Shown: piece by piece, positions 1 through 64,000 of the stretch | Layout of the letters: each line of letters opens with the position of its first letter | How positions within the stretch are numbered: position 1 is the stretch's first letter | Assembly: GCF_058153355.1 (NCBI RefSeq) | Contig: NZ_CM177019.1 | Length of the DNA: 64,000 nucleotides | Strand: one strand, 5' to 3' | The notes under the pieces: model-generated | What the model saw: the letters and a program-made list of their open reading frames with translations, nothing else | Databases searched by the model: none | What the model was told of the DNA's origin: nothing | Program-made: the position numbers and the translations under genes

Positions 1-1495
<1,495 letters not shown>

Positions 1496-1555
1496 TATTT
1501 TTACAGCCAGCCGCTAACTTCCTACTGGCTGTAAAATTATCCTCTTCAGGAGGAG

Positions 1556-2981
1556 TAATGCCGATCAGTTAAGGATCAGTTGACCGATCCAGTGGCTGTG
1601 TAAGAATCCGGAAACGCTCACTTGTTTCCGGATTTTTTTATGCACATTGGACAGGCTCTTGATCTGGTATCCCGTTACGATTCTCTGCGTAACCCACTGA
1701 CTTCTCTGGGGGATTACCTCGACCCCGAACTCATCTCTCGTTGCCTTGCCGAATCAGGTACTGTAACGCTACGCAAGCGCCGTCTTCCCCTCGAAATGAT
1801 GGTCTGGTGTATTGTTGGCATGGCGCTTGAGCGTAAAGAACCTCTTCACCAGATTGTGAATCGCCTGGACATCATGCTGCCGGGCAATCGCCCCTTCGTT
1901 GCCCCCAGTGCCGTTATTCAGGCCCGCCAGCGCCTGGGAAGTGAGGCTGTCCGCCGCGTGTTCACGAAAACAGCGCAGCTCTGGCATAACGCCACGCCGC
2001 ATCCGCACTGGTGCGGCCTGACCCTGCTGGCCATCGATGGTGTGTTCTGGCGCACACCGGATACACCAGAGAACGATGCAGCCTTCCCCCGCCAGACACA
2101 TGCCGGGAACCCGGCGCTCTACCCGCAGGTCAAAATGGTCTGCCAGATGGAACTGACCAGCCATCTGCTGACGGCTGCAGCCTTCGGCACGATGAAGAAC
2201 AGCGAAAATGAGCTTGCTGAGCAACTTATAGAACAAACCGGCGATAACACTCTGACGTTAATGGATAAAGGTTATTACTCACTGGGACTGTTAAATGCCT
2301 GGAGCCTGGCGGGAGAACACCGCCACTGGATGATACCTCTCAGAAAGGGAGCGCAATATGAAGAGATCAGAAAACTGGGTAAAGGCGATCATCTGGTGAA
2401 GCTGAAAACCAGCCCGCAGGCACGAAAAAAGTGGCCGGGACTGGGAAATGAAGTGACAGCCCGCCTGCTGACCGTGACGCGCAAAGGAAAAGTCTGCCAT
2501 CTGCTGACGTCGATGACGGACGCCATGCGCTTCCCCGGAGGAGAAATGGCGGATCTGTACAGTCATCGCTGGGAAATCGAACTGGGATACAGGGAGATAA
2601 AACAGACGATGCAACTGAGCAGGCTGACGCTGAGAAGTAAAAAGCCGGAGCTTGTGGAGCAAGAGCTGTGGGGTGTCTTACTGGCTTATAATCTGGTGAG
2701 ATATCAGATGATTAAAATGGCGGAACATCTGAAAGGTTACTGGCCGAATCAACTGAGTTTCTCAGAATCATGCGGAATGGTGATGAGAATGCTGATGACA
2801 TTGCAGGGCGCTTCACCGGGACGTATACCGGAGCTGATGCGCGATCTTGCAAGTATGGGACAACTTGTGAAATTACCGACAAGAAGGGAAAGGGCCTTCC
2901 CGAGAGTGGTAAAGGAGAGGCCCTGGAAATACCCCACAGCCCCGAAAAAGAGCCAGTCAGTTGCTTAACTGACTGGCATTA
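1556..2981 (+). mobile_element. IS4 insertion sequence, 1426 bp
   Basis: Terminal inverted repeats TAATGCCGATCAGTTAAG (1556..1573) and CTTAACTGACTGGCATTA (2964..2981); 12-bp direct repeat CTTCAGGAGGAG at 1544..1555 and 2982..2993; single transposase ORF inside. Confidence 0.9.
1640..2968 (+). CDS. insG: IS4 transposase (DDE family)
   Basis: ORF 1622..2968; start chosen at MHIGQ to give 442 aa; sequence recognised as IS4 InsG. Confidence 0.85.
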
Positions 2982-2983
2982 CT

Positions 2984-3586
2984 TCAGGAGGAGATATTTA
3001 ACATCATTGCCGCCTGGGTGCGATTTTTGACTTCCAGACGGCGATACAGTGATTCCAGATGCGCTTTCACCGTTCCGGTACTGATATTCAGCGCCCTGCC
3101 GATCTCTTTATTTGATTCGCCCGCCGCTAACATGGTTAAAATCTCCCGCTGGCGGGCGCTTAACGATTTGAGATCTTTAATGTCCTTTTCCGGCGTCGTT
3201 CGCCAGTCTCCAGGCAGAAACATCATCCCCATCGCCGCACTATTGACCGCCAACGCAAATGTCTCGACGGTTGAATCACGAGGCACAATGGCCAGCACAT
3301 TAAAATGAATAACTTCCTGTAACCACCGTTTGTTGCAATCCGTCGCCGTAATTAACACCTTAACCTCAGGAAATTGCACCACGGTTTTTTGCAGCAACCA
3401 GTAGCAAAACTCACCATCCTGATCGCCATCGAGCATCACTAAGGCTTCAGGGTAACTTTCCAGCTTTTGCCATAACTCGTCTGCCTGACTGGCCCCCTGA
3501 ATACTCACTCCTGGAATACGATGCTGTAAACTGATTTTCATTCCATGAATAAATATTGACTGCCTGTCAAACATGACTATTTGCAT
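2984..3586 (-). CDS. yhjB: LuxR/FixJ-type response-regulator-like protein
   Basis: 200-aa ORF with C-terminal LuxR helix-turn-helix (REILTMLAAGESNKEIGRALNISTGTVKAHL). Confidence 0.85.
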   Translation of the reverse strand: MQIVMFDRQSIFIHGMKISLQHRIPGVSIQGASQADELWQKLESYPEALVMLDGDQDGEFCYWLLQKTVVQFPEVKVLITATDCNKRWLQEVIHFNVLAIVPRDSTVETFALAVNSAAMGMMFLPGDWRTTPEKDIKDLKSLSARQREILTMLAAGESNKEIGRALNISTGTVKAHLESLYRRLEVKNRTQAAMMLNISS

Positions 3587-4105
3587 AACTGAATCTCCAC
3601 CTGAATACGTTAAAAAGACTTAAGTAGTGGAAGGGTATTACCCGCGAGAAAAAATAAGAATTCGCCATTTGGCGGTGGCCATTCTACAGAGATGACGCGT
3701 AGAAAATAGTTACCGATATAAATAGTTACAGCTAAACGCCTGAAATTACATGTCGAGGGCATTATTTAAAACAATTTTGAGGATTTCCTTATATTGATGG
3801 CTAGTACGCATGCAATTAAAAATGAAATTCCGCGACCACAAGCCAAAATAACAAACGGCAATGAGACAAAAATAAGCACAAATAGCCAATACGTCCTCTG
3901 TTCACTTTAAAGGGAATCGCTGAAAAATACGCTCTGTTTAAGGGGATTCACCGTTCTCATAAAGCTATTCTCCCCTTTTCCTGCTGAGAAATCGCCACAT
4001 TCGTCATGACAACATTGTGAAACCCGGCATTAGATGTTAGAAAAAACAATAAACAATGCGATATGCGCGTTACTGTTTCGCTGTGAACAACAATCGGTCA
4101 AAGAA

Positions 4106-5005
4106 ATGGATAAAATTCACGCAATGCAGTTGTTCATCAAAGTCGCGGAGCTGGAAAGTTTTTCCCGCGCAGCGGATTTCTTTGCTTTGCCAAAGGGAAG
4201 TGTTTCGCGCCAGATACAGGCACTGGAACATCAACTTGGCACCCAGCTTCTCCAGCGCACCACGCGACGGGTCAAACTCACGCCAGAAGGCATGACCTAT
4301 TATCAACGGGCAAAAGATGTGTTGAGTAATCTCAACGAACTGGACGGTCTGTTTCAACAGGATGCCACCAGTATCAGCGGTAAATTACGCATCGACATCC
4401 CACCAGGAATCGCGAAAAGCCTGTTACTGCCGCGCCTGTCGGAATTTCTCTATCAGCATCCGGGAATTGAGCTGGAACTGAGTAGCCATGACCGTCCGGT
4501 AGATATTCTTCATGATGGTTTTGATTGCGTGATACGCACTGGCGCGTTATCGGAAGATGGTGTTATCGCCTGTCCCCTCGGCAAACTGACCATGGTCAAC
4601 TGTGCCAGTCCGCACTATCTGACGCGCTTTGGTTATCCGCAAAGCCCCGACGATCTGACTTCACACGCAATAGTGCGTTACACACCGCACCTGGGTGTAC
4701 ATCCGTTAGGTTTTGAGGTTGCCAGCGTTAATGGTGTCCAGTGGTTTAAGTCTGGCGGCATGTTGACGGTAAACAGTAGCGAAAACTATCTCGCCGCCGG
4801 TCTTGCCGGTCTGGGGATTATTCAGATCCCGCGCATTGCCGTGCGCGAAGCCCTGCGTGCCGGGCGGCTTATTGAAGTATTACCTGGCTACCGTGCCGAG
4901 CCGCTCTCCCTTTCGCTGATTTATCCGCAGCGTCGGGAGCTTTCCCGGCGTGTAAACCTGTTTATGCAGTGGCTGGCTGGCGTAATGAAAGAGTACCTGG
5001 ACTGA
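4106..5005 (+). CDS. yhjC: LysR-family transcriptional regulator
   Basis: ORF 4034..5005; start set at MDKIHAMQLF; N-terminal LysR HTH followed by substrate-binding domain. Confidence 0.8.
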   Translation: MDKIHAMQLFIKVAELESFSRAADFFALPKGSVSRQIQALEHQLGTQLLQRTTRRVKLTPEGMTYYQRAKDVLSNLNELDGLFQQDATSISGKLRIDIPPGIAKSLLLPRLSEFLYQHPGIELELSSHDRPVDILHDGFDCVIRTGALSEDGVIACPLGKLTMVNCASPHYLTRFGYPQSPDDLTSHAIVRYTPHLGVHPLGFEVASVNGVQWFKSGGMLTVNSSENYLAAGLAGLGIIQIPRIAVREALRAGRLIEVLPGYRAEPLSLSLIYPQRRELSRRVNLFMQWLAGVMKEYLD

Positions 5006-5053
5006 CCGACTATACTTTTTAAGAATGACCACGACAGAAGGACAAAAGAGCGG

Positions 5054-6067
5054 ATGACGCAGGAAAACGAGATCAAACGTCCCACCCAGGATCTGGAGCA
5101 CGAGCCGATTAAACCGCTGGATAATAGCGAGAAAGGCGGCAAAGTTAGCCAGGCGCTGGAAACCGTCACCACTACTGCCGAAAAAGTCCAACGCCAACCG
5201 ATTATTGCGCACCTGATTCGCGCGACTGAACGCTTTAACGATCGGCTGGGGAATCAGTTTGGTGCGGCTATCACCTATTTCTCATTTTTGTCGATGATTC
5301 CGATTTTGATGGTGTCGTTTGCCGCCGCTGGTTTCGTTCTGGCCTCCCATCCGATGCTGCTGCAGGATATCTTCGACAAAATTCTGCAAAATATTAGCGA
5401 TCCGACGCTGGCAGCTACATTGAAAAACACCATCAATACCGCCGTTCAACAGCGTACGACGGTAGGGCTTGTCGGCCTGGCGGTGGCGCTTTATTCCGGC
5501 ATCAACTGGATGGGTAACCTGCGTGAAGCGATTCGCGCTCAATCGCGCGATGTCTGGGAACGTTCGCCACAGGATCAGGAAAAATTTTGGGTTAAATATC
5601 TGCGTGATTTTATTTCGCTGATTGGTTTGTTGATTGCGCTCATTGTGACGCTTTCGATCACCTCGGTTGCCGGTTCGGCGCAGCAAATGATTATTAGCGC
5701 CCTGCACCTGAACAGCATTGAGTGGCTGAAACCAACGTGGCGGTTGATTGGTCTTGCGATTTCCATCTTCGCCAACTATCTGCTTTTCTTCTGGATCTTT
5801 TGGCGATTGCCGCGCCACCGTCCGCGCAAAAAAGCGCTAATTCGCGGAACATTTCTTGCTGCTATAGGTTTTGAAGTGATTAAAATCGTGATGACCTACA
5901 CACTGCCATCGCTGATGAAATCTCCGTCTGGCGCAGCATTTGGCTCCGTGCTGGGACTGATGGCGTTTTTCTACTTCTTCGCTCGTCTGACGCTGTTTTG
6001 CGCGGCGTGGATTGCCACCGCCGAATACAAAGACGACCCGAGAATGCCGGGGAAAACGCAGTCTTAA
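5054..6067 (+). CDS. yhjD: Inner membrane protein, YihY/BrkB family
   Basis: 337-aa ORF with multiple hydrophobic segments. Confidence 0.8.
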   Translation: MTQENEIKRPTQDLEHEPIKPLDNSEKGGKVSQALETVTTTAEKVQRQPIIAHLIRATERFNDRLGNQFGAAITYFSFLSMIPILMVSFAAAGFVLASHPMLLQDIFDKILQNISDPTLAATLKNTINTAVQQRTTVGLVGLAVALYSGINWMGNLREAIRAQSRDVWERSPQDQEKFWVKYLRDFISLIGLLIALIVTLSITSVAGSAQQMIISALHLNSIEWLKPTWRLIGLAISIFANYLLFFWIFWRLPRHRPRKKALIRGTFLAAIGFEVIKIVMTYTLPSLMKSPSGAAFGSVLGLMAFFYFFARLTLFCAAWIATAEYKDDPRMPGKTQS

Positions 6068-6180
6068 AATATGCCGGATGCAGCGTAACGCCTTATCCGG
6101 CCTACGAATTTATTCGGCCTGGCTCCCCGTAGCCGGATAAAATGCGCCAGCATCGCATCCGGCTATCATGCGCACATAAC
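6068..6180. repeat. REP/BIME palindromic repeat cluster
   Basis: GCCGGATGCAGCGTAACGCCTTATCCGGCCTAC-type imperfect palindromes immediately after the yhjD stop. Confidence 0.6.
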
Positions 6181-6473
6181 CACTTAAACTCTTCCCCAGA
6201 GCCTTTTCTGTCATCTCTTAGGAGCAAACAATTTCATTCCAACTCATTACTCCAGCATATAAATCCAGTTGGTAACTTTTATTTAACCTAAAACCAGTTT
6301 TATCCACCATTTATGAAATTATGTGAAGCATTTCATAGAAGAAAAATCACCAGCTTAAACATTATTCCCTTTTTGGCTGATTTTCGACCAACTCCGCGAT
6401 TTGTTACACATTGAAATATCACTTTTGCTGTGCGTAATATGGCTATTCGTTAGCCAAAAAATAAGAAAAGATT

Positions 6474-7796
6474 ATGCAAGCAACAGCCACAACACTCGAA
6501 AATAACCAGGAATTTACGCCGGTAAACTCACGTAATAAAGTTCTGGTTGCCTCACTCATCGGTACAGCCATTGAGTTCTTCGACTTCTATATTTACGCAA
6601 CGGCAGCCGTTATTGTGTTCCCGCATATCTTCTTCCCACAGGGTGATCCTACGGCAGCAACGCTACAGTCGCTTGCCACCTTCGCCATCGCCTTCGTCGC
6701 GCGCCCTATTGGCTCTGCCGTCTTTGGTCATTTTGGCGATCGCGTTGGGCGTAAAGCGACGCTGGTCGCCTCGTTGCTAACGATGGGGATTTCGACCGTG
6801 GTGATTGGTCTGCTGCCGGGCTATGCCACGATTGGTATTTTCGCCCCGCTGCTGCTGGCACTGGCTCGATTTGGTCAGGGTCTGGGCTTAGGCGGCGAAT
6901 GGGGCGGAGCGGCGCTGCTGGCAACCGAGAACGCACCACCGCGCAAACGTGCATTGTACGGCTCCTTCCCGCAGCTGGGCGCACCGATTGGCTTCTTCTT
7001 TGCCAACGGCACTTTCTTACTGCTTTCCTGGCTACTGACCGACGAGCAGTTTATGAGCTGGGGTTGGCGCGTGCCGTTTATCTTCTCGGCGGTGCTGGTC
7101 ATTATCGGCCTGTATGTTCGCGTGTCGCTGCATGAGTCGCCGGTGTTTGAGAAAGTCGCTAAAGCGAAAAAACAGGTGAAGATCCCGCTGGGTACGCTGC
7201 TGACCAAACATGTTCGCGTAACCGTACTGGGTACGTTCATTATGCTGGCAACCTATACGCTGTTTTACATCATGACGGTCTACTCAATGACCTTCAGTAC
7301 CGCCGCCGCGCCCGTGGGTCTTGGCCTGCCGCGTAACGAAGTATTGTGGATGCTGATGATGGCAGTGATTGGTTTTGGCGTGATGGTGCCAGTCGCCGGA
7401 CTGCTGGCCGATGCCTTTGGTCGTCGTAAAAGCATGGTAATCATCACCACGCTGATCATCCTGTTCGCGCTGTTCGCCTTTAACCCGCTGCTCGGTTCTG
7501 GCAACCCGATTCTGGTTTTTGCCTTCCTGCTGCTGGGGTTAAGTCTGATGGGACTGACCTTCGGGCCGATGGGCGCGCTGTTACCAGAGCTGTTCCCGAC
7601 AGAAGTGCGTTACACCGGAGCATCGTTCTCTTACAACGTAGCGTCGATTCTCGGGGCTTCCGTTGCGCCGTATATCGCAGCCTGGTTGCAGACTAACTAC
7701 GGGTTAGGTGCGGTGGGGTTATATCTGGCGGCGATGGCTGGCTTGACCTTAATCGCCCTGCTGCTGACCCATGAGACGCGACATCAATCGTTGTAA
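6474..7796 (+). CDS. yhjE: MFS-superfamily transporter
   Basis: 440-aa ORF, 12-TM-like hydrophobic profile. Confidence 0.85.
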   Translation: MQATATTLENNQEFTPVNSRNKVLVASLIGTAIEFFDFYIYATAAVIVFPHIFFPQGDPTAATLQSLATFAIAFVARPIGSAVFGHFGDRVGRKATLVASLLTMGISTVVIGLLPGYATIGIFAPLLLALARFGQGLGLGGEWGGAALLATENAPPRKRALYGSFPQLGAPIGFFFANGTFLLLSWLLTDEQFMSWGWRVPFIFSAVLVIIGLYVRVSLHESPVFEKVAKAKKQVKIPLGTLLTKHVRVTVLGTFIMLATYTLFYIMTVYSMTFSTAAAPVGLGLPRNEVLWMLMMAVIGFGVMVPVAGLLADAFGRRKSMVIITTLIILFALFAFNPLLGSGNPILVFAFLLLGLSLMGLTFGPMGALLPELFPTEVRYTGASFSYNVASILGASVAPYIAAWLQTNYGLGAVGLYLAAMAGLTLIALLLTHETRHQSL

Positions 7797-7799
7797 TAA

Positions 7800-7920
7800 G
7801 AGTGAAAAGCCTGATGCGCTACGCTTATCAGGCCTGAATTCCCATACAATATATTGAATTCGCAAGGATTTGTAGGCCGGATAAGGCGTTCACGCCGCAT
7901 CCGGCAGTTTCCATCACTTC
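7800..7920. repeat. REP/BIME palindromic repeat cluster
   Basis: GCCTGATGCGCTACGCTTATCAGGCCT and GTAGGCCGGATAAGGCGTTCACGCCGCATCCGGC palindromic units between yhjE and yhjG. Confidence 0.6.
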
Positions 7921-9974
7921 TTCATCTGCGACAAAATCGTCCGACACTGATTAGCCTCCCCTTCGGAAGGAGAGATCAGCGCCAGTAACGCCGCCGCCGG
8001 TGTTACCAGCGTTGCCAGTGCCGCCGCGACGGCTCCGCGAGCAATCAACGGTCCGGCTTTTACCCCAGCCTGCGGATTTTTAAATGTCCCACGCACATAC
8101 AGCGGCGAACGCAGTGTGATAATGCGAATCCCTTTACTTTCTGGATCGATAGTCAAATCCAGTTGCTCCGAAGCAAAACTTGCCGTGCCGGTAACATTGA
8201 TCAACGCATTCTCAGTATCAAAAGCAAAAATCTGCGGACGCGCCACACCGTTGGCAATATCCAGATTCGCCGCCGCGCAGTTCACCCGCACCTCATCATC
8301 ACCAAATATCGCACCGACAATGTAGTTGCCGACATTCAGGCCGACAATCTCCATCAGGTTGCGGCTCACCAGCCCGTCATTCATCAACAGTTTCAGGTTG
8401 CCGTTACTGTTGCCTAAAAGCGCCGCCACCGAGTTACCGCTACCGCGTAGTTCCGCGTCACCGTTCATTTCCCCCAGCGTCTTCTGCATCAGTTCTACAT
8501 CGGGCATCAGTTCTTTGAGTTTCAGCCGACGCGCCTGAATATCAGCCCGCCCTTGCATCGGCTTTTTATCGCCTTCCAGATGAATATTCGCCGCAATGCT
8601 GCCGCCTGCCATGCCAAATTTCAGCGGTTGCAGGCGCAGGTCAGCATTTTTGAGGATGATATGAGTAGAAAGATCGCTAATCGGCAAGCTACTACCATGT
8701 TCAATGCGCCGACCTTTGAAGCGGACATCGGCATCCATGACGTCCCATTTATCGGTTTCGAAGCGGTCATAAGGCAGCACTTTGCCCGCAGGCTGAACGC
8801 TTTTTTCGCCTTTCTTCTGCTCAGACCGTTTCGACTTTTCTGCACCTTTTCCAGAATCAACGCCAATCAATGGCCCTAAATCTGCCAGCCGCAATTGCCG
8901 CGATTCGACATCACCTTCCAGTTTTGGCCGTGGCTTGCCGGTGGTGTAGATCAGAGAACCGTGGATATCACTATCGCCAATGCGCCCATTAAAGCCTCGA
9001 TAATCAAATACCGACGATTTTTCAGTGTCGATTTTCGCGACCAGCCGACCATCGGTTTCAAACGGCGGGGTATCGGGCAGCAGAACGCCCGTCAGTTCAT
9101 AGAGATCACCCAGCGAATCGCCAGAAAATTTAAGCCGTAAATCGACACCGCCCATCTTCATTGGGTCATTCACGACGCCATCAAAAGCGACGCGAGTATT
9201 CCCGGAGCGGAAATCAGCCTGTACCGGAAACGGTGTACCTTCGCCGCGTAGTGCCAGCATACCGCCGATTTTACCTTTGCCCGTGAGCGGTTCACCGTTA
9301 TAACGTCCCTGCGCCTTCAGACCAAAAACGTAATCGCCCACCTTTTCTTTGTCCGCTTTACCTTTCGATCCGGTAACTTCACTGAACGGCAGCGGCTTGC
9401 CTAACGGATCGACAAAAATTTCCAGATCCGCTTTGCTTACTTTGTCATCAATAGCGATCCGCCCTTGATCGAACAGAATATTATCCAGTCGAAACGACCA
9501 CGCAGACGGCTTTGCATTCATGTCTTTGTTGTCATCATTGGCGAGATTAAAGGTCCAGTTATTGTTCTTTTCAGAGAGACGAATCAGACGCGCGTCGGGC
9601 TTCTCCAGTTTTATCCACGGTAGCCAGACCGTTTTGGTCAGCAACGCCAGCGGGGCCAGCGTCGCTTCTACCCGCGGCAAATGCACCATTGTTACTTCGG
9701 GAATATCCGGCGGATTGCCAAGAATGATGTCTTCTGCATGCACATGAGGCCACGGCACCCAGCTGCGCCAGCCGGTTTCTTGTTTTTGCCGCTCCCACAC
9801 CACGCCCAGATCGCCACGGATAGCGAATGGACGATTCAACTCCGCAGAGACTTTCTGGTTGATGGTCGGTTTGAGTCGATTCCAGTCAAATGTTGCAATC
9901 AAAATGATCGCCACGACAATCAACAACAAGAAAGTCCCTGAAATCGCAGCGGTTATTTTGCCTGCCTTGCTCAT
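7914..9974 (-). CDS. yhjG: AsmA-family outer-membrane assembly protein
   Basis: ORF 7914..9989; start set at MSKAGK (686 aa); N-terminal membrane anchor. Confidence 0.8.
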   Translation of the reverse strand: MSKAGKITAAISGTFLLLIVVAIILIATFDWNRLKPTINQKVSAELNRPFAIRGDLGVVWERQKQETGWRSWVPWPHVHAEDIILGNPPDIPEVTMVHLPRVEATLAPLALLTKTVWLPWIKLEKPDARLIRLSEKNNNWTFNLANDDNKDMNAKPSAWSFRLDNILFDQGRIAIDDKVSKADLEIFVDPLGKPLPFSEVTGSKGKADKEKVGDYVFGLKAQGRYNGEPLTGKGKIGGMLALRGEGTPFPVQADFRSGNTRVAFDGVVNDPMKMGGVDLRLKFSGDSLGDLYELTGVLLPDTPPFETDGRLVAKIDTEKSSVFDYRGFNGRIGDSDIHGSLIYTTGKPRPKLEGDVESRQLRLADLGPLIGVDSGKGAEKSKRSEQKKGEKSVQPAGKVLPYDRFETDKWDVMDADVRFKGRRIEHGSSLPISDLSTHIILKNADLRLQPLKFGMAGGSIAANIHLEGDKKPMQGRADIQARRLKLKELMPDVELMQKTLGEMNGDAELRGSGNSVAALLGNSNGNLKLLMNDGLVSRNLMEIVGLNVGNYIVGAIFGDDEVRVNCAAANLDIANGVARPQIFAFDTENALINVTGTASFASEQLDLTIDPESKGIRIITLRSPLYVRGTFKNPQAGVKAGPLIARGAVAAALATLVTPAAALLALISPSEGEANQCRTILSQMKK

Positions 9975-10044
9975 CATTCGCTTCCTCATATTTCTTCCTG
10001 TGCCAGTCCTAAAGATAGTCCAGCCAGGCAGAAAATGAGGCAGC

Positions 10045-10812
10045 TTATAGCGCCAGAACTGCCGAATTCAGCGTTTCTATCGGTGCCGGGCGTGAAAGAA
10101 ACCAGCCTTGTGCGGCAAATGCAGGCGAATTTTGTACATCGCGCCACTCTTCCTGCGTTTCCACACCTTCGACAATCACCCCGCGACAATAGCGATTCAT
10201 GAGATGTAAAAGCTGAGAAAAGAGCGTGCGTCCTTCCGGCGACTGACGAAGCATCACAAACAGCTCACGGGCGATTTTGATGTAGTCGTAACGTACTTCA
10301 CTTAGCGCAGAGAAATTCGCCATCCCAGTGCCGAAATCATCCAGCCACAGCGGACCAAATTCACACATCGAGGCAAAGGTTGAGTCTTTTGGCAGGCGGA
10401 TGTGTTCTACCAGTTCGAAACGCAGCCAGGGAAGATGCTCAATCTGGCGCAGGATTTTTGGTTGCTGACGCAGGGCGATGAGCGTAGGACCATCAATATT
10501 GACCGATGCCAGCAGGCCGTGCTCGACAAAGAAGTCAGCATTTTGCGCCAGCAAATCAATCTGCTCTTTCACAACCTCCATCCGATGGCTGACGGTGATT
10601 TCAGTAAAATAGCGATCCGGCGGCAGACGTTGTAAAGGGTTCGAGGGATGCGTGACCACCGTTAATAGCTCCACGGCCATTAACCGTCCGCAGGTTTGAT
10701 AGATCGGCTGCCAGGTGTAAGCACGCTCACACTGCAACCAAAAACGCCGTTCCTGCAAGCTCTCGATGCTTGCTTCAGGGTTGCTTATTCGCTGGATAAC
10801 CTGCCTTATCAT
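10045..10812 (-). CDS. pdeH: c-di-GMP phosphodiesterase (EAL domain only)
   Basis: ORF 10045..10857; start set at MIRQVIQ (255 aa); EAL-domain sequence. Confidence 0.85.
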   Translation of the reverse strand: MIRQVIQRISNPEASIESLQERRFWLQCERAYTWQPIYQTCGRLMAVELLTVVTHPSNPLQRLPPDRYFTEITVSHRMEVVKEQIDLLAQNADFFVEHGLLASVNIDGPTLIALRQQPKILRQIEHLPWLRFELVEHIRLPKDSTFASMCEFGPLWLDDFGTGMANFSALSEVRYDYIKIARELFVMLRQSPEGRTLFSQLLHLMNRYCRGVIVEGVETQEEWRDVQNSPAFAAQGWFLSRPAPIETLNSAVLAL

Positions 10813-11043
10813 CAAAGATGTCCTGTGTTTAAAAGTGATGCTGCCCGGACTCGACAAAGATTATCGGCGCGCAAGGGCAGAACTTTACCGCCTGGCCGGG
10901 TTAAATTTCCCCACTCCACAACGGAATCTTTCAGGAATACGTTCTGGCTCAAAAAAATAATGGAACACTGTTTTAATATGGTTGACCAGCAAACCACCAC
11001 AGCGCAAACTAACGCTAATTTTTTACAGATCAGGTTCACGACT

Positions 11044-11973
11044 ATGTCCAAAAAGATTGCCGTGATTGGCGAATGCATGATTGAGCTTTCCGAGAAAGGC
11101 GCGGACGTTAAGCGCGGTTTCGGCGGCGATACCCTGAACACTTCCGTCTATATCGCCCGTCAGGTCGATCCTGCGGCATTAACCGTTCATTACGTGACGG
11201 CGCTGGGAACGGACAGTTTTAGTCAGCAGATGCTGGACGCCTGGCACGGCGAGAACGTTGATACTTCCCTGACCCAACGGATGGAAAACCGTCTGCCGGG
11301 TCTTTACTACATTGAAACCGACAGCACCGGCGAACGTACGTTCTACTACTGGCGTAACGAAGCCGCCGCCAAATTTTGGCTGGAGAGTGAGCAATCCGCA
11401 GCGATTTGTGCAGAGCTGGCGAATTTTGATTATCTCTACCTGAGCGGGATTAGCCTGGCAATCTTAAGCCCGACCAGCCGCGAAAAGCTGCTTTCCCTGC
11501 TGCGCGAATGCCGCGCTAACGGTGGAAAAGTGATTTTCGACAATAACTACCGTCCGCGCTTGTGGGCCAGCAAAGAAGAGACACAGCAGATGTACCAGCA
11601 AATGCTGGAATGCACGGATATCGCCTTCCTGACGCTGGACGACGAAGACGCGCTGTGGGGTCAACAACCGGTGGAAGACGTCATTGCGCGCACCCATAAC
11701 GCGGGCGTGAAAGAAGTGGTGGTGAAACGCGGGGCGGATTCTTGCCTGGTGTCCATTGCTGGCGAGGGGTTAGTGGATGTTCCGGCGGTGAAACTGCCGA
11801 AAGAAAAAGTGATCGATACCACCGCAGCTGGCGACTCTTTCAGTGCCGGTTATCTGGCGGTACGTTTGACGGGCGGCAGTGCGGAAAATGCGGCGAAACG
11901 CGGGCACCTGACCGCAAGTACCGTTATTCAGTATCGCGGCGCGATTATCCCGCGTGAGGCGATGCCGGCGTAA
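11044..11973 (+). CDS. kdgK: 2-dehydro-3-deoxygluconokinase
   Basis: ORF track extends to 10696, but the true start is MSKKIAVIGECMIEL at 11044 (309 aa); pfkB sugar-kinase family. Confidence 0.85.
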   Translation: MSKKIAVIGECMIELSEKGADVKRGFGGDTLNTSVYIARQVDPAALTVHYVTALGTDSFSQQMLDAWHGENVDTSLTQRMENRLPGLYYIETDSTGERTFYYWRNEAAAKFWLESEQSAAICAELANFDYLYLSGISLAILSPTSREKLLSLLRECRANGGKVIFDNNYRPRLWASKEETQQMYQQMLECTDIAFLTLDDEDALWGQQPVEDVIARTHNAGVKEVVVKRGADSCLVSIAGEGLVDVPAVKLPKEKVIDTTAAGDSFSAGYLAVRLTGGSAENAAKRGHLTASTVIQYRGAIIPREAMPA

Positions 11974-12068
11974 AAGCAGCATATGCAAAAGGCTGGATAA
12001 AGTGTTACCCCTCTATCCAGCTCATCCATAAATACCTGATGGTTGTGCTAACTCATCACCATCAGGCA

Positions 12069-13565
12069 TTACTGTGCGGGTGGAATATCCGTCACTTCAG
12101 GATGTACGTCATCCGTGGCAACAGAGGTTGTGGCAGCAGTAGTAGATGGGGCCATGATTTGATCCCAGGCCGCCTGCAACGCTTTCATGTTAAATTCTGG
12201 CTCGCCTTTCGGCTGCAGAAGAATTAACGCCATATCGTTCGACAACTGCTGGCGCAGATCCTGATTTAACATCTCTACCGTCAGACTATTAAGGAAATCC
12301 TGCCGCAATTTCTGATATTGCTCCGGCGCGATATCGACGACCTGATTTTGCAACGAACGCATCCGCTGGCCCATCAAAATATCGGTATCAGCTCGCGCAT
12401 AGGCGGCAAACAGTTTCTGCAGCTCCAGTTTCTTTTGCGCCACTAACGCATTGAACTCTTCTTCCGGCAGACCTTTATCGCGAACCTTCGCCAGCTCACG
12501 CGCTACCAAATTAAGGTTGCTGTTCAGCTTGTCGTTTGGTGACTCGATGTTGATGGCACACTGCGCACGCAGATACAGCACACGGCAGTCAAATCCAAGA
12601 CCGATGTCTTTGCTGTTACTGGTGCTTAACGCTTGCTGAACGTGCCAGAACAGCGCCTCACGGGCCAGGTCCGCACGCCAGTAGCGCAGCAGTGCGGCTG
12701 ATTCACGAATTGGCTGCCACGGCGTATCCCACATGATAGATAACCGGTCCTGACGTACCGCATCGGTCATAATACTCACCGCTTCAGGACGCAGCGGAGA
12801 AAGCGTCGGCACCGGAGCCGGTGTTTCACGTTTGCCTTTCAGTTCGCCAAACGTTTTGTTGATTTGGTCGACAACCGAGCGCGCATCCACGTTTCCCACC
12901 ACCAGCAGCGTCATTGCATCCGGGGTGTACCATTTCTGATAGAAATCTTTAATCTTTTCCGCTTCAACGGGTTGTTTCAGCGGATCGGCAGGATCGTGAC
13001 CTAACAAGGTTGATCCTTTCAGACGATAGCGCCACCAGCCCTCTTTAGTATCGGCAGGCCAGGTTGCTACCATGTCCTGACTTTGCAGCGCGTGGTTGAT
13101 GGTTTCTGGCGTGATAGTCAGTTTGCCAGTGGCATTTGCCAGATAAGAGAGCGCTTCTTTCAGCAAGTCGTTACGGTTATTGGGCAAACTCAGATTAAAC
13201 AGCGTAGTGTCATAAGAGACAATTACCGGCGGCATCGGGCGTTTAGGGTCGATCCCCTGCTGCCACAATGAACGCGCCTGTGCTGCGTCAAGGCCACCGC
13301 TTTGCGTTAACGCAATACGAGGGATGGCGTGACTGTAACCGCTCTGTTGTGTACTTTCGGCGAGCGAACCGGTATTAACCAGCAGGCGAATTTCAACGCG
13401 ATCGCTGGGACGCTGGGGCGTGGTCAGCACTTGCCACTGTAAACCGTTGGAAAGCGTCCCCTGTTGCCATGCTGGATCAGGCTGGAGCGCATCTGCCTGC
13501 ACATAGCCAGCAGTGGCCATCATCAGCAAACCGCCCGCTAAAAGTCGAATTTTTGTGCCCTGCAT
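12069..13565 (-). CDS. yhjJ: Periplasmic M16-family peptidase-like protein
   Basis: 498-aa ORF with N-terminal signal peptide. Confidence 0.8.
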   Translation of the reverse strand: MQGTKIRLLAGGLLMMATAGYVQADALQPDPAWQQGTLSNGLQWQVLTTPQRPSDRVEIRLLVNTGSLAESTQQSGYSHAIPRIALTQSGGLDAAQARSLWQQGIDPKRPMPPVIVSYDTTLFNLSLPNNRNDLLKEALSYLANATGKLTITPETINHALQSQDMVATWPADTKEGWWRYRLKGSTLLGHDPADPLKQPVEAEKIKDFYQKWYTPDAMTLLVVGNVDARSVVDQINKTFGELKGKRETPAPVPTLSPLRPEAVSIMTDAVRQDRLSIMWDTPWQPIRESAALLRYWRADLAREALFWHVQQALSTSNSKDIGLGFDCRVLYLRAQCAINIESPNDKLNSNLNLVARELAKVRDKGLPEEEFNALVAQKKLELQKLFAAYARADTDILMGQRMRSLQNQVVDIAPEQYQKLRQDFLNSLTVEMLNQDLRQQLSNDMALILLQPKGEPEFNMKALQAAWDQIMAPSTTAATTSVATDDVHPEVTDIPPAQ

Positions 13566-13784
13566 GTGAACCCCTGATCAACTATCCTGGTAATAAAAAA
13601 CTGCCCGTTGTCGGTCAGTCTAAATGACATTAAAAACACTTCGTGTTAGACCGCAAGAACATGAAAATGTCACGGAAGAAGTGAAATAAACCTGAACTCA
13701 CCCAGGTGGTAAGTTCAGGCACAGGGGTCAATTATGCGCAAACACCCGCACTCGGGGAAGGGAGTGCGGGCATAAGTGGTGAGA

Positions 13785-15107
<1,323 letters not shown>

Positions 15108-15253
15108 TTATGGGGTACCTGCGGCCTTAAAATAACACCCAGACAACATCACAGAAATGTACCTGGATCATAATTGAAACAAAAAGGTTAAAAAGTTTGA
15201 GCTGGCTCGCACAAACCAGCACTTTTTAAAGTTTTGTAATCAGTTTGGGGTAG

Positions 15254-17242
15254 CTACTTTTCTTCCAGGTAACTCTCTTCGAAGATTTCAATAGGGAGTG
15301 GGCGAGCAAAAAGGAAGCCCTGGGCAATACCAACGCCCGCTTTTGCCAGCCAGTCGCGTTGTGCTTCAGTCTCCACGCCTTCGGCAATCATTTGTAAGTT
15401 CAGGCTTTGCGCCAACATGATAATTGCAGCAATCATGCTGCTATCTTCCGGCAAGCCTTCAACAAACATTTTGTCGATTTTTAACACGTCGATTGGCAAC
15501 GATTTCATATGCTGCAGCTGACGCAGCCCTGCGTAGCCCATGCCGAAATCATCCAGCGCCACCCGAACGCCGGCATTACGCAACGGGCGGAGAATTGCCA
15601 CCGCTGCATGAGGGTCGTCAATACGTCGGCTTTCTGTCACTTCCAGAATCAGTGTTCCCGGCTGAATGCGATAGCGGGTTAACAGTTCCAGCATATCCGC
15701 TACCATATTCGGGTGCATTAGTTGCAGCGCTGAGAGGTTTACCGACAAGGGCAACATAATGCCGCGCTCTTGCCAGGCAGCCAGCAGTCGACAGGACTCT
15801 TCCAGCACCCAGTGACCGACGGTAACCATCAGCCCACAGCACTCAATGCGATCGATTAAGCCATCCGGCAGATCCCAACTGCCATCCGGTTGCTGGATAC
15901 GCAGTAACACTTCCGCACTGACCAGTTTACCGCTGGTCATCTCGACCTGTGGCTGTAACCAAATCGCAAACTGATGATTTTCCAGTGCATTAAGGATATC
16001 GCTCTCTTCCGTCAACCGCTGTTGGGCGGCTTCCATCTGCTGCGGATCAAAGAACTGAATCTGATTCTTACCTTTATGGCGAGCGGTAAATGCCGCAGAA
16101 ATAGCGCGACTGTAAAGCTGTTCGGCGGTGAGATCGCCGTAGAACATCGCCACGCCAATGCTACAGTGCGGACGAAGTTGAATACGTTCAATCGGCAGGC
16201 GCTCGCTCATGATAGTGAGCACTTGCTGACCTAAAGTAATAGCATGCCACGGCTCCTGTACACCGTTGGCAATGACAGCAAAGTCATAACCACTAATCTG
16301 CGCGAGGATCATACGTGGCGACAGTACCGATTTGAGTTTTTCCACCAGCGTCAGCAGCAGAATTTCTCGTTGCGCCTCTTTCAGCACGCCCGCAGTATCA
16401 CGCAGGGTTTCACAGGTGATAATCATCAGCGCGGTGGTTTGTTTACGCGCGACAACCTGCTCCAGCATCTCCATCAGCAAGGCTTTGTTCGGCAAATCCG
16501 ACACCGGGAAGCGCATCGCATTTTCGTTCTGTTCTTCATAATGGCGCTGCAGCAATTGCTGGTTGAGGTTGTAACTGCGCACCAGCATACCGATTTCATC
16601 GTCCTGATGCAGACGTGGTAATGCCAGTTGGTGACCAACAAGCTCCTGGGCTGGGATGGCGTTAAGTTCACGAGCAATATTGCGTAACGGATGCAAAATC
16701 AGGCGGTTAATGCACCAGCTAATCGCCACCGTCAATATTAACGACAAAAGTAAGTAAATGGTCACTAACGTTGAGAGGGTGCTCATCACGAACTTATACA
16801 TGCGGAAGGAATCCGCCTGTAGCACCAGATAGGCAATTGGCTGCGGGTTTGCCGGACGTTCCAGCGAGTAAACGCCCAGCGAGATTTGCACCGGTAGCTC
16901 AAACATGCGAGTAACCATTACCGGCACCGGACGCTCTGGAATAAAACTTTTACGCAGCGCCTGGAACTGGTTAGGCAGCACCACATCGGCACGGCTGACC
17001 ACGCCTGCCGGTTTAATGCTGGCAAGAATAGCTTCCGCTTCGGGAATATCGCCTTTCAAAATGGCAGAAGATAAGGGTTCGCGGACAGAGCGAGCAATGC
17101 TTTCCAGTTGCGTAGCCGTGTTATAGCGATTCTGCTGGACCAGATGGAACAGCAAAACGGTGCAAAAAATAAAAACGAACACCAGGACAACGGCTGCCAC
17201 CATTGCCATCTGCTTGATTGTTAACGAGCGACTTACGCGCAA
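15254..17242 (-). CDS. pdeK: Membrane c-di-GMP phosphodiesterase (HAMP–GGDEF-like–EAL)
   Basis: 662-aa ORF; N-terminal TM segments, C-terminal EAL domain; start codon not verified. Confidence 0.8.
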
Positions 17243-17323
17243 ATTGTCTCCCCCCGGAAATCCCAGATTGCCGCCCGAGTATACCCGATCGCAGCGGCAT
17301 TAAGAGAGGCGCTATCTGAAAAC

Positions 17324-20300
17324 TTACCAGTCGGCGTAAGGTATCAGCGGCTGCGGCGGTAAATCCATGTCACCCTGCCATCCGGCGGCGGAATAACGTA
17401 CGTAGAGCAGGAAATGGCTGGGCGCGTAATCTTTCGCCTGCTGGATATCAATTGCTGTACCGACAAACCAGTTGGATGTGACGCGACGCTCAAGTAATGC
17501 CCGCGCCGTATAGCCAAAGCCCTGACTGCTGCCGCCATCGTTGGATTGCCGCGCAGCTTCTTCCTGCCAGTCAGTCGGGATCAGATTCATCAGCGGATAC
17601 CGCGGCATGGTTTTGGTGCGCGAATGCGACCACGAACCAGACGCCCCCAGCTCCCACGACCAGTTTTCTGTCCGCTCACGCCACATCACCGGAATGGCAA
17701 ACGACAGGTATTCCTGCGGGCTGTAGTAACCGCCCTGACCGAGTGAGTACCCACTCAGATCTTTGTCGTAATGCCAGATCATGTTGTTCAGGCCGATTGT
17801 CACGCGGCGATTGTTCTGGTTGATGACCTTATAGTAATAGCCCGTCATCCAGCGCACGCGCCAGTTATCTTCAACATTTTTACCGGTTAACTGGTCGCCG
17901 CTAAGCGATGCCCAGACGCCGTTTGCTTCACCTTTATCGTAGCTCAGGCTTAGCCCCACGCCGTCGGCACGCACGCCGCCCCATTTTTTCCCGGTATTGC
18001 CTGGGGAGTCTTTTTGCCCGCCAAAGGCCAGCAAAGAACTGGAGATGGGCCGACGATGGGCGTTAACTGTGTAACCCAGCGGCCCGATATCATCGCTGTA
18101 ACTGATGCCGCCGACCACATCCACCACGTTGAAGCCCATCGGCGTGGTGCCGATATCCCAGCTCCAGACGTCATTTCGCCAGCCGACCGCCACGCTGGCA
18201 CCGGAATCCGACTGGCTGCGGTTGCCGCTACAGTCCTGTAATGTACAGGTGCCCCAGTTGTCATCCCATTTGCCATCGGCATTAGTGGAGAAACTGCCGA
18301 CGTTCATATTGACGAAATCACTGCGAAAGAACATCCGCCCGTCAGAATACGGCGCATCCACCTGCAACATGGTAGTGTGCGCTTTCAGATCGGAGTAACC
18401 ACCGGTGCCGCTCGACCCCCAGTAATCGTGCTCGAGGGTGACGTTAAGATCCTGCTGGCGGTAGAGATCTGCCGCATCGCTGCGCACGCCGCGTTTCAGC
18501 CAGTCATCTTTCTCGTCGTTACGAGTCAGCCGGGTAAAGGTGTCGTTATCCTGCGGACGCGTCGTGGTCACACCGGATGCAACCATCGCGTCTTTGTAGG
18601 TTTCCAGCGCCTGCGTTGGATCGCCCGCCTGTGCTTCAAACTTCGCACCGTCGCGCAGTACCATCGCGCTTTCCATCGACGGTGGCTGAGATTTTGCCTG
18701 CGGGATCAGCTTGTTAAACGTCTGCTGCGCCGCTGCGGTATCGCCAAGCTGCGCCTGCGCCAGCGCCACGCGCCGCTGTGTGTTCAGGGAGGCGTTATCG
18801 GAGGCAGGCAGTTTCGCCAGTTGGCTACGTGCCGCCGCTTTGTCACCGGCAGCGATATCCACTTCCGTCAGGCCAAGAATGGCATCAGCGTTAGTTGGCT
18901 CCCGCGTCAGGACATTCTGATATGCAGCACGGGCAGCAGCGTAATCACGTCGTTGTTGCGCCCAGTCAGCCAGCGTCAGATCAATACGCGAGGAAGGCGG
19001 TTGCTGGCGCAGCATCGCTGCTGCTTCTGCCTCTTTACCGTTTTCTCGCAGGCGATTAGCGGTTTCCAGCACCTGGTCGCTTTGCAGCCGATTAACCAGC
19101 TCCTGAATATTGCTGTTCCACTGGGCACGCGGCAGGCTGTTGATATGCGCCAGTGCCGCTCTGTCCTGGTCGTGACCTGAAAGGTACAGCCCGTAAGCGT
19201 AAACCTGCTCCGGGTCGTTCGGCTTCTGCTGCACGAGATTGCGCATTAACGTATCGGCCTGGCTGCGTTGTCCGGCCTGCCAGAGATCCTGCGAAAGTCG
19301 GTAAGTAATCCATACACTGCCGGGGTCCAGTGCCAGTCGTTGCCGCTGAAGTGCTGCTGCCTGCGCCCATTTGCCCTGGTTTTCCAGTGCCTCTGCCTGC
19401 TGTGCCAGACGATCGTTTTGCAGGCTACGTTCGATATCATCAATGCTGCGCCGCTGGCTGGCAGAGAGCGAGGCGATAAACGCTTCGGCTTTTTCTGGCG
19501 ATTGCTGGCGGTAAATATTCGCTAGCCCGCGCACGGCGTTGGTATTGCCGCTGTCCATGCGCAGCGTCTGCTGGTAATAGCGTTCGGCGGCGGAATAATC
19601 TTTTCGCGCCATCGCCACATCGCCCAGCCCCAACACCGCATAGCTGTCGGTGTTATCGACACTGCGCGCCTGCTGGAACAGGCGTTCTGCCCGGTCAGGA
19701 TTATTGGCTTTCAGCGCGGCATCACCCTGCTGGATCGCCAGCCAGTAGCGGTTTACTTTCAGCAGACTGTTCCATTTGTCGTTGTTGCTGCTGTGCGGGT
19801 CCAGTGCGAGGGCTTTTTCCAGATTCGCCACCGCATTGGCGCGATCGCCTTTCTGAGAATACGCCTGGCCCAGCGCCCCCAGTGCCTCACTGTCTTTCGG
19901 GTTCGCCCGCACTGCCTGTTGTAGTTCGGGAATGGCTTTACCCGCCATGCCAGAGTCCACTGCCGCTAAACCTTGCGCACGAGCGCGGAAAGCAGGGTCG
20001 GCCAGCTGTTTTTGCTGTTCTGCCAGTTGCGATTGCGCAGCAGCTACGCTGTCGCCATCGCTAAAGATAGAGAGATATTTTTTCAGCGCCTGCACGCTGG
20101 CATCGCTGACAGGCATGTCTTTAATCTGCCCGTACCAGATTTTAGAGGCTCCCTCGCGCCCGGCGTTCGATTTCGCCATCTGCTCCAGTACAGCAAAACC
20201 TTCATCACGCCGATCGCTACTAAACAGCAATAGCGCCAGATTGTTTTGCAGGCCCGTATTGCCCGGCGTATCCGCATTGATGCGTTTTAGCTGATTAATC

Positions 20301-20797
20301 GCTTCGCCACGGCGAGCCGGAATTTTCGCCACCGTACTCCAGTACTCGACGGCAATGTCACCTTCCGGCGGCGCACCGTTGAACAGCTTGTTGTAACTCG
20401 CCACAGCTTCTTCTGCATGACCGGTAGTCGCCTGCAATCTTGCCTGTTGCAGTGCCTGACGACCATCCGGAGTAGAAAGTAACATTGTGGTCCGCGACGA
20501 TTTATACGCATTTGAACTCGGCGCTAACTGCGACAGCCGATCGAGCTGTTTTTGCGCGCCATCAATATCGCCCTGACGTAACAGAGAACGGAAACGGGCG
20601 GCAACGACGTCCGGGTTATTCGGATCAATAAGTTCCAGCCGATACAACGACTGTTGCACCAGGTCTTCACGATGGGTCGCTTCGCCTAACCGAACTTGCT
20701 CCAGCAACTGTTGCTGAGCGGTTGGTGCTGCCTCGACCATCGGCATGACGGCCAGACCGAGGGAAAGCGTGAATATGTTTAGTGTGAATTTGCGCAT
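17324..20797 (-). CDS. bcsC: Cellulose synthase outer-membrane subunit BcsC (TPR repeats plus beta-barrel)
   Basis: 1157-aa ORF; repeated TPR-like segments; C-terminal W-ending barrel. Confidence 0.9.
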
Positions 20798-21885
20798 TCC
20801 TGGCCCCAGTCAGGTAATAACTCACCTTTTGTCGAGAAGCGGAAACGGTGTTGATCCCAGCCTTGTCCAAACAGGGTCAGCACATAGTTGTAATAGGCAT
20901 CGCTGCCGGGAAAGTTATCGGCCACGCGCTGGCGCTGAACGGCCTGTGCATCGCGGTTTTGTAAAAAGGGCAGCATGGCGGCAGAAAAACCGACCGGTCC
21001 TTTACCCTGCGCTTTCCCCGTAGCCACATCGACTTTTTCCGGCGGATAGCCGTTTTTCTCGGTGAATGTCGCCATCGGTTTAAACCGGTTGAGCATCCGC
21101 GCTTTTTGCGGATCGCTGTCAGGCATCATGCCTACCCACATGTAAACACGGATAGCGTCGTAGCTGCTGATCAATGTTTTTTCGGCTTTTAGCTGCCAGC
21201 CTTTGTCTTTCTCATAGCGCACCCAGTCTGGTGAAAAGCCTTTCGGGGCGGTTTCCAGCAATAAACGTTGATTGGTTTCGCGCAGCGTAGTCCACGGCGC
21301 GCCAAAGCGGGTGAAATACTGCGCCAGCGTCGGCGGCAGGTAGCTGGGGTTAAAACGCCAGCTGTTATCCTCAGCAAATCCCACTTTGCCCGGCAACAAC
21401 ATGGAACCCAGCCCAGGCACCGTCACTACTTCCTCCCGCGCAATACGTTTTAACAACGCGCTGCCGATATCCGTATAACGCTGCTCTTTCCACAACCGCC
21501 CCGCCTCCAGCAATGACCAGGCCATCCAGACATCACCATCAGAGGCCGAATTGCTGTCCAGCACTTCCCACTTACTGTTCTCTTTCTTGCCCCACAGCCA
21601 GGCGGGCAAATGTTCTTTTAAAGAACCCTGAGCGAGATTGTTCTGCGTCCAGTCGAGAATATTATCGAAAGCTGCACGGTCGTTAGCCGCCAGGGCAAAG
21701 AACATGCCGTAACTTTGCCCTTCGGAGGTGGTGATTTTGCGCGCGTCGCTGGGGTCGATGACGCGCCCTTCCTGACTGATGTAATCCTTTTTGAACTGCT
21801 CCCAAGCAGGCCAGTTGCAGGCAGCCTGAACACTAAAGGCAGCCAGCAGCAGCATCGTCACGAGTCCACTACGCAACACATTCAT
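20779..21885 (-). CDS. bcsZ: Periplasmic endo-1,4-beta-glucanase (GH8)
   Basis: ORF 20779..21891; start at MNVLRSG (368 aa); overlaps bcsC start by 19 nt. Confidence 0.85.
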
Positions 21886-21891
21886 CTTCAA

Positions 21892-24231
21892 TTACTCGTT
21901 ATCCGGGTTAAGACGACGACGGCTGATAATACGCAGCAAACGCCACAGTACCCAGGCCAGCAGCACGACGCTGATTGCCGCCAGCACCGCCAGCAGAATC
22001 GGATGGTTTGCCAGCGCATACCATAAGCGTTCGAACCACGGCAGATGGCCAACGTAATAGACGTCGCCAACACGCAGGCTATTGATACCGGACTCGCGGA
22101 TCACCGCGACCGAGCCGAACATGGTGGCGCGTTTGCCGCTATCGTTCACCGCATCGTTAAGCATTTCATAACCGCGTGGGCTATCTGCCAGCAGCGCAAT
22201 CACGCTACGCTGGTCGTTATACGGCGACTGGAAGCCAATCACCGCTGCCATCGCACCGGAAGAGGTCAGCGTTGATTGAGTTTCTGCCGCGCGATCGCTC
22301 TCGTCCGGCACAATGCCGGGGAACGGGGTCTGGCGCATCGGCGTTTTCACCCAGCTTTCGGTCGCCTGCACCAACAGGTCGATCTGCTTGTCGTCTTTCA
22401 GTTTGTCCGGGATACCACCGATGATCATGATGTCGGCATCTTTGCCCTGAATGGTGCTGCCATCATCGGTCACCGTCAGGTTAATCGCCGGGAAGCCCGT
22501 CTGTGCGCCGATAAAGCCAACGGTATTCAGCAAGGTTTCCATCTGTGCTTCGTTAGGCGCTTTCGGCATCACGGTGATGGTTTGTGACAGATCCGCCATC
22601 CGGCTGAACGGGAAGCCCGCGTTAGCAAATGCGCGTAGATCCGGCATCGGGATGAAGTGGTAATACTTCGAGAAGTCGATGATGGAGTCGTCACCAATCA
22701 CCACATGATTCTGCACCGGCTGGAAGGTAATACAGTTATCCACCGAACCGCCCGGCATCGGGTTCATATACTCAAAGTCAAACCGCAACTGGTTGGTCGC
22801 GCCCAGTTTCAGCGCCGGAATAGAGACATCCGTTTTGCCATCCAGCAAACCTTGTAATACAGGAATACGCAGCAGCAGGCGGTTCGCCTCCTGTTTACTG
22901 CTCAGGTTGAAGGATTGCAGGAACTGGTTATTCAGGCTGATATCCATCCGCGAACTGTCTTTCACCGGCGGCATGGTGTAGCGATAGTTGATATCCATAT
23001 CAATGCCGGTACTGCGCATCAGGTAGAGATCCGGCGGCAGGTTTAGCGAAACGTTAATCGCTGCTGGCTCAAGACCGCTGGATTGTAACTGTTCTTCATA
23101 GGTTTTCAGTTCACCAAAGGTGACCGGACGATCGGTACGCACCCAGTTCGGCGCATCGTACGGCTTACGCGGTAGCAGCGGTTTCACTTCATTCACTACC
23201 ACGCTTTCACCACGGAACAGAATGTTACCCTGAGCGATACCTTTCGCTGCCTGCAACAGGTCTTTGTCGTCACGACCAAAGACCACCAGCAGTTTGACGT
23301 AAGGATTCTGTGGATGGTTGATCATCTCAATCACCGGGGCTTTTACCGCCGGATGATCGCGCAGGAAGTCCGGGCGTTTGTCATTAGTGGCAAAAACGAT
23401 GGCATTGCGATCCGGCAGTTGGTTATAGAGCACCGGGAAGTTCTGCCCACGCCAGCCAGAACGCGAACCAAACCACGAGGCGACAATGGCAGATGCTTGT
23501 TGCAGCCCAACATCCGGCGCACCCGCAAAGACCATCGGCAAGGTGTTGGTGCGGTTATCACGCGGGTCAAAGAATGGTACCGGGAAGTGTGACAGATCAT
23601 TCTTCACATTCAGGGTCTGATAGGTCAGATCCAGTCCACTGCTCCGCCCAACATCCAGCCAAAGCGTGGTGCTGGCCGGGTTTTCGCACACGTCCTGATA
23701 ATGACCGACAAACTCCAGCCGCACACGGTTGAAGTCGGTAATAAACAGTGGGTTAATTGGCATTTGTGCCAGCGTTTTTTTACCCAACTGTTCTTTGGTC
23801 ACTGGCAGCACGCCCATCAGTTCATCATTGAGATAAACCTTTAACTGCGACTGGACAGGCAGTAACGATGGCGATGGCGTGTATTCGAGGTTGAGCATCG
23901 CCTTCGTCACCACTTCATCGCTGCGCATACCAAACTCAATGCTGCCGTTCGGGTTAATGCCACGTAGCACCATGCTGCCCGGCGGTGGCGCAATTTGCGC
24001 AAAGGTCAGCTTCACATCACGCGAAGGACCGTTCTGCGCCACGATGGGGGCATCAGCGCCCTGCACGCCCGGCATCACTTGCCCCACCTGCGGATTTTGT
24101 TCCGTCTGGGCGGCTACAGCTGGCTCAGCATTGATCAGTGGTTGCGTTGCTGGCGTCGCCTGCGTCATGAAAGAGGGGAACGCACTCATCCCCATAGCCA
24201 CTGCACAAATCCAGAATAGTTTTCTTTTCAT
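21892..24231 (-). CDS. bcsB: Cellulose synthase periplasmic subunit BcsB
   Basis: ORF 21892..24318; start set at the signal peptide MKRKLFWICAVAMGMSA (779 aa). Confidence 0.85.
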   Translation of the reverse strand: MKRKLFWICAVAMGMSAFPSFMTQATPATQPLINAEPAVAAQTEQNPQVGQVMPGVQGADAPIVAQNGPSRDVKLTFAQIAPPPGSMVLRGINPNGSIEFGMRSDEVVTKAMLNLEYTPSPSLLPVQSQLKVYLNDELMGVLPVTKEQLGKKTLAQMPINPLFITDFNRVRLEFVGHYQDVCENPASTTLWLDVGRSSGLDLTYQTLNVKNDLSHFPVPFFDPRDNRTNTLPMVFAGAPDVGLQQASAIVASWFGSRSGWRGQNFPVLYNQLPDRNAIVFATNDKRPDFLRDHPAVKAPVIEMINHPQNPYVKLLVVFGRDDKDLLQAAKGIAQGNILFRGESVVVNEVKPLLPRKPYDAPNWVRTDRPVTFGELKTYEEQLQSSGLEPAAINVSLNLPPDLYLMRSTGIDMDINYRYTMPPVKDSSRMDISLNNQFLQSFNLSSKQEANRLLLRIPVLQGLLDGKTDVSIPALKLGATNQLRFDFEYMNPMPGGSVDNCITFQPVQNHVVIGDDSIIDFSKYYHFIPMPDLRAFANAGFPFSRMADLSQTITVMPKAPNEAQMETLLNTVGFIGAQTGFPAINLTVTDDGSTIQGKDADIMIIGGIPDKLKDDKQIDLLVQATESWVKTPMRQTPFPGIVPDESDRAAETQSTLTSSGAMAAVIGFQSPYNDQRSVIALLADSPRGYEMLNDAVNDSGKRATMFGSVAVIRESGINSLRVGDVYYVGHLPWFERLWYALANHPILLAVLAAISVVLLAWVLWRLLRIISRRRLNPDNE

Positions 24232-24241
24232 CGCGTTATCA

Positions 24242-26860
24242 TCATTGTTGAGCCAAAGCCTGATCCGATGGTTGTGCCGTTTCGCTCCGCGCCGGGCGGC
24301 GCGGAATAAACGATACAACCCAGGAAACCAGAGAAGTCAGCACACGGAATATGCCCTTCACCGAAGAAGGCGCAAACTCCGCCAGATGGCGGTAGCCACG
24401 GAAGCCGAGCTTCAGAATATCCAGCAGACTTTCCAGCGGCTTATCTTCCGGATAGCTGTCCTGCCAGAGCGCCCATGTATCCGCACGGGCAAACGTACAC
24501 TGCACAAAATCGATATGTTGCTGGGTGGTGAGCGGCATTAATTTCAGCCCAACTTCATTACCCATCACGCGCGCCACCTGGGCCGGGAAGACGTATTCTT
24601 GCTGACCGCGTTTAAGCAACAGATTCACTTTCTGCCCTTCCAGAATCTGTGCCTGACCGTTGATCTTGATCCCCAAACCACCGTCGGAGAAATCCTGAAC
24701 GGTACACGAGAAGAGGTGACCATCTTCGCGGGCAATTGCCGCGGGCATCGTCATCTCCACGCGGTGCGATCGGCGAACCTGTTTGCTTTCTACCGATACC
24801 GCTACCGCACCACCGAGAATAATCAGGTTGTAGAACACCCACACCATACTGACGATGACAGTGAGCATCTCGGTTGGCGGGCCGTAGAAGTAACGCCAGA
24901 TACCGACCGCAATACCGACCAGGTTGAGCAATACCAGGAAAATGTAGGGCCGTGAGATCACCCAGTCGACGTACTCTTCTTCCACCAGTCCACCTTTGGC
25001 GGTGACGTTAAATTTGCCTTTGTGCGGGTTAATCAGCGCCACCAGCGTCGGTGGTGCGATATACCACGCCAGCACCGTTTCGTAGATTTCACTCCAGAAA
25101 GAGTGGCGATATTTGCCCTGGATCTTCGAGTTGGTCAGGCTGGCGTGAATCATATGCGGCAGCACGAACAGGGCGATCATCAACGCTGGCGCATAGATGA
25201 TGTAGGCATGCAGCAGCAGGAACGCCAGCGGCGCAGTCAGGAAGATCAGTCTTGGAATGCCCGACAAGAAATGGAACATGGCGTTGACGTAGCACAGCCG
25301 CTGAGCAAACTTCAGCCCTTTACCGGTGAGCGGGTTATCAAGACGGAAGATTTGCACCATCCCCCGCGCCCAGCGAATACGTTGGCCGATATGCGCCGAC
25401 AGACTTTCGGTCGCCAGCCCCGCCGCCTGTGGAATACGCATATACGCTGAAGTGTAGCCACGACGGTGCAGACGCAGAGAAGTATGCGCATCTTCGGTTA
25501 CCGTTTCGACGGCAATACCGCCAATCTCATCCAGCGGCTTACGACGAATCACCGCACAGGAACCGCAGAAGAAAGTGGCATCCCACATATCATTGCCGTC
25601 CTGCACCAGACCATAAAACAGCGTGCCTTCGTTTGGCGTTTTACGAAAACGTCCCAGGTTACGTTCAAACGGATCCGGTGAGAAGAAGTGGTGCGGCGTC
25701 TGCATCATCGCCAACTGTTTTTCTTTCAGGAACCAGCCCATGGTCATTTGCAGGAATGAGCGCGTCGGCACGTGGTCGCAGTCGAAAATCGACACGAACT
25801 CGCCTTTGGCATATTTCAGCGCATTGTTGATGTTGCCTGCTTTCGCATGTTCATGAGTGGTACGGGCGATATATTTCACCCCCACGTTTTGTGCAAACTG
25901 GCGAAACTCTTCCCTGCCGCCGTCATCGAGGATCCAGATGTTCAGCTTGTCTTTCGGCCAGTCGATACCCAGCGAGGCGTAAATCGTATTTTTCACCACG
26001 TTGAGATCTTCGTTGTAAGTCGGGACAAAGATATCTACCGACGGCCACAGCGACATATCTTTCGGCAACGGTACTGGCTGACGATTCAGCGGCCATACCA
26101 CCTGGAAGTAGCCGAGCACCAGCACAATCCACGCGTACGTTTCAGCGAACAGCAGTATAAGCCCGCACACCAGACTGACCGGATCGTCCCAGTTCAGCGT
26201 AGAGGTGTAGCGCCACCAGATATAACGGCAAGAAACGGTCAGCGACAGCACAATCAACATTAGCGCCGAGAAGCGCCCCGGCATCCGCCGTACGATCAGC
26301 GCTACACCCCACAGCAGCATCAGGAAGATAAACTGCGCCAGCGGGTTAAACGGCTGGGTAACGCAGATTAACGCCAGAATCAGCGAGAAGGTGACGATGA
26401 TACCGAGGATCAACCGCCGCGCCCCGGCGCTCAAATGGCCGAGTTCTTTTTTCTCATCGAGATGCTGTGTTTTATGGCTAACGCGCTCAGGCAGCTCGTT
26501 CATCCATTGATGGTAACGTCCACGAATATTCTGCAGACCTGAAAATGTCCGCCTGCGGGGTTTCGGCGTTTCTTTGCGCGATGTACCGATCAGTAACCAG
26601 CAGGTTTGAATGAGATAACGGACCGGGTCCAGCGGACGCGGACGCGAGGCGTTGATATGCGGATACAGGTTTTTATGTTCTGCGCGAATACGCTGCCAGC
26701 GCGGGTGCTCCAGCGGAATAAAAATCCAGGCCAGGATCAACCAAAAACAGCCGAGCGTCGCGCTGAAAGCCGACGCGCCGTGACGACGATAATCGCGATA
26801 ACGCCCGATAAGCCGCGCGTTGACCGGCGGGATAAGCAACCACCGGGTCAGGATACTCAT
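24242..26860 (-). CDS. bcsA: Cellulose synthase catalytic subunit BcsA (GT2 plus PilZ)
   Basis: ORF 24242..26908; start set at MSILTRWLL (872 aa); QxxRW-type GT2 motifs; start overlaps bcsQ stop by 4 nt. Confidence 0.9.
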   Translation of the reverse strand: MSILTRWLLIPPVNARLIGRYRDYRRHGASAFSATLGCFWLILAWIFIPLEHPRWQRIRAEHKNLYPHINASRPRPLDPVRYLIQTCWLLIGTSRKETPKPRRRTFSGLQNIRGRYHQWMNELPERVSHKTQHLDEKKELGHLSAGARRLILGIIVTFSLILALICVTQPFNPLAQFIFLMLLWGVALIVRRMPGRFSALMLIVLSLTVSCRYIWWRYTSTLNWDDPVSLVCGLILLFAETYAWIVLVLGYFQVVWPLNRQPVPLPKDMSLWPSVDIFVPTYNEDLNVVKNTIYASLGIDWPKDKLNIWILDDGGREEFRQFAQNVGVKYIARTTHEHAKAGNINNALKYAKGEFVSIFDCDHVPTRSFLQMTMGWFLKEKQLAMMQTPHHFFSPDPFERNLGRFRKTPNEGTLFYGLVQDGNDMWDATFFCGSCAVIRRKPLDEIGGIAVETVTEDAHTSLRLHRRGYTSAYMRIPQAAGLATESLSAHIGQRIRWARGMVQIFRLDNPLTGKGLKFAQRLCYVNAMFHFLSGIPRLIFLTAPLAFLLLHAYIIYAPALMIALFVLPHMIHASLTNSKIQGKYRHSFWSEIYETVLAWYIAPPTLVALINPHKGKFNVTAKGGLVEEEYVDWVISRPYIFLVLLNLVGIAVGIWRYFYGPPTEMLTVIVSMVWVFYNLIILGGAVAVSVESKQVRRSHRVEMTMPAAIAREDGHLFSCTVQDFSDGGLGIKINGQAQILEGQKVNLLLKRGQQEYVFPAQVARVMGNEVGLKLMPLTTQQHIDFVQCTFARADTWALWQDSYPEDKPLESLLDILKLGFRGYRHLAEFAPSSVKGIFRVLTSLVSWVVSFIPRRPARSETAQPSDQALAQQ

Positions 26861-27609
26861 GATGCACTCCCGACTGGCGTTTTCAGCCCGGAATAGTTCA
26901 ACAGGCACCAGTTAGCCAGCGTCAGTATCTCTTCAGCCGCCAGCGCATCACTGCGGTATTCGCCGACTGGTTGCTTAGCCGCCAGGCATTGAGCCATCGC
27001 TTCATCACGATGAATGAGCATTGGCAGTAATCGGCGCTGGCTTTGCAACCAAAGCTGGTAAATATCGTCCTGAACCTGACTGCCGATACGGAAGTCATTA
27101 ATCAAAATATGCGCGCCATCCGGCAGCGCCTGCTGATGCAGCCGGATATGGCAGTTGGCATCCACATTGACGATTGCCAGCGAGTGATCGCACAAACTCA
27201 GCAGCTGGTGGGTTATCTGCGAGGCATCACGCGGTAAGTCGATTAAAATCCACTGGTAACGCCCGCTGGCTTTTAGTTGCTGTAAGCCGGAGCAAATATC
27301 GCTCAGCCGGGTTTGCCAGTGCTGTGGATTTTCTTGTTCTTCAATGGATAACTGACCAAAAGGCAGCAAATCGAGTTGCGAGGTATAGCGCAACCCGGCG
27401 TCACGCCAGTCCTGACCGTCCAGCATGGCTCTGGCCCAGCCCTGACGGTGGGTAAAATCAACGTTAAATGACAGGCGCAACAAGTTGTCCGGGCAGGCAT
27501 CGACCACCAGGACATCTTCTCCCAACATTTGTAATGACCAGGCTAATGCGGCAGTGATGGTTGTTGTTCCCACGCCTCCCCGCACCCCCTGCAATCCCAG
27601 TACGGCCAT
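26857..27609 (-). CDS. bcsQ: Cellulose biosynthesis ParA/MinD-like ATPase BcsQ, full length
   Basis: Uninterrupted 250-aa ORF starting MAVLGLQGVRGGVGTTTIT (deviant Walker A); codon 6 is TTG at 27592..27594. Confidence 0.85.
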   Translation of the reverse strand: MAVLGLQGVRGGVGTTTITAALAWSLQMLGEDVLVVDACPDNLLRLSFNVDFTHRQGWARAMLDGQDWRDAGLRYTSQLDLLPFGQLSIEEQENPQHWQTRLSDICSGLQQLKASGRYQWILIDLPRDASQITHQLLSLCDHSLAIVNVDANCHIRLHQQALPDGAHILINDFRIGSQVQDDIYQLWLQSQRRLLPMLIHRDEAMAQCLAAKQPVGEYRSDALAAEEILTLANWCLLNYSGLKTPVGSAS

Positions 27610-27620
27610 TCACCAATCCC

Positions 27621-27809
27621 CTACTTTTGTTGCGCAAACTCTGCCAGCAACGGCCAGCGTTTTAATGCCGCGGCCAACTGTTCGCGTTGGGAAATATCGG
27701 CATAATCAATATCAGGCAGTGAAAACGCCTGCTTTAACGCCAAAATATCATTCTGGAAGATATAGCCTATCGCGGGATCAGGCAGAGTATCTGGTTCATT
27801 GTTATTCAT
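27621..27809 (-). CDS. bcsR: Small cellulose biosynthesis protein BcsR
   Basis: ORF 27621..27851; start set at MNNNEPDTLPD (62 aa). Confidence 0.7.
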   Translation of the reverse strand: MNNNEPDTLPDPAIGYIFQNDILALKQAFSLPDIDYADISQREQLAAALKRWPLLAEFAQQK

Positions 27810-27851
27810 TTGCTTGATCCCTATGAAATAACCGTACCGTTCATGAGACAA

Positions 27852-28080
27852 TTCTAACCGTGAGCATTTCGCCGGTTTATTGTTTACGGCGAGACGGGAA
27901 TTTGCTCACTTTTTGACTTTCCGTTACGCAACAAAAAAAGTTAAAAACGAAAAGACTAAAATCACACGTCTTGTGACCTGCTAAATTGATTCACATGCTA
28001 AATCTGATAAGTTTTAATTTCAATGGTAGGTTTATTTCTTAGCTTTCGCTAGTAAACTGATAATCAGACAAAATGATGAC
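27852..28080. promoter_or_regulatory. Divergent intergenic control region between bcsRQABZC and bcsEFG
   Basis: About 230 bp of AT-rich non-coding sequence between two divergently oriented operon starts; no individual promoter mapped. Confidence 0.4.
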
Positions 28081-29652
28081 ATGAGGGACATTGTGGACCC
28101 TGTATTCTCTATCGGTATCTCATCATTATGGGATGAGCTGCGACATATGCCAGCAGGCGGCGTCTGGTGGTTTAACGTCGATCGCCATGAAGATGCTATC
28201 AGTCTGGCGAATCAAACAATTGCATCCCAGGCTGAAACCGCACACGTCGCGGTCATTAGCATGGACAGCGATCCGGCGAAAATCTTTCAATTAGATGATT
28301 CTCAAGGGCCGGAAAAAATAAAATTATTTTCAATGCTAAATCATGAAAAAGGTCTATACTATTTGGCCCGTGATTTGCAGTGTTCTATTGATCCCAATAA
28401 TTACCTTTTTATTCTTGTTTGCGCAAATAACGCATGGCAAAACATTCCTGCCGAGCGGCTTCGCTCATGGTTGGATAAAATGAATAAATGGAGCAGGTTA
28501 AACCATTGTTCGCTTTTGGTAATTAATCCCGGAAATAATAACGATAAACAATTTTCATTGTTGCTTGAGGAATACCGTTCACTTTTTGGTCTTGCCAGTT
28601 TGCGTTTTCAGGGCGACCAACATTTGCTGGATATTGCCTTCTGGTGCAACGAAAAAGGGGTCAGCGCCCGTCAGCAGCTTAGCGTTCAGCAACAAAAAGG
28701 TATCTGGACATTAGTTCAAAGCGAAGAGGCGGAGATCCAACCACGCAGCGACGAAAAACGCATTCTGAGTAATGTTGCTGTACTGGAAGGTGCGCCGCCG
28801 CTATCGGAACACTGGCAACTGTTCAACAATAACGAAGTTCTGTTCAATGAAGCCCGTACCGCTCAGGCGGCGACGGTGGTCTTTTCTTTACAGCAAAATG
28901 CGCAAATCGAGCCACTGGCCCGCAGCATTCATACTCTGCGTCGCCAGCGCGGTAGTGCGATGAAAATCCTCGTACGGGAAAATACCGCAAGCCTGCGCGC
29001 CACCGATGAACGTTTGTTATTGGCCTGCGGTGCAAATATGGTTATCCCGTGGAATGCGCCACTCTCCCGCTGTCTGACGATGATCGAAAGCGTGCAAGGG
29101 CAGAAGTTTAGTCGCTATGTGCCGGAAGATATCACTACCTTGCTGTCAATGACCCAGCCGCTCAAACTACGTGGTTTCCAGAAGTGGGATGTGTTCTGTA
29201 ATGCCGTTAACAACATGATGAATAACCCTCTCTTGCCTGCACATGGTAAAGGCGTTCTGATTGCCCTACGTCCGGTACCGGGTATCCGCGTTGAGCAAGC
29301 CCTGACGCTGTGTCGCCCTAACCGTACCGGCGATATCATGACCATTGGCGGTAATCGGCTGGTGCTGTTTCTCTCATTCTGTCGGATTAACGATCTGGAT
29401 ACCGCGTTGAATCATATTTTCCCATTGCCGACTGGCGACATTTTCTCAAACCGTATGGTCTGGTTTGAAGATGATCAAATCAGTGCCGAGCTGGTGCAGA
29501 TGCGCCTGCTTGCTCCAGAACAATGGGGCATGCCGCTGCCTTTAACGCAAAGTTCTAAACCGGTCATCAATGCCGAGCACGATGGTCGCCACTGGCGAAG
29601 AATACCAGAACCAATGCGACTGTTAGATGATACTGTGGAGCGCTCATCATGA
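28081..29652 (+). CDS. bcsE: Cellulose biosynthesis protein BcsE (c-di-GMP binding)
   Basis: 523-aa ORF. Confidence 0.85.
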
Positions 29653-29840
29653 TGACCATCAGCGATATCATTGAAATTATTGTCGTTTGCGCACTGATAT
29701 TTTTCCCGCTGGGCTATCTGGCGCGGCACTCTTTGCGACGCATTCGCGACACCTTACGTTTGTTCTTTGCTAAACCTCGTTATGTTAAACCGGCCGGGAC
29801 GTTACGCCGCACGGAAAAAGCCAGGGCAACCAAAAAATGA
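29649..29840 (+). CDS. bcsF: Small membrane protein BcsF
   Basis: 63-aa hydrophobic ORF overlapping bcsE stop and bcsG start by 4 nt each. Confidence 0.7.
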
Positions 29841-31516
29841 CTCAATTTACGCAAAATACCGCCATGCCTTCTTCCCTCTGGCAATACTGGCGCGGCCTTT
29901 CCGGCTGGAACTTCTATTTTCTGGTTAAGTTCGGCCTGTTGTGGGCGGGATATCTTAACTTCCATCCGCTCCTCAATCTGGTGTTTGCCGCGTTTCTGCT
30001 GATGCCCATTCCGCGCTACAGCCTGCATCGCTTACGCCACTGGATTGCCCTGCCGATCGGCTTTGCTTTGTTCTGGCATGACACCTGGTTGCCTGGCCCG
30101 GAAAGCATAATGAGCCAGGGTTCGCAGGTGGCGGGGTTCAGTACCGATTATTTAATCGACCTTGTCACACGCTTTATTAACTGGCAGATGATTGGGGCCA
30201 TTTTTGTTTTATTAGTGGCCTGGTTATTCCTGTCACAATGGATTCGCATTACCGTTTTTGTGGTTGCCATTCTGCTATGGCTGAACGTACTTACCCTGGC
30301 GGGACCAAGTTTCTCCTTGTGGCCTGCCGGTCAACCGACGACCACTGTAACAACGACGGGTGGTAACGCAGCGGCAACCGTTGCGGCGACGGGTGGCGCA
30401 CCGGTAGTGGGTGATATGCCCGCACAAACTGCACCGCCAACAACGGCGAACCTTAACGCCTGGCTGAATAATTTCTATAACGCGGAGGCGAAACGTAAAT
30501 CGACCTTCCCGTCTTCGCTGCCCGCTGATGCTCAGCCATTTGAACTACTGGTGATTAATATCTGTTCGCTTTCCTGGTCGGATATTGAAGCCGCCGGGTT
30601 GATGTCGCATCCGCTGTGGTCGCATTTCGATATTGAGTTCAAGAACTTTAACTCCGCCACCTCCTACAGTGGCCCGGCGGCGATCCGTTTACTGCGCGCC
30701 AGCTGCGGGCAGACTTCGCACACTAATCTGTATCAACCGGCAAATAACGACTGCTATCTGTTTGATAACCTGTCGAAACTGGGCTTTACCCAGCACCTGA
30801 TGATGGGACATAACGGCCAGTTCGGCGGTTTTTTGAAAGAAGTTCGCGAAAATGGCGGCATGCAGACCGAATTGATGGATCAAACAAATCTGCCGGTTAT
30901 TTTGCTGGGCTTTGATGGTTCGCCGGTTTATGACGATACCGCCGTGCTTAACCGCTGGCTGGACGTTACCGAAAAAGATAAAAACAGCCGTAGTGCCACG
31001 TTCTACAACACGCTTCCACTGCATGACGGCAACCATTATCCGGGCGTCAGCAAAACAGCGGATTACAAAGCGCGAGCGCAGAAATTCTTTGATGAGCTGG
31101 ACGCCTTCTTTACTGAACTGGAGAAATCGGGTCGTAAAGTGATGGTGGTAGTGGTGCCGGAACACGGTGGCGCGCTGAAGGGCGACAGAATGCAGGTATC
31201 TGGCCTACGTGATATCCCTAGCCCGTCTATCACAGACGTCCCCGTTGGGGTGAAATTCTTCGGCATGAAGGCACCACATCAGGGGGCACCGATTGTCATC
31301 GACCAACCGAGCAGCTTCCTGGCTATCTCCGATCTGGTGGTTCGCGTTCTTGATGGTAAGATTTTCACCGAAGACAATGTTGACTGGAAAAAACTCACCA
31401 GTGGGTTGCCACAAACAGCACCGGTCTCCGAGAACTCAAATGCAGTGGTTATTCAATACCAAGATAAACCGTACGTTCGCCTGAACGGCGGCGACTGGGT
31501 GCCTTACCCGCAATAA
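29837..31516 (+). CDS. bcsG: Cellulose phosphoethanolamine transferase BcsG
   Basis: 559-aa ORF; N-terminal TM segments, C-terminal sulfatase-like domain. Confidence 0.85.
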
Positions 31517-31602
31517 GAACGAAAAAGGCCGCAGAGTTTCACCCCTGCGGCCTGATCCGGGCGCAAATTGCCATTACGGCAGCCTGACGCCCGCATGACA
31601 CG

Positions 31603-31710
31603 TTACTTCCGCTTATTCAGCGAGTTCACGATCAGACTGGCAAGAATGCCAGCAATGACCGGAGCCGCTAAATCATGCCAGAAGGCCATGCCCAGTTCTG
31701 CGAGCGTCAT
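31603..31710 (-). CDS. ldrD: Type I toxin LdrD, small membrane peptide
   Basis: 35-aa ORF MTLAELGMAFWHDLAAPVIAGILASLIVNSLNKRK inside the longer ORF 31603..31845. Confidence 0.7.
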   Translation of the reverse strand: MTLAELGMAFWHDLAAPVIAGILASLIVNSLNKRK

Positions 31711-31757
31711 ATAGCCGCCTCTGTTGTAATGACAACGTTTCGCGGCTATTCTTGAGT

Positions 31758-31824
31758 TGTTTGGGTTCAAGATTAGCCCCCGTGATGTTGTCAGGTGCAT
31801 ACCTGCAACGTGCGGGGGTTTTCT
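31758..31824 (+). ncRNA. rdlD: Candidate antisense RNA RdlD (antitoxin of ldrD); boundaries approximate
   Basis: Plus-strand hairpin CCCCCG...CGGGGG followed by TTTT at 31777..31824, opposite the ldrD leader; position inferred from the known ldr/rdl arrangement. Confidence 0.3.
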
Positions 31825-32185
31825 CTCTCCAGCAACCAATGCCACCAGGGATTAAGCCCCCGCAACATTGCGCCTCACCGGAACCTTTCCGGCTTGCCGC
31901 TGCTTTTACGATTGCTTTTTACCGTCAGCACCCGGCAATCTTCCTCATTGCGTGATGCCTTCCAGCTTAATTTCTTTATTTGCAATAGTTGCAGTTCATA
32001 TCCGGGCTGACTCCAGACTGGTAGTGAAATGCGCAATTTTGTAGAATTGCGCCTCCTCGCGACCTCCCCAGTGAATCTGTTGCCTCATTTTTTACATACT
32101 GCGTATTCGACTTCTCCACCTGTTGCGCAAGAGAAACTGGGTTTATTCATTTTTGCGAGGCCGACTTCTTTCTGGACAGGACTTT

Positions 32186-33457
32186 ATGCAGCACAACACA
32201 CTACCGAAACACGATCAGAAAATGCCGTTTACACGCTACGACTTCGGCTGGGTTTTATTATGCATAGGCATGGCGATTGGTGCCGGAACCGTGCTGATGC
32301 CAGTACAAATTGGCTTGAAGGGAATTTGGGTATTTATTACCGCAGCGATCATTGCTTATCCTGCCACCTGGGTAGTGCAGGACATTTATTTAAAAACCCT
32401 TTCTGAAAGCGATTCCTGTAATGACTACACCGATATTATCAGTCATTACCTGGGGAAGAACTGGGGAATTTTCCTCGGGGTTATCTACTTTTTGATGATT
32501 ATCCACGGGATTTTTATCTACTCTCTCTCCGTGGTTTTCGACAGCGCCTCGTACCTGAAAACCTTCGGTTTAACCAATGCCGATCTTTCACAATCTCTAC
32601 TTTATAAAGTCGCCATTTTCGCCGTACTGGTGGCAATTGCGTCTGGTGGTGAACGATTACTGTTTAAGATTTCCGGGCCAATGGTGGTGGTCAAAGTAGG
32701 GATTATTGTCGTCTTCGGTTTTGCGATGATCCCGCACTGGAATTTCGCCAATATAACCGCCTTCCCGCAAGCCTCCGTCTTTTTCCGCGATGTCCTGCTT
32801 ACCATTCCCTTTTGCTTCTTTTCTGCGGTATTTATTCAGGTACTTAACCCAATGAATATTGCCTATCGTAAACGGGAAGCGGATAAAGTACTGGCAACCC
32901 GGCTCGCGCTGCGTACCCACCGAATTAGTTATGTCACGCTCATCGCGGTGATCCTGTTTTTTGCCTTTTCGTTTACCTTCTCAATTAGCCACGAAGAAGC
33001 CGTTTCTGCCTTTGAACAAAATATCTCGGCACTGGCACTGGCCGCGCAGGTGATCCCTGGGCATATCATTCATATCACCTCTACGGTGCTGAATATCTTT
33101 GCCGTACTGACCGCATTCTTTGGCATTTATCTCGGTTTCCACGAGGCCATTAAAGGCATTATTCTCAATCTGTTAAGCCGAATTATTGATACCAAGAAAA
33201 TTAACTCACGCATGCTGACTCTGGCGATCTGCGCTTTTATCGTCATTACGTTGACGATTTGGGTTTCGTTTCGTGTATCGGTGCTGGTGTTCTTTCAGTT
33301 GGGAAGCCCGTTATATGGCATTGTGTCGTGCCTCATTCCATTTTTCCTGATCTATAAAGTCTCACAACTGGAAAAACTTCGCGGGTTTAAAGCCTGGATG
33401 ATTCTGCTGTACGGCATTTTGTTATGCTTGTCGCCACTGTTGAAGCTGATTGAGTAA
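32186..33457 (+). CDS. yhjV: Amino-acid permease-like inner membrane transporter
   Basis: ORF 32123..33457; start set at [11 protein letters not shown] (423 aa); polytopic hydrophobic profile. Confidence 0.8.
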
Positions 33458-33486
33458 ACCGGAGCGCATGGCCCCGGTTTTGTGAG

Positions 33487-34491
33487 TTACCGCTGCGGAT
33501 TTTCATCCTGATCAACAGCAAAACAAGCTACCAGTTGACCGCCGTAGTCTTTTAGCTGCGGCTGCAACTGGGTGCAGGGGCCGAAGCGCCGACGACAGCG
33601 GGCGTTAAACGCGCAGCCCGGCGGTGGATTGAGCGGGCTTGGCAGTTCACCGGTGAGCTTGATGCGCTCGCGGCGATCGTCCGGGTTCAGGCGCGGCGTC
33701 GCGGAGAGTAGCGCCTGGGTGTACGGATGACGCGGGTTATTGAAGATTTGGTCCTTCGTTCCCTTCTCCACGCAGCGGCCCAGGTACATCACCATCACTT
33801 CATCAGCAATATGCTCCACCACCGACAGGTCGTGGGAGATAAAGACATAAGAAAGCCCCAACTCCTGCTGCAAATCCATCATCAGATTCAGCACCTGCGC
33901 ACGCACTGAAACGTCCAGCGCGGAAACCGGTTCATCGGCAATCACCACATCCGGGTCGAGCATCAGACCACGGGCAATGGCGATACGCTGACGCTGACCG
34001 CCGGAGAACATATGCGGGTAGCGGTCGTAATGCTCGGTTTTTAGGCCAACTTTTGCCATCATCGACAACGCTTTTTCCCGACGCTGTTCTTTGCTTAAAC
34101 TGGTGTTAATAAGCAGCGGCTCTTCAAGAATTTGCCCAACTTTTTTACGCGGATTTAGCGAACCATAGGGATTCTGGAAGACGATCTGGATTTTCTGCCG
34201 ACGCAACTTCTGCGCCTGCGGATCGTGCTTGAGCAGATCCTGCCCCTGGTAATACAGTTCGCCACCGGTCGGCGTTTCGATCATCGTCAGCAACCGACCG
34301 AGGGTCGACTTACCGCAGCCAGATTCACCCACTACTGCCAGCGTTTTGCCACGTTCAAGATTAAACGAAACGCCATCCAGCGCCTTTACAAGACGTTCCG
34401 GCGCGAACATGCCTTTCTTCACCGGATAATGTTTTTTCAGGTCGATAGCCTGCAACAGCGGTTGTTGCAGGGTGGCCTCTTGCGTACTCAT
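33487..34491 (-). CDS. dppF: Dipeptide ABC transporter ATP-binding subunit DppF
   Basis: 334-aa ORF with Walker [10 protein letters not shown] and ABC signature LSGGQRQR. Confidence 0.9.
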
Positions 34492-35471
34492 AGTGTGGGC
34501 CTCCCGGCATCATCAAGTGGGTAATGGCATTTGGACTGACGCCCGTCAGCGAGCATATTCAGCGCCGGTTCTTCAGCACGGCATCTGTCAGTGGCATAGG
34601 GGCAACGCGGGTTAAGCAGGCAGCCATTCGGACGGTCGTATTTGCCAGGAACGACGCCAGGCAATGACGCCAGACGTTCTTTGTCCTGGGCAAATTCCGG
34701 CAGCGCGCGCAGCAATGCCTGAGTATACGGATGACGCGGTGCATGGAAGATGGCGTGGGCATCGCCCGTTTCCACCACCTGGCCTGCATACATGACGATG
34801 ATTTTATGCGCCGCTTCCGCCACCAGCGCCAGGTCATGGGTAATCAACACCAGCGCCATGTTCTCTTTCTGCTGCAGCTCCAGCAGCAGTTCGATGATTT
34901 GTGCCTGAATGGTCACGTCCAGCGCGGTGGTCGGCTCATCAGCAATCAGCAGTTTTGGCCGACAGGCAATCGCCATGGCGATCATCACACGCTGGCTCAT
35001 GCCGCCAGAAAGCTGATGCGGGTAAACATCCAGACGCGAAGCCGGATCGGGAATACCGACCTGATTCAGCAGGTCAATCGCCCGCTGACGGCGAGTGCTC
35101 TTATTACCGCCCTGATGCACCTTAATCGCTTCCATGATCTGGAAACCAACGGTGTAGCATGGGTTAAGGCTGGTCATCGGGTCCTGAAAGATCATCGCCA
35201 CTTCGGCACCCACCAGGTTGCGGCGCTCTTTTTCCGAGATACACTGCAAATCCTGGCCGTTAAACTCCAGCTTTTCTGCCATCACGCGGCCCGGATAATC
35301 AATCAGCCCCATAATCGCCAGTGAACTGACCGACTTACCGGAGCCAGACTCACCCACAATTCCGACCACTTCGCCTTGTTTCACGCTGTAGCTGATACGG
35401 TCTACGGCGCGGAACGGTGCGCTTTCGTCACCGAAATGCACCGATAATTTATCTACATTTAATAACGCCAT
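34488..35471 (-). CDS. dppD: Dipeptide ABC transporter ATP-binding subunit DppD
   Basis: 327-aa ORF with Walker A GESGSGKS and LSGGMSQR. Confidence 0.9.
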
Positions 35472-35481
35472 CTCGAACCTC

Positions 35482-36384
35482 TTACTGCTTCAGTTTGGGA
35501 TCGAGCGCGTCACGCAGACCGTCACCCATCAGGTTAAATGCCAGCACCGTCAGCAGGATCGCCAGACCCGGGAAGGTCACGACCCACCAGGCGCTTTGCG
35601 CGAACTGCAACACGTCAGAGAGCATGGTGCCCCACTCCGGCGTTGGCGGCTGCGCTCCCATGCCAAGGAAGCCAAGGGCGGCCATATCGAGAATGGCGTT
35701 AGAGAAACCGAGCGACGCCTGAACAATCAGCGGCGCAAGGCAGTTCGGGAAGATGTTAATAAACATCTGGCGCATCGCCCCGGCACCCGCCACGCGAGAC
35801 GCGGTAACGTAATCGCGATTCACCTCCACCAGCACGGCGGCGCGGGTTAAGCGCACATAGTGTGGCAAGGCAACGAAGGTTAGCGCCAGCGCGGCGTTAC
35901 CAATCGACGGGCCGAAAATCGCCACCAGCACCAGTGCCAACAGCAGACTTGGCAGCGCCAGCATGATATCGACCACGCGCATGATGATGTTATCGACCAG
36001 ACCGCCAAAGTAACCAGCGATCAGGCCGAGAATAACGCCCATAATCAGCGATAACACAACTACCAGACAGCCAACCAGCAGCGACAAGCGCGCGCCGTAC
36101 ATCAGCCGCGACAGCACATCACGGCCTACGTCATCGGTGCCAAGCAAGTGCGCCATGCTGCCGCCTTCCTGCCAGGCTGGCGGGGCGAGCAGTGCATCGC
36201 GGAACTGTTCCGCCGGGTTATACGGCGCAATCCAGTTGGCAAAGATCGCGATAAACAACACGATGACGACGTAAACCAGCCCGACGACCGCGCCTTTGTT
36301 GCGTTTAAAATAGTGCCAGAACTCCTGTAACGGGGTCATCGGCACCGGTGCGCTAATCACTTTATTTTCAGTAACCTGTGACAT
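35482..36384 (-). CDS. dppC: Dipeptide ABC transporter permease DppC
   Basis: 300-aa ORF, polytopic. Confidence 0.9.
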
Positions 36385-36393
36385 GATGTCCCC

Positions 36394-37413
36394 TTACTTC
36401 TTATGACGAATACGCGGGTTCACCACGCCGTACAGCAGATCGACCAGCAGGTTGACGAGGATAATCATCGTCGCCACCAGCAATACGCCACCCTGCACTA
36501 CCGGATAATCGCGGCGTTGCAGTGCGTCAATCAACCAGCGCCCCAGACCGGGCCACGAGAAGATGGTTTCGGTCAGAATCGCGCCTGCCAGCAATGTTCC
36601 CACCTGCAGGCCGATAACGGTCACCACCGGCAGCATGGCATTACGCAGCGCATGGACGATAATCACCCTAAGGCGGGTCAGCCCTTTGGCACGCGCGGTG
36701 CGGATGTAATCCTCGCCCAGCACTTCCAGCATCGAGGAGCGCGTCATACGTACAATGACCGCCAGCGGGATAGTACCCAGCACAATGGCGGGCAAAATCA
36801 TATGGGCGACAGCATCAATAAAGTTGCCGTCTTCACCCCAGATGGCGGTGTCGATCAGCATAAAACCGGTTAACGGATTGGAGTCATCGAGGAACACCAT
36901 GTCGCTCACGCGACCGGAGACGGGCGTCAGGTTCCAGTGCACTGAAACCAGCATGATCAACATCATGCCCCACCAGAAGATCGGCATGGAGTAGCCGGTC
37001 AGCGCCAGACCAACCGCCGTGTGATCGAAAATAGAACCGCGTTTAACCGCAGCCAGCACACCAACCGGAACACCGACCGCGGTCGCAAAAATCATCGCGC
37101 AGACGCCAAGTTCCAGCGTGGCCTGGAAGCGCGGCACGAACTCTTCCCATACCGGAATTCGGCTTTTCATCGAAATGCCTAAATCACCGTGCATTACGCC
37201 CCAAATGTAATGGAGATACTGCTGCCACATCGGTTTATCCAAGCCGAGTTCTGCCAGCAATTGCGCGTGACGCTCTGGGGAGATCCCACGTTCACCCGCC
37301 ATGATCATCACCGGATCGCCCGGGATCATGTGGACAAAGGCAAATGTGAGAAGGGTAATACCGATAAACGTGGGGATGACGAGTCCCAAACGTCGGAGAA
37401 TAAACTGCAACAT
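36394..37413 (-). CDS. dppB: Dipeptide ABC transporter permease DppB
   Basis: ORF 36394..37476; start set at MLQFILRRLG (339 aa). Confidence 0.85.
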   Translation of the reverse strand: MLQFILRRLGLVIPTFIGITLLTFAFVHMIPGDPVMIMAGERGISPERHAQLLAELGLDKPMWQQYLHYIWGVMHGDLGISMKSRIPVWEEFVPRFQATLELGVCAMIFATAVGVPVGVLAAVKRGSIFDHTAVGLALTGYSMPIFWWGMMLIMLVSVHWNLTPVSGRVSDMVFLDDSNPLTGFMLIDTAIWGEDGNFIDAVAHMILPAIVLGTIPLAVIVRMTRSSMLEVLGEDYIRTARAKGLTRLRVIIVHALRNAMLPVVTVIGLQVGTLLAGAILTETIFSWPGLGRWLIDALQRRDYPVVQGGVLLVATMIILVNLLVDLLYGVVNPRIRHKK

Positions 37414-37479
37414 AACCCGGATTCTCTGTAGTGACCCGCAGCCTGGAACTGCGAGTCTGTATTGCTCACAAATCAATTC

Positions 37480-37715
<236 letters not shown>

Positions 37716-37720
37716 TTTAA

Positions 37721-39328
37721 TTATTCGATAGAGACGTTTTCGAAGTGATGTTTGCCTAATGGATCAACCACATAGCCTTTAACTTCTTTGCGTACCGGTT
37801 CAAACACGGTGGAGTGAGCGATGATCAGTGCCGGAGCCTGATCGTGCATCACGACCTGTGCTTGTTTGTACAGTTCAACACGCTTGTTGTGGTCGTCGGT
37901 AGCACGCGCCGGTTGAATCAGATCTTCAAACGGTTTGTAGCACCATTTTGAGTAGTTGGAGCCTTGTTCAGAGGCAGCGCAGCTAAACAGGGTAGCGAAG
38001 AAGTTATCCGGATCCCCGTTATCGCCAGTCCAGCCCATCATTACCGTCTGGTGCTCGCCATCTTTTGCACGCTTGAGGTACTCACCCCATTCGTAGGTAA
38101 CGATTTTCGCTTGTACGCCGACTTTCGCCCAGTCTGCCTGAATCATCTCTGCCATACGACGAGCGTTCGGGTTATACGGACGTTGTACCGGCATTGCCCA
38201 CAGGTCGATGGAGAAGCCTTTTTCCAGACCCGCTTCTTTCAGCAAGGCTTTCGCTTTTTCAGGATCGTAGGTGTAGTCCTGAACATCATCGTTATAGCCC
38301 CACATGGTTGGCGGGATCAGGTTTTTCGCTGATACGCCAGCGCCCTGATACACTGCTTTGATAATCGCGTCTTTGTTCACCGCATAGGTCAGTGCCTGGC
38401 GAACTTTCACGTCATCCAGTGGTTTTTTCTGCACGTTATACGAGAGATAGCCGACGTTCAGCCCCGGCATTTCCATCAGGTTGATGGATTTATCCTGCTT
38501 CATGCGGGCGATATCTGCCGGGTTCGGGTACGGCATCACCTGGCATTCATTTTTCTGCAATTTAGCGTAACGCACGGAAGCGTCAGGGGTAATAGAGAAG
38601 ACCAGCGTATCGATCTGTGGTTTGGTGCCCCAGTAGCCATCAAACGCTTTGTAGCGAATACGGGAATCTTTTTGATATTGCTGTAACTGGAACGGGCCGG
38701 TGCCGATTGGGTTGAGGTCCAGTTTTTCCGGCGTACCGGCTTTCATCATCGCGTCAGCATATTCTTTTGACAGAATAGAGGCGAAGTCCATTGCCAGGTC
38801 AGCAAGGAACGGCGCTTCCGGGCGAGTCAGCACAAACTGAACGGTGTTGTCGTCCACCTTTTTCACTTCGCTGATCAGCTCCGGCAAGCCCATACCTTCG
38901 AAGTATTCGTAGCTGCCGCCAGAAACTTTATGGTACGGGTTTTGCGCGTTTTTCTGACGATCGAACGAGAACACCACGTCATCGGCATTCAGTTCGCGCG
39001 TCGGTTTGAATTCTTTGTTGTTATGCCACTTCACACCTTTACGCAGATGGAAGGTATAGGTTTTACCGTCTTCGCTGACTTCCCACTTTTCAGCGAGGCC
39101 CGGAATCACTTCAGTGGTGCCGATTTTAAATTCAACCAGGCGGTTATAAAGCGGTACGGAAGAGGCGTCATAGGTGGTGCCGGAGGTAAACAGCTGCGGG
39201 TTAAACCCTTCCGGAGAGCCTTCTGAGCAATAAACCAGAGTTTTAGCCTGAACACTTGCTGCGACGGTCATAGCCACCAGGCTGAGACCAAGCTTCAGCA
39301 TCCCTGACTTTTTCAAGGAAATACGCAT
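37721..39328 (-). CDS. dppA: Periplasmic dipeptide-binding protein DppA
   Basis: 535-aa ORF with signal peptide; family 5 solute-binding protein. Confidence 0.9.
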   Translation of the reverse strand: MRISLKKSGMLKLGLSLVAMTVAASVQAKTLVYCSEGSPEGFNPQLFTSGTTYDASSVPLYNRLVEFKIGTTEVIPGLAEKWEVSEDGKTYTFHLRKGVKWHNNKEFKPTRELNADDVVFSFDRQKNAQNPYHKVSGGSYEYFEGMGLPELISEVKKVDDNTVQFVLTRPEAPFLADLAMDFASILSKEYADAMMKAGTPEKLDLNPIGTGPFQLQQYQKDSRIRYKAFDGYWGTKPQIDTLVFSITPDASVRYAKLQKNECQVMPYPNPADIARMKQDKSINLMEMPGLNVGYLSYNVQKKPLDDVKVRQALTYAVNKDAIIKAVYQGAGVSAKNLIPPTMWGYNDDVQDYTYDPEKAKALLKEAGLEKGFSIDLWAMPVQRPYNPNARRMAEMIQADWAKVGVQAKIVTYEWGEYLKRAKDGEHQTVMMGWTGDNGDPDNFFATLFSCAASEQGSNYSKWCYKPFEDLIQPARATDDHNKRVELYKQAQVVMHDQAPALIIAHSTVFEPVRKEVKGYVVDPLGKHHFENVSIE

Positions 39329-39889
39329 TATTCTGCTCCAATTGTGATGTTTGTTGTTTTAACCCTTTGCAGTGGGTTGTCGCTGCCTGACCTTTTTTGT
39401 TTTTTACCCGGTCGGGTCAACGTTATGAGGTGGGGATGCCGTACTAATTAACATCAGTGTAACAGTGCGGATCCTCCATAAAATGCCCCTCGTGACCTAC
39501 AATCTGTCAACAGAATGTGAAAACGTCAATACAGCCAACCGGGATTTACATCAACGGTGAGAATCCACAAACAAAGATTAAAAAAACTTCAAACAGCTAT
39601 TTGCAGCAGAGAAATTTGTGCTACGCCAACATAACCAGAACAATCAGCGTAATATTTAGCAACATTTGGTGATTAAGTTTTATGCATTTAATGAAAAAAA
39701 TCTGAGGAAAAGGTGGATATCTGAGCGATTAATACCATGAAAGCTAAAACGCACAGCGGAAAATGCCAGCGCCAGCCATAAGTAACGCAAAAAAAAGATT
39801 TAAGCAAATATAAAAAAGACAATGGATTCTGTCACAAATCCGTTAATGGATAGTGAGATGTGGGGCGCAAATTTGGCAGGGAAATATGT

Positions 39890-41202
<1,313 letters not shown>

Positions 41203-41410
41203 CATGCCTGCAATCTGGGAAACCGGGGTAGAAAAAAACTTGCAGGCCATAACAGTATCTACGTTCAGATTTGGTCGGTGCCAGAGGATTACTCGCCACT
41301 GCGTGGCTCGCCCTGCGGGCCGTTGCTGACGCAACGTTCTCTCGCTTTGCTCGAGTCGAACCTCTCTGCCCCCGGAGGTTCTTATCCTCTTCAGGTCGCA
41401 GAAAGCAAAA

Positions 41411-41436
41411 AACCAGCCCGTAGGCTGGTTTTTCTA
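41411..41436 (-). terminator. Rho-independent terminator downstream of proK
   Basis: Hairpin AACCAGCCCGTAGGCTGGTT with U-run on the minus-strand transcript, just 3' of the tRNA. Confidence 0.5.
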
Positions 41437-41439
41437 AAT

Positions 41440-41516
<77 letters not shown>

Positions 41517-41607
41517 AATGCGGGGCGCATCTTACTGCGCAGATACGCCCTCGTCAATCCCTTAATAGCAAAATGCCTTTTGATCGGCGAGAAAGTCAGC
41601 AGGCTTC

Positions 41608-43299
41608 TTAGTTAGCCGCTGCCTCTTTTGCCTGCGGGATGTGGCACCAGTTGTTGTTTTCGTTAATTCCACCATCCGGTGAAGTATAGCCAAGACAACC
41701 CATGATGGTGTCGTACAGCTCTACGTGACGGCGTGGCACTTTCATATCAGCTTCTTTTTTCAACTGCGCAAATGCCTGCGCGTTGGCTGGATTTTCCAGA
41801 TATTTATCCGACATCCAGACCATCATCGGTACGCGGAACTGCTCCGGCGGTGCCAGTTCACGCGGTGTGCCGTGCAGGTGCTCGCGTTCGTTAATTGACT
41901 CACCGTGGTCAGCTGCGTAGAACACAATCGCTTTCTTATCGCGAACCTGATCAATCACGCTGGAAATAAAGTGATCCACATAGGTCACCGAGTTGTCGTA
42001 GGAGTTGATCATCTGCGCTTTGGTACAGCCGCTATCAACACCAATACATTCTGGCTTCCACTGCGCAAAGCTGCGCGGGTAACGCTGGGTGTAGTTAAAG
42101 TGCGACCCCTTGGTATGCAGAATGATCAGATGCTTACCATCCGGGTTGCGCCCCAGCGATTGCTGCATTTCGTCTACCAGCAACATATCATCTACCGGCT
42201 TGCCGCGGTTACGCGGTTCCGCACCAATCTGCTCACGATAAGCAATGTTGTCTGCCATCGTGTTGCTGTAGAACCACATTTCGCTTTGCATAGCGTAGAG
42301 ATCAGAACTGAATCCTAACTGCTTCAATACCGCGAAAATGTTCTGTTCTTTTAATGTGCGCTGCGGATTATCTTCTGCTCCACCCTGACGCACAAACATG
42401 CAACGCAGAGAAAGTTTGGTCGCCGTGTCACAAGAATAGCCACGAAACGCCGCCAGATTTTTCTCCTGAGCCAGTTTCGGTGTGGTATTGCGTTCATAGC
42501 CGAAAATGCCCATATGATCCCAGCGCGTGGTTTCACCAATAATGAAAACGACATATGTATCATCAACGTTTTGTGGAGCCTGGTACGTAAACTTCTTCGC
42601 AGGGTTAAGGAGAGAATTGTTATCGGAAGATTCATCGACCCGCGCCCAGGCATAAAGACCTAACGCCGAAAGCCAGTTTGATGGCAGATAAGAGTTCGCG
42701 ACAACGCCACCATAACTCGGCAAATCAACACCTGTCGCCCTCTCCACTTTCTTCTGCTGGATATCCAGCAAACGAATCGGTGCCCAAACCATAATACCTG
42801 CCAGTACGACGACCGCCAGACTCCGAATACGTTGCCCTGGGGTTCGCAGTTGTCGGAGCAAGGTGTAGCGACAGCGGTTATTCCAGATAAGGATAAGAGG
42901 CAATGCGCTTACGGCGATTAACCAGAGAATAAAGTTCAGACCAACAACTTCTTTTGACAGGTCGATATCGGTGGTCATGACGGATGCGATGATGCCATAA
43001 CCAATGACCACATTAAGGAAAGTCATGTAATAGCTGGCACCTGCAGAAAAGAGCACCACCAGCGATGCCAGAATTCGCCAGCTGCGGCGGCCAAACAGCG
43101 AAAGCAGACGCAGTAAAAAGAAGGTCACCAGTACGGTAGCGACCAGTTCAACAACAGCAGAAACGCCTTTCCAGACGGTAAAATCGTGCGCATAGCTGCC
43201 GAAGCGGCGGTAAAAAACCGCGCCATTCATAAAAAGGCCAATATAGATTGCAAGCAAAAAGCTCAGCTTCTGCTGTGTAATCGATTTGATGTATCTCAT
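41608..43299 (-). CDS. eptB: Kdo2-lipid A phosphoethanolamine transferase
   Basis: ORF 41608..43332; start set at [10 protein letters not shown] (563 aa); N-terminal TM segments plus sulfatase-like domain. Confidence 0.85.
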
Positions 43300-43622
43300 G
43301 CAAACAAACCCTGGACAAACAGGTGATAACACCCTGCTTAGTGGCTTTTCAGGCCCGGCAGGGGAAAAGTGCGGAGGTAGTCAGATTAGTAAAATCTACA
43401 CGCGCGAATAAGTAGACCACAGCAAAGGGAAAAAGTGTGGGGAAAGAGTGTGCATGAAGCACAAATTTACAAAAATGCAAGTTTGAAAAGAGACTATAGC
43501 GTTACAAAAAGCAGTAAAAAGGGCCAGTTCACTGGCCCAAATTTTACGCGTCATTGTTTATACATTGCGTTGAAGCGTTTGATTTACACTAAGGCTAAAG
43601 CCCAGTAGCTCGCGGCAGGTCA

Positions 43623-44831
43623 TTAAAGGGAGCCATGCGCCTCACGCAACATTTTCTGCTCTGGCTGGCGAATCGTCGTAGAAAGCGCCAGTGACAGAAT
43701 CAGCAGGGCGAAAATCACGTAGAATGTCACATAGAATCCGCCAAACAGTGAAGCGATAATCGAACCACAAATGCTGCCGATACCGAAACCGAGGTAAATC
43801 ACACCGTAGTTTTTTGCCAGATTATTTAGGCCGAAGAACTCACTGACCAGTGACGGGAACACAGTGATAGTGCCGCCGAAGTTAAATGCCACGCAGGCAA
43901 TCGCTGCAAAGAACGTCACTGCATTCAATGGGGCAAACAGCAGGGCCGCCATGCCCACCAGCGAAATGACCTGACCAATGGTGATAACACGGATACGGGC
44001 GATTTTGTCAGACAGAATGCCCAGCACCAGACGACCAGAAAGGTTGGCGATGGAAATAACCGTCACAGCATTGGCTGCGGAAATTGCATCAAGATGCGCC
44101 AGACTTTGAGCGATATCTTTCGCCACGCCAATCACATACAGGCCACTCATGCAGGCGGTCAGGAACATAACTGCTAACATCCAGTACTGCGGTTTACGCA
44201 TCGACTCTGCCAGCGTGTAATCCTTCTCCACCACGCCATTGCTGGTTTTCACTTCCTGCTTCGGCGCATCTTTCATTAATGTTGCGCCAAAGACAATCAT
44301 CACCAGTACAATCGCGCCCCAAATAACAAAGGTTTTTTCCAGACCGACCGTTTCCAACAGTTGCGTATCGATAAATTTGAAACCCAGACTACCAAGTCCA
44401 TAAGAACCAATAGCGAACGCAGAGATGAGTCCCTTACGCTCCGGGAACCACTTCACGCAGTTAGAGAGCGTCAACAGGTAACCCGCACCATCCGCCAGAC
44501 CAACCAACACACCGGCGCTTAACCACAGCATCATCAGGTTGTTGGAATGTGCTGTCAGGAAGAAACCTAATCCCAGCAAAATGCCGGAAGCCATAGTGAC
44601 GCGTTTAACACCAAAACGTTCTTGCAATTTGCCCGCAACAGAAGACGAAATTGCCAGCCCCAGACTTAACAAGCCGAAAGAGAAAGCAACCTGGCTTACC
44701 GGAGCCCCCAGCTTGGCAGAAAGCGCGCCGTTAAACAGACTCCAGGTATAAACCGACCCCAGGGCAAACTGGGTAATGATAGTACCGATGAGTGTCAGCC
44801 AGCGAGTACGCTGATAATTTGAAGGTGTCAT
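43623..44831 (-). CDS. yhjX: MFS transporter (oxalate/formate antiporter-like)
   Basis: ORF 43623..44876; start set at MTPSNYQRTRW (402 aa). Confidence 0.85.
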   Translation of the reverse strand: MTPSNYQRTRWLTLIGTIITQFALGSVYTWSLFNGALSAKLGAPVSQVAFSFGLLSLGLAISSSVAGKLQERFGVKRVTMASGILLGLGFFLTAHSNNLMMLWLSAGVLVGLADGAGYLLTLSNCVKWFPERKGLISAFAIGSYGLGSLGFKFIDTQLLETVGLEKTFVIWGAIVLVMIVFGATLMKDAPKQEVKTSNGVVEKDYTLAESMRKPQYWMLAVMFLTACMSGLYVIGVAKDIAQSLAHLDAISAANAVTVISIANLSGRLVLGILSDKIARIRVITIGQVISLVGMAALLFAPLNAVTFFAAIACVAFNFGGTITVFPSLVSEFFGLNNLAKNYGVIYLGFGIGSICGSIIASLFGGFYVTFYVIFALLILSLALSTTIRQPEQKMLREAHGSL

Positions 44832-45059
44832 GGCAGTATTCCTGCAGTAATAAAAAGGAAAAATCTCTGCTGACAACCATAACGAAGTGCACTTTATGCC
44901 TGGGGAAAAACGGCATGAAATGCCATCAGAACGGAATGAAATGCATTAGTTCAGGAATGAATGACTCGACGATTATTCATCAAATTTATTATTTAGTAAG
45001 TTAGTCCCCACTATCGCCACATTAGTTGTTATTTATGGGTTTCAATTGTATCTATAACG

Positions 45060-45765
45060 TTAAAATCTGGCACTAACCCCCATCGTATACAGATAGTCGC
45101 TATTGTTAGTGGTATTTTCTGCCTGAGATAGCGCCGCATAGGCGGCAATATTTTGATTGAGCAACATATCAGCGCCTAAGGTGACATCCAGCCAGTTGCC
45201 GTTCTGGTTTGTCGCCGTCATCCGGCTTAAGCCTGATTGCGCCTTCCAGATATTCTCGCCAAATTGCTGGTTATAGCTGATTTGCGCCCAGGGTCGGAGA
45301 TCGCCAAGCCGGGAGTCAACACGCCAGCCTAAGGTACTCACACTGGCATGCCATAACGGATCAGTCAGTGTAGTAGTACTGTCGCCAAACTCGTTATACA
45401 TCGAGGTGGTTGTACCATCGTAATGTAATGCCGCGACCGGGCCGGTTGTAACCTGTTCATATAAAGGAAAATTCCAGCCCATACTCATACTGCTGGTCAC
45501 ATCCACAGGGGTTTCTTCCGCCAGATTGACTTCCAGTCCCAGCGCCCTTTGGCTACTTTGAATACGTTGCGACAGAATATCTGTTGTAATCAGGTTGATG
45601 ATCGCTATCCCAGGTGTAGCGCTCTGTGGAATGTCCGGGTTGCGTATCAACGATATATTCTTGTTGCCAGGCGTAAGCTGTGTTGAGAAAAAAGGCACTG
45701 ATTACCACGCTCGCCAGCAGGCTTAACTGCCAGCGACCACCGCTTTTTTTTATGATCATTAACAC
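45060..45765 (-). pseudogene. yhjY: Autotransporter beta-domain-like protein YhjY, apparently frameshifted
   Basis: Two overlapping minus-strand ORFs (45553..45765 with signal peptide; 45060..45698) in different frames; frame change near 45590..45610. Confidence 0.5.
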
Positions 45766-45916
45766 GACTCCAGGGAAGAGCCGAATTCGGCAATATTATT
45801 GTCATTGTATGAAGGATATCGGGCATAGTAGCCCTGTATTAAATATTGACTTTTTCACCGATGCGTCAAGAAAAGGGGCTGAAATTTTTACGATCGGGTA
45901 CATAGCGAGGGAAAGT

Positions 45917-46480
45917 ATGGAACGTTGCGGCTGGGTGAGTCAGGACCCGCTTTATATTGCCTACCATGATAATGAGTGGGGCGTGCCTGAAACTGACAGT
46001 AAAAAACTGTTCGAAATGATCTGCCTTGAAGGGCAACAAGCAGGGTTATCGTGGATCACCGTCCTCAAAAAACGCGAAAACTATCGCGCCTGCTTTCATC
46101 AGTTCGATCCGGTGAAGGTGGCTGCAATGCAGGAAGAGGATGTCGAAAGACTGGTACAGGACGCCGGGATTATCCGCCATCGCGGGAAAATTCAGGCAAT
46201 TATTGGTAATGCGCGGGCGTACCTGCAAATGGAACAGAACGGCGAACCGTTTGCCGACTTTGTTTGGTCGTTTGTCAATCATCAACCACAGGTGACACAA
46301 GCCACAACGTTGAGCGAAATCCCTACATCTACGCCCGCCTCCGACGCTCTATCTAAAGCCCTGAAAAAGCGTGGTTTTAAGTTTGTTGGTACCACAATCT
46401 GTTACTCCTTTATGCAGGCATGTGGGCTGGTGAATGATCATGTGGTTGGCTGCTGTTGCTATCCGGGAAATAAACCATGA
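45917..46480 (+). CDS. tag: 3-methyladenine DNA glycosylase I
   Basis: ORF 45680..46480; start set at MERCGWVSQDPLY (187 aa). Confidence 0.85.
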   Translation: MERCGWVSQDPLYIAYHDNEWGVPETDSKKLFEMICLEGQQAGLSWITVLKKRENYRACFHQFDPVKVAAMQEEDVERLVQDAGIIRHRGKIQAIIGNARAYLQMEQNGEPFADFVWSFVNHQPQVTQATTLSEIPTSTPASDALSKALKKRGFKFVGTTICYSFMQACGLVNDHVVGCCCYPGNKP

Positions 46481-46917
46481 TTCGGGAAGCGCAACGTTCA
46501 GAACTCCCCGCGATCCTCGAATTGTGGCTGGAAAGTACAACCTGGGGGCATCCCTTTATAAAAGCGAATTACTGGCGTGATTGCATTCCGCTGGTGCGGG
46601 ATGCCTATCTTGCCAACGCGCAAAACTGGGTCTGGGAAGAAGACGGTAAGCTTCTCGGTTTTGTCAGCATTATGGAAGGCCGATTTCTGGCTGCAATGTT
46701 TGTCGCACCGAAGGCCGTCAGACGCGGTATTGGTAAGGCGCTAATGCAGTATGTGCAGCAGCGCCATCCCCATCTGATGCTGGAGGTTTATCAAAAAAAT
46801 CAACCGGCGATAGATTTTTACCATGCGCAGGGTTTTCACATTGTCGACTGCGCATGGCAGGATGAAACCCAACTACCCACCTGGATTATGAGCTGGCCGG
46901 TGGTTCAAACGCTGTAA
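46477..46917 (+). CDS. yiaC: GNAT-family N-acetyltransferase
   Basis: 146-aa ORF overlapping tag stop by 4 nt. Confidence 0.8.
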
Positions 46918-49219
46918 GTGTCAGTTCCGGACCGTTGTATTTTTCCAGCCATGCCAGCGCCGTATTACCCGCACAGCCATTCCCCAGCCGCGAGCTGGGG
47001 AGATCTTTGGTCAGAACGTTCACCGCGCCGTTTTTACAAATACCGTCAGCGGTTAAATCCAGATCCGGCCATGCCCCTTCATGAATGCAAATCACGCCAG
47101 GTTTAATTCCCTCGCTAATGACCGCTCCGGCAAGAATTTGCCCGCGTGCGTTCCACAACCGAACAATATCGCCATCTTGTATGCCGCGCGCCTGGGCATC
47201 GTCAGGATGAATGGTGACAGGCTCACGATTTGCCACCGCGTACAATTCGCGCAGAGAACTGTAATTCAGCTGGCTGTGCAGACGATGTGCCGGATGAGCA
47301 GAAAGTACCTGCAACTGTTCCGGTTCGGCATTGCCCTGCCATTCGTCCGGCTCCAGCCACATTGGATGCCCAGGGCAATCCGGATAAGCGTAATCGGCAA
47401 TACGCTGCGAGAAGATTTCAATCTTGCCGCTGGCGGTTTTTAATGGATGCGCCTGCGGATCGCGGCGAAAATCAGCGAAGCGAATAAACCGCTCACTGTC
47501 CGGGTTTTCCGGCATCTCAATTAACTGGTTGGCCTGCCAGAATTCAGCAAAAGGCGGCAATTCAACCCGCTGGCTTGTCCCACGTTGCCGGGCGACGTTA
47601 TAAAACGTTTCCAGCCATTGCAGCTCACTTTTCCCTTCCGTAAACCGCGCATAGCCGCCCTTCTCCCAACGTTCACTCAACTCGGCAAAGACATCAAAAT
47701 CATTACGCGCTTCATAACGTGGAGGCACCACTTGCTTCATCGGCATCAGATGCTGATTACTGTAATCGCCGGTCATGGTGAGGTCATTACGCTCAAACGA
47801 GGTGGTTGCAGGGAGGACGATATCGGCGTGTTTCGCCGCTGCCGTCCAGAAGCATTCGGAGATCACCACCAGCTCCGGTTTTTGCCAGGCACGAATCAGA
47901 CGATTGGTATCCTGATGATGAGTAAAGTTGGCGCCGCCCGCCCACCAGATAAAACGAATATCCGGGAAGTGACGATTCATGCCATTGTGTTGGTATGCAC
48001 CGCCAGGGTTTTCCAGAGCTTCAACAATACGGGCTACAGGGATTTTATCTACCGCATCGGTGCCACCTGGCAAGCTGCCCTGCATAGATGAAAGCACCGC
48101 AGCGCGGCGCGTAGGGTTACCACCATTGGCAAAATGGTAAGAAAGACCAAAGCCCCCGCCAGGCGTGCCGATTTGCCCTAACATTGCTGCCAGGGTGACG
48201 ATCATCCAGTGTTTTTGCTCACCAAACTGCTGGCGCTGCATTCCCCAGCCAGCCATCAGCATGGTGGTATTTTGGTGAAAAATAGCCGCCAGTTCGCGGA
48301 TTTTCTCTGCGTTAATCCCACAAATCTCTGCCGCCCATTCGGCATTTTTCGCTATTCCGTCACTCTCGCCCAGCAAATAAGAGGCGAAGACGTCATAACC
48401 TGTGGTGCAACGCGCCAGAAACGCTTCGTCGTGCCAGCCATTTTCCACCAGCGTATGGGCGATCCCCAGCATCAGCGCAACATCGGTGCCCATGTGCGGT
48501 GCCACCCACTCCATTTTATCGCCAAAGAAATCGACGGTTTCCGATCGCATTGGATCAATGCAGATCAGCTTTTTCCCGCTGTCACGCAGTGCGGAAAAGT
48601 AAGAAAGCCCCTGCTCATCGGATGCATTCCACGCAATTTTCAGCGTATTGAGTGGGTTAGCACTCCATAGCACCACGACATCGCTATGTTCCAATACCAA
48701 CGGCCAACTGGTTTGCTGTTGATAAACTTCGCTGCCCCCCACGACATACGGCATGATCGCCTGTGCTGCACCGGTCGAATAATCCCCCAGATGCCCAGTA
48801 TAACCGCCTGCCAGCGCCATATAGCGTTGTAATAATGTCGAGGCCTTATGCAGCACGCCGTTTGAACGCCAGCCGTAGGAACCAGCAAAAATCGATGCCG
48901 GACCATAAGCCTCACGAATACGTTTATGTTGTTGGTGAATAAGCTCCAGCGCCTCATCCCAACTCACGCGAACAAATTCATCCTGCCCACGAATGCCTTG
49001 CGGGTTTTCCGGTGACGCGAGAAAGCCCTTGCGCACCATTGGAAATCGTACCCGTGTTTTGCTGTGAACCTGGTCGCGAACCGCACTCTGCAAGGAGTTT
49101 TTCATTTCTGTGACTAACGCGCCACGCGAGCTAAACACGGTTTCGCCGTCGGTTTCAACCAGCATGGGCCCCCAGTGAGCGGCAGTAAGAACAGAATAAC
49201 GTGAGGATGAGTTGGCCAA
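46886..49219 (-). CDS. bisC: Biotin sulfoxide reductase (molybdopterin oxidoreductase)
   Basis: 777-aa ORF, DMSO-reductase family. Confidence 0.9.
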
Positions 49220-49371
49220 ACCGAAGGCTCCTGAAAGATTAGATGTATTGAGCAGTTAAATATTACTTACAAATTTCCGAGTATTCCCAGGAATAATCTT
49301 CATGTTCACGCGGCATAATCTCCCGCCACGGAACCCGTGGCAAAGAATAAAAAGGTTATTAAGGATTAACA

Positions 49372-50031
49372 ATGAAGAAACGTGTTTATCTTATTGCCGC
49401 CGTAGTGAGTGGCGCTCTGGCGGTATCTGGCTGCACCACTAACCCTTACACAGGTGAACGCGAAGCAGGTAAATCTGCTATCGGTGCAGGTCTGGGCTCT
49501 CTCGTTGGCGCGGGTATTGGTGCGCTCTCTTCTTCGAAGAAAGATCGCGGTAAAGGCGCGCTGATTGGCGCAGCAGCGGGTGCAGCTCTGGGCGGCGGCG
49601 TTGGTTATTACATGGATGTGCAGGAAGCGAAGCTACGTGACAAAATGCGCGGCACTGGTGTTAGCGTAACCCGCAGCGGGGATAACATTATCCTCAATAT
49701 GCCGAACAATGTAACCTTCGACAGCAGCAGCGCGACCCTGAAACCGGCAGGCGCTAACACCCTAACCGGCGTGGCAATGGTGCTGAAAGAGTATCCGAAA
49801 ACGGCGGTTAACGTGATTGGTTATACCGACAGCACGGGTGGTCACGACCTGAACATGCGTCTCTCCCAGCAGCGTGCGGATTCCGTTGCCAGCGCGTTGA
49901 TCACCCAGGGCGTGGACGCCAGCCGCATCCGTACTCAGGGCCTTGGCCCGGCTAACCCAATCGCCAGCAACAGCACCGCAGAAGGTAAGGCGCAAAACCG
50001 CCGTGTAGAAATTACCTTAAGCCCGCTGTAA
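49372..50031 (+). CDS. yiaD: OmpA-family outer-membrane lipoprotein
   Basis: 219-aa ORF; lipobox LAVSGC; Gly-rich segment; C-terminal OmpA-like domain. Confidence 0.8.
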   Translation: MKKRVYLIAAVVSGALAVSGCTTNPYTGEREAGKSAIGAGLGSLVGAGIGALSSSKKDRGKGALIGAAAGAALGGGVGYYMDVQEAKLRDKMRGTGVSVTRSGDNIILNMPNNVTFDSSSATLKPAGANTLTGVAMVLKEYPKTAVNVIGYTDSTGGHDLNMRLSQQRADSVASALITQGVDASRIRTQGLGPANPIASNSTAEGKAQNRRVEITLSPL

Positions 50032-50134
50032 TCCCTTTCATGCCAGGTGATGCAAAAATCACCTGGCATTCTTCAGTTTTCCTTCATCATATTTCAGGCT
50101 AAGGTGATCGCCTTATCAGTGAATGGAGAGAAGA

Positions 50135-51109
50135 ATGAAGCCGTCCGTTATCCTCTACAAAGCCTTACCTGATGATTTACTGCAACGCCTGCAAGAGCAT
50201 TTCACCGTTCATCAGGTGGCAAACCTCAGCACACAAACCGTCGAACAAAATGCAGCAATTTTTGCCGAAGCTGAAGGTTTACTGGGTTCAAACGAGAATG
50301 TTGATGCCGCATTGCTGGAAAAAATGCCGAAACTGCGTGCCACATCAACGATCTCCGTCGGCTATGACAATTTTGATGTCGATGCGCTTACCGCCCGAAA
50401 AATTCTGCTGATGCACACACCAACCGTATTAACAGAAACCGTCGCCGATACGCTGATGGCGCTGGTGTTGTCTACCGCTCGTCGGGTTGTGGAGGTAGCA
50501 GAACGGGTAAAAGCAGGCGAATGGACCGCGAGCATAGGCCCGGACTGGTACGGCACTGACGTTCACCATAAAACACTGGGCATTGTCGGGATGGGACGGA
50601 TCGGCATGGCGCTGGCACAACGTGCGCACCTTGGCTTCAACATGCCCATCCTCTATAACGCGCGCCGCCACCATAAAGAAGCAGAAGAACGCTTCAACGC
50701 CCGCTACTGCGATTTGGATACACTGTTACAAGAGTCAGATTTCGTTTGCCTGATCCTGCCGTTAACTGATGAAACGCATCATCTGTTTAGCGCAGAACAA
50801 TTCGCCAAAATGAAATCCTCCGCCATTTTCATTAATGCCGGACGTGGTCCAGTGGTTGACGAAAATGCACTGATTGCAGCATTGCAGAAAGGGGAAATTC
50901 ACGCTGCCGGGCTGGATGTATTCGAACAAGAGCCACTGCCCGTAGATTCTCCGTTGCTCTCAATGGCCAACGTCGTCGCCGTACCGCATATTGGTTCTGC
51001 CACCCATGAGACGCGTTATGGCATGGCCGCCTGCGCCGTGGATAATTTGATTAATGCGTTACAGGGAAAAGTTGAGAAGAACTGTGTGAATCCGCACGTC
51101 GCGGAATAA
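50135..51109 (+). CDS. ghrB: Glyoxylate/hydroxypyruvate reductase B
   Basis: ORF 50123..51109; start at MKPSVILYK (324 aa); D-2-hydroxyacid dehydrogenase family with GxGxxG. Confidence 0.85.
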
Positions 51110-51127
51110 CCGCGACTGCGGGAAGTA

Positions 51128-51153
51128 AAGCCCGATAATCGCCCGGGCTTTTA
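51128..51153. terminator. Candidate bidirectional terminator between ghrB and yiaF
   Basis: Hairpin AAGCCCG...CGGGCTT flanked by A/T runs between convergent genes. Confidence 0.4.
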
Positions 51154-51157
51154 CTCT

Positions 51158-51868
51158 TTATTGGGTTGCAGTGACTGCTGTAGTCCAGGCCTGATTAAAC
51201 GCCTGATGCTGTGCCGGTAATGGCGCAATCAGTTTGTTATATTCACTTGCCTGCTGCGAAGTCGGGAACTGGATGCCATTTGCGACAAAACTCACCTGAG
51301 TACCTTGCTGAGCAATGTAGTCTCCAACCATCACCAGTTGTTGCGTGAAAGTTTGTGCCGCCGGAATCAACGGTTGCAAAGCATCAGCTGGCGTCGTTAC
51401 CACTTTGGTGAATGCCTGATCAAAGACCGGTTTCAGGTCATCGCTCTGTTTTAGCGCAGAGTGCGCAGCATCGGCCTGCAACTTCGCATTTTGCAACTGT
51501 TGCGCCAGTACGCCCAGAGAACCGTTCATTTCACGCAGTGGGCCGCTTTGCGTAACGTAATCCTGCGGTACGCGAATTGCGTTAACGCTGTCTACAACCG
51601 GGCGCAGACCGGAATCCATCGCCTGATTCACCTGCTGTGAATAACCATACAGAATCGCGTAATCAGAGACAAAAGGACCAAACTGTTTTTTCTGATCGGC
51701 AGTCAGGGTTGGTAGACGTTCACCGCTACGCATCACTGTATTCTGCAGGAAGTCGATAAACGCTTTACGCTGATCGCCTTCTTTATCAAAACACCCACTC
51801 AGGCTAACTACCATTAATAACGCCGCAAGAGGCGCAAACCAGCGAGAGCAGGACTTTCCTGTCGCCAT
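51158..51868 (-). CDS. yiaF: Lipoprotein YiaF
   Basis: ORF 51158..51988; start set at MATGKSCSRWFAPLAALLMVVSLSGC (236 aa) with lipobox. Confidence 0.75.
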   Translation of the reverse strand: MATGKSCSRWFAPLAALLMVVSLSGCFDKEGDQRKAFIDFLQNTVMRSGERLPTLTADQKKQFGPFVSDYAILYGYSQQVNQAMDSGLRPVVDSVNAIRVPQDYVTQSGPLREMNGSLGVLAQQLQNAKLQADAAHSALKQSDDLKPVFDQAFTKVVTTPADALQPLIPAAQTFTQQLVMVGDYIAQQGTQVSFVANGIQFPTSQQASEYNKLIAPLPAQHQAFNQAWTTAVTATQ

Positions 51869-52301
51869 TTTCTTACTCCTTTCACCCAAAAAAAGCGCAC
51901 AACGACACACGCGTGTCTGACGTGACAAGGATAGTCCAGGACAGGCTTGCAGGATACCCTTTCTACGTAATCTTCCTGGTAAAATCATGGAGAAAATGAA
52001 ACAAGGTTAATTTGTTGTTTCATTGTTAAAAAATGATAGTGCCGTTGCTTTTTTTGTAGCCAGAGATTTACGCCTTCTCAGAACGTTAGATTTTCGAAAT
52101 CTTTACAAACCGGGAGTGGTAAGAGATATATCGGCATTTATCAGATCGTTAGGTGGCTATAAGTCACGCTAAATGACTGGCTGAATCGAATCATAGCCAG
52201 AGCATGCCCTGACTACACCCCGCTGTGTCTGTTTTTCCCGACTATTCTTAATGAGCTTCGATGCAATTCACGATCCCGCAGTGTGATTTGAGGAGTTTTC
52301 A

Positions 52302-52592
52302 ATGGAATATAAAGATCCCATGCATGAGCTGTTGAGCAGCCTGGAACAGATTGTTTTTAAAGATGAAACGCAGAAGATTACTCTGACGCATAGAACAACG
52401 TCCTGTACCGAGATTGAGCAGTTACGTAAAGGTACGGGGTTAAAAATCGATGATTTCGCTCGGGTTTTGGGCGTTTCCGTCGCCATGGTAAAGGAATGGG
52501 AATCCCGACGCGTTAAGCCTTCAAGTGCCGAACTAAAATTGATGCGTCTGATTCAAGCTAACCCAGCGTTAAGTAAGCAGTTGATGGAATAG
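52302..52592 (+). CDS. yiaG: HTH-type (Cro/C1-like) small regulator
   Basis: 96-aa ORF. Confidence 0.7.
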   Translation: MEYKDPMHELLSSLEQIVFKDETQKITLTHRTTSCTEIEQLRKGTGLKIDDFARVLGVSVAMVKEWESRRVKPSSAELKLMRLIQANPALSKQLME

Positions 52593-52712
52593 ACTTTTAT
52601 CCACTTTATTGCTGTTTACGGTCCTGATGACAGGACCGTTTTCCAACCGATTAATCATAAATATGAAAAATAATTGTTGCATCACCCGCCAATGCGTGGC
52701 TTAATGCACATC

Positions 52713-52872
52713 AACGGTTTGACGTACAGACCATTAAAGCAGTGTAGTAAGGCAAGTCCCTTCAAGAGTTATCGTTGATACCCCTCGTAGTGCATTTCCT
52801 TTAACGCTTCAAAATCTGTAAAGCACGCCATATCGCCGAAAGGCACATTTAAATTATTAAAGGTAATACACT
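52713..52872 (+). promoter_or_regulatory. cspA long 5' leader (cold-responsive regulatory region)
   Basis: About 160 nt of non-coding leader before the cspA start; role inferred from known cspA biology. Confidence 0.5.
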
Positions 52873-53085
52873 ATGTCCGGTAAAATGACTGGTATCGTAA
52901 AATGGTTCAACGCTGACAAAGGCTTCGGCTTCATCACTCCTGACGATGGCTCTAAAGACGTGTTCGTACACTTCTCTGCTATCCAGAACGATGGTTACAA
53001 ATCTCTGGACGAAGGTCAGAAAGTGTCCTTCACCATCGAAAGCGGCGCTAAAGGCCCAGCAGCTGGTAACGTAACCAGCCTGTAA
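52873..53085 (+). CDS. cspA: Major cold-shock protein CspA
   Basis: 70-aa [40 protein letters not shown]... with RNP1/RNP2 motifs. Confidence 0.95.
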
Positions 53086-53112
53086 TCTCTGCTTAAAAGC
53101 ACAGAATCTAAG

Positions 53113-53142
53113 ATCCCTGCCAAATGGCGGGGATTTTTTTAT
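53113..53142 (+). terminator. Rho-independent terminator of cspA
   Basis: Hairpin ATCCCTGCC/GGCGGGGAT followed by TTTTTTT. Confidence 0.6.
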
Positions 53143-53273
53143 TTGTTTATTCAGGAAATGAATAATCGTTCGCGTAATAAAATCTATTATTATTTTTGTG
53201 AAGAATAAATTTGGGTGCAATGAGAATGCGCAACGCCGTAAGAAAGGCGGGAATAACTTCCCGCCGAAGACTC

Positions 53274-53426
53274 TTACTCTTTCAATTTGCAGGCTAAAAA
53301 CGCCGCCAGCTCATAATTCTCCTGTTTAATATGCAATTCACACAGTGAATCTCTTATCATCCAGGTGAAAAATAAAAGCGTGAAACAAATCACTATTAAA
53401 GAAAGTAATCTATATTTCTGCGGCAT
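53274..53426 (-). CDS. hokA: Hok-family type I toxin HokA
   Basis: 50-aa ORF MPQKYRLLSLIVICFTLLFFTWMIRDSLCELHIKQENYELAAFLACKLKE. Confidence 0.75.
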   Translation of the reverse strand: MPQKYRLLSLIVICFTLLFFTWMIRDSLCELHIKQENYELAAFLACKLKE

Positions 53427-53486
53427 TCCCAGCCTCCTGTGTTGATTTCCAACGAGTAAGAGGCTAACCTTATGGTGTTCAGGCAT
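53274..53486 (-). CDS. mokA: Overlapping leader reading frame MokA ending at the hokA stop
   Basis: 70-aa ORF containing the hokA frame; called by analogy with hok/mok/sok loci. Confidence 0.5.
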   Translation of the reverse strand: MPEHHKVSLLLVGNQHRRLGMPQKYRLLSLIVICFTLLFFTWMIRDSLCELHIKQENYELAAFLACKLKE

Positions 53487-53704
53487 AGGGTAGCCTCACT
53501 TTGATTTATAGTCAGGTGGGGCTTTTCTCTGTCTGCCTTTCGGTGAATACCTGAGACAAACAGTCTCAAGCACCCGTGGCTATTCTAGCTTAATAAGTTC
53601 TTTTCTTCTCCTTGATATAATCCTAAAAAAATCTCATAAAATTAATATATGAGACAATCTTTATTCAGCAGAAGATTATTAAAGGTTGCTCTATTATTTA
53701 GCGA

Positions 53705-53735
53705 TAAAAAAGCCTGCCAGATGGCAGGCTTTTTA
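53705..53735. terminator. Bidirectional terminator downstream of glyS
   Basis: Hairpin AGCCTGCCAGATGGCAGGCT flanked by AAAAAA and TTTT. Confidence 0.5.
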
Positions 53736-53747
53736 ATAACGACGTTA

Positions 53748-55817
53748 TTACTGCAACAGCGAAATATCCGCAACTCGCAGGAATAATTCGCGCAGTTTCT
53801 CCAGCATGGTAAGACGGTTGATTCGCAATTCTTTGTCATCAACCATGACCATCACTTTATCGAAGAAGGCATCAACCGGTTCACGCAGCTCAGCCAGTTC
53901 GACCAGCGCATCCTGGTAACGACCTTCAGCAAAGTACGGCTCTAGCTTGTCACGTAGCACCACAACCTGCATCGCCAGTTTAATTTCTTCCGGCTCTTTC
54001 AGAGTAGAGGCATTCACGCGGTCGCTCAGCACTTCGTCAGATTTCGCCAGAATGTTAGATACACGCTTGTTCGCCGCCGCCAGTGCTGCAGCTGCATCCA
54101 GGGTACGGAAGTGCGATACCGCTTTCATTCGGGCATCGAAATCAGCCGGACGAGTCGGACGACGCGCCAGTACCGCCTGGATGGTGTCAACGGTGTAACC
54201 TTCGTCCTGATACCAGGCGCGGAAGCGACCGAGCATAAAGTCGATAACATCATCAACCACGTTGGCATTAGTCAGCTTATCGCCATACAGACGCACTGCT
54301 TCTTCGGTCAGGGTTTGCAGGTCAAGATTGAGGTTCTTCTCAACGATAATACGCAGCACGCCAAGTGCGGCACGACGCAACGCAAACGGGTCTTTGTCGC
54401 CTTTCGGATGCTGGCCGATACCGAAGATACCCGCCAGAGTATCCATCTTGTCAGCTATCGCCAGCGCACAGGCTACCGGGTTAGACGGCAGGTCATCACC
54501 GGCAAAGCGCGGCTGATACTGCTCGTTCAGCGCCACTGCGACATCTTCCGCTTCACCATCGTGACGCGCGTAGTGCATACCCATAACGCCCTGAGTGTCG
54601 GTGAACTCGAAGACCATGTTAGTCATCAGGTCACACTTAGACAGCAGGCCCGCACGGGTGGCATGATTCACGTCAGCGCCAATCTGTTCAGCAATCCAGC
54701 CAGCCAGCGCCTGAATGCGGTCAGTTTTGTCGCGCAGCGTACCCAGTTGTTGCTGGAACAGCACGGTTTGCAGGCGCGGCAGGTTATCTTCCAGACGTTT
54801 TTTACGGTCGGTATTGAAGAAGAACTCGGCATCCGCCAGACGTGGACGAACGACTTTCTCGTTACCAGAGATAATTTGCTGCGGATCTTTCGATTCGATA
54901 TTGGCAACGAAGATAAAGTTCGGCAGCAGTTTGCCGTCGTTCGCATACACCGGGAAGTATTTCTGGTCACCTTTCATGGTGTAAACCAGCGCTTCAGACG
55001 GCACCGCGAGGAATTTCTCTTCGAATTTTGCGGTCAGCACAACCGGCCATTCCACCAGCGAAGCGACTTCTTCCAACAGGCTTTCGCTTAAGTCAGCGTT
55101 ACCGCCAATCTTACGCGCCGCTTCTTCGGCATCGGCTTTAATCTTCGCCTTACGTTCTTCGTAATCGGCGATGACTTTCCCGCGCTCACGCAGAATTTCC
55201 GGATACTGATCAGCATTGTCGATAGTGAATTCCGGCTCGCCCATAAAGCGGTGGCCGCGAATCACGCGATCGGACTGAATGCCCAGAATGGTTGCCGGAA
55301 TGACTTTGTCGCCCAGCAGCAGGGTCACGGTGTGCACCGGACGCACGAAGTGCACGTCGCTTGCACCCCAACGCATCAGTTTCGGGATCGGCAGTTTCGC
55401 CAGCGAAGTCGCAACCATATTCGGCAACAGTGCTTCAGTGCTTTCGCCCTTCACGTGGGCGCGATACAGCAGCCATTCGCCTTTATCGGTAGTCAGACGC
55501 TCAGCCTGGTCAACGGTAATACCGCAACCACGCGCCCAGCCTTCTGCCGCTTTGCTCGGTTTGCCTTCAGCGTCGAACGCCTGGGCAATCGCCGGGCCGC
55601 GTTTTTCGATTTCACGATCCGGTTGTGCTTCCGCCAGGTTAGCTACTTTCAGCGCCAGACGACGCGGAGCAGCAAACCATTGAACGGTGCCATGTGCGAG
55701 GCCAGCGTTATCCAGCTCCGCAGTAAAGTTCGCAGCAAAGGACTCAGCCAGGCTGCGCAGTGCTTTTGGTGGCAGCTCTTCAGTGCCGATTTCCACCAGA
55801 AAAGTTTTCTCAGACAT
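53748..55817 (-). CDS. glyS: Glycine--tRNA ligase beta subunit
   Basis: 689-aa ORF. Confidence 0.95.
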
Positions 55818-55826
55818 AGCCGCCTC

Positions 55827-56738
55827 TTACTTATCTTTGTTGCACATCGGGAAGCCGAGGGCTTCACGGGAAGCGTAGTATGCTTCTGCCACTGCTTTGG
55901 TCAGGGTGCGAATGCGCAGAATATAGCGCTGACGCTCAGTGACGGAGATGGCTTTACGCGCATCCAGCAGGTTGAAGCTGTGGGCGGCTTTCAGAATACG
56001 CTCGTAGGCTGGCAGCGGCAGCGGATTTTCCAGCGCCAGCAGCTGCTGCGCTTCTTTCTCGTATTGCTCGAAGCAGGTGAACAGGAAGTCCACATCCGCG
56101 TATTCGAAGTTGTAAGTGGACTGCTCCACTTCGTTCTGATGGAACACGTCGCCGTAGGTGGTTTTACCCAGCGGGCCGTCGCTCCAGACCAGGTCGTAAA
56201 CGCTGTCTACGCCCTGAATGTACATTGCCAGACGTTCCAGACCGTAGGTGATCTCGCCGGTAACCGGTTTACACTCCAGACCACCAACCTGCTGGAAGTA
56301 AGTGAACTGCGTCACTTCCATGCCGTTCAGCCACACTTCCCAGCCCAGCCCCCAGGCACCCAAAGTCGGGTTTTCCCAGTTATCTTCCACGAAACGGATA
56401 TCGTGGATAGTCGGGTCCATGCCCAGCTCTTTCAGAGAACCAAGGTACAGCTCCTGAATATTGTCCGGCGATGGCTTAATGACCACCTGGAACTGATAGT
56501 AGTGCTGTAAACGGTTGGGGTTTTCGCCGTAGCGACCATCGGTCGGGCGACGAGAAGGCTGAACATAAGCAGCCGCCATCGGTTCTGGCCCCAGCGCGCG
56601 CAGACAGGTCATTGGGTGAGAGGTTCCCGCGCCGACTTCCATGTCCAATGGTTGAACAATGGTGCAGCCCTGGCGAGCCCAGTAATCCTGTAAGGTCAGG
56701 ATCAAGCCCTGGAAGGTCCTGGTATCAAACTTTTGCAT
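55827..56738 (-). CDS. glyQ: Glycine--tRNA ligase alpha subunit
   Basis: 303-aa ORF. Confidence 0.95.
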
Positions 56739-56832
56739 ATTATTTCGTGCTGGATACGTGTGGATTTAAAGGAAGGGATCAGTATACCCGCTGGATGGAA
56801 GATATACAGTACGAAACGGGAAAAAGCAGGGC

Positions 56833-57141
56833 TTAACGCATGGAAAGATGCAAAAAATGGCCATCCGCGTCAAAAGAACAGACAAACTGCTCTTTCCGGA
56901 AGGTATAACCACGCATTTCGTAGCTTCCCTGGAACTGTTCGAAGGCGGTGACGTCGATTTTTTGCTCGCCGGTGTTATAACGTTTTGCCGCCTGATCCTT
57001 GCATAACGCTTCCATATTCAACGAACGCAGAGGATCAACCTTTACCCGTTGTGCTTTCTGCACGGGTGGCGGTGTAGAACAACCCACTAGCGCCATAAGC
57101 ACTATAAGCGCCATTGCCGGAAAGAAAGAGTTCATCATCAT
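56833..57141 (-). CDS. ysaB: Small lipoprotein YsaB
   Basis: About 100-aa ORF with signal peptide and lipobox LVGC; exact start uncertain. Confidence 0.6.
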   Translation of the reverse strand: MMMNSFFPAMALIVLMALVGCSTPPPVQKAQRVKVDPLRSLNMEALCKDQAAKRYNTGEQKIDVTAFEQFQGSYEMRGYTFRKEQFVCSFDADGHFLHLSMR

Positions 57142-57315
57142 TAAATTACCGTCTGGTTTGCAGGTGAGTCTTATTATTTATATCGGTATAGTGGCTGATA
57201 TCTTACGAATTTCCTTAAGCCTCTATAAGCTGTAGTGATAAAACTCAGATTATTCCAGTGCGCCAACCGAATGATTTATCGGTCAGACTTTTTTTAACCA
57301 GATACAGAGACACAG

Positions 57316-58311
57316 ATGCAGCCCAAAATTTACTGGATTGATAACCTGCGAGGGATAGCGTGTTTAATGGTGGTGATGATTCACACCACAACCTGGTATG
57401 TGACCAATGCTCATAGTGTTAGCCCCGCTACCTGGGATATCGCCAATGTTCTGAATTCTGCCTCTCGTGTCAGCGTGCCGCTATTTTTCATGATTTCCGG
57501 CTATCTCTTTTTTGGCGAACGCAGCGCCCAGCCGCGCCATTTCTTACGTATCGGCTTATGTCTGCTTTTTTATAGCGCAATCGCACTGCTCTACATTGCG
57601 CTGCTTACCTCCATCAATGTGGAGTTAGCGCTGAAAAACCTGCTGCAAAAGCCAGTGTTTTACCACTTATGGTTTTTCTTCGCGATTGCGGTGATTTATC
57701 TGGTTTCACCGCTGATTCAGGTGAAGAACGTTGGCGGAAAAATGTTGCTGGTACTAATGGTGGTGATTGGTATTATCGCTAACCCAAACACAGTGCCGCA
57801 GAAAATTGACGGTTTTGAATGGCTGCCAATTAACTTATATATCAATGGCGATACTTTTTACTACATCCTGTATGGCATGTTGGGCCGCGCTATAGGGATG
57901 ATGGACACACAGCATAAAGCACTGTCGTGGGTGTGCGCCGCACTGTTTGCGACGGGGGTTTTTATTATCTCTCGCGGGACATTATATGAATTGCAGTGGC
58001 GCGGAAATTTTGCCGATACCTGGTATCTTTACTGTGGGCCGATGGTTTTTATCTGCGCAATCGCACTATTGACTCTGGTTAAAAATACGCTGGATACACA
58101 CACTGTTCCCGGGCTTGGGCTGATATCACGCCATTCTTTAGGTATATACGGGTTCCACGCATTGATTATCCATGCGCTGCGTACCCGGGGGATTGAGCTT
58201 AAAAACTGGCCAATACTGGATATTATTTGGATCTTTTGCGCGACGTTGGCAGCGAGTTTGTTACTTTCTATGCTGGTACAACGAATCGACAGAAACAGAC
58301 TAGTGAGTTAA
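57316..58311 (+). CDS. wecH: Membrane O-acetyltransferase (acyltransferase 3 family)
   Basis: 331-aa polytopic ORF. Confidence 0.85.
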
Positions 58312-58314
58312 ATA

Positions 58315-58345
58315 AAAGCCCGGTCACATTGGACTGACCGGGCTT
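58315..58345. terminator. Candidate bidirectional terminator between wecH and yiaA
   Basis: Hairpin AAAGCCCGGTCA...TGACCGGGCTT between convergent genes. Confidence 0.4.
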
Positions 58346-58352
58346 ATGTGAA

Positions 58353-58811
58353 TTATTCGCTGTATTCTTCCTGGGTAACCTGTGTTTCTTTTGGTGGGTT
58401 TATTCCGGCATCACGAATATTCTTCTGCACCGCTACTGCACCAAACAAGCTTAAGAAGAAAGCCAGTCCATAAAAACCTTTCTCGCTGAGTAATAACGTC
58501 GCATTCCACAGACCTACCATCAGTAACGCAACAGAGATAATAAAGACAGTCAGGCAGGTCATATAATAAATGGAGGTGGTCGGTATGCCTTCATACTTGT
58601 CCCGAACGGTCTTTTGATAAGATGCCGCAGAAAACAGTCCTAGCACCAGCACGGCAAAATAATATCCTTTTTCATTTAACTGCATCTCTGCATTCCATAG
58701 CCCTAACAGATAGGTAACGATACCACCAACAAGAGCTATCCATGACACAATACTAAATGCCGGAGAATAGGTTGATATTTTGGTAAGCGTCTTATCAGGA
58801 CCGTCTGGCAA
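58353..58811 (-). CDS. yiaA: Inner membrane protein YiaA with 5' end replaced by an IS terminus (chimeric start)
   Basis: ORF reads [10 protein letters not shown] from inside the IS66-family end (58783..58811) into [14 protein letters not shown]...; native start codons MDNKI lie 2.47 kb away at 61253..61267. Confidence 0.65.
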
Positions 58812-58857
58812 ATTCCCGATGCTTTGGACAAAGTATCCACCACTAAATTAATAGTGG

Positions 58858-59286
58858 GTGATAAAAATGTCAGATATACAAAAAAATGCCTCTCCGGGAA
58901 GGCCTAAAGGGTGCCTGAATTATCCTCCTGAATTCAAACAACGACTCATAGAAGCATCATTCCAGCCAGGTGTTTCAATTTCCAGACTGGCCCTGGACAA
59001 TGGTATTAATGCCAATCTGTTGTTCAAATGGCGTCAGAAATGGCGGCAGGGGAAGATAAAATTGCCATCATCAGAATCAGGCAGAGAATCTCAGTTAATT
59101 CCTGTCACTATTGATGCCCAACTCCCAACTGCTCCGGCTAATGAGCCACTGACCGCAAGACCGTCAGTAACACCGGAAATACACAGCATCTCCTGTGAGA
59201 TTACGTTCAGAAACGGCACCCTTCGGTTGAACGGGGCAGTGAATGAAAATCTGCTGTCCTTGCTTATACAGGAGCTGAGACGGTGA
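58858..59286 (+). CDS. IS66-family accessory protein (orfA/TnpA-like)
   Basis: 142-aa ORF; stop overlaps next ORF start (ATGA-type coupling). Confidence 0.75.
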   Translation: MIKMSDIQKNASPGRPKGCLNYPPEFKQRLIEASFQPGVSISRLALDNGINANLLFKWRQKWRQGKIKLPSSESGRESQLIPVTIDAQLPTAPANEPLTARPSVTPEIHSISCEITFRNGTLRLNGAVNENLLSLLIQELRR

Positions 59287-59630
59287 TATCTCTCCCTGCA
59301 GGTTCGCGTATCTGGCTGGTTGCAGGTATCACCGATATGCGAAATGGCTTTAACGGCCTGGCCTCAAAAGTTCAGAACGTCCTGAAGGATGACCCGTTCT
59401 CCGGGCATCTGTTCATCTTCCGCGGACGCCGGGGTGACCAGATAAAAGTGTTGTGGGCTGACAGTGACGGACTGTGCCTCTTCACCAGACGCCTGGAGCG
59501 GGGCCGCTTCGTCTGGCCGGTCACCCGTGACGGCAAGGTGCACCTTACTCCGGCCCAGTTATCCATGCTTCTTGAGGGCATCGACTGGAAACACCCGAAA
59601 CGAACGGAACGCGCTGGCATCCGCATATAA
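59283..59630 (+). CDS. IS66-family accessory protein (orfB/TnpB-like)
   Basis: 115-aa ORF MISLPAGSRIWLVAGITDMRNGFNGLA..., characteristic IS66 orf2. Confidence 0.8.
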   Translation: MISLPAGSRIWLVAGITDMRNGFNGLASKVQNVLKDDPFSGHLFIFRGRRGDQIKVLWADSDGLCLFTRRLERGRFVWPVTRDGKVHLTPAQLSMLLEGIDWKHPKRTERAGIRI

Positions 59631-59649
59631 CCCGTTGTAAAGTGAGGAT

Positions 59650-61221
59650 ATGGACACCTCACTTGCTCATGAGAATGCCCGCCTGCGGGCACTGTTGCAG
59701 ACGCAACAGGACACCATCCGCCAGATGGCGAAATACAACCGCCTGCTCTCACAGCGGGTGGCGGCTTATGCTTCCGAAATCAACCGGCTGAAGGCGCTGG
59801 TTGCAAAACTGCAGCGCATGCAGTTCGGTAAAAGCTCAGAAAAACTTCGTGCAAAAACCGAACGGCAGATACAGGAAGCACAGGAGCGAATCAGCGCTCT
59901 TCAGGAAGAAATGGCGGAAACGCTGGGTGAGCAATATGACCCGGTACTGCCATCTCCCCTGCGCCAGTCTTCAGCCCGTAAACCGTTACCTGCCTCACTT
60001 CCCCGTGAAACCCGGGTCATCCGTCCGGAAGAGGAATGCTGCCCGGCCTGTGGTGGCGAACTCAGTTCTCTGGGATGTGATGTGTCAGAGCAACTGGAGC
60101 TTATCAGCAGCGCCTTTAAGGTTATCGAAACACAACGTCCGAAACTGGCCTGTTGCCGGTGCGACCATATCGTGCAGGCTCCGGTGCCTTCAAAACCCAT
60201 TGCACGCAGTTATGCCGGAGCGGGGCTTCTGGCCCATGTTGTCGCTGGAAAATATGCAGACCATCTGCCGTTATACCGCCAGTCAGAAATATACCGTCGT
60301 CAGGGCGTGGAGCTGAGCCGTGCCACACTGGGGCGCTGGACAGGTGCTGTTGCTGAACTGCTGGAACCGCTGTATGACATCCTGCGCCAGTATGTGCTGA
60401 TGCCCGGTAAAGTCCATGCCGATGATATCCCCGTTCCGGTCCAGGAGCCGGGCAGCGGTAAAACAAGGACTGCCCGGCTGTGGGTCTACGTTCGTGATGA
60501 CCGTAACGCCGGTTCGGAAATGCCTCCGGCGGTCTGGTTCGCGTACAGCCCGGACCGGAAAGGTATCCATCCACAGAATCATCTGGCCGGTTACAGCGGA
60601 GTGCTTCAGGCCGATGCTTACGGTGGTTACCGGGCGTTGTACGAATCCGGCAGAATAACGGAAGCCGCATGTATGGCTCATGCCCGGAGAAAAATCCACG
60701 ATGTGCATGCAAGAGTGCCCACCGACATCACCACGGAAGCCCTGCAGCGTATCGGTGAACTGTATGCCATCGAGGCAGAGGTCCGGGGCTGTTCAGCAGA
60801 ACAGCGTCTGGCGGCAAGAAAAGCCAGAGCCGCGCCACTGATGCAGTCACTGTATGACTGGATACAGCAACAGATGAAAACACTGTCGCGTCACTCGGAC
60901 ACGGCAAAAGCGTTCGCATACCTGCTGAAACAGTGGGATGCACTGAACGTGTACTGCAGTAATGGCTGGGTGGAAATCGACAACAACATCGCAGAGAACG
61001 CCTTACGGGGAGTGGCCGTAGGCCGGAAAAACTGGCTCTTCGCGGGTTCTGACAGCGGTGGTGAACATGCTGCGGTGTTGTACTCGCTGATCGGCACATG
61101 CCGTCTGAACAATGTGGAGCCAGAAAAGTGGCTGCGTTACGTCATTGAACATATCCAGGACTGGCCGGCAAACCGGGTACGCGATCTGTTGCCCTGGAAA
61201 GTTGATCTGAGCTCTCAGTAA
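59650..61221 (+). CDS. IS66-family transposase (TnpC)
   Basis: 523-aa ORF with N-terminal leucine-zipper-like region, CxxC pairs and DDE-type core. Confidence 0.85.
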
Positions 61222-61312
61222 ATATCAATACGGTTCTGGCGAGCCGCTTACATATTTTGTTGTCCATCACAGTATTCCTTTCATTCCTGAATGTGTAAGA
61301 GCTTTATGTTGC

Positions 61313-61654
61313 TCATGCCGGGCGAAACAAACGCATTTGACCAAACAAGCAGACAAAAAAGGCGATAGGGTAGATCACCATTTCATAAGCATTGATAGGT
61401 GCGTTTAAAACACCGATAAACAAGAGACCGATAGTGATTAACGCAACTAACTGGCAGATGTGAATAAAAAAATCATCCAGTTGCCCGAGTTTTTCTGCGC
61501 GAAGATATGCATAGTTGCTAAAAGTTGCCGTCATTAACACGCCAAGAAAATAGCCTTTTCCACTTAACAATGGGCATGAGATCCATAGCCCAAGCAGATA
61601 AACCAGCGCCCCGACAACAAATAATAGTTTTGCCACAGTCTTTGAGGTTTTCAT
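61313..61654 (-). CDS. yiaB: Inner membrane protein YiaB (yiaA paralogue)
   Basis: ORF 61313..61696; start set at MKTSKTVAKLLF (113 aa). Confidence 0.75.
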   Translation of the reverse strand: MKTSKTVAKLLFVVGALVYLLGLWISCPLLSGKGYFLGVLMTATFSNYAYLRAEKLGQLDDFFIHICQLVALITIGLLFIGVLNAPINAYEMVIYPIAFFVCLFGQMRLFRPA

Positions 61655-61821
61655 AACGATCTCCATATCTACCAGCGATACATTACGAGTAACCAACGAA
61701 AGACAAAACTGAAAAATGCCATTAACAAATGATTTCAGAATAAATTCATACTAAATATTAATTAATTACTGATATATATAGATGTGAATTATCCCCCACC
61801 CGGTCAGGCAGGGGATAACGT

Positions 61822-63276
61822 TTACGCCATTAATGGCAGAAGTTGCTGATAGAGGCGACGGAACGTTTCACGTCGTGGCTGATAAGTGGCATAACGCTGC
61901 GCATCTGGTAAATGCGACTGTTCTAACGGCAGTTGTGGCAACAACTCAATGAGCGATTTCTCTGGATTCGCCACAATCTGCGCCAGCCTTGCTGCGCCCA
62001 GTGCTGGCCCCACATCCCCCCCCGTGCGGTAATCGAGTTGCTGACCGCTGATATCCGCCAGCATCTGACGCCAGTACTCACTACGCGCCCCGCCACCAAT
62101 CAACGTAACACTTTGCGGTTTAATGCCGCAGGCATGCACGACATCCATGCCATCTGCCAGCGCATAACCCACGCCTTCCAGCACTGCTCGCGCCAGTTCA
62201 TTGGGGCCATGTTGATGAGTCAAACCAAAGAAAACCCCCTTCGCCTGGGGATTATTGTGTGGTGTACGCTCGCCGGAAAGATAAGGCAGAAACCAAACTG
62301 GCTCGGCACTTTCATCAGCCTGTTGAGCAGCCGCGATTAAAGCTGGGACATTGTTCAGGCCCGTTAATTTCGCGGCCCAATCCAGACACGACGCTGCACT
62401 CAGCATCACAGACATTAAATGCCAACGCTGCGGGAGCGCATGGCAAAAGCTGTGTACGGCGCTTTCTGGCTTGCTTAAGAACCCTTCGCTGACAGCAAAA
62501 TAGACCCCCGACGTCCCCAGCGATAACATTGCCTGATTAGCATCAACCATTCCTACACCAACCGCACCAGCTGCATTATCACCACCGCCTGCGACAACTG
62601 GCACTGCCGCCATACCCCACGCTTTCGCAACTTCAGGTAGCAAAGCACCAGTAATTTCGCTGCCTTCGTATAATGCGGGCATCTGGTCACGAGATAAGTG
62701 GCAAGCCTGCAGCATGACGTCACTCCAGTCACGCTTTGCGACATCCAGCCACATGGTGCCAGCTGCGTCAGACATATCGCTGGCAAACTCCCCCGTCATA
62801 CGCAGACGCAAGTAATCTTTCGGTAATAATACTTTGTCGATTTGACGGAATATCTCCGGCTCATGCCGCTGAACCCATAGCAATTTAGGCGCAGTAAATC
62901 CGGGCATCATCAGGTTACCGGTAATCACCCGTGATTGCGGAACTCGCGCTTCCAGCAAAGTGCACTCTTGCGCACAGCGCCCGTCGTTCCACAAAATGGC
63001 AGGGCGTAATACCCGTTGCTGGGCATCCAGTAAGGTTGCACCGTGCATCTGGCCGGCAATACCCAATGCTTTAACGTCCTGCAGAGAATGCTGATCGCCC
63101 AGAGCTTTCATTGCGCGATCAGTTGCCTGCCACCACTGTTCCGGGTCTTGTTCCGACCAGAGTGGATGCGGGCGCGAAACGGTCAGCTTTTCCGTTTGCG
63201 AAGCAACCACCTCACCCTGCTCGTTGAGCAAAATAACTTTTACGCCCGAGGTGCCAAGATCTATCCCGATATACAT
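61822..63276 (-). CDS. xylB: Xylulokinase
   Basis: 484-aa ORF MYIGIDLGTSGVKVILL..., FGGY sugar-kinase family. Confidence 0.9.
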   Translation of the reverse strand: MYIGIDLGTSGVKVILLNEQGEVVASQTEKLTVSRPHPLWSEQDPEQWWQATDRAMKALGDQHSLQDVKALGIAGQMHGATLLDAQQRVLRPAILWNDGRCAQECTLLEARVPQSRVITGNLMMPGFTAPKLLWVQRHEPEIFRQIDKVLLPKDYLRLRMTGEFASDMSDAAGTMWLDVAKRDWSDVMLQACHLSRDQMPALYEGSEITGALLPEVAKAWGMAAVPVVAGGGDNAAGAVGVGMVDANQAMLSLGTSGVYFAVSEGFLSKPESAVHSFCHALPQRWHLMSVMLSAASCLDWAAKLTGLNNVPALIAAAQQADESAEPVWFLPYLSGERTPHNNPQAKGVFFGLTHQHGPNELARAVLEGVGYALADGMDVVHACGIKPQSVTLIGGGARSEYWRQMLADISGQQLDYRTGGDVGPALGAARLAQIVANPEKSLIELLPQLPLEQSHLPDAQRYATYQPRRETFRRLYQQLLPLMA

Positions 63277-63347
63277 ATCGATCGTTCCTTAAAAAAATGC
63301 CCGGTATCGCTACCGATAACCGGGCCAACGGACTGCACAGTTAGCCG

Positions 63348-64000
63348 TTATTTGTCGAACAGATAATGGTTTACCAGATTTTCCAGTTGCTCCTGGCGAC
63401 CACTCTGATGCACCGGAGACAAATTATGTTCCTGAGCATATTTGGCTAAATCTGCCAGTGACATTTGGCCTTTCAGGATTTGCTGGCCTAATTCGCTATT
63501 CCAGCCGGAATAACGCTGCGCGATGCGTTTATCCAGCTCGCCATCTTCAATCATGCGTGCTGCAATTTTCAGCGCCAACGCCATCGTATCCATCGCGCCG
63601 ATATGACCGTAAAACAGATCATATTTATCAGTACTTTGACGACGGACTTTGGCATCGAAGTTCAGACCGCCGGTGGTGAAACCGCCTGCTTTGAGAATTT
63701 CATACATCACCAGCGCATTCTCTTCCACACTGTTCGGGAACTGGTCGGTGTCCCAGCCCAGTTGTGCATCGCCACGGTTGGCGTCGACAGAACCGAACAG
63801 GCCAAGCGCAATGGCGGTGGCTATTTCATGATGGAAAGAGTGACCTGCCAGCGTCGCGTGGTTAGCTTCAATGTTCAGTTTAATCTCTTTTTCCAGACCA
63901 AACTGTTTCAGGAAGCCATACACCGTCGCGGCATCGTAATCATATTGATGTTTAGTCGGTTCTTGCGGTTTCGGTTCGATAAGCAACGTCCCCTGGAAAC
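63348..64000 (-). CDS. xylA: Xylose isomerase, C-terminal part only (start lies beyond the window)
   Basis: Minus-strand ORF open to the window edge; C-terminal xylose-isomerase sequence. Confidence 0.9.

Follow-up and report, generated by a model that had tools for sequence, protein, structure and literature searches.

IS10 and IS50 (of Tn10 and Tn5) carry GATC sites in one of their ends, and structure upstream of the transposase start limits their activation by outside transcription. Both are studied members of the IS4 family and, like IS4, have a DDE transposase with the YREK motif and duplicate roughly one helical turn of target DNA (PMC2266710). However, the duplication measures 9 bp in IS10 and IS50 and 11–13 bp in IS4, and the target preference of IS4 is much stronger and palindrome-centred; the specificity of IS4-subgroup elements in the arms of the target has been called "spectacular" (PMC2266710). 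IS4 is found in 50–69% of complete E. coli genomes (PMC7373316) and transposes rarely in K-12, contributing 8 of 758 new insertions (PMC5009759). The K-12 copy (insG, b4278; NC_000913.3, 4502090–4503515) is annotated as 1426 bp and is located between yjgZ and nanX. REP-targeting insertion sequences (PMC1525189) and elements of the IS110 family, such as IS621, resemble IS4 in that they insert into intergenic palindromic DNA and spare coding sequence. The IS110-family elements differ from it in being directed by an RNA guide, in inserting in a specific orientation and in using another class of enzyme, whereas IS4 uses a DDE transposase, leaves a duplication of 12 bp and can insert either way round.

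The window, by which we mean the whole 64-kb stretch of DNA analysed here, contains a complete IS4 on the plus strand at 1556..2981. It has the same length as the K-12 copy (1426 bp), from which it differs at three nucleotides (1423/1426 identical), at IS positions 903, 995 and 1061, and it shares with that copy the 18-bp terminal repeats, the 442-aa reading frame and the 12-bp duplication; only the chromosomal site is different, treF–yhjB in the window versus yjgZ–nanX in K-12. An inverted-repeat search placed the left repeat (IRL), TAATGCCGATCAGTTAAG, at 1556..1573 on the plus strand and the right repeat (IRR), whose reverse complement is TAATGCCAGTCAGTTAAG, at 2964..2981 on the minus strand, where it includes the TAA stop codon of the transposase gene (2966–2968). 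The two 18-bp repeats match at 16 of 18 positions and are the only matches to the IS4 ends in the 64-kb window. The element is flanked by a perfect 12-bp direct repeat, CTTCAGGAGGAG, at 1544..1555 and 2982..2993; this 12-mer occurs twice in the window, while no occurrence was expected from shuffled sequences. Since every defining feature of IS4 that could be assessed here was present (the length, the near-identity, the 18-bp repeats beginning TAATGCC, a duplication within 11–13 bp and a single reading frame), the element is IS4 itself, a known element, and not a relative. A scan of positions 1400–3100 against Rfam returned no family. The AGGAGG in the left duplication copy is followed by a 4-codon reading frame (ATG at 1558), which was judged trivial.

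The transposase gene (1640..2968, plus strand) encodes an intact InsG-type protein of 442 aa with the DDE and YREK motifs. The frame runs from the ATG at 1640 to the stop codon at 2966–2968 without an internal stop; PGAP-style annotation begins the protein at the TTG at 1622, giving 448 aa. The Pfam families Nterm_IS4 (3e-33) and DDE_Tnp_1 (9e-32) both matched over the full profile, and the NCBIfam model transpos_IS4_1 matched at 9e-91, scoring 304 bits where the cutoff is 115. Residues 307–321 hold an intact Y(2)R(3)E(6)K motif, as defined for the IS4 family (PMC2266710). Where the K-12 protein has G304 and R326, this one has A304 and L326, and the 442-aa translation is identical to those at three other loci (L006, L010 and L011, from CE10 and two other strains), where the coding sequence is annotated as WP_000483766.1. 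Near-identical copies have inserted independently and repeatedly, both at this site and elsewhere, which indirectly suggests a putative cut-and-paste transposition activity.

The insertion lies in the 51-bp spacer between two convergent genes. On the left is the 3' part of treF (1..1495, plus strand, 1495 nt), which encodes the cytoplasmic trehalase (Pfam Trehalase, 2.4e-166), starts before the window and is annotated as treF in the matching RefSeq loci. On the right is an intact yhjB (2984..3586, minus strand), which encodes a 200-aa LuxR/GerE-type helix-turn-helix regulator with a single substitution relative to K-12 YhjB (H22 for Q22). The empty spacer contains GTAAAATTATCCTCTTCAGGAGGAGATATTTAAC. 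The right duplication copy holds the last two serine codons and the stop codon of yhjB (TCC TCC TGA), with the TGA at 2984–2986, and 2 bp (2982–2983) separate the stop codon from the end of IS4. Since the last codons and the stop codon of yhjB are restored by the duplication, the insertion alters neither flanking coding sequence. An earlier note on this DNA had described a complete 1426-bp IS4 with 18-bp inverted repeats, an intact 442-aa transposase and a flanking 12-bp duplication, inserted between convergent treF and yhjB, 2 bp after a yhjB stop codon that falls within the right duplication copy. All of this was borne out: the element occupies 1556–2981, its repeats agree at 16 of 18 positions, the duplication is perfect, and the transposase frame is uninterrupted and matches the Pfam and NCBIfam families.

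The empty site was reconstructed by joining the two flanks with one copy of the 12-mer, and was sought in 5,426 complete E. coli genomes. It was found as a contiguous sequence in 5,390 of them, a comparison with genomes lacking the element that confirms IS4 as an insertion, as the earlier note had proposed. At the same position, 10 genomes carry IS4 in the orientation seen in the window (among them LC-1302-2020, MS8345 and 24AR0376) and 13 carry it in the opposite orientation (among them FDAARGOS_1290, CFSAN061772, EC1722-1 and AF14). In these 23 public genomes, the element is annotated as "IS4-like element IS4 family transposase" beside treF and yhjB. The junctions and the duplication of CTTCAGGAGGAG are the same for forward and reverse insertions and the same as in the window, but the flank haplotypes and the IS4 alleles differ. 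The best matches in the complete-genome set are 99.0–99.7% identical to the window, and a scan of the GTDB representative genomes for the exact junctions gave no match. Insertion sequences are common sites of misassembly, and neither the complete-genome set nor the GTDB representatives contain the genome from which the window comes, so that we considered whether IS4 had been collapsed or misplaced into this locus during assembly. Such an artefact is extremely improbable: the duplication is perfect and of a length typical for IS4, the identical junctions recur in 23 independently assembled complete genomes, and removal of the element with one duplication copy restores exactly the empty-site sequence of 5,390 genomes. 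At a second IS4 site, in gntP next to fimH, insertions were likewise seen in both orientations, in a sample chosen by flank similarity.

The flanks (3,415 bp) and the IS4 sequences were compared for eight of the 24 occupied loci and for four empty loci, including that of K-12. Among the eight occupied loci there are at least six flank haplotypes, which differ at 17–84 positions in 3415 bp; their IS4 copies fall into six sequence variants, including a frameshifted one of 1425 bp (MS8345). The flanks of the window are closest to those of a strain with an empty site, at 24 mismatches in 3415 bp, whereas the other occupied loci are all 74–84 mismatches away. Two loci, one forward (L001, from LC-1302-2020) and one reverse (L103, from CFSAN061772), have exactly the flank haplotype of K-12, in which the site is empty; they differ from each other at 0 of 3415 flank positions and their IS4 alleles are identical. 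So many flank haplotypes (six or more) and IS4 alleles (six) among only eight occupied loci argue for repeated insertion rather than shared ancestry, and they contradict a phylogeny in which the occupied genomes would form a single clade with one allele. The simplest reading of these sequences is thus that the treF–yhjB site is a recurrent hotspot, at which many independent insertions of IS4 have entered the same 12 bp, and that the insertion in the window is a separate and fairly recent event among them.

A single ancient insertion, inherited by the window and the other occupied genomes from a common ancestor at a site that is no hotspot, would account for the same junction and the same orientation in 10 complete genomes. 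It is a very improbable history, however, given that the window is so much closer to an empty-site strain than to any other occupied locus, that its IS4 allele differs from that of K-12 and from others, that 13 genomes carry a reversed element at the same 12 bp, and that the exact flank haplotype of K-12, whose own site is empty, is found with forward as well as reverse copies. Recombination after a single insertion could in principle account for some of the flank diversity, but the differing IS4 alleles and the opposite orientations argue against it. The two orientations might instead have arisen from one IS4 that was inverted in place by recombination between its inverted repeats, as the identity of L001 and L103 in both flanks and IS4 allele could suggest. 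Yet the haplotype of these two loci also exists without an insertion, as the empty site of K-12, and the other reverse copies differ in IS4 allele and in flanks. Furthermore, the reverse copies have a pure IRR (AGTC at positions 8–9) proximal to treF and a pure IRL proximal to yhjB. With termini that are swapped and unmixed in this way, an inversion would need a crossover within the outermost 7 bp, and we therefore regard inversion in place as highly unlikely. Independent insertion into a recurrent hotspot remains the preferred reading, and the two orientations are used almost equally (10 and 13), as would fit a symmetric target.

The target consensus of IS4 is AAAN20TTT; this string had no match in the literature searched, and the target preference was taken from observed sites instead. 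A first set of IS4 sites had been selected by flank similarity to the treF–yhjB site and was biased accordingly, and the weight matrix was rebuilt from an unbiased scan of metagenome contigs for the IS4 left end, in which 83 loci or contigs gave 51 non-redundant half-sites. These half-sites have an A-tract at −8 to −3 from the duplication, with A at −5 in 45 of 51. The duplicated 12-mer that comes next is GC-rich and in many cases palindromic, and has C as its first base and G as its ninth and twelfth. A T-run is expected, by symmetry, on the far side of the target. Among 23 distinct pairs of IS4 flanks, the duplication was 12 bp in 16 and 11 bp in 2, and no duplication was seen in 5. Many of the recovered sites are obvious terminator hairpins; one of them, AAAAACGGCCCC-TTCT-GGGGCCGTTTTTTT, lies downstream of tdk.

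The treF–yhjB target, GTAAAATTATCCT|CTTCAGGAGGAG|ATATTTAAC, fits this pattern of an A-tract, a GC-rich palindromic 12-mer and a T-tract. Its palindrome (CCTC-TTCAG-GAGG, with AAAA and TTT on its flanks) overlaps the stop codon of yhjB. The 12-mer includes this stop codon and the final codons of the gene, so that the target is conserved across the species and stays available. When the matrix derived from metagenomes only was applied to the window with IS4 removed, the true register ranked 116th among 62,514 positions (z about +3), and a register 2 bp to the left of it ranked higher, at 11th of 62,514. Since the best-scoring register is 2 bp from the true one, the matrix captures the preference of IS4 only approximately. 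The top-scoring unoccupied positions in the window are terminator-like hairpins near proK/RtT, cspA and glyS. This target behaviour agrees with the classical galT hotspot of IS4. It is also consistent with the arm specificity described for the IS4 subgroup (PMC2266710). No paper on IS4 together with yhjB was found in the literature searched, nor was a recurrent IS4 hotspot at the treF–yhjB spacer; the hotspot is a small refinement of the known target specificity.

Four hairpins bear on the fate of transcripts around the element. The intergenic hairpin next to treF (1495..1540) is an inverted repeat of 16 nt (1495–1510/1525–1540, 94%) with the stem TTTTTACAGCCAG/CTGGCTGTAAAA, and it folds on both strands with a z of about −4.4. 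On either strand, the U-run of the hairpin (at about 1498–1536) precedes the stem and the 3' side is A-rich, so that a 3' U-tract is lacking. A terminator scan did not call it. For this reason the hairpin, judged from its sequence, is not a canonical intrinsic terminator for treF or for yhjB. It remains on the treF side of the insertion, and IS4 separates yhjB from it. A second, smaller hairpin is present at the empty site, where the yhjB stop codon sits in the loop of TCCTC-CTGAA-GAGGA, followed by TAATTTT. This palindrome (TCCTC-N5-GAGGA), which consists of 1540–1543 and the left duplication copy, is intact at the left copy (1554–1540) and is split by IS4 at the yhjB end.

The third hairpin lies in the right end of IS4 and was called by the terminator scan in the sense of yhjB (2942..2977, minus strand). 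It has the form GCCAGTCAGTT-AAGC-AACTGACTGGC (2977–2952), followed by TCTTTTTCGG (2951–2942), and as RNA read from yhjB it is GCCAGUCAGUU-AAGC-AACUGACUGGC, then UCUUUUUC. The stem has 11 pairs, 6 of them GC, around a 4-nt loop, and it combines the GC-rich stem and the U-tract of an intrinsic terminator. The fold that contains it has a dG of −28.1 kcal/mol and a z of −6.0, equalled by 0 of 200 shuffles. In this minimum-energy fold, the U-tract is also paired with an upstream CUCCUGA, which could weaken termination. Since a hairpin of canonical terminator shape is found about 30–40 nt beyond the stop codon, yhjB transcripts would enter IS4, but most of them would most likely end within its right end, some 30–40 nt past the stop codon, and would not continue antisense through the transposase gene.

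Of what the earlier note had said on transcription, the separation of yhjB from the intergenic hairpin thus stands, but its expectation that yhjB transcripts would read into IS4 holds only in part, in view of the terminator-like hairpin close to the stop codon and the non-canonical form of the intergenic hairpin. If yhjB transcription did run deep into IS4, the RNA would be antisense to the transposase mRNA and could damp transposition or destabilise the yhjB mRNA. In favour of this are the position of IS4 between the yhjB stop codon and the intergenic hairpin and the splitting, at the yhjB end, of the small hairpin that has the stop codon in its loop and a U-rich tail; full efficiency is also rare among intrinsic terminators. 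We nevertheless consider deep read-through unlikely, because the yhjB-sense strand has a canonical-looking terminator with the tail UCUUUUUC less than 40 nt from the stop codon, and the displaced intergenic hairpin, which lacks a U-tract 3' of its stem on both strands, is unlikely to have served as the main terminator of yhjB. Termination in the right end of IS4 is accordingly the fate that we would expect for most yhjB transcripts.

The fourth hairpin (AAGAATCCGGAAAC/GTTTCCGGATTTTT, with a U-run) was found as an inverted repeat in the left end of IS4, at 1602..1637 on the plus strand, and ends 2 nt short of the ATG of the transposase gene. It has a 14-bp stem, a dG of −23.5 kcal/mol and a z of −6.2, and from its position and predicted stability we infer that it would be a barrier to transcription and translation coming from outside, on the treF side. 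A promoter-like site, TTGACC-16-(TG)AAGAAT (TGnAAGAAT), is found upstream of the transposase gene at 1580..1607 on the plus strand; it is a candidate only, and promoter-like sites in the region are at chance level (3 found versus 2.5 expected from shuffles). Transcription from this candidate would start within the 5' arm of the hairpin, so that outside transcripts alone would form the hairpin. A search for an outward or hybrid promoter created by the insertion gave one 9/12 match, reading from IRL into the treF side (1564–1536, minus strand); such hits are at chance level, and no claim is made for it.

Three GATC (Dam) sites, at 1563, 1574 and 1586, fall within the first 34 bp of the left end of IS4, and the right inverted repeat contains none, which hints at control of IS4 by Dam. 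The copy in the window thereby resembles IS10 and IS50, both in having GATC sites at one end and in its left-end hairpin; for IS4, Dam control and fold-back inhibition are both putative.

The explanation as a whole, in which we have high confidence, is that an intact IS4 inserted into a palindromic hotspot in an independent and fairly recent event, with a small expected effect on its neighbours. By analogy with the family, and with IS10 and IS50 in particular, the DDE transposase would make cuts staggered by 12 bp and join the ends of the element to them, and repair of the staggered cuts would give the duplication of CTTCAGGAGGAG. IS4 favours an A-tract followed by a GC-rich palindromic 12-mer and a T-tract, a layout shared by many intrinsic terminators. 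After insertion, the 3' end of the yhjB mRNA would move to the terminator-like hairpin of the IS4 right end and treF would keep its own hairpin, while the hairpin and U-run that precede the transposase start codon would keep transcription arriving from treF out of the transposase gene. From this arrangement of signals, the effect of IS4 on the neighbouring genes is expected to be small. More tentatively, and as something possible rather than probable, the treF–yhjB spacer may be one of a limited number of "safe-harbour" hotspots, in which the transposase picks terminator-shaped palindromes, possibly reading DNA structure besides sequence, and in which the 3'-end signal of the host is replaced by a terminator borne on the end of IS4.

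The feature described here is a known IS4 with a known type of behaviour, real but ordinary. The treF–yhjB site is a clean natural example of the strong target preference of IS4 and could serve as a defined target for transposition assays. Whether IS4 is present at this site, and in which orientation, is a homoplasious character and unsuitable as a lineage marker. For annotators, read-through from yhjB is not to be assumed, because the ends of IS4 carry terminator-like hairpins of their own. If the transposase does read the shape of its targets, IS4 could be a simple model of structure-guided target choice by a DDE transposase, and such a choice would also account for the persistence of a few copies of the element at little cost to the host. 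If the spacer is indeed a safe harbour, IS4 would land again and again in one and the same 12-bp target, either way round, and leave genes functional.

The dppA–proK interval contains ≈1.29 kb of DNA, at 39981–41268, that is additional relative to K-12. This extra DNA could be aligned to a locus carrying an IS621 annotation, and includes an open reading frame on the + strand (40173–41153, 326 aa) for an RNA-guided, IS110-family transposase (NCBIfam transpos_IS110, 253 bits). It is adjoined by a REP-type naRNA4 match (39898–39979) and by RtT (41272–41406), with tRNA-Pro nearby at 41440–41516. Positions 58783–61251 are occupied by an IS66-family element that is complete, measures 2,469 bp and has the termini GTAAGCG...CGCTTAC; it is flanked by the 8-bp duplication ATATTTTG at 58775–58782 and 61252–61259. 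According to the annotation of the matching locus, the interrupted host gene belongs to the yiaA/yiaB family. The element contains tnpA (at 58858), tnpB (at 59283) and the transposase (59650–61221). An IS679 copy in the same yiaA/yiaB-family gene of another strain did not align to the first ≈500 bp of the window element.

The ldr/rdl toxin–antitoxin unit is present in a single copy at 31519–31920, within which the rdlD match lies at 31759–31824, whereas in 2020CK-00188, the closest complete genome, Ldr occurs as a tandem array of three copies. This difference looks like copy-number variation that would have arisen by unequal recombination. The eptB–yhjX spacer in the window (43538–43635) is without lpfE/lpfD/usher remnants; in strain 12A (O111:H2), such remnants, ≈2.8 kb in length, are present at this position.

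Two other complete genomes with IS4 at the treF–yhjB site, LC-1302-2020 (L001) and CFSAN061772 (L103), have flanks identical to K-12 (0/3415 mismatches) and share a single IS4 allele, and the element in L001 is oriented opposite to that in L103. We interpret these as two independent hits on one common haplotype. The IS4 in E. coli MS8345 is 1425 bp long and is frameshifted according to its annotation; it is therefore a decayed copy at the same treF–yhjB hotspot. The hairpin in this intergenic region also varies: at position 1524, the window has A (CCTACTGG), whereas the other strains read there have G (CCTGCTGG), leaving one C–G pair fewer in the stem.

When the flanks of the IS4 copies on five metagenome contigs (L043, L044, L082, L091 and L094) were compared, a target duplication was absent. 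In each case, the left and right flanks corresponded to different known IS4 sites; in L043, for example, the left flank is the K-12 IS4 site and the right flank is another site. Such mismatched flanks suggest either that IS4 copies have recombined with one another or that the assemblies are chimeric.

Scoring with the empirical IS4 target matrix gave the highest unoccupied scores at ≈41416, 53119 and 53715. At these positions lie terminator-like hairpins, in the vicinity of proK/RtT, cspA and glyS; each is a predicted candidate landing site for IS4. A second site that has been used by IS4 in both orientations, in different strains (L004 and L008), is found in gntP, adjoining fimH, where the two insertions have the identical 12-bp duplication CTTCCCAGGCAG. 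Thus, reuse of one site by IS4 regardless of orientation is not peculiar to treF–yhjB.

Follow-up and report, generated by a model that had tools for sequence, protein, structure and literature searches.

The bcsQ gene described here appears to be the ordinary wild-type gene of a natural Escherichia coli isolate, standing within a complete cluster for cellulose secretion of the E. coli type, a reading to which we assign a probability of roughly 0.93. In the window, by which we mean the whole stretch of 64,000 nucleotides that was analysed (contig NZ_CM177019.1 of assembly GCF_058153355.1), the gene reads ATG GCC GTA CTG GGA TTG from position 27609 downwards on the minus strand and translates into 250 residues (MAVLGLQGVRGGVGTTT...), the terminal stop being the only one (Table 1). 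Over residues 1-250 of 250, the translation matches the NCBIfam equivalog model NF007460 with 539 bits at a cut-off of 399 and is therefore not the product of a chance open reading frame; it also scores 293.9 bits against TIGR03371 (cut-off 157.85), and the Pfam family PF06564 (CBP_BcsQ) is recorded on a product identical to it. Sequence, translation and full-length model match thus bear out an earlier note on this DNA, which had described bcsQ as intact over 250 codons with TTG as codon 6; no observation runs counter to the wild-type reading. Residues 8-17, GVRGGVGTTT, form the N-terminal nucleotide-binding loop and are the same in crystallised BcsQ, and over the N-terminus the protein also matches the families ParA and MinD weakly. 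By these sequence features the protein can be assigned to the SIMIBI/MinD-like fold, and ATP binding is predicted. The gene lies between bcsR and bcsA, all three on the minus strand, and overlaps bcsA by 4 nt.

Table 1. Features of the cellulose locus, in window coordinates
Feature	Position	Strand	Description
pdeK (hmsP/yhjK)	15254..17242	-	c-di-GMP phosphodiesterase, 662 aa, intact; adjoins the bcs operon
bcsC	17324..20797	-	TPR and outer-membrane channel protein, 1157 aa; NF008520, 2196 bits over 1-1157
bcsC patch	17785..19784		raised divergence from the closest relatives (difference histogram)
bcsZ	20779..21885	-	periplasmic GH8 endoglucanase, 368 aa; NF008305, 596 bits
bcsB	21892..24231	-	periplasmic, tail-anchored co-subunit, 779 aa; NF008325, 1383 bits, full length
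bcsB codon 517, ATC (Ile)	22681..22683	-	ACC (Thr) in other E. coli
bcsA	24242..26860	-	catalytic cellulose synthase with PilZ domain, 872 aa; NF008558, 1791 bits over 1-872
bcsQ	26857..27609	-	intact 250-codon gene, SIMIBI-type ATPase of the cellulose secretion system
bcsQ codon 6, TTG (Leu)	27592..27594	-	TAG in K-12; SNP at window position 27593
bcsR (yhjR)	27621..27809	-	62 aa, opens the bcsRQABZC operon; NF040717, 75.8 bits
bcsR-bcsE intergenic region	27810..28080		divergent; presumed promoter region of both operons
bcsE	28081..29652	+	c-di-GMP-binding regulator, 523 aa; NF011619, 1186 bits over 1-523
bcsF	29649..29840	+	63 aa; TIGR03493, 116 bits
bcsG	29837..31516	+	phosphoethanolamine transferase, 559 aa; TIGR03368, 819 bits

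How does this gene compare with its K-12 counterpart? In MG1655, bcsQ starts ATG GCC GTA CTG GGA TAG and is annotated as a pseudogene, which verifies the stop codon that the earlier note had cited. The K-12 pseudogene (b3534) occupies the same locus at the same length and is 97.1% identical in nucleotide sequence to the gene in the window; however, it carries a premature stop, created by 17T>A (PMC5944007), and is cellulose-negative (PMC7397504, PMC5944007), whereas the window has a sense codon at this place and hence not the K-12-type null allele. Cellulose synthesis is reportedly lost with the TAG allele and regained when TAG is replaced by TTG (PMC7397504; PMC5944007), as in AR3110, the cellulose-proficient derivative of W3110 in which TAG was changed to TTG (PMC7397504). 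The two papers therefore also back the previously stated loss of cellulose production in K-12 through this codon. Like the gene in the window, wild-type bcsQ, as found in strain 1094 and in the repaired K-12 strain AR3110, encodes 250 residues, has TTG as codon 6 and is located between bcsR and bcsA. The BcsQ protein of strain 1094, crystallised as BcsRQ (PDB 6YBU, 6YAR), has 246 of 250 residues in common with ours; relative to it (PDB 6YBU), the window protein carries N32D, N172D, E207Q and K249A, of which D172 and A249 are K-12 residues too.

The comparison of codon 6 with natural isolates, which had been proposed as a check, was carried out as a census of 5,426 complete E. coli genomes by megablast with 55-nt probes centred on the SNP, a design in which no 28-nt megablast seed can miss the SNP. 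TTG was found in 4,898 genomes, about 90%, and TAG in 349. Among the matches listed (~120 of the 349), all TAG carriers are K-12-type laboratory strains with genomes of 4.46-4.79 Mb, for example MG1655, DH5alpha, J53, HB101, MC4100, BW25113 and O16:H48. TTG is the species-wide wild type of this codon, and an intact bcsQ is thus the expected state; TAG appears to have arisen within the K-12 laboratory lineage, nearly all other E. coli having TTG. While the observation on bcsQ is correct, it is ordinary, and the importance attached to it was overstated: an intact gene is the default in E. coli, with 584 public contigs already carrying this very protein. Its practical value is that of an annotation note, as with a K-12 reference the anomaly is the K-12 stop and not the TTG. 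A 'truncated.bcsQ' has been described for ST10, ST167, ST617 and ST744 (PMC10881479), in a supplement that gives no positions by which to match it to the codon-6 stop. In ST167, ST617 and ST744 bcsZ is truncated as well (PMC10881479); as K-12 has no truncated bcsZ, the haplotype of at least these three differs from that of K-12.

In principle, the strain could also be a K-12 descendant in which a TAG like that of K-12 has mutated back to TTG, a scenario to which we give practically no credence. Nothing but the single-base step between the two codons speaks for it, while 22 of the 753 nt in bcsQ are not those of K-12, the neighbouring genes differ by 1.5-4.5%, except for the identical bcsF, and TTG is spread over genomes of all lineages. 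Furthermore, the window contains IS4, IS621 and IS66 insertions that are not in K-12 and is missing the IS150 of K-12. The divergence of the locus, together with the different IS content, already refutes a reversion.

The wild-type bcsQ is accompanied by a full set of partner genes. All nine bcs genes match their NCBIfam equivalog models end to end and above the cut-offs, and all have the lengths, start codons and stop codons of K-12 with no internal stop, bcsB and bcsC included; pdeK, too, is full length and shares its length, start codon and stop codon with K-12. The earlier description of bcsR, bcsA, bcsB, bcsZ, bcsC, bcsE, bcsF and bcsG as uninterrupted therefore holds. With all nine genes in the canonical divergent order and pdeK adjacent, the window corresponds to the E. 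coli-type (type II) Bcs system, from which it differs by allelic variation only, namely a patch in bcsC and a private substitution, T517I, in BcsB. Six of the proteins, BcsQ, BcsA, BcsR, BcsZ, BcsF and BcsG, are widespread in their exact sequences, on between 560 (BcsA) and at least 1000 contigs (reached by BcsR, BcsZ and BcsG). Relative to K-12, BcsR has the single difference V23L, BcsG has three (L58I, S344T and E489D), and bcsF is identical at the nucleotide level. The eight differences in BcsA all fall outside its motifs, DCD360, FFCGS430, TED455, QRIRW493, RRSHR696 and DFSDGG723, which are all present and comprise the glycosyltransferase (D, DxD, TED, QxxRW) and PilZ c-di-GMP (RxxxR, D/NxSxxG) signatures; we take their assignment to catalysis and c-di-GMP binding to be established knowledge of BcsA. 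BcsZ retains E55. In BcsE, the I-site RxxD motifs RATD306 and RTGD415 are present, as are C243, S278, H396, E442 and H443 in BcsG; neither these motifs nor the catalytic and Zn-site residues of BcsG are changed relative to K-12, their roles being those given in the structural literature on BcsG and BcsE.

What can be concluded about the cellulose phenotype? The operons bcsRQABZC and bcsEFG of the cluster diverge from each other, and pdeK is adjacent. Going by the functions given in the literature, the SIMIBI-family ATPase BcsQ would be needed, with BcsR, for the assembly and activation of the BcsA-BcsB synthase; upon binding of c-di-GMP to its PilZ domain, BcsA would polymerise UDP-glucose, with BcsB forming a periplasmic crown; the glucan would then be trimmed by BcsZ and exported by BcsC, and phosphoethanolamine (pEtN) would be added by BcsE, BcsF and BcsG. 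From this we infer that the strain may produce pEtN-cellulose. The locus had been called genetically competent for this product, which stands as far as the open reading frames and known motifs are concerned, but does not imply the phenotype, on which the BcsB substitution and the regulators may also bear. Intact reading frames are not to be equated with a cellulose-positive strain. Cellulose was not detectable in BL21 and H10407, although their bcs genes are full length (PMC5944007), and loss-of-function mutations in bcs genes are frequent in nature, affecting 74 of 76 common sequence types (PMC10881479).

Such a discrepancy could arise from regulation encoded outside the window, leaving the structural genes functional and the strain cellulose-negative or only conditionally positive; we consider this unlikely, though a realistic prospect. 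Candidate genes are csgD, dgcC/adrA, rpoS and those of c-di-GMP turnover. Cellulose synthesis requires c-di-GMP made by DgcC and stands under the control of CsgD and RpoS (PMC7397504), csgD, dgcC and rpoS are all located outside the window, and complete bcs genes are compatible with calcofluor-negative strains (PMC5944007). The window itself holds no evidence in either direction. The local antagonist PdeK, whose role has been described (PMC7397504), is intact and ordinary, with the same length as in K-12, 4 amino-acid differences, and GAPES3, GGDEF and EAL Pfam domains annotated on an identical product. The bcsR-bcsE intergenic region is 271 nt long, as in the closest complete genomes; apart from 3 SNPs and a length difference of 1 nt, it is the same as in K-12.

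Within the ordinary wild-type locus that we favor, the exact sequences of BcsB, BcsC and BcsE are rare, occurring on 1-2 contigs each, which suggested new mutations in these three proteins. For the most part they proved to be natural alleles: H106N, A518T and N206K are common to close relatives, and 16 genomes carry BcsE V394I. The exception is BcsB T517I, the sole substitution in the locus that is still private to the strain. A probe for the Ile517 allele matched none of the 5,426 complete E. coli genomes; as the control probe for ACC (Thr517) matched 5,341 of them, this null result is real and not an artefact of low-complexity masking. At least three sequence records of the strain lineage, independent of one another, carry Ile517. 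It is therefore not a sequencing error, which says nothing on its function.

The substitution raises the question of whether the locus is open but functionally attenuated by missense, T517I being the main candidate, which could disturb the folding of BcsB or the assembly of its crown and so lower cellulose production. We judge this improbable. Arguing for it are the absence of Ile517 from the genomes surveyed, where Thr517 prevails, and the invariance of Thr in 120 of 120 homologs from Escherichia and Citrobacter, the range of a homolog search that extended only to Citrobacter at 85% identity. Deeper conservation was assessed in 124 distant homologs from a representative library, in which the residue belongs to a conserved segment, S-T-[IL]-D-[FL]-S, and sits between the near-invariant S516 (120/124) and D519 (117/124). 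Moreover, attenuation of cellulose production recurs in E. coli evolution (PMC10881479), and missense changes are suspected in the cellulose-negative BL21 and H10407 (PMC5944007). However, column 517 itself is only moderately conserved, with T in 82, S in 19, K in 5, R, E and M in 3 each, I and V in 2 each, and D, L, Q, A and Y in one each. Of the 124 sequences, 101 thus have Thr or Ser, 8 have a naturally occurring Ile, Val, Leu or Met, and 12 a charged residue; in addition, Thr and Ile resemble each other in size, and both have a beta-branched side chain. The text of PMC7840130 provides no domain boundaries by which residue 517 could be placed. It is doubtful that T517I is a missense allele that arose in nature and attenuates this co-subunit of the cellulose synthase. 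If it were, it would represent a subtler form of the convergent cellulose loss described for ST95 and other clones, and the locus would be competent in appearance and a hypomorph in fact.

The bcsC patch named above carries the BcsC substitutions A522V, E593A, T666S and S933G, which had at first looked private to the strain. Judged from sequence comparison, the patch is likely a recombination import: its segment 17785-19300 is found with 100% identity in three other complete genomes (MFDS1022581, MFDS1019527 and N96), and the next best match is at 98.2%.

Is bcsQ intact? Read on the minus strand from 27609, the gene opens with ATG GCC GTA CTG GGA TTG CAG GGG..., and 26857-27609 translates into 250 residues with no internal stop. 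The open reading frame is beyond doubt bcsQ; NCBIfam equivalog NF007460 covers residues 1-250 (539 bits; cut-off 399), and the crystallised E. coli BcsQ (PDB 6YBU, 6YAR) differs from the window protein at 4 of 250 positions. The sequence, its translation and the full-length equivalog match thus confirm the earlier note, which had called bcsQ intact with TTG at codon 6. The TAG which that note gives for K-12 is borne out by MG1655 (NC_000913.3), where bcsQ reads ATG GCC GTA CTG GGA TAG and is annotated as a pseudogene; the K-12 allele, 17T>A (TTG to TAG), originated in the K-12 common ancestor (PMC5944007).

For a census of both alleles, we relied on 55-nt probes that place the SNP at position 28, such that every 28-nt megablast seed includes it. 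Among 5,426 complete E. coli genomes, the TTG probe was found in 4,898 and the TAG probe in 349, the latter always at 100% identity; the bcsQ region overall is found in 5,303. All TAG carriers inspected, comprising the 60 top-ranked rows plus 60 rows sampled evenly, were K-12-type chromosomes of 4.46-4.79 Mb, including MG1655, W3110-like, DH5alpha, DH1, J53, C600, HB101, MC4100, BW25113, XL1-Blue, TG1 and O16:H48 strains as well as transconjugants. Thus, the window carries the species-wide wild type, TTG, and it is K-12 with its stop that departs from the norm. As the 349 TAG rows were sampled, and as a 'truncated bcsQ' is described without positions in many ST10-complex isolates (PMC10881479), a natural isolate beyond the rows examined may share this stop. 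Descent of the window from K-12 with a reversion of TAG to TTG is excluded by a divergence of 1.5-4.5% across the genes of the bcs region, with the exception of bcsF, which is identical. A single base in 23,474 separates the window from contig AAXEGZ010000048.1 (draft assembly GCA_015332025.1), and the assembly made from run SRR8656992 likewise differs by one base. Among complete genomes, WL297 and 2013C-4282 come closest, at 99.2% identity across 20 kb, compared with ~97.8% for most E. coli.

The BcsA-BcsB synthase requires a cytosolic BcsR-BcsQ complex in order to assemble and become active; in this synthase, BcsA polymerises glucose from UDP-glucose upon binding of c-di-GMP to its PilZ domain and BcsB builds the periplasmic crown; BcsZ and BcsC serve periplasmic processing and outer-membrane export, and BcsE, BcsF and BcsG add phosphoethanolamine (PMC7840130, PMC7397504). 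These functions are taken from the literature; what the window itself shows is the gene content. The codon-6 stop, which eliminates BcsQ and may exert a polar effect on bcsA (PMC5944007), is absent from the window. The other eight bcs genes are uninterrupted, as had been claimed: each matches its equivalog model over the full length, shares its length, start codon and stop codon with K-12, and contains no internal stop. Calling the locus genetically competent is therefore fair for the reading frames, all open and of full length, but no phenotype follows from it, since BL21 and H10407 have full-length bcs genes and an undetectable calcofluor signal (PMC5944007), and 74 of 76 common sequence types include loss-of-function bcs mutants (PMC10881479). 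Actual cellulose production is decided by csgD, dgcC and rpoS, regulators located outside the window. The locus is in the expected wild-type state, already fully described, and the original observation with its hedged interpretation is correct.

Coordinates of the bcs genes and other features in the window
Feature	Position	Strand	Remark
bcsR	27621-27809	-	full-length equivalog match
bcsA	24242-26860	-	full-length equivalog match
bcsB	21892-24231	-	full-length equivalog match
bcsZ	20779-21885	-	full-length equivalog match
bcsC	17324-20797	-	full-length equivalog match
bcsE	28081-29652	+	full-length equivalog match
bcsF	29649-29840	+	full-length equivalog match
bcsG	29837-31516	+	full-length equivalog match
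pdeK	15254-17242		adjoining c-di-GMP phosphodiesterase gene, intact
ldrD	31603-31710	-	35 aa
rdlD	31759-31824	+	Rfam match
IS621-family (IS110-like) element	~39981-41268	+	ORF 40173-41153, 326-aa RNA-guided transposase
IS66-family element	~58783-61251	+	ORFs 58858-59286, 59283-59630, 59650-61221
IS4-family transposase insertion	~1556-2981	+	ORF 1622-2968, between treF and yhjB

Could a disabling mutation have been missed? The BcsA motifs DCD360, FFCGS430, TED455 and QRIRW493, its PilZ motifs RRSHR696 and DFSDGG723, BcsG C243, S278, H396, E442 and H443, the BcsE sites RATD306 and RTGD415, and BcsZ E55 are all present, and none of the differences from K-12 coincides with these residues, whose presumed functional roles are those given in the structural literature. 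The exact BcsQ, BcsA, BcsR, BcsZ, BcsF and BcsG sequences recur in 560 to at least 1000 public contigs, those of BcsB, BcsC and BcsE in just 1-2. When the proteins were set against cluster members and the three complete genomes nearest to the window, the rare-allele candidates that emerged were BcsB T517I, BcsC A522V, E593A, T666S and S933G, and BcsE V394I, the last found in 16 genomes.

The four BcsC changes all lie within a block of raised divergence (~17785-19784), which differs by 2-3% from the otherwise closest genomes, while these differ by just 4 nt in the adjoining pdeK. Three unrelated complete genomes (MFDS1022581, MFDS1019527 and N96; cattle, food and pig) match its segment 17785-19300 at 100% identity, the next best match being 98.2%. 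This identity rules out new mutations and indicates that the block is probably a recombination import, and thus a natural allele.

Of all that the analysis turned up, only BcsB T517I (ACC to ATC, 22681-22683) is non-trivial. In the same set of 5,426 complete genomes, none matched the ATC probe and 5,341 matched the ACC control; Thr517 is found in 120/120 Escherichia and Citrobacter sequences (NHVVIGDDS-T-IDFSKYYHF). In a set of 124 representatives (32-75% identity), column 517 holds T (82), S (19), K (5), R, E and M (3 each), I and V (2 each), and D, L, Q, A and Y (once each), beside the near-invariant S516 (120/124) and D519 (117/124). Judged by this composition, conservation at position 517 is moderate, and Ile and other hydrophobic residues are found there naturally (Ile, Val, Leu or Met in 8/124). 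A severe effect seems unlikely; that T517I is an attenuating allele is very improbable in our view, and even then its interest would be modest. Among homologues, some records assigned to E. coli, Shigella flexneri or Shigella boydii contain a recurrent shorter BcsB (718-730 aa versus the usual 779), apparently an allele with an internal deletion.

Compared with K-12, the bcsR-bcsE intergenic region (27810-28080) has three SNPs and a 1-nt difference in length, beside the bcsR start; its 271-nt length is common to the closest complete genomes. The dctA-pdeK (15072-15253, 182 nt) and pdeK-bcsC (17243-17323, 81 nt) spacers are 100% identical to K-12, whereas the coding sequences on either side, pdeK and bcsC, diverge by 2.7% and 4.5%, which suggests either strong constraint on non-coding DNA or mosaicism.

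The bcsG-yhjV intergenic region carries a single ldrD/rdlD type I toxin-antitoxin copy (31603-31824), as in K-12; WL297 and 2013C-4282 have two tandem copies and the related 2020CK-00188 three, and the extra copies account for a length difference of ~483 bp. The IS621-family element sits between dppA and proK, directly beside a REP-derived naRNA4 match (39898-39979), and the bridge RNA of the element could be encoded in its 192-nt non-coding left end. Of 5,426 E. coli genomes, 2,244 carry similar elements (median 5 copies); K-12 has none at this site. Also absent from K-12 are the IS4-family insertion and the IS66-family element, the latter of which lies, with an 8-bp overlap at the junction, within the first few codons of yiaA, a gene that it probably disrupts. 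Finally, no interruption is seen in the hokA/sokA locus (53424-53575), where the Rfam sok model matches over its full length, whereas in MG1655 IS150 occupies the site and sokA is a pseudogene.

What the first reader, a model, noticed from the sequence alone, without database searches (positions are those of the whole stretch)
31603..31845. ldrD/rdlD type I toxin–antitoxin pair between bcsG and yhjV
A 35-aa hydrophobic Ldr-type peptide ORF is preceded by an extended leader, and a plus-strand hairpin-plus-T-run (31777..31824) on the opposite strand fits the 3' end of an Rdl antisense RNA. This is a second small toxin locus in the window, next to the biofilm and cellulose genes.
Basis: partly seen in the sequence, partly recalled or inferred. 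Interest (0 to 1): 0.3.

Follow-up and report, generated by a model that had tools for sequence, protein, structure and literature searches.

The report
Known ldrD/rdlD toxin–antitoxin pair confirmed
This is the well-known E. coli ldr/rdl small-toxin and antisense-RNA pair in its usual place between bcsG and yhjV, so it is ordinary, although this copy is a recombinant allele that lacks the toxin family's hallmark tryptophan.

Summary
A 35-codon Ldr toxin gene lies at 31603..31710 (-): Pfam Ldr_toxin 83 bits against a cut-off of 27, and 32/35 identical to K-12 LdrD (PDB 5LBJ). A full-length RdlD antisense RNA gene lies at 31759..31824 (+): Rfam RF01813 90 bits against a cut-off of 50, fold z = -5. 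bcsG and yhjV flank the pair exactly as in K-12. The finding's span (31603..31845) is only the mechanical 80-codon ORF; its first 45 codons are 5' leader.

This is an already known type I toxin–antitoxin locus. Three details are specific to this copy:

- **One unit where relatives have several.** Related E. coli carry 1, 2, 4 or 5 tandem 483-bp units here. The single copy matches, with no mismatches, the bcsG-side copy of its closest genome up to 31885 and the yhjV-side copy from 31861. It is therefore either a recombinant or an assembly collapse.
- **The signature tryptophan is serine (W30S).** This is a common natural allele, present in at least 312 of 5,426 complete genomes.
- **A changed promoter-like hexamer.** The conserved -10-like hexamer upstream of the toxin mRNA (TAGAAT in most other copies examined) reads TAAAAG here. 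That haplotype occurs in 3 of 5,426 genomes.

Transcription, toxicity and the leader-ORF coupling mechanism were not tested here and are inferred.

The parts
31603..31710 (-). ldr toxin CDS at the LDR-D locus: 35 codons plus stop. Peptide MTLAELGMAFWHDLAAPVIAGILASLIVNSLNKRK. PxxxG motif at P17-G21, C-terminal NKRK, serine at the signature tryptophan position 30.
   Evidence: PF13940 83.4 bits; 5LBJ LdrD, E = 1e-16; exact peptide is public and named Ldr family toxin.
31718..31721 (-). Shine-Dalgarno GAGG, 7 nt upstream of the ldr ATG. K-12 has CAGG here.
   Evidence: Read from the sequence and the alignments.
31759..31824 (+). rdlD antisense RNA gene, 66 nt: a 16-nt single-stranded 5' tail, a long imperfect hairpin at 31775..31820, and a U-rich 3' end.
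   Evidence: RF01813 90.4 bits, full length; z = -5.0; terminator-like; tail predicted unpaired.
31724..31752 (+). Inferred rdlD promoter: -35 TTGTAA (31724..31729), 17-nt spacer, -10 TATTCT (31747..31752), with the start at 31759.
   Evidence: Read from the sequence. The -35 hexamer is identical in all 13 LDR copies aligned. The -10 hexamer is identical in 12, with one copy reading TATTAT. The match is 8/12, below the threshold of the consensus scan, so this is an inference.
31711..31896 (-). Inferred 5' leader of the ldr mRNA, about 186 nt. It contains the whole RdlD-complementary segment (31824..31759).
   Evidence: The start is inferred from the conserved -10-like hexamer. The resulting 378-nt transcript length agrees with the ~370-nt ldrD mRNA of Kawano et al. 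2002, which I cite from memory. [quoted passage not shown]
31903..31908 (-). Putative -10 hexamer of the ldr mRNA promoter. It reads TAAAAG here, against TAGAAT, TAGTAT or TAAAAT in the 12 other copies.
   Evidence: alignment; the exact 60-mer haplotype occurs in 3 of 5,426 complete E. coli genomes. Its role as a promoter element is inferred, not mapped.
31768..31781 (-). Candidate leader-ORF initiation site inside the RdlD target: GGGGG (31781..31777), 6 nt, then UUG (31770..31768). It is in frame with ldr here. In LDR-A and LDR-B (LDR-C was not listed) the same start opens a 20-codon ORF that ends in AUGA on the ldr start codon.
   Evidence: Some gene callers call the 55-aa and 65-aa in-frame versions. 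Its identity with the published 'ldrX' could not be verified.
31791..31868 (-). Conserved 25-codon leader ORF (MLRGLNPWWHWLLERENPRTLQVCT), ATG preceded by GGTGAGG. It ends inside the RdlD-complementary segment.
   Evidence: present in the LDR-A, LDR-B and D-type copies inspected; shifted by a 1-nt deletion in L006_c3. Function unknown.
31560..31595 (-). 3' UTR segment predicted to pair with the ldr translation-initiation region (31736..31699) and with a 5' element (31874..31868), forming a fold-back.
   Evidence: MFE -185.5 kcal/mol, z = -9.2; kept in the consensus with LDR-A/B/C, but only 2 compensatory pairs in the whole structure.
31517..31553 (-). Intrinsic terminator of the ldr mRNA: an 11-bp GC-rich stem at 31553..31526 followed by TTTTCGTTCT.
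   Evidence: The same element occurs in K-12 and in each array copy.
31861..31885 (.). Crossover interval of the chimeric single LDR unit. To the left the window has no mismatches to the bcsG-proximal copy of strain 2013C-4282 (from 31463); to the right it has none to the yhjV-proximal copy (through 32299).
   Evidence: position-wise comparison with L012.
31519..31919 (.). Extent of the LDR repeat unit shared with the tandem copies of other strains (period 483 bp).

Best explanation
This is a single LDR (long direct repeat) unit encoding a type I toxin-antitoxin pair of the ldr/rdl family, at the LDR-D site between bcsG and yhjV of an Escherichia coli-type chromosome.

The minus strand gives a highly structured mRNA of about 378 nt (about 31896 to 31519). 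It has a 186-nt leader, a 35-codon gene for a small membrane peptide of the Ldr/Fst superfamily, and its own terminator. The plus strand gives the 66-nt RdlD RNA (31759..31824) from its own promoter. RdlD is perfectly complementary to leader nucleotides 73-138 and ends 48 nt upstream of the toxin start codon.

RdlD does not cover the toxin's Shine-Dalgarno sequence, so repression must be indirect. The most likely route has three steps. RdlD's unpaired 5' tail contacts an exposed loop of the leader (ACCCAAAC, 31766..31759). The full duplex then covers the initiation sites of leader reading frames (GGGGG-N6-UUG at 31781..31768; AUG at 31800). Translation of those frames through the toxin start region would otherwise open it, as mok does for hok. 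The duplex is also a substrate for RNase III.

Shown here: the identity, position and integrity of both genes, the terminators, and the predicted folds. Shown by others in K-12: toxicity of LdrD, repression by RdlD, and dsRNA formation. Inferred: both promoters, the mRNA 5' end, the leader-ORF coupling, and activity of this W30S allele.
For: RF01813 matches at full length, 90.4 bits. PF13940 matches at 83.4 bits. The peptide is 32/35 identical to the solved LdrD structure 5LBJ. Synteny and spacing are identical to K-12. Terminators are present on both strands. RdlD fold z = -5.0 and mRNA fold z = -9.2. The RdlD tail and its target loop are both predicted unpaired. Variation among the 9 distinct Rdl sequences aligned is concentrated in tail positions 3-8, an internal bulge and the apical loop, while most stem columns are invariant. 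The GGGGG-N6-UUG frame ends in AUGA on the ldr start in the LDR-A and LDR-B copies inspected, and is fused in frame in the D-type copies inspected. Literature: LdrD overproduction is toxic and RdlD counteracts it, and the ldrX coupling model has been proposed (PMC4147584; PMC8167048). An ~21-nt dsRNA peak maps to the ldrD/rdlD overlap, and both RNAs rise slightly in rnc mutants (PMC7373196). [quoted passage not shown]
Against: Nothing about expression was measured for this sequence. The sigma-70 consensus scan finds neither promoter, in the window or in K-12, so the promoter assignments rest on conservation alone. The fold-back helices are almost invariant, with only 2 compensatory pairs in the whole consensus structure, so covariation neither supports nor refutes them. 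Removing the 3' UTR in silico barely changes predicted accessibility of the SD and AUG (0.40 to 0.45). A 2021 review states that the mechanism of RdlD regulation is 'currently unknown' (PMC8309996), and the ldrX model is explicitly unconfirmed. The toxin lacks the superfamily's signature tryptophan (S30) and the putative -10 lacks its final T, so the toxin arm may be weaker than in K-12.
Confidence: 0.9

Rival explanations
1. The locus is an attenuated or decaying toxin-antitoxin pair. The antitoxin gene is intact, but the toxin arm is weakened twice: by W30S at the signature tryptophan and by a T-to-G change at the last position of the putative -10 hexamer (TAAAAG). Little or no active toxin would then be made.
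For: W occupies position 30 in 98 of 116 distinct LdrD-like sequences and is called the superfamily signature (PMC2887945; PMC7472228). The Pfam score drops from 93.7 to 83.4 bits. The hexamer ends in T in all 12 other LDR copies aligned. The TAAAAG haplotype occurs in only 3 of 5,426 genomes. From general knowledge, the final T of the -10 hexamer is one of its two most critical bases.
Against: The S30 allele is common and intact: at least 312 of 5,426 complete genomes carry the exact 60-mer, and the index lists the peptide in 11,487 blocks of the collection. That pattern suggests a maintained allele rather than a dying one. The Fst prototype has valine at this position and is toxic. The window's SD is stronger than K-12's (GAGG against CAGG). 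The -10 assignment is itself an inference.
Confidence: 0.2
2. The single copy is an assembly artefact. The real genome has two or more tandem LDR units, as its closest relatives do, and a repeat collapse produced the chimeric unit.
For: The window has no mismatches to the proximal copy of strain 2013C-4282 from 31463 up to 31885, and none to its distal copy from 31861 through 32299. That is exactly what a collapsed 483-bp tandem repeat would give. Draft contigs often end inside this array (L010). No complete E. coli genome matches the 631-bp span at 99% or more.
Against: Genuine single-copy genomes exist, such as K-12 and ST80, and copy number varies naturally between 1, 2, 4 and 5. Unequal crossing-over between tandem copies would give the same product. 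The clean single switch carries no mixed positions.
Confidence: 0.2
3. The 80-codon ORF (GTG 31845 to 31603), or its 55- or 65-codon versions, is the real protein-coding gene.
For: The frame is open, and gene callers have deposited 55-, 65- and 79-aa versions.
Against: Only residues 46-80 match the family model. RefSeq annotates 35 aa at every homologous locus, and the solved LdrD chain is 35 aa. In LDR-A/B/C a 1-nt difference puts the upstream frame out of frame. In K-12 the same frame runs to 91 codons, whereas in the window a stop closes it at 31852, so its length is not conserved. The upstream codons lie opposite the rdlD gene, which better explains their conservation.
Confidence: 0.03
4. 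The plus-strand hairpin with its T-run is only a terminator or a chance structure, and no antisense RNA gene is present.
For: No promoter passes the consensus scan.
Against: The covariance-model match includes the 16-nt unstructured 5' tail and is full length at 90 bits. The -35 and -10 hexamers sit at the correct distance from position 31759 and are essentially invariant across 13 copies. No upstream plus-strand gene needs a terminator here, because the hairpin lies about 260 nt beyond the bcsG stop, past the ldr terminator and inside the ldr leader. RdlD has been detected experimentally in K-12.
Confidence: 0.02

Closest known systems
E. coli K-12 ldrD/rdlD (LDR-D, 79.7 min; Kawano et al. 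2002)
   Same: Same chromosomal site (bcsG / ldr / yhjV / dppF), the same 35-codon gene and 66-nt antisense RNA, the same 49-nt offset between the ATG and the RdlD start, the same terminators, and 96.8% DNA identity over 631 bp.
   Different: Three amino-acid changes (F3L, M26L, W30S). Four differences among the first 8 nt of the RdlD 5' tail, plus one in an internal bulge of the hairpin. SD is GAGG instead of CAGG. The putative -10 is TAAAAG instead of TAGAAT. The K-12 leader/RdlD segment is identical to that of an internal array member (L006_c4), whereas the window's matches the bcsG-proximal array copy, so the two are better seen as different members of one array family than as strict alleles.
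Tandem LDR arrays at bcsG-yhjV in other E. coli (for example strain 2013C-4282 with 2 copies; other genomes with 4 or 5)
   Same: The window's toxin, RdlD and 3' end have no mismatches to the bcsG-proximal copy. Its promoter side and yhjV flank have no mismatches to the yhjV-proximal copy.
   Different: The window has one unit instead of 2-5. The combination of the S30 toxin with the TAAAAG upstream region was not matched at 99% or more in any of 5,426 complete genomes.
LDR-A/B/C (ldrA-C/rdlA-C, kdsA-chaA region of K-12)
   Same: Same unit architecture, with near-identical leader, RdlD stems, TIR and 3' UTR.
   Different: LdrA/B/C differ from the window peptide in sequence (for example MTLAQFAMIFWHDLAAPILAGIITAAIVSWWRNRK). 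The Rdl apical loop differs. A 1-nt difference makes the UUG leader frame a separate 20-codon ORF ending in AUGA in the LDR-A and LDR-B copies inspected. The period is 535 bp.
hok/sok/mok of plasmid R1 and its chromosomal homologues (one, hokA/sokA, is in this window)
   Same: Both have a stable, highly folded toxin mRNA with a long leader, an antisense RNA opposite the leader rather than the toxin RBS, a proposed leader ORF that couples translation, and a predicted 5'/3' fold-back.
   Different: The toxin family is unrelated (Hok about 50 aa, Ldr 35 aa of the Fst/Ldr superfamily). For ldr the coupling and any 3' processing are unproven.
Fst/RNAII (par of pAD1) and Gram-positive Fst-like toxins
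   Same: Same toxin superfamily: a TM helix with PxxxG and a charged C-terminus.
   Different: In those systems the antisense RNA is encoded opposite the 3' end of the toxin gene, so regulation is different.

Membership tests
Ldr toxin family (Pfam PF13940 Ldr_toxin) | Match to the curated family model above its gathering score, over the full 35 residues | tested here: met
   83.4 bits against a cut-off of 27, residues 1-35 on model positions 1-35. E = 1e-16 to PDB 5LBJ LdrD.
Ldr toxin family (Pfam PF13940 Ldr_toxin) | Hydrophobic transmembrane helix with a PxxxG motif, followed by a cluster of charged residues at the C-terminus | tested here: met
   P17-V-I-A-G21 and C-terminal NKRK, read from the translation. 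The motif definition is from PMC7472228.
Fst/Ldr superfamily | Signature tryptophan between the TM helix and the charged C-terminus | tested here: not met
   Position 30 is Ser (TCG instead of TGG, plus-strand base 31622). W occurs in 98 of 116 distinct LdrD-like sequences and S in 11. The literature calls it highly conserved but not essential, since the Fst prototype has Val. I therefore treat it as a typical feature rather than a strictly defining one.
Fst/Ldr superfamily | Toxic when overproduced | not testable with these tools
   Shown for K-12 LdrD and LdrA, not for the S30 allele.
RdlD antitoxin RNA (Rfam RF01813) | Covariance-model score above the gathering score, at full length | tested here: met
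   90.4 bits against 50, model positions 1-66 of 66, E = 6.6e-18.
RdlD antitoxin RNA (Rfam RF01813) | Stable terminal hairpin with a U-run (intrinsic terminator) and a single-stranded 5' tail | tested here: met
   -31.7 kcal/mol, z = -5.0. Terminator-like site. Tail unpaired probability 0.8-1.0.
RdlD antitoxin RNA (Rfam RF01813) | Own promoter, transcribed as an RNA of about 60-66 nt | tested here: inconclusive
   TTGTAA-17-TATTCT ends 6 nt before 31759. The -35 is identical in all 13 copies and the -10 in 12 of 13. The match is only 8/12 to consensus and is not reported by the scan, in the window or in K-12.
Type I toxin-antitoxin system, ldr/rdl type | Antisense RNA encoded opposite the 5' leader of the toxin mRNA, fully overlapped by it and not covering the toxin RBS | tested here: met
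   RdlD at 31759..31824 against the ATG at 31710 and the SD at 31721..31718. The mRNA 5' end is inferred at about 31896. The overlap depends on that inferred mRNA start.
Type I toxin-antitoxin system, ldr/rdl type | RdlD represses toxin translation | not testable with these tools
   Shown in K-12 only. The mechanism is stated to be unknown or unconfirmed.
LDR (long direct repeat) element | Repeat unit of about 450-535 bp carrying both genes, found at kdsA-chaA and bcsG-yhjV | tested here: met
   401 bp of homology (31519..31919) to each 483-bp array unit, plus a diverged spacer. K-12 LDR-A/B/C has a period of 535 bp.

The most novel reading that the evidence does not exclude
Unequal recombination inside the tandem LDR array has produced a new combination. 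The S30 toxin (lacking the signature tryptophan) and its cognate RdlD now sit behind the upstream region of a different array member, whose putative -10 hexamer is damaged (TAAAAG). The locus would then keep a fully functional antitoxin but make little or only weakly active toxin. If so, it would be a natural snapshot of how type I toxin-antitoxin arrays shuffle and silence their members.
Probability: 0.15. Interest if true: 0.25.

Novelty: already known. Interest (0 to 1): 0.08.

Why it matters
It matters little beyond correct annotation. ldr/rdl at bcsG-yhjV has been a textbook type I toxin-antitoxin locus since 2002. The useful by-products are practical:

- The true gene is 35 codons. The 55- to 80-codon ORFs that some gene callers report are not the gene.
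- RefSeq annotation of the homologous loci lists no rdlD feature, so a covariance-model search is needed to find it.
- Copy number and allele content at this site vary between strains through recombination among 483-bp units. Strain comparisons and short-read assemblies of this region therefore need care.

The W30S allele and the TAAAAG upstream variant would be cheap natural test cases for two questions: what the signature tryptophan does, and where the ldr promoter lies.

Tried and rejected
- **Promoter scans.** The sigma-70 consensus scan of the window, K-12 and strain 2013C-4282 found no promoter for either RNA. It also misses the K-12 promoters of transcripts detected experimentally, so it says nothing either way.
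- **NCBIfam.** No model matched either the window peptide or K-12 LdrD.
- **Homologue search.** It was rerun with 10 leader-encoded residues added, which mainly returned over-extended gene calls.
- **Covariation in RdlD.** Most stem columns are invariant among the 9 distinct sequences aligned, so nothing can be concluded, and the count of structure pairs was not run.
- **Covariation in the mRNA fold-back.** Only 2 compensatory pairs were found in the whole consensus structure.
- **In-silico removal of the 3' UTR.** Predicted accessibility of the SD and AUG barely changed (0.40 to 0.45), so the fold-back inhibition idea remains weakly supported.
- **Papers not held.** Kawano 2012 (RNA Biol) could not be retrieved by DOI or PubMed id. 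Kawano et al. 2002 and Gerdes & Wagner 2007 turned up only as citations in the papers read. The published coordinates of the ldrD 5' end and of ldrX therefore could not be checked. One PMC id guessed from memory was the wrong paper.
- **The 80-codon ORF as a gene.** Considered and rejected; see the rival explanations.
- **Public-collection scan.** A genome contigs or metagenome scan was not run. It would only name the source organism or add distant homologues, which would not change the verdict.

Full report
**1. What is in the sequence**

The interval 31603..31845 named in the finding is exactly the mechanical 80-codon ORF on the minus strand, with a GTG start. Only its last 35 codons, from ATG 31710 to the stop at 31603, are the gene. 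The peptide is MTLAELGMAFWHDLAAPVIAGILASLIVNSLNKRK. It matches Pfam PF13940 (Ldr_toxin) over its full length at 83.4 bits against a cut-off of 27, with E = 1.1e-23. In the 80-aa translation the match covers residues 46-80 only. The peptide is 32/35 identical to K-12 LdrD and to the solved LdrD chain 5LBJ (E = 1e-16).

On the plus strand, the Rfam model RF01813 (rdlD antitoxin) matches 31759..31824 at 90.4 bits. The gathering score is 50, E = 6.6e-18, and all 66 model positions are matched. That stretch folds at -31.7 kcal/mol (z = -5.0; none of 200 shuffles fold as well) into a 16-nt free 5' tail and a long hairpin followed by UUUUCU. The terminator scan picks up the same hairpin.

Searches with two unit-specific 30-32-mers, allowing 3 mismatches, find only this one copy in the 64-kb window.

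**2. Context**

bcsG ends at 31516 on the plus strand, and the yhjV homologue starts at about 32186. Megablast of 31500..32130 hits 5,425 of 5,426 complete E. coli genomes. The features under the match are annotated ldrD or 'Ldr family toxin' and bcsG. In K-12 (strain MGY) and in an ST80 strain the order is bcsG, ldrD (35 aa, minus strand), yhjV, dppF, with identical spacing. No rdlD feature is listed at the homologous loci I inspected.

The window's ATG-to-RdlD-start offset is 49 nt, and the window aligns without gaps to K-12 across this stretch.

**3. Anatomy of the unit**

The features below are read from the sequence and from an alignment of 13 LDR copies: the window; K-12 LDR-A, B, C and D; ST80; a five-copy array; and a two-copy array.

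- **Toxin SD.** GAGG at 31721..31718, 7 nt before the ATG. K-12 has CAGG.
- **Toxin mRNA terminator.** An 11-bp GC-rich stem at 31553..31526 followed by TTTTCGTTCT. It is present in every copy.
- **rdlD promoter (inferred).** TTGTAA (31724..31729), 17 nt, TATTCT (31747..31752), then 6 nt to the RNA start at 31759. The -35 hexamer is identical in all 13 copies. The -10 hexamer is identical in 12, with one copy reading TATTAT.
- **Toxin mRNA promoter (inferred).** Similarity between the LDR-A/B/C type and the D type begins abruptly at CGTAG(A/T)ATC. I read the hexamer TAGAAT/TAGTAT at 31908..31903 as the -10. That puts the 5' end near 31896 and gives a 378-nt transcript. This agrees with the ~370-nt stable ldrD mRNA reported by Kawano et al. 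2002, which I cite from memory because the paper is not held.

The simple sigma-70 scan reports neither promoter, in the window or in K-12. These assignments therefore rest on conservation and geometry alone.

**4. How it most likely works**

Work by others in K-12 establishes the following:

- Overproduced LdrD kills cells and condenses the nucleoid, and RdlD counteracts this (PMC4147584; PMC8309996).
- The ldrD/rdlD overlap yields an ~21-nt dsRNA peak, and both RNAs are slightly more abundant and longer-lived in rnc mutants (PMC7373196).
- A leader ORF, ldrX, has been proposed to couple translation as mok does for hok, but this is unconfirmed. A 2021 review calls the mechanism unknown.

In the window, the RdlD-complementary segment (31824..31759) ends 48 nt before the ATG and does not reach the SD. 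Repression must therefore be indirect.

The modelled mRNA is very structured: MFE -185.5 kcal/mol, z = -9.2. Three regions stand out in the model:

- The start region (31736..31699) pairs with the 3' UTR (31595..31567).
- A 5' element (31874..31868) pairs with 31566..31560.
- The loop ACCCAAAC (31766..31759), complementary to the first 8 nt of RdlD, has an unpaired probability of 1.0.

The RdlD tail is likewise predicted free. Among the 9 distinct Rdl sequences aligned, variation is concentrated in tail positions 3-8, an internal bulge and the apical loop, while most stem columns are invariant. That is the pattern expected if the tail and loops set copy specificity.

Two possible leader start sites lie inside the RdlD target. 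The first is GGGGG-N6-UUG (31781..31768). Its frame ends in AUGA on the ldr start in the LDR-A and LDR-B copies inspected, and is fused in frame with ldr in the D-type copies inspected, including the window. The second is AUG 31800, which sits in a hairpin loop.

My working model is as follows. The RdlD tail contacts the leader loop. Duplex formation then blocks these leader starts, so no ribosome runs through and opens the toxin start region. RNase III also cuts the duplex.

The caveats are real. The fold-back pairs hardly vary, with 2 compensatory pairs in the whole consensus structure. Deleting the 3' UTR in silico does not free the SD (0.40 to 0.45). I could not verify which ORF the literature calls ldrX.

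**5. What is particular to this copy**

*(a) Copy number and a chimeric unit.* The exact peptide is public. In other genomes it is the bcsG-proximal member of tandem arrays of 2, 4 or 5 LDR units with a 483-bp period at this same site.

The closest complete genome, strain 2013C-4282 (99.1% over 10 kb), has two units. Position by position, the window has no mismatches to its proximal unit from 31463 up to 31885, and none to its distal unit from 31861 through 32299. The crossover therefore lies in 31861..31885 (the same pattern appears with another two-copy genome).

The single unit is thus a recombinant that lost one 483-bp repeat, or else a collapsed assembly. No complete genome matches the 631-bp span at 99% or more.

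*(b) W30S.* The tryptophan after the TM helix is the Fst/Ldr 'superfamily signature' (PMC2887945; PMC7472228). Here it is serine.

The allele is common. At least 312 of 5,426 complete genomes carry the exact 60-mer, and 11 of 116 distinct LdrD-like sequences have S30. The Fst prototype carries valine there and is still toxic, so loss of activity is not implied.

*(c) The putative -10 hexamer.* It reads TAAAAG here, whereas all 12 other copies end in T. The 60-nt haplotype occurs in 3 of 5,426 genomes, on the distal unit in the one I inspected, strain 2013C-4282.

If the hexamer is the -10, toxin mRNA synthesis may be reduced. This is an inference on top of an inference.

*(d) Relationship to the K-12 allele.* The K-12 LDR-D leader/RdlD segment is identical to that of an internal array member (L006_c4). 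The window's corresponds to the proximal member. 'ldrD/rdlD' is therefore correct as a locus name but loose as an orthology statement.

**6. Rivals**

- **The 80-codon ORF as a gene.** Rejected, for these reasons: the family match covers only the last 35 residues; RefSeq and PDB both use 35 aa; the upstream frame differs between LDR types and between strains; and it lies opposite rdlD.
- **A bare terminator instead of an sRNA gene.** Rejected, because the covariance-model match is full length and the promoter geometry is conserved.
- **An attenuated toxin arm, or an assembly collapse.** Both remain open, at roughly 0.2 each.

**7. Verdict**

This is an already known system in its known place. 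The allele-level details (a chimeric single unit, S30, TAAAAG) are minor natural variation, so interest is low.

Noticed in passing
window 53274..53575 (-): hokA/sokA type I toxin locus next to cspA. The Rfam sok model matches 53424..53575 at 124 bits, and a 50-aa Hok-type ORF (MPQKYRLLSLIVICFTLLFFTWMIRDSLCELHIKQENYELAAFLACKLKE) lies inside a 70-codon in-frame mok-like ORF.
   Followed up: partly
window 31791..31868 (-): A 25-codon ORF in the ldr leader (MLRGLNPWWHWLLERENPRTLQVCT), with its ATG preceded by GGTGAGG. It is conserved in the LDR-A, LDR-B and D-type copies inspected and ends inside the RdlD-complementary segment. Its ATG abuts the 5' element predicted to pair with the 3' UTR. I do not know whether it is translated or whether it is the published ldrX.
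   Followed up: partly
loci L003, L004, L006, L008, L012 (bcsG-yhjV intergenic region of other E. coli): The LDR-D site holds 1, 2, 4 or 5 tandem 483-bp ldr/rdl units in different strains. The copies differ mainly in the RdlD 5' tail, in the toxin's C-terminal third and in the spacer upstream of the conserved hexamer.
   Followed up: partly
locus L009 4291..5307: In one genome carrying the S30 allele, a DDE transposase gene (PF01609/PF05598) sits where bcsG should be, next to the ldr array. The cellulose operon is therefore disrupted by an IS element there.
   Followed up: no
protein hits P0017-P0045: Many public records annotate LdrD as 55, 65 or 79 aa, using the in-frame TTG 31770, ATG 31800 or GTG 31845 equivalents. 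These calls appear to be systematic over-extensions into the leader.
   Followed up: partly
window 41272..41516 (-): A tRNA-Pro(CGG) gene at 41440..41516 is followed by an RtT RNA element at 41272..41406 (Rfam 95.8 bits).
   Followed up: no
window 52713..53140 (+), 39898..39979 (+), 37620..37662 (+): Other Rfam matches above the gathering score: the cspA thermoregulator (488 bits), naRNA4, a nucleoid-associated ncRNA (69.6 bits), and the ES036 sRNA (44.8 bits).
   Followed up: no
window 27000..37000: Only one of 5,426 complete E. coli genomes reaches 99% identity over this 10-kb stretch (strain 2013C-4282, 99.1%), followed by WL297 at 98.9% and then 97.8% for the other top hits listed. The source therefore appears to be an uncommon E. 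coli lineage, or its own genome is absent from the collection.
   Followed up: no

What the first reader, a model, noticed from the sequence alone, without database searches (positions are those of the whole stretch)
41240..41260. Split sigma70 promoter across the two ends of the IS621-like element, complete only when the ends are joined
The right end carries TTGCAG at 41240..41245 and the left end carries TATTAT at 39983..39988. Joining right end, CT core and left end as in a circular intermediate gives TTGCAG, a 17-bp spacer (GCCATAACAGTATCTTG), then TATTAT, a near-consensus promoter with a predicted start near 39995 where the structured RNA begins. In the integrated copy the -10 is instead preceded by REP sequence (CTGACG, 39960..39965), a weaker -35.
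Basis: partly seen in the sequence, partly recalled or inferred. Interest (0 to 1): 0.7.

Follow-up and report, generated by a model that had tools for sequence, protein, structure and literature searches.

The report
Known IS621 circle-junction promoter (Pjunc)
The two half-promoters are really there and belong to an intact copy of the E. coli mobile element IS621, whose circle-junction promoter for its bridge RNA was already published for this very element in 2024, so the finding is correct but not new.

Summary
Observation confirmed. TTGCAG lies at 41240-41245, 13 bp inside the right end, and TATTAT at 39983-39988, 2 bp inside the left end. Joining right end, CT core and left end gives TTGCAG, a 17-bp spacer, then TATTAT, with a predicted start at 39995.

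The element (39981-41258, CT cores at 39979-80 and 41259-60) is an intact IS621 variant. It is 97.6% identical in DNA to the common form, and its recombinase matches the published one at 322 of 326 residues. An empty site in nine E. coli genomes confirms the boundaries.

Durrant et al. 2024 (Nature) report that the IS621 circle reconstitutes a sigma70 promoter across the core. Their 177-nt bridge RNA begins with AGUGCAGAG, which is window 39995. Removing the right end removes the -35 box and cis activity.

My comparison of 37 distinct orthologue junctions (50-83% protein identity) shows TTG at exactly this spacing in 36.

One sub-claim fails. The REP-derived CTGACG of the integrated copy is not a weaker -35 by hexamer scoring (4/6 against 3/6 matches; 3.37 against 2.85 bits). 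This is unusual, since only 3 of 38 insertion sites supply it. "Near-consensus" also overstates a 3/6 -35. Interest is low.

The parts
39898..39979 (+). REP/BIME pair, the host target into which the element inserted. The target is ATCAGGCCT^ACG.
   Evidence: Rfam naRNA4 (REP-derived) hit of 69.6 bits. The empty site is contiguous in nine E. coli genomes.
39960..39965 (+). CTGACG, a REP-borne -35-like hexamer 17 bp upstream of the left-end -10 in the integrated state.
   Evidence: The consensus scan calls CTGACG-17-TATTAT with 9/12 matches. PWM score is 3.37 bits. It is present at only 3 of 38 distinct insertion sites.
39979..39980 (+). Left copy of the CT core dinucleotide.
   Evidence: Sequence, the published IS621 layout and the empty site.
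39981..40172 (+). Left non-coding end (LE), 192 nt here and 191 nt in the published IS621.
   Evidence: Matches the published LE apart from the apical loop of the target-binding loop.
39983..39988 (+). -10 hexamer TATTAT of the junction promoter. Its first three bases lie within the right donor arm TGTAT.
   Evidence: In 37 orthologue junctions it is TATTAT in 25 and TATTGT in 9.
39995..40172 (+). Bridge RNA, 178 nt here. The 5' A lies 7 nt after the -10.
   Evidence: The published bridge RNA begins AGUGCAGAGAAAAUCGG. Published small RNA-seq shows about 177 nt starting from the predicted promoter. The fold gives -65.7 kcal/mol, z = -4.49.
40173..41153 (+). IS621 recombinase ORF, 326 aa.
   Evidence: ORF listing. 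322/326 identical to the published IS621 recombinase. Pfam PF01548 and PF02371 both match.
41154..41258 (+). Right non-coding end (RE), 105 nt.
   Evidence: Matches the published RE with a few substitutions.
41177..41196 (-). GC-rich hairpin in the RE, terminator-like on the minus strand where a T-run follows it. It lies 44 bp upstream of the -35. Its role is inferred only.
   Evidence: Terminator scan. The hairpin stem is retained in the long-RE orthologues L069, L073 and L078.
41230..41239 (+). A-tract AGAAAAAAAC directly upstream of the -35. It is a possible UP-element-like contribution, which is inference.
   Evidence: A-rich sequence at this place is kept in enterobacterial orthologues. 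From -60 to -36 the junction is 52% A+T and the integrated flank 28%.
   Evidence: TTG is found at this offset in 36 of 37 orthologue junctions. In the paper, deleting the RE removes the -35 and cis-encoded function.
41259..41260 (+). Right copy of the CT core dinucleotide.

Best explanation
This is Pjunc, the junction promoter of IS621, an IS110-family insertion sequence that moves through a double-stranded circular intermediate.

How it works:
- Excision joins the right end to the left end through a single CT core.
- This places the right-end -35 (TTGCAG, preceded by an A-tract) 17 bp upstream of the left-end -10 (TATTAT).
- Sigma70 RNA polymerase then starts at the A at 39995. It transcribes the roughly 177-nt bridge RNA and, by read-through, the recombinase gene.
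- Both components needed for insertion are therefore boosted on the circle.
- After insertion the -35 is carried 1.28 kb away to the far end, and the -10 is left facing whatever the target REP provides.

Shown here: the sequence anatomy, the element boundaries, the identity to IS621, and conservation of the split -35 and -10 at fixed spacing.

Shown in the literature for IS621: transcription from the RE-LE junction, the RNA 5' end, and loss of cis function when the -35-bearing RE is removed.

Inferred: a difference in strength between the circle and this particular integrated context, any role of the A-tract, and read-through into the recombinase gene.
For: - Anatomy.
- Boundaries: empty site.
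- Identity to IS621: annotated 'IS110-like element IS621 family transposase', 97.6% DNA identity; 322/326 aa; PF01548 and PF02371.
- Published sequences: the published LE, RE and bridge RNA match, and the RNA 5' end corresponds to window 39995.
- Published experiments, Durrant et al. [quoted passage not shown] Small RNA-seq shows a peak of about 177 bp starting from the predicted sigma70-like promoter. [quoted passage not shown]
- Other literature: PMC12288879 names this Pjunc and lists IS621 among the elements that have it.
- Comparative evidence: in 37 distinct orthologue junctions the -35 columns are T in 37, T in 36 and G in 37. The -10 is TATTAT or TATTGT in 34, and the spacer is always 17. 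The -35 is kept in three different coding contexts.
- Insertion sites: at 35 of 38 distinct IS621 insertion sites the flank gives a poorer -35 than TTGCAG.
Against: - The -35 matches only 3 of 6 consensus positions. On its own it has P about 0.027 at a fixed place.
- At this site the REP supplies CTGACG at the same 17-bp spacing, with an equal or better hexamer score. The sequence alone therefore does not predict that the circle is stronger than this integrated copy.
- In 25 of 37 orthologues the TGA inside TTGAC is also the recombinase stop codon. Part of the -35 conservation is thus confounded with coding.
- The donor-arm columns, and the first three bases of the -10, were required by my extraction pattern. 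Their invariance is partly by construction.
- No circle junction was seen in any fetched sequence.
- No expression data exist for this exact variant copy.
Confidence: 0.93

Rival explanations
1. At this particular insertion site the promoter is not specific to the circle. The REP hexamer CTGACG plus the left-end TATTAT forms a hybrid promoter about as good as Pjunc. This integrated copy would then already make bridge RNA and recombinase. This complements the Pjunc reading and does not exclude it.
For: - The consensus scan calls CTGACG-17-TATTAT with 9/12 matches, and its rules would not call TTGCAG-17-TATTAT at 8/12.
- The approximate PWM gives 11.32 bits for the integrated arrangement against 10.80 for the junction.
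- No other promoter-like site on the plus strand of the left end passes the scan.
- An integrated element must express some RNA and enzyme in order to excise, which is a logical requirement. PMC12288879 proposes weak native promoters for that role.
Against: - CTGACG lacks the first T of the -35.
- The upstream region is GC-rich REP, 28% A+T from -60 to -36, against 52% with an A-tract at the junction.
- The PWM is approximate: consensus frequencies recalled from Hawley and McClure, with the remainder spread evenly.
- The REP palindrome may bind host proteins or act as an insulator, as proposed for ISPpu10.
- There are no expression data.
Confidence: 0.3
2. The conserved TTG at the right end is kept for recombination, as recombinase or bridge RNA contact with donor DNA, or for coding, and not for transcription.
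For: - It lies only 13 bp from the core.
- The neighbouring donor arm is invariant.
- In 25 of 37 orthologues it overlaps the TGA stop codon.
Against: - A 22-bp donor lacking this hexamer recombines when the bridge RNA is supplied in trans.
- In the IS621 lineage the hexamer lies 84-98 nt beyond the stop codon, and in 6 orthologues it lies inside the ORF without a stop. TTG is kept in both cases.
- The columns between the hexamer and the donor arm, -30 to -27, vary.
Confidence: 0.04
3. The -35-like hexamer is a chance match with no function.
For: It matches 3 of 6 positions, with P about 0.027 at a fixed spacing and about 0.08 over spacers of 16-18.
Against: - It is conserved in 36 of 37 orthologue junctions at the identical offset.
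- Published RNA-seq and deletion data support function.
Confidence: 0.02

Closest known systems
IS621 junction promoter driving the bridge RNA (Durrant et al., Nature 2024, PMC11208160)
   Same: It is the same element: 97.6% DNA identity and 322/326 aa. The -35 TTGCAG, the 17-bp spacer across the CT core, the -10 TATTAT and the RNA 5' end AGUGCAGAG are all the same.
   Different: - This copy is a rarer sequence variant. Only 5 of 2252 E. coli records match it at 99% or more.
- It has a 1-nt longer apical loop in the target-binding stem (CTTAGGTTTTCAACCTG instead of CTTGGGTTCTAACCTG). The guide segments are unchanged.
- It has a few substitutions upstream of the -35 (GGGGTAGAAAAAAAC instead of GGACCAGGAAAAAAC).
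- It sits in a REP that happens to supply CTGACG at the -35 position.
Pjunc of other IS110/IS1111 elements (ISPpu10, ISEc11, IS492) and of IS3, IS21 and IS30 family circles
   Same: The -35 lies at one end and the -10 at the other, and the two are brought to working distance only in the circle.
   Different: - In IS110 elements the transcript begins with a guide (bridge) RNA and not just the transposase mRNA.
- Not all members have a junction promoter. ISPpu9 circles form no hybrid promoter.
ISPpu10 state-dependent regulation model (bioRxiv 10.64898/2026.03.19.712850)
   Same: A REP-targeting IS110 element whose Pjunc forms on the circle, while the resident copy is proposed to be kept quiet by target-derived structure.
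   Different: - That model relies on a target-derived terminator hairpin and a weak internal promoter.
- For the window copy the target REP may instead add a -35-like hexamer.
- Nothing of this was tested for IS621 at this site.

Membership tests
IS621 (IS110 family, bridge-RNA-guided recombinase element) | [quoted passage not shown] | tested here: met
   Pfam: PF01548 at residues 8-152 (E = 2.2e-24) and PF02371 at residues 196-280 (E = 7.5e-26).
IS621 (IS110 family, bridge-RNA-guided recombinase element) | Sequence identity to the named element. | tested here: met
   97.6% over the full 1280 bp to copies annotated as IS621 in E. coli genomes. 322/326 aa to the published IS621 recombinase.
IS621 (IS110 family, bridge-RNA-guided recombinase element) | No terminal inverted repeats, a CT core on both sides, and insertion into a REP at ATCAGGCCT^AC. 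| tested here: met
   The flanks read ...TTATCAGGCCT | element | CTACG. The empty site is contiguous in nine genomes. The REP is identified by the Rfam naRNA4 hit. Absence of terminal inverted repeats was judged by eye only, from the end sequences TGTATTAT... and ...ACAGTAT.
IS621 (IS110 family, bridge-RNA-guided recombinase element) | A left-end-encoded bridge RNA of about 177 nt with target-binding and donor-binding loops. | tested here: met
   Window 39995-40172 matches the published bridge RNA except for the apical loop of the target-binding stem. It is strongly structured, z = -4.49. No Rfam family covers it.
Junction promoter (Pjunc) of circular IS intermediates | A -35 near one end facing outward and a -10 near the other end facing inward, at 16-18 bp spacing only when the ends abut. 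| tested here: met
   TTGCAG-17-TATTAT in the in-silico junction. The two halves are 1.25 kb apart in the integrated copy.
Junction promoter (Pjunc) of circular IS intermediates | The split arrangement is conserved in related elements. | tested here: met
   36 of 37 distinct orthologue junctions carry TTG at the same offset. 34 of 37 have TATTAT or TATTGT. The spacer is 17 in all.
Junction promoter (Pjunc) of circular IS intermediates | Transcription actually starts at the junction promoter. | not testable with these tools
   Published for IS621: small RNA-seq from an RE-LE plasmid and loss of cis function without the -35. Not measured for this variant.
Junction promoter (Pjunc) of circular IS intermediates | The junction promoter is stronger than the promoter of the integrated copy. 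| tested here: inconclusive
   By hexamer score the integrated CTGACG-17-TATTAT (11.32 bits) is not weaker than the junction (10.80 bits) at this site. At 35 of 38 other sites the integrated context is weaker. The upstream A-tract favours the junction. Measurement is needed.
Junction promoter (Pjunc) of circular IS intermediates | A circular intermediate with abutted ends exists. | not testable with these tools
   No RE-CT-LE junction was found in the 146 fetched loci. Circles are reported for the IS110 family in the literature.

The most novel reading that the evidence does not exclude
At the minority of REP sites whose loop reads GCTGACGC (3 of 38 distinct sites, this window included), the host REP supplies a -35 hexamer at the exact 17-bp spacing. 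Such resident IS621 copies could then express bridge RNA and recombinase without first forming a circle. They would act as 'source' copies that excise or transpose more readily than copies at other REPs. A second idea is related. Pjunc lies on the donor recombination site, since its spacer is the left donor arm plus the core and its -10 overlaps the right donor arm. Binding of the recombinase and bridge RNA complex could therefore shut off its own promoter.
Probability: 0.2. Interest if true: 0.4.

Novelty: already known. Interest (0 to 1): 0.12.

Why it matters
The split promoter explains how IS110-family elements confine high expression of their guide RNA and recombinase to the excised circle. 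It is part of the biology behind bridge-RNA genome editing tools. It was published for IS621 itself in 2024, with precedents in IS492 and in the IS3 and IS30 families, so finding it again here adds no new principle.

Two small additions come from this work:
- The split -35 and -10 at a fixed 17-bp spacing extends to orthologues down to about 50% protein identity. In these the recombinase stop codon often doubles as part of the -35.
- The circle-only logic depends on context, because some REP targets, including this one, bring a -35-like hexamer of their own.

Tried and rejected
- Rfam: an E-value-mode search of 39500-41700 found no family covering the left-end RNA. Hits were only to the flanking REP (naRNA4), the RtT-like RNA and tRNA-Pro. 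Rfam could therefore not be used to place the RNA 5' end.
- Natural circle or tandem junctions: I searched all 146 fetched loci for AACAGTATCTTGTAT and found none.
- Original IS621 description: Choi et al. 2003 (PMC166490) is not held in the library.
- Extended -10: rejected. The TG lies at -14/-13, directly abutting the hexamer, not at -15/-14.
- Internal candidate TTGTAT-17-GAAAAT (39980-40008, 8.09 bits): not pursued. It is present in both states, and its predicted start would fall inside the 5' stem-loop, away from the published RNA 5' end.
- CazIS110-1 preprint: it contained nothing on native promoters.
- Quantitative promoter-strength model: none was available. The PWM uses consensus-base frequencies recalled from Hawley and McClure 1983 with the remainder spread evenly, so differences of about 0.5 bit are not meaningful.

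Full report
**1. What is in the sequence.** The left flank ends ...CTTATCAGGC-CT (CT at 39979-39980) and is followed by TGTATTATCC. The right end reads ...CATAACAGTAT-CT (CT at 41259-41260) and is followed by ACGTTCAG. Joining the right end, one CT and the left end gives TTGCAG GCCATAACAGTATCTTG TATTAT, a 17-bp spacer. The base 7 nt after the -10 is the A at 39995.

**2. What the element is.** A 326-aa ORF on the plus strand (40173-41153) carries PF01548 and PF02371, the two IS110 recombinase domains. It is 322/326 identical to the published IS621 recombinase.

- The 1280-bp element matches 2252 E. coli records, where it is annotated 'IS110-like element IS621 family transposase'.
- It is 97.6% identical to the common 1279-bp form. 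Only 5 records match at 99% or more, so this is a rarer variant.
- The flanks joined with a single CT occur as one contiguous 400/400 stretch at 99.5% identity in nine E. coli genomes. This fixes the boundaries and the target ATCAGGCCT^ACG.
- The left flank is a REP pair (Rfam naRNA4, 39898-39979). The right flank holds an RtT-like RNA and tRNA-Pro on the minus strand.
- There is one copy in the window.

**3. Is it more than chance?**

- For a single sequence the -10 is good. P is about 0.002 for a hexamer scoring at least as well at a fixed place.
- The -35 matches only 3 of 6 positions, with P about 0.027.
- With an approximate PWM the junction scores 10.80 bits. Only 13 site and spacer combinations on both strands of the 64-kb window reach this.
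- 'Near-consensus' is therefore too generous for the -35.

**4. Comparative evidence.** This is the strong evidence. A protein-guided scan of one genome per species returned 78 loci with relatives at 33-83% identity. I located the ends through the conserved donor arms and, for several elements, through comparison of copies in different flanks. This gave 37 distinct junctions.

- The three leading -35 columns are T in 37, T in 36 and G in 37. The hexamers are TTGACT (10), TTGACG (9), TTGCAG (4), TTGACC (4), TTGCGT (2), TTGATT (2), TTGACA (2), and TTGCAT, TTGATC, TTGCAA and TGGCGC (1 each).
- The -10 is TATTAT in 25 and TATTGT in 9.
- The spacer is always 17.
- Columns -30 to -27 and -6 onward vary.

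Two caveats apply. The donor arms and the first three bases of the -10 were part of my extraction pattern. In 25 junctions the TGA inside TTGAC is the recombinase stop codon. However, TTG is also kept where the ORF runs through it and stops at the TAA in ATAACAG (6 cases). It is kept as well in the IS621 lineage, where it lies 84-98 nt past the stop. Coding alone therefore does not explain the conservation.

**5. What is already published.**

- Durrant et al. [quoted passage not shown]
- Their small RNA-seq of an RE-LE plasmid shows a peak of about 177 bp 'starting from the predicted endogenous sigma70-like promoter'.
[quoted passage not shown] This abolished recombination unless the bridge RNA was supplied in trans.
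- Their Supplementary Table 1 gives an RE ending ...GGAAAAAACTTGCAGGCCATAACAGTAT, an LE starting TGTATTATCCCTCC, and a bridge RNA starting AGUGCAGAGAAAAUCGG. The published 5' end therefore corresponds to window 39995.
- The 22-bp result also shows that the -35 region is needed for RNA supply and not for recombination itself.
- PMC12288879 calls such promoters Pjunc. It lists IS621 among the elements that have one and shows that ISPpu10 has one while ISPpu9 does not.
- The window RNA, 39995-40172, folds strongly at -65.7 kcal/mol with z = -4.49. It differs from the published RNA only in the apical loop of the target-binding stem, which is 1 nt longer here. The guide segments are unchanged.

**6. 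The sub-claim that fails.**

By consensus count it matches 4 of 6 positions against 3 of 6 for TTGCAG.
- The tool's own scan calls CTGACG-17-TATTAT with 9/12 matches. Its rule of at least 4/6 per hexamer would not call the junction.
- The approximate PWM gives 3.37 against 2.85 bits for the hexamers, and 11.32 against 10.80 bits for the whole promoters. That difference is within the error of such a matrix.
- The upstream context does favour the junction. An A-tract (AGAAAAAAAC, 41230-41239) abuts the -35. A+T from -60 to -36 is 52% at the junction and 28% in the REP flank. Any UP-like effect is inference.
- I then asked how typical this site is. I collected 69 left junctions from metagenome contigs, three E. 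coli genomes and the window. They fall into 38 distinct upstream flanks. Only 3 of these supply CTGACG. The other 35 score 1.56 bits or less, and most have TGCGCT at -2.72 bits.

The general logic, a constant good -35 on the circle and a poor, variable one when integrated, therefore holds. This window is one of the exceptions.

**7. Mechanism, with status.**

- Shown here: the anatomy, the boundaries, the identity to IS621 and the conservation.
- Shown in the literature for IS621: transcription from the junction, the RNA 5' end, and dependence on the -35-bearing right end.
- Inferred: read-through into the recombinase gene, greater strength of the circle than of this resident copy, the role of the A-tract, and the role of the RE hairpin 41177-41196.

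**8. Verdict.** It is already known for this very element, so interest is low. The only mildly new points are the depth of conservation, the overlap of stop codon and -35 in distant orthologues, and the REP-supplied -35 at this site.

Noticed in passing
L081-L121 (e.g. L097 about 2440-2475); window 41150-41245 for comparison: In 25 of 37 orthologue junctions the recombinase TGA stop codon is the TGA inside the -35 TTGAC. In 6 (TTGC variants such as L070, L077, L099) the ORF runs through the -35 and stops at the TAA inside the donor arm ATAACAGTAT. In the IS621 lineage about 90 nt, including a hairpin, lie between the stop codon and the -35.
   Followed up: partly
window 39946-39980: The REP stem-loop that received the insertion has the loop GCTGACGC. 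This places CTGACG exactly 17 bp from the element's -10. Only 3 of 38 distinct IS621 insertion sites have this REP subtype.
   Followed up: yes
window 40050-40066: This copy differs from the published IS621 bridge RNA in the apical loop of the target-binding stem. It reads CTTAGGTTTTCAACCTG instead of CTTGGGTTCTAACCTG, which is 1 nt longer. The guide segments are unchanged. The whole element is a rare variant, with only 5 of 2252 E. coli records matching at 99% or more.
   Followed up: partly
window 41177-41196: A GC-rich hairpin (ACAGCGCC-TGAC-GGCGCTGT) lies in the right end. On the minus strand it is followed by a T-run, so it looks like a terminator for transcription entering the element from the right. 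On the circle it would sit 44 bp upstream of the junction -35. The stem is kept in orthologues L069, L073 and L078.
   Followed up: no
window 41272-41406 (-) and 41443-41516 (-): An RtT-like RNA (Rfam RF00391, 95.8 bits) lies next to a tRNA gene that E. coli records annotate as tRNA-Pro. Both are immediately right of the insertion. E. coli records annotate the same pair at the empty site.
   Followed up: no
L001 415 (E. coli 2017-02-2CC copy, 99.6% identical to the window element): The closest relative of this copy has T instead of A at the published bridge RNA 5' nucleotide (CCTCCTGTGCAG). Its -35 context is AAAAAAAATTGCAG.
   Followed up: no
window 41246-41260 + 39981-39988 (as joined): The junction promoter is physically the donor recombination site. 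Its spacer holds the left donor arm and the CT core, and its -10 overlaps the right donor arm. Binding of the recombinase and bridge RNA complex could occlude the promoter. This is an idea only and was not tested.
   Followed up: no
H53-H62, dppA-proK intergenic region of other E. coli genomes: Other E. coli genomes also carry an IS621 copy in this intergenic region. The match comes in two pieces and spans about 80 bp more than the window stretch, which suggests a different local arrangement or REP content.
   Followed up: no

What the first reader, a model, noticed from the sequence alone, without database searches (positions are those of the whole stretch)
45553..45698. yhjY appears split by a frameshift
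The signal-peptide-bearing N-terminal ORF (45553..45765) ends ...DHQPDYNRYSVATYSK*, while the remaining 212-aa ORF (45060..45698) continues in another frame with ...LITTDILSQRIQ. The frame change falls near 45590..45610. This is either a genuine pseudogene or a single-base sequencing error.
Basis: seen in the sequence. Interest (0 to 1): 0.35.

Follow-up and report, generated by a model that had tools for sequence, protein, structure and literature searches.

The report
Real one-base frameshift inactivating yhjY
One extra base splits the E. coli outer-membrane barrel gene yhjY into a signal-peptide stub and an unexportable barrel; the change recurs in two separate public sequencing runs, so it is a genuine, recent, strain-private pseudogene, which is an ordinary result.

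Summary
On the minus strand, yhjY (ATG 45759 to stop 45060) carries one extra A at window 45582, between codon 59 (AAC) and codon 60 (GAT). Deleting that base restores an uninterrupted 232-aa YhjY.

The insertion is not in a homopolymer. It is absent from all 5,412 complete E. coli genomes that match the site. It is present, base for base, in assemblies of two different SRA runs (SRR31441161 and SRR8656992). One of those contigs is 100.000% identical to the window over 14,464 nt. None of the other 47 reference genes mapped onto the window has a frame-breaking gap. A random sequencing error is therefore very unlikely.

The repaired protein is identical to an intact E. coli protein (EPP4994089.1), from which it differs by 18 synonymous and 0 non-synonymous changes. 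Intact alleles show pN/pS of 0-0.14. The break is therefore recent, in a gene otherwise under purifying selection.

The break separates the Sec signal peptide and a conserved N-terminal motif from the autotransporter-type beta-barrel, so the allele is most likely null. There is no sign of programmed frameshifting or phase variation at this site. This is an ordinary lineage-private pseudogene of low interest.

The parts
45060..45759 (-). yhjY pseudogene as a whole (700 nt instead of 699): ATG 45759-45757, original stop TAA 45062-45060
   Evidence: Aligns end to end with annotated 699-nt yhjY genes of E. coli 2013C-4282 and SK1144 with a single gap.
45582..45582 (-). The inserted base (A on the coding strand, T on +), between codon 59 AAC and codon 60 GAT. 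The neighbouring bases are C and G, so it is not in a homopolymer.
   Evidence: Gap column 219 in alignment A1. Deleting it restores a single ORF. Position 178 of the CDS in pairwise alignments. Absent from 5,412 complete genomes.
45553..45759 (-). N-terminal fragment ORF. It encodes 68 aa from the annotated ATG (70 aa from GTG 45765): signal peptide, residues 31-59 of mature YhjY, then 9 out-of-frame residues RYSVATYSK and TAG 45555-45553.
45670..45759 (-). Codons 1-30, the Sec-type signal peptide MIIKKSGGRWQLSLLASVVISAFFLNTAYA. It has a basic N-region, a hydrophobic core and an A-x-A cleavage motif. The invariant WQQEY motif follows.
   Evidence: Read from the sequence. A30 is invariant, and A28 and W31 are nearly invariant, in 28 orthologues.
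45060..45581 (-). The part of yhjY now out of frame with its start: codons 60-232. It includes the predicted linker helix, the autotransporter beta-domain match and the C-terminal ...GVSARF.
   Evidence: PF03797 E=4.8e-12 on residues 68-189 of the 212-aa ORF. TIGR01414 is above its cut-off. The terminal F is invariant.
45060..45698 (-). Mechanical 212-aa ORF (GTG 45698). Its first 39 codons are alternate-frame sequence over the signal-peptide region, and it has no signal peptide of its own.
   Evidence: The same product was called by the gene finder in Logan assemblies of SRR31441161 and SRR8656992.
45744..45751 (-). A8 tract at codons 3-5 of yhjY. It has the normal length here. It is polymorphic (A7/A9) in about 1.4% of complete E. 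coli genomes and is not the cause of this frameshift.

Best explanation
This is a genuine, recent, lineage-private 1-nt insertion (A at window 45582) in yhjY. yhjY encodes a conserved ~230-aa enterobacterial outer-membrane protein of unknown function, consisting of a signal peptide, a short conserved N-terminal segment and an autotransporter-type beta-barrel.

Shown:
- The insertion shifts the frame after codon 59.
- Translation from the native ATG ends 9 codons later at TAG 45555-45553.
- The barrel-encoding part is left in another frame.

Inferred:
- The 68-aa product would be exported and cleaved to a 38-residue periplasmic peptide, which is probably degraded.
- Any product of the downstream ORF lacks a signal peptide, so it cannot reach the Bam machinery.
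- The allele is therefore a null, and no polar effect on yhjX is expected. yhjX lies 228 nt downstream as a separately annotated gene. I recall, but did not check, that it has its own promoter.
For: - **Site:** a single gap against intact alleles. Deleting 45582 restores the ORF.
- **Reproducibility:** the 212-aa downstream ORF is found exactly in Logan assemblies of two different SRA runs, SRR31441161 and SRR8656992. L003 is 100.000% identical to window 41235-55698, with 0 mismatches and 0 gaps in 14,464 nt. L007 and L008 are exact matches to window 44860-45898.
- **Sequence context:** the neighbouring bases are C and G, so this is not a homopolymer-type error site.
- **Assembly quality:** 48 reference CDSs map onto the window, and only yhjY has a frame-breaking gap or internal stops.
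- **Private to the lineage:** none of 5,412 complete E. coli genomes has the insertion. Relatives that share the exact BisC or YhjX protein carry a 232-aa yhjY.
- **Recent:** the repaired protein is identical to intact EPP4994089.1, with 18 synonymous and 0 non-synonymous differences. pN/pS among 8 alleles is 0-0.14.
- **Family:** PF03797 and TIGR01414 are above their cut-offs. About 230-aa orthologues occur across Enterobacteriaceae, with invariant residues on both sides of the break: Y58, I61, L62, R65, I66.
Against: - I could not inspect raw reads. The two SRA runs could in principle be the same isolate or even the same read set re-deposited, and one may be the source of the window's own assembly.
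- The null phenotype is inferred from sequence, not measured.
- The function of YhjY is unknown, so the consequence of its loss is unknown.
Confidence: 0.9

Rival explanations
1. Sequencing, assembly or polishing error: the strain really has an intact yhjY and the extra A is an artefact of the deposited assembly.
For: A single-base indel is the commonest assembly artefact. About 1.4% of complete E. coli genomes differ in the A8 tract of the same gene, and some of those differences may be such errors. I could not see reads.
Against: The same base is present in contigs assembled independently from two SRA runs, with 0 differences over 14.5 kb. Those contigs break at the IS621-like and IS66 copies, as short-read de Bruijn assemblies do (inference). 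The site is C-A-G, not a homopolymer. None of the other 47 mapped genes shows an indel that breaks the frame.
Confidence: 0.05
2. Recoding: the gene is still expressed through +1 ribosomal frameshifting, for example a pause at the rare AGA codon that the insertion creates (AAC AGA UAU), giving some full-length YhjY.
For: The insertion creates an AGA codion directly at the break. AGA is a rare arginine codon in E. coli, and hungry or rare codons are known to promote +1 shifts; both points are from my own knowledge. The downstream frame is open across the whole 146-nt overlap.
Against: The frameshift is not conserved: 0 of 5,412 genomes have it, and all orthologues are single ORFs. tRNA-Asn on AAC cannot re-pair on ACA in the +1 frame. 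No Shine-Dalgarno-like stimulator is visible upstream in GATAGCGATCATCAACCTGATTAC. There is no prfB-like CUU UGA C motif. Any bypass would be at background level.
Confidence: 0.02
3. Phase variation: the indel is a reversible ON/OFF switch of a surface protein at a slippage-prone repeat.
For: yhjY encodes a predicted surface-exposed barrel, and the gene does contain a polymorphic A7/A8/A9 tract at codons 3-5.
Against: The insertion at 45582 is not in that tract or in any simple repeat, and the A tract has the normal A8 length here. The same state is seen in both runs. No other genome shows variation at this site.
Confidence: 0.02

Closest known systems
E. coli K-12 YhjY (b3548, UniProt P37663), annotated 'autotransporter outer membrane beta-barrel domain-containing protein' and formerly 'putative lipase'
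   Same: It is the same locus between tag and yhjX. Nucleotide identity is 97.4%. The same signal peptide, N-terminal motif and barrel appear once the extra base is removed.
   Different: The window's copy has one extra base after codon 59 and cannot encode the 232-aa protein.
Intact allele EPP4994089.1 (E. coli GCA_052594755.1, contig ACAQMM010000016.1)
   Same: Its protein sequence is identical to the repaired window sequence.
   Different: It has no insertion. It differs by 18 synonymous substitutions, its surrounding DNA is only about 96.6% identical, and it has a fimbrial operon between yhjX and eptB.
Other disrupted yhjY alleles in public data
   Same: These are independent inactivations of the same gene. 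They include a 176-aa frameshift product (P0079, 177 member sequences; P0078), ISVsa5 inside yhjY in strain BM28, a 146-aa partial product in Shigella flexneri (P0095), and A7/A9 variants of the 5' A tract.
   Different: They have different positions and mechanisms. None shares the insertion at codon 59/60.
Beta-domains of GDSL-lipase autotransporters (Photorhabdus luminescens Lip-1; I recall EstA and ApeE as the type examples)
   Same: YhjY matches the C-terminal half of the autotransporter beta-domain profiles (PF03797 positions 119-253 of 255; TIGR01414 positions 285-432 of 432). A published remote-homology search pairs YhjY with Lip-1 (PMC6637259).
   Different: YhjY has no passenger or lipase domain, only about 57 residues between the signal peptide and the profile match. 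No sequence relative has a solved structure.
prfB-type programmed +1 frameshift
   Same: A +1 shift would be needed to read through.
   Different: There is no conserved frameshift, slippery codon or stimulator.

Membership tests
Frameshift pseudogene (inactivated orthologue of a functional gene) | An intact orthologue sits at the same locus in close relatives | tested here: met
   A 699-nt yhjY lies between tag and yhjX in 2013C-4282 and SK1144, and in relatives sharing the exact BisC or YhjX protein. 5,419 of 5,426 complete genomes match at least 80% of the gene.
Frameshift pseudogene (inactivated orthologue of a functional gene) | An indel whose length is not a multiple of three causes a premature stop | tested here: met
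   There is a +1 nt insertion at 45582, followed by a stop 9 codons later at 45555-45553.
Frameshift pseudogene (inactivated orthologue of a functional gene) | The lesion is real, meaning reproducible in independent sequence data | tested here: met
   The sequence is identical in Logan assemblies of SRR31441161 and SRR8656992. Raw reads could not be inspected.
Frameshift pseudogene (inactivated orthologue of a functional gene) | Loss of the protein product | not testable with these tools
   This needs proteomics or an immunoblot. It is inferred from the separation of the signal peptide from the barrel.
Autotransporter beta-barrel domain proteins (PF03797 / TIGR01414), YhjY subfamily | A profile match above the curated cut-off | tested here: met
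   PF03797 scores 46.6 bits against a cut-off of 26. TIGR01414 scores 21.6-22 bits against a cut-off of 16.
Autotransporter beta-barrel domain proteins (PF03797 / TIGR01414), YhjY subfamily | An N-terminal Sec signal peptide on the same polypeptide as the barrel | tested here: not met
In the window they are in different frames.
Autotransporter beta-barrel domain proteins (PF03797 / TIGR01414), YhjY subfamily | A C-terminal aromatic residue (OMP beta-signal) | tested here: met
   The protein ends in ...GVSARF, and F232 is invariant in 28 orthologues.
Autotransporter beta-barrel domain proteins (PF03797 / TIGR01414), YhjY subfamily | A 12-stranded barrel with a helix in the pore | tested here: inconclusive
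   The AlphaFold2 model has mean pLDDT 47.6 and pTM 0.34, which is too poor to use. It predicts a helix at residues 58-71 followed by strands. A published review also reports deformed models for YhjY (PMC7383365).
Classical type Va autotransporter | A secreted passenger domain N-terminal to the barrel | tested here: not met
   Only about 57 residues lie between the signal-peptide cleavage site and the profile match, and there is no other Pfam domain.
Programmed +1 ribosomal frameshift | The frameshift is conserved among orthologues | tested here: not met
   0 of 5,412 genomes have it. Orthologues are single ORFs.
Programmed +1 ribosomal frameshift | A slippery P-site codon that can re-pair in the +1 frame, plus a stimulator | tested here: not met
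   The context is UAC AAC AGA UAU. AAC to ACA does not re-pair, and no SD-like element lies upstream. This was judged by inspection.
Phase-variable contingency locus | The indel lies in a homopolymer or short tandem repeat | tested here: not met
   The insertion lies between C and G. The gene's A8 tract (45744-45751) is unchanged.

The most novel reading that the evidence does not exclude
The break is not a neutral accident. On this reading it is one of many independent, positively selected losses of YhjY in E. coli and Shigella. Other examples are the 176-aa frameshift allele with 177 member sequences, the Shigella flexneri truncation, IS insertions and the A-tract variants. The benefit could be that the surface barrel is a phage, colicin or immune target. 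The evidence does not exclude this, but the strong purifying selection on intact alleles (pN/pS 0-0.14) and the rarity of disrupted alleles in complete genomes argue against widespread selection for loss.
Probability: 0.08. Interest if true: 0.3.

Novelty: already known. Interest (0 to 1): 0.07.

Why it matters
It matters little beyond correct annotation. The locus should be annotated as a frameshifted yhjY pseudogene, not as two hypothetical genes, and it should not be 'corrected' as a sequencing error. The allele is a convenient natural null of a conserved, RpoS-dependent (PMC2907692) but uncharacterised outer-membrane barrel. It is also a clonal marker for this lineage. Because the insertion sits on an otherwise undegraded allele, the strain would be a clean background for asking what YhjY does.

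Tried and rejected
- **Structure.** AlphaFold2 on a 28-sequence alignment gave pLDDT 47.6. That is too poor for fold searches, so none were run. A sequence search of the PDB gave only a spurious hit at E=0.78.
- **Identifying the isolate.** No paper in the library mentions either SRA run. No complete E. coli genome is closer than 98.6% at yhjY or shares the IS66 junction.
- **Finding an otherwise identical haplotype without the insertion.**
  - Contigs sharing the exact BisC protein fall into a group with the 212-aa ORF and a larger group with the 232-aa gene. The representative of the intact group (ERR1512490) differs at 42 other sites in 6.1 kb.
  - The exact YhjX protein is too common to be informative.
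  - The second contig carrying the identical intact protein has a 400-aa yhjX like L004, so it is probably the same divergent strain (inference).
- **N-terminal fragment.** The 68- and 70-aa products are not in the protein collection, probably because gene callers prefer the overlapping 212-aa ORF, so they could not be used as a marker.
- **Explanations rejected.**
  - Programmed frameshift: no conservation and no slippery site.
  - Phase variation: the site is not in a repeat.
  - Shigella-like genome decay as context: only two IS copies and no other broken reference gene apart from IS-interrupted yiaA in 64 kb.
- **Scans not run.** I did not scan genome contigs or metagenome contigs. The question of real versus error was already answered by the two SRA runs.

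Full report
**What is in the sequence**

The window is an Escherichia coli chromosomal segment running treF ... bcs operon ... dpp operon - eptB - yhjX - yhjY - tag - yiaC - bisC ... glyQS ... xylBA.
- 45553..45765, 70 aa from a GTG, ending ...DHQPDYNRYSVATYSK*.
- 45060..45698, 212 aa, containing ...LITTDILSQRIQ.

The start annotated in E. coli is the ATG at 45759, which gives a 232-aa protein when the gene is intact.

**The lesion**

Alignment with the intact yhjY genes of strains 2013C-4282 and SK1144 shows one gap column. The window reads GATTACAAC-A-GATATT where the others read GATTACAAC-GATATT. The extra base is A on the coding strand, at window 45582, between codon 59 (AAC) and codon 60 (GAT). 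Deleting 45582 restores one uninterrupted ORF. The inserted A sits between C and G, so the site is not a homopolymer.

**Real mutation or sequencing error?**

Four results point to a real mutation.
- The 212-aa downstream ORF is present as an exact sequence in the 15-billion-protein collection. It comes from Logan assemblies of two different SRA runs, SRR31441161 and SRR8656992, each on a 17,577-nt contig.
- The SRR31441161 contig is 100.000% identical to window 41235-55698, with 14,464 nt, 0 mismatches and 0 gaps. The 1,039-nt pieces from both runs are exact substrings of the window and include the extra A.
- By calculation, the 17,577-nt contig spans window 41235-58811. It therefore ends just inside an IS621-like copy and an IS66-family copy. 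That is how short-read de Bruijn assemblies break, which suggests accurate short reads. This last point is an inference.
- I mapped 48 annotated CDSs of a reference genome onto the window. yhjY is the only one with a frame-breaking gap or internal stops, so the assembly is not riddled with indel errors.

I could not inspect raw reads or run metadata. A small residual probability (about 5%) therefore remains that the runs are not independent of each other or of the assembly.

**How old and how widespread**

The insertion appears private to this lineage.
- An 81-nt probe centred on the insertion matches 5,412 complete E. coli genomes. None matches at 99% or more, and the best hits are 80/81, missing exactly that base.
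- Contigs that encode exactly the same BisC protein fall into two groups. A small group has the 212-aa ORF. A larger group of 18 places, for example ERR1512490, has an intact 232-aa yhjY. The ERR1512490 haplotype differs from the window at 42 other sites in 6.1 kb, so it is not the immediate ancestor.

The break also appears recent.
- The repaired protein is identical to an intact NCBI protein (EPP4994089.1). Its gene differs from the window by 18 substitutions, all synonymous.
- Among eight E. coli alleles, pN/pS is 0-0.14.
- yhjY is therefore normally under purifying selection, and the window's copy has not accumulated any further degeneration.

**What the gene is and what the break does**

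YhjY belongs to a family of 229-235-aa proteins conserved in Escherichia, Salmonella, Citrobacter, Kosakonia, Enterobacter and relatives. Its features are:
- A typical Sec signal peptide, MIIKKSGGRWQLSLLASVVISAFFLNTAYA, with A30 invariant.
- A highly conserved N-terminal segment (WQQEY...RYTWD..HQP.Y.DIL..RI).
- A match to the C-terminal half of the autotransporter beta-domain profiles: PF03797 at 46.6 bits against a cut-off of 26, and TIGR01414 above its cut-off.
- An invariant C-terminal Phe, as in outer-membrane beta-barrels.

There is no passenger domain.

Its function is unknown. The literature lists it as an uncharacterised or 'putative lipase' protein whose barrel resembles that of Photorhabdus Lip-1 (PMC6637259). 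It is reported as poorly modelled (PMC7383365) and as RpoS-dependent in O157:H7 (PMC2907692). My AlphaFold2 model was also unusable, with pLDDT 47.6, and no sequence relative has a solved structure.

The insertion falls inside the conserved N-terminal segment, between invariant Y58 and I61/L62. Translation from the native start ends after nine wrong residues. The barrel is left in another frame without a signal peptide. I infer a null allele:
- The stub would be exported and cleaved to a 38-residue peptide.
- Any product of the downstream ORF would stay in the cytoplasm.
- A polar effect on yhjX, which lies 228 nt downstream as a separate gene, is not expected.

**Rivals**

- **Programmed +1 frameshifting.** The insertion does create a rare AGA codon at the break. 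However, the frameshift is not conserved in any other genome. AAC cannot re-pair in the +1 frame, and no stimulator is visible.
- **Phase variation.** The site is not repetitive. The gene's real repeat, an A8 tract at codons 3-5, has its normal length here.

**Context: yhjY is broken now and then elsewhere**

- The A tract is A8 in 5,256 of 5,361 complete genomes, A7 in 46 and A9 in 28.
  - A7 puts an upstream ATG in frame and is annotated as a 247-aa protein.
  - A9 is annotated from a downstream start, giving 219 aa.
- Other disruptions include a 176-aa frameshift product with 177 member sequences, a 146-aa partial product in Shigella flexneri, and an ISVsa5 insertion in lab strain BM28.

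Occasional loss of this gene is therefore already visible in public data, and the case here is one more, at a new position.

**Verdict**

The open alternative is resolved in favour of a genuine pseudogene (confidence about 0.9). It is an ordinary, strain-private, recent frameshift in an uncharacterised but conserved outer-membrane protein gene, of low interest and a known kind.

Noticed in passing
window 58783-61251: An IS66-family element of 2,469 bp: tnpA 58858-59286, tnpB 59283-59630 and transposase 59650-61221, all on the + strand. It has an 8-bp target-site duplication and is inserted 16 nt into yiaA, cutting off yiaA's native start. A TTG inside the IS end gives a 152-aa substitute ORF. 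No complete E. coli genome has this junction, and the nearest IS copies are only about 97% identical and mostly on ~100-kb plasmids.
   Followed up: partly
window ~39946-41270: An IS110-family IS621-like element (326-aa transposase at 40173-41153 +; NCBIfam 'IS110 family RNA-guided transposase'). It is inserted between dppA and the RtT/tRNA-Pro(CGG) region and abuts a REP-derived naRNA4 match at 39898-39979. IS621-like copies occur in 2,250 of 5,426 complete genomes.
   Followed up: partly
window 45744-45751 (minus strand) and loci L009-L012: The A8 tract at codons 3-5 of yhjY is length-polymorphic in E. coli: A8 in 5,256, A7 in 46 and A9 in 28 of 5,361 complete genomes. A7 brings an upstream ATG into frame (247-aa annotation). 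A9 leaves no upstream start (219-aa annotation). ECCWS199 (A9) and S1 (A7) are otherwise identical in the 681 nt downstream of the tract, and O157:H7 strains occur in all three classes. The variation could be slippage mutations or homopolymer sequencing errors.
   Followed up: partly
public proteins P0078, P0079, P0092, P0095, P0074; locus L013:2501-4537: There are other independent yhjY disruptions. These are a frameshift near codon 154 giving a 176-aa product (177 member sequences), another near codon 146, a 146-aa partial product in Shigella flexneri, a single contig with an apparent frameshift near codon 70 (inferred from the P0074 sequence), and ISVsa5 inserted in yhjY of lab strain BM28.
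   Followed up: partly
window 56833-57141 (ysaB); window ~11966-12069: ysaB carries a 9-nt in-frame indel relative to strain 2013C-4282. Seven hypothetical genes that lie between yhjJ and kdgK in that strain are absent from the window, and kdgK's last 7 nt differ.
   Followed up: no
locus L004:12456-17941: The strain with the identical intact YhjY protein (GCA_052594755.1) has a chaperone-usher fimbrial operon between yhjX and eptB that the window lacks.
   Followed up: no
window 36000-56000: No complete RefSeq E. coli genome is nearly identical to this window. Single genes are 94.8-100% identical to the reference genome used for the gene-by-gene mapping (strain 2013C-4282), in a mosaic pattern, and the search tool's 20-kb summary identity is 96.1%. 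The source lineage therefore has no close complete-genome relative in the collection.
   Followed up: partly

Follow-up and report, generated by a model that had tools for sequence, protein, structure and literature searches.

The window analysed here, 64,000 nucleotides of contig NZ_CM177019.1 (NCBI RefSeq assembly GCF_058153355.1), carries an intact hokA toxin gene between glyS and cspA. hokA occupies 53274..53426 on the minus strand and encodes a 50-aa product, MPQKYRLLSLIVICFTLLFFTWMIRDSLCELHIKQENYELAAFLACKLKE. glyS (53748..55817, minus strand) lies upstream of it in the direction of transcription, with a terminator hairpin at about 53703-53735, and the interval between the glyS stop codon and the predicted 5' end of the hokA mRNA measures 172 nt. 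On the opposite side, cspA (52873..53085, plus strand) converges on hokA. The mokA frame (53274..53486, minus strand, 70 aa) is also intact. It is identical to the hokA frame, with 20 codons added N-terminally and a stop codon common to both; a GAGG motif and a 7-nt gap precede its ATG at 53486, and its 70 codons remain open through hokA.

An earlier note on this DNA, made from the letters alone, had already recognized the intact 50-aa Hok frame, and the family searches below bear it out. It had also described an overlapping 70-aa mok-like frame. This frame is indeed intact, but it is an in-frame extension of hokA rather than a separate frame. Similarly, glyS was rightly placed next to the toxin gene with no insertion in between, but it does not "follow" hokA, since it is located upstream on the same strand. 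Finally, the range then given, 53250-53650, contains hokA and mokA but is too short at its left edge: the hokA/sokA locus reaches to about 53213, with the fbi element at 53225-53213.

HokA belongs to a well-defined family, and the match is far above chance. The protein scores 129.5 bits with the NCBIfam HokA equivalog model NF007290 (cut-off 89) over residues 1-50 of 50, and it matches Pfam HOK_GEF (PF01848) with E = 2.4e-21. On the general Hok subfamily model, its score is 50.7 bits, below the cut-off of 73, and in this it differs from the plasmid R1 system. The N-terminal hydrophobic helix LLSLIVICFTLLFFTWMI and two cysteines, Cys29 and Cys46, are encoded in the DNA; both cysteines are described as hard-coded in HokA (bioRxiv 10.1101/2025.08.07.668861). 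Records of the exact 50-aa protein, named HokA [Escherichia coli], come from at least 1000 contigs, and those of the exact 70-aa mokA product from 93 contigs. At the RNA level, Rfam RF01794 matches 53424-53575 on the minus strand with 124 bits (gathering score 59) and over model positions 1-157 of 157, that is, over 152 nt up to and including the hokA start codon. As this family is named "sok antitoxin", it might be taken to mark the strand of the antisense RNA. We rejected this reading because the 157-nt model begins at the 5' end of the hok mRNA and ends on the hokA AUG; RF01794 thus describes the sense leader of hok.

The elements of the locus were placed by RNA folding and by aligning its minus strand to two references, the locus of E. 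coli C and a plasmid hok/sok locus of the R1 type. The earlier note, which could not position the antisense RNA and the fold-back elements by eye, had proposed the alignment with R1, and the sok promoter, tac and fbi all find their place in it. The features are the following.

53582..53587, minus strand: putative -10 box of the hokA promoter, TAGAAT, placed by homology 6 nt 5' of the predicted mRNA +1.
53213..53575, minus strand: predicted hokA mRNA, 363 nt, from the probable +1 (GGGUGCUUGAG..., GGGUGC) to the end of fbi; RF01794 starts at its model position 1 at 53575.
53564..53575, minus strand: tac (translational activator), GGGUGCUUGAGA, mRNA nt 1-12, aligned with R1 GGCGCUUGAGG.
53518..53524, minus strand: ucb (upstream complementary box, anti-SD), AAGCCCC, mRNA nt 52-58, of which AGCCCC is conserved with R1.
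53494..53497, minus strand: Shine-Dalgarno (SD) sequence of mokA, GAGG, 7 nt 5' of the mokA ATG; GAGGC is invariant with respect to R1.
53460..53465, minus strand: dcb (downstream complementary box), AGCCUC, the complement of GAGGCU in the mok SD region.
53433..53438, minus strand: SD sequence of hokA, AGGAGG, 6 nt 5' of the hokA ATG; AGGGGG in E. coli C, O157 and others.
53426 and 53274, minus strand: ATG start and TAA stop of hokA.
53246..53265, minus strand: 3' hairpin GGCGGGAA-GUUA-UUCCCGCC, followed by UUUCUU and flagged as terminator-like in the scan.
53213..53225, minus strand: fbi (fold-back inhibition), UCUCAUUGCACCC, mRNA nt 351-363, aligned with R1 fbi ...CUGAAGCGCC.
53442..53470, plus strand: putative sokA promoter, with -35 TTGATT at 53442-53447, a 17-nt spacer and -10 TAACCT at 53465-53470.
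About 53477..53532, plus strand: predicted SokA antisense RNA, about 53-56 nt.

The position of the hokA -10 box matches that of R1-type hok (TATGAT, 6 nt, GGCGC...). No convincing -35 box is found upstream of it, in DNA that is A/T-rich, and the hokA promoter is predicted to be weak. The sokA promoter shares its position and spacing with the Sok promoter as read in the R1-type sequence (TTGCGC, 17 nt, TATCCT), and it is invariant in all aligned uninterrupted E. coli loci. A scan for promoter and terminator consensus flagged neither of the two, the only promoter-like site being an unrelated one at 53720-53693; hence, both are placed by homology only.

The 5' end of SokA is positioned from that of the -10 box and is accordingly approximate. 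In the predicted RNA, the first 10 nt are single-stranded and complementary to the region of the mokA start codon; a hairpin and UUUUCUCU come next. Its fold has an energy of -18.7 kcal/mol (z = -3.75), and a U-rich tract comes after the hairpin. The annotation of a 35-nt sokA pseudogene in MG1655, equivalent to 53498-53532 in the window, is consistent with this 3' end. By analogy with R1, SokA would be expressed from this promoter. The earlier note had taken the loss or mutation of the sok promoter or of the mok start region as a sign of an inactive locus. Both regions are present here, with the mok SD and ATG, the -35 and -10 boxes of sokA and the SokA hairpin, and 53436-53600 is identical to the locus studied experimentally in E. 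coli C.

The hokA mRNA aligns end to end with R1-type hok. The block containing dcb, AGCCTCTTAC, is identical in R1-type hok, and the 3' hairpin aligns with the R1 hairpin GGCGGGC-GCAG-GCCCGCC. The 366-nt RNA from 53575 to 53210 is predicted to be highly structured, with a minimum free energy (MFE) of -138.6 kcal/mol and z = -8.0 as compared with dinucleotide shuffles. In both the MFE and the centroid folds, tac and fbi pair over 6 + 5 bp, 5' GGGUGC with 3' GCACCC and UGAGA with UCUCA, the 6-bp helix having a pair probability of about 1.0 in the full-length fold. In the same fold, the pairing of ucb with the mok SD has a probability of 0.92-0.99. Trimming of the RNA to the 3' hairpin shifts the pairing of tac to ucb (0.62) and lowers that of ucb with the SD to about 0.36; in this trimmed form, the SD/dcb pairing is weakly predicted (0.14-0.38). 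The two folds are thus predicted to reproduce the switch from a closed to an open form described for the R1 hok mRNA (PMC9841398). Because the hokA leader is almost invariant across E. coli alleles, E. fergusonii and Escherichia sp. E4930, the tac/fbi and ucb/SD helices carry no covariation support in hokA.

Overall, the order of the elements is common to R1 hok/sok (parB) and to hokA: tac, a metastable hairpin, ucb, the mok SD, dcb overlapping the Sok -10 box, then the hok SD, the Hok/Gef toxin, the 3' hairpin and fbi. The same switch between full-length and truncated RNAs is predicted for both (mechanism in PMC9841398). There are also clear differences. The hokA locus is chromosomal, its leader is some 20 nt shorter than that of R1, and mokA and hokA are read in one frame that ends at a common stop codon. 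In addition, the second terminator hairpin that R1 carries after fbi (AAAGGGGCUG...CAGCCCCUUU) has no counterpart at hokA, where the alignment shows a gap, and the sole other terminator-like site of the minus strand in the scan is the hairpin at 53265-53246, upstream of fbi. Hence, the 3' end of the full-length hokA RNA is not defined by the sequence, and transcripts may end at this hairpin before fbi is reached. Together with the weakly predicted SD/dcb pairing, this weakens the analogy with R1. The terminator after fbi is a feature of R1, not one that defines the family. Finally, post-segregational killing (PSK), the activity of the R1 system, is reported to be absent for hokA in the account given by bioRxiv 10.1101/2025.08.07.668861.

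By homology with R1, the module could work as follows. The hokA mRNA, made from a weak promoter (-10 TAGAAT), would be highly structured. As long as this RNA is full-length, the pairing of the 5' tac with the 3' fbi and the masking of the mokA ribosome binding site (RBS) by ucb would allow neither translation nor binding of SokA. Slow trimming of the 3' end to the GGCGGGAA/UUCCCGCC hairpin, which is expected to protect the 3' end of the processed mRNA, would then remove fbi. Once freed, tac would pair with ucb, making the mokA RBS and start codon accessible. SokA, a short and unstable RNA made from the opposite strand, would pair with the mokA start region and block the translation of mokA, hence that of hokA, and the SokA/mRNA duplex would be marked for RNase III. 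The 50-aa membrane toxin HokA would be made only upon loss of SokA. For the locus in the window, we infer by analogy the transcript ends, the processing, the expression of SokA and the toxicity of HokA.

The earlier note had stressed that no insertion element lies within the ORFs or their leader, and this holds. According to the ORF list and to an alignment with nine other E. coli loci, there is neither a transposase ORF nor extra DNA in the hokA-glyS interval, and the uninterrupted E. coli loci are collinear with the window. The closest reference for this arrangement is E. coli C, where hokA/sokA sits at the same place between cspA and glyS, also without an insertion sequence (IS). Pedersen and Gerdes (1999) used this strain to characterize the intact hokA/sokA locus, as cited in bioRxiv 10.1101/2025.08.07.668861 and PMC3562002. 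Its sequence is identical to that of the window over 53436-53600, a segment that comprises the mRNA 5' end, tac, ucb, the SD and ATG of mok, dcb, the sokA promoter and the SokA RNA. Inside the hokA mRNA, the two loci differ at eight positions. The hokA SD reads AGGAGG in the window and AGGGGG in E. coli C; HokA has E36, N37 and K47 in the window in place of G36, S37 and N47; and two differences are located in the 3'-UTR, between the 3' hairpin and fbi. One more difference, outside these eight, affects the promoter spacer at 53601, where the window has a private A and the nine other aligned E. coli loci have C.

In K-12, the situation is different. According to published work, the hok loci of K-12 have been inactivated by IS elements, point mutation or rearrangement, and hok loci free of IS elements are described in other strains. 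MG1655 hokA (b4455) has the same gene and 3' region as the window, N37S being the only difference in HokA, so that the window protein departs by this one residue from the allele tested for toxicity. However, MG1655 carries an IS150 element (1443 bp, 3720633-3722075) 32 nt upstream of the hokA ATG, between hokA and glyS, in agreement with the earlier note. On either side of IS150, mokA (b4647) and sokA (b4614) are annotated as pseudogenes. The K-12 type also lacks 39 bp, corresponding to 53459-53497 in the window, with the -10 box and 5' end of sokA and the ATG and SD of mokA. There is no target-site duplication at the K-12 IS150 junction.

We counted these alleles over 5426 complete E. coli genomes. 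The uninterrupted 661-bp cspA-glyS interval is present in 2830 genomes, so that the IS-free state is the commonest at hokA in E. coli. The K-12-type IS150 junction is found in 1663 genomes and a second type, named after strain p11B, in at most 1026, an upper bound since the sum of the three allele counts slightly exceeds the total. In p11B, IS150 is inserted in the opposite orientation to the K-12 type, with a duplication of CTT at 53499-53501. The right-hand junctions of the two types are only 1-2 bp apart, at 53497-53499 in the window. Judging from these junctions, at least two separate IS150 insertion events have affected the mok/sokA region. The proximity of the two junctions may reflect a hot spot, selection, or the derivation of one allele from the other. 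Precise excision of an IS was considered as the origin of the IS-free state in the window and was rejected, as 53499-53501 shows neither a CTT duplication nor any other scar; an ancestral state is the simpler reading.

Taken together, we are confident that the glyS-cspA interval of the window harbours hokA/mokA/sokA, a chromosomal type I toxin-antitoxin locus of Escherichia, in its uninterrupted and probably ancestral form, for which homology suggests an R1-like mechanism. This uninterrupted form is real but not new, as it was described in 1999. The K-12 reference thus carries a damaged hokA, whereas the window, like about half of E. coli, carries a complete toxin/antisense-RNA module. The coordinates given here can be used for annotating hokA, mokA, sokA and their RNA elements, and they may help in testing if the hok loci of chromosomes are silent or become active under certain conditions. 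On its own, the locus matters very little.

An intact structure is not evidence of activity. As reported in bioRxiv 10.1101/2025.08.07.668861, citing Pedersen and Gerdes (1999), the intact hokA locus of E. coli C shows neither post-segregational killing nor activation by rifampicin. Since the regulatory region of E. coli C is identical to that of the window, the most likely physiological state is that of a structurally complete module that is tightly repressed or silent.

Alternatively, the locus could be a fully active killer module, in which depletion of SokA, for instance upon transcription arrest, would lead to the synthesis of HokA and to membrane damage, as in R1. In favour of this, no cis element is missing and folding predicts the structural switch. 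The hokA SD, AGGAGG, is stronger than the AGGGGG of E. coli C, and the MG1655 HokA coding sequence is toxic when over-expressed (bioRxiv 10.1101/2025.08.07.668861). The IS150 knock-outs at mok/sokA in about half of E. coli, through at least two events, could also reflect selection against an active toxin. However, E. coli C, having the same leader and the same sokA, is reported to show neither killing nor rifampicin activation in the account cited above; furthermore, the predicted hokA promoter is weak and no defined terminator follows fbi. On balance, we consider a fully active module unlikely. A related idea is that intact hokA/sokA is active enough in natural strains to be costly, the window then representing the "live" state. 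IS150 knock-outs in about half of the genomes would correspond to selection for toxin loss, or else to a sequence-specific IS150 hot spot in sokA/mok. This proposal is speculative and, in our opinion, quite doubtful.

The preferred reading, a complete module that is repressed or silent, also has to be weighed against slow decay, and here the comparison with other Escherichia species is informative. The glyS-hokA-cspA arrangement is also found in E. fergusonii and in Escherichia sp. E4930. Between the window and either of these genomes, the hokA mRNA region is 96.4-97.0% identical, whereas the 3' end of glyS is 93.6-95.2% identical in the same genome pairs. That the hokA mRNA is better conserved than the adjacent essential gene argues for purifying selection or recent exchange, not for decay. 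That the locus is a relic, intact in looks only, untranscribed or encoding a non-toxic HokA and persisting by chance, is therefore very improbable, even if it has been suggested that hok loci on the chromosome are inactive (bioRxiv 10.1101/2025.08.07.668861) and no strong promoter consensus came out of the scan, because to this conservation are added a leader almost invariant up to the mok region and the integrity of the two ORFs, the two Cys residues and all paired elements.

Some observations concern the surroundings of the locus. In one E. fergusonii genome (GCA_017528585.1, L016 541-900), the glyS-hokA spacer is longer, only 72% identical to that of the window, and includes a called ORF of 119 aa; next to this different spacer, the hokA mRNA region is unchanged. 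The spacer of the window (53576-53747) is 99.4% identical to that of another E. fergusonii genome (L014) and 96.0% identical to that of E. coli C. Along its length, the window is about 95-97% identical to E. coli C, and over 44000-64000 the best complete E. coli genome is at most about 98.8% identical to it. These values suggest that the window comes from a rarely sampled lineage and/or contains a recombined patch.

An intact 23-codon ORF resembling ysaE is found at 53226..53297 on the plus strand, antisense to the last hokA codons, the 3' hairpin and the first base of fbi. MG1655 and other genomes have ysaE annotated at the corresponding place, and the ORF has no match in NCBIfam. It stands outside the toxin-antitoxin mechanism.

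Elsewhere in the window, three insertions are seen with respect to E. coli C. A 1.4-kb insertion at 1556-2981, between treF and yhjB, carries the gene for an IS4-family transposase of 448 aa (NF033592, 304 bits). Between dppA and tRNA-Pro/RtT, a 1.37-kb insertion (39981-41350) encodes a 326-aa transposase of the IS110 family (RNA-guided; NF033542, 253 bits) and adjoins a match to the REP-type naRNA4 at 39898-39979. The third is an IS66-family element of 2.47 kb, which E. coli C lacks; it is located between yiaB and xylB (58783-61251) and carries an accessory TnpA (58858-59286) and a 523-aa transposase (59650-61221). Finally, the window holds a second type I toxin-antitoxin locus, ldrD/rdlD, as indicated by the rdlD antisense RNA at 31759-31824 (Rfam RF01813, 90 bits).
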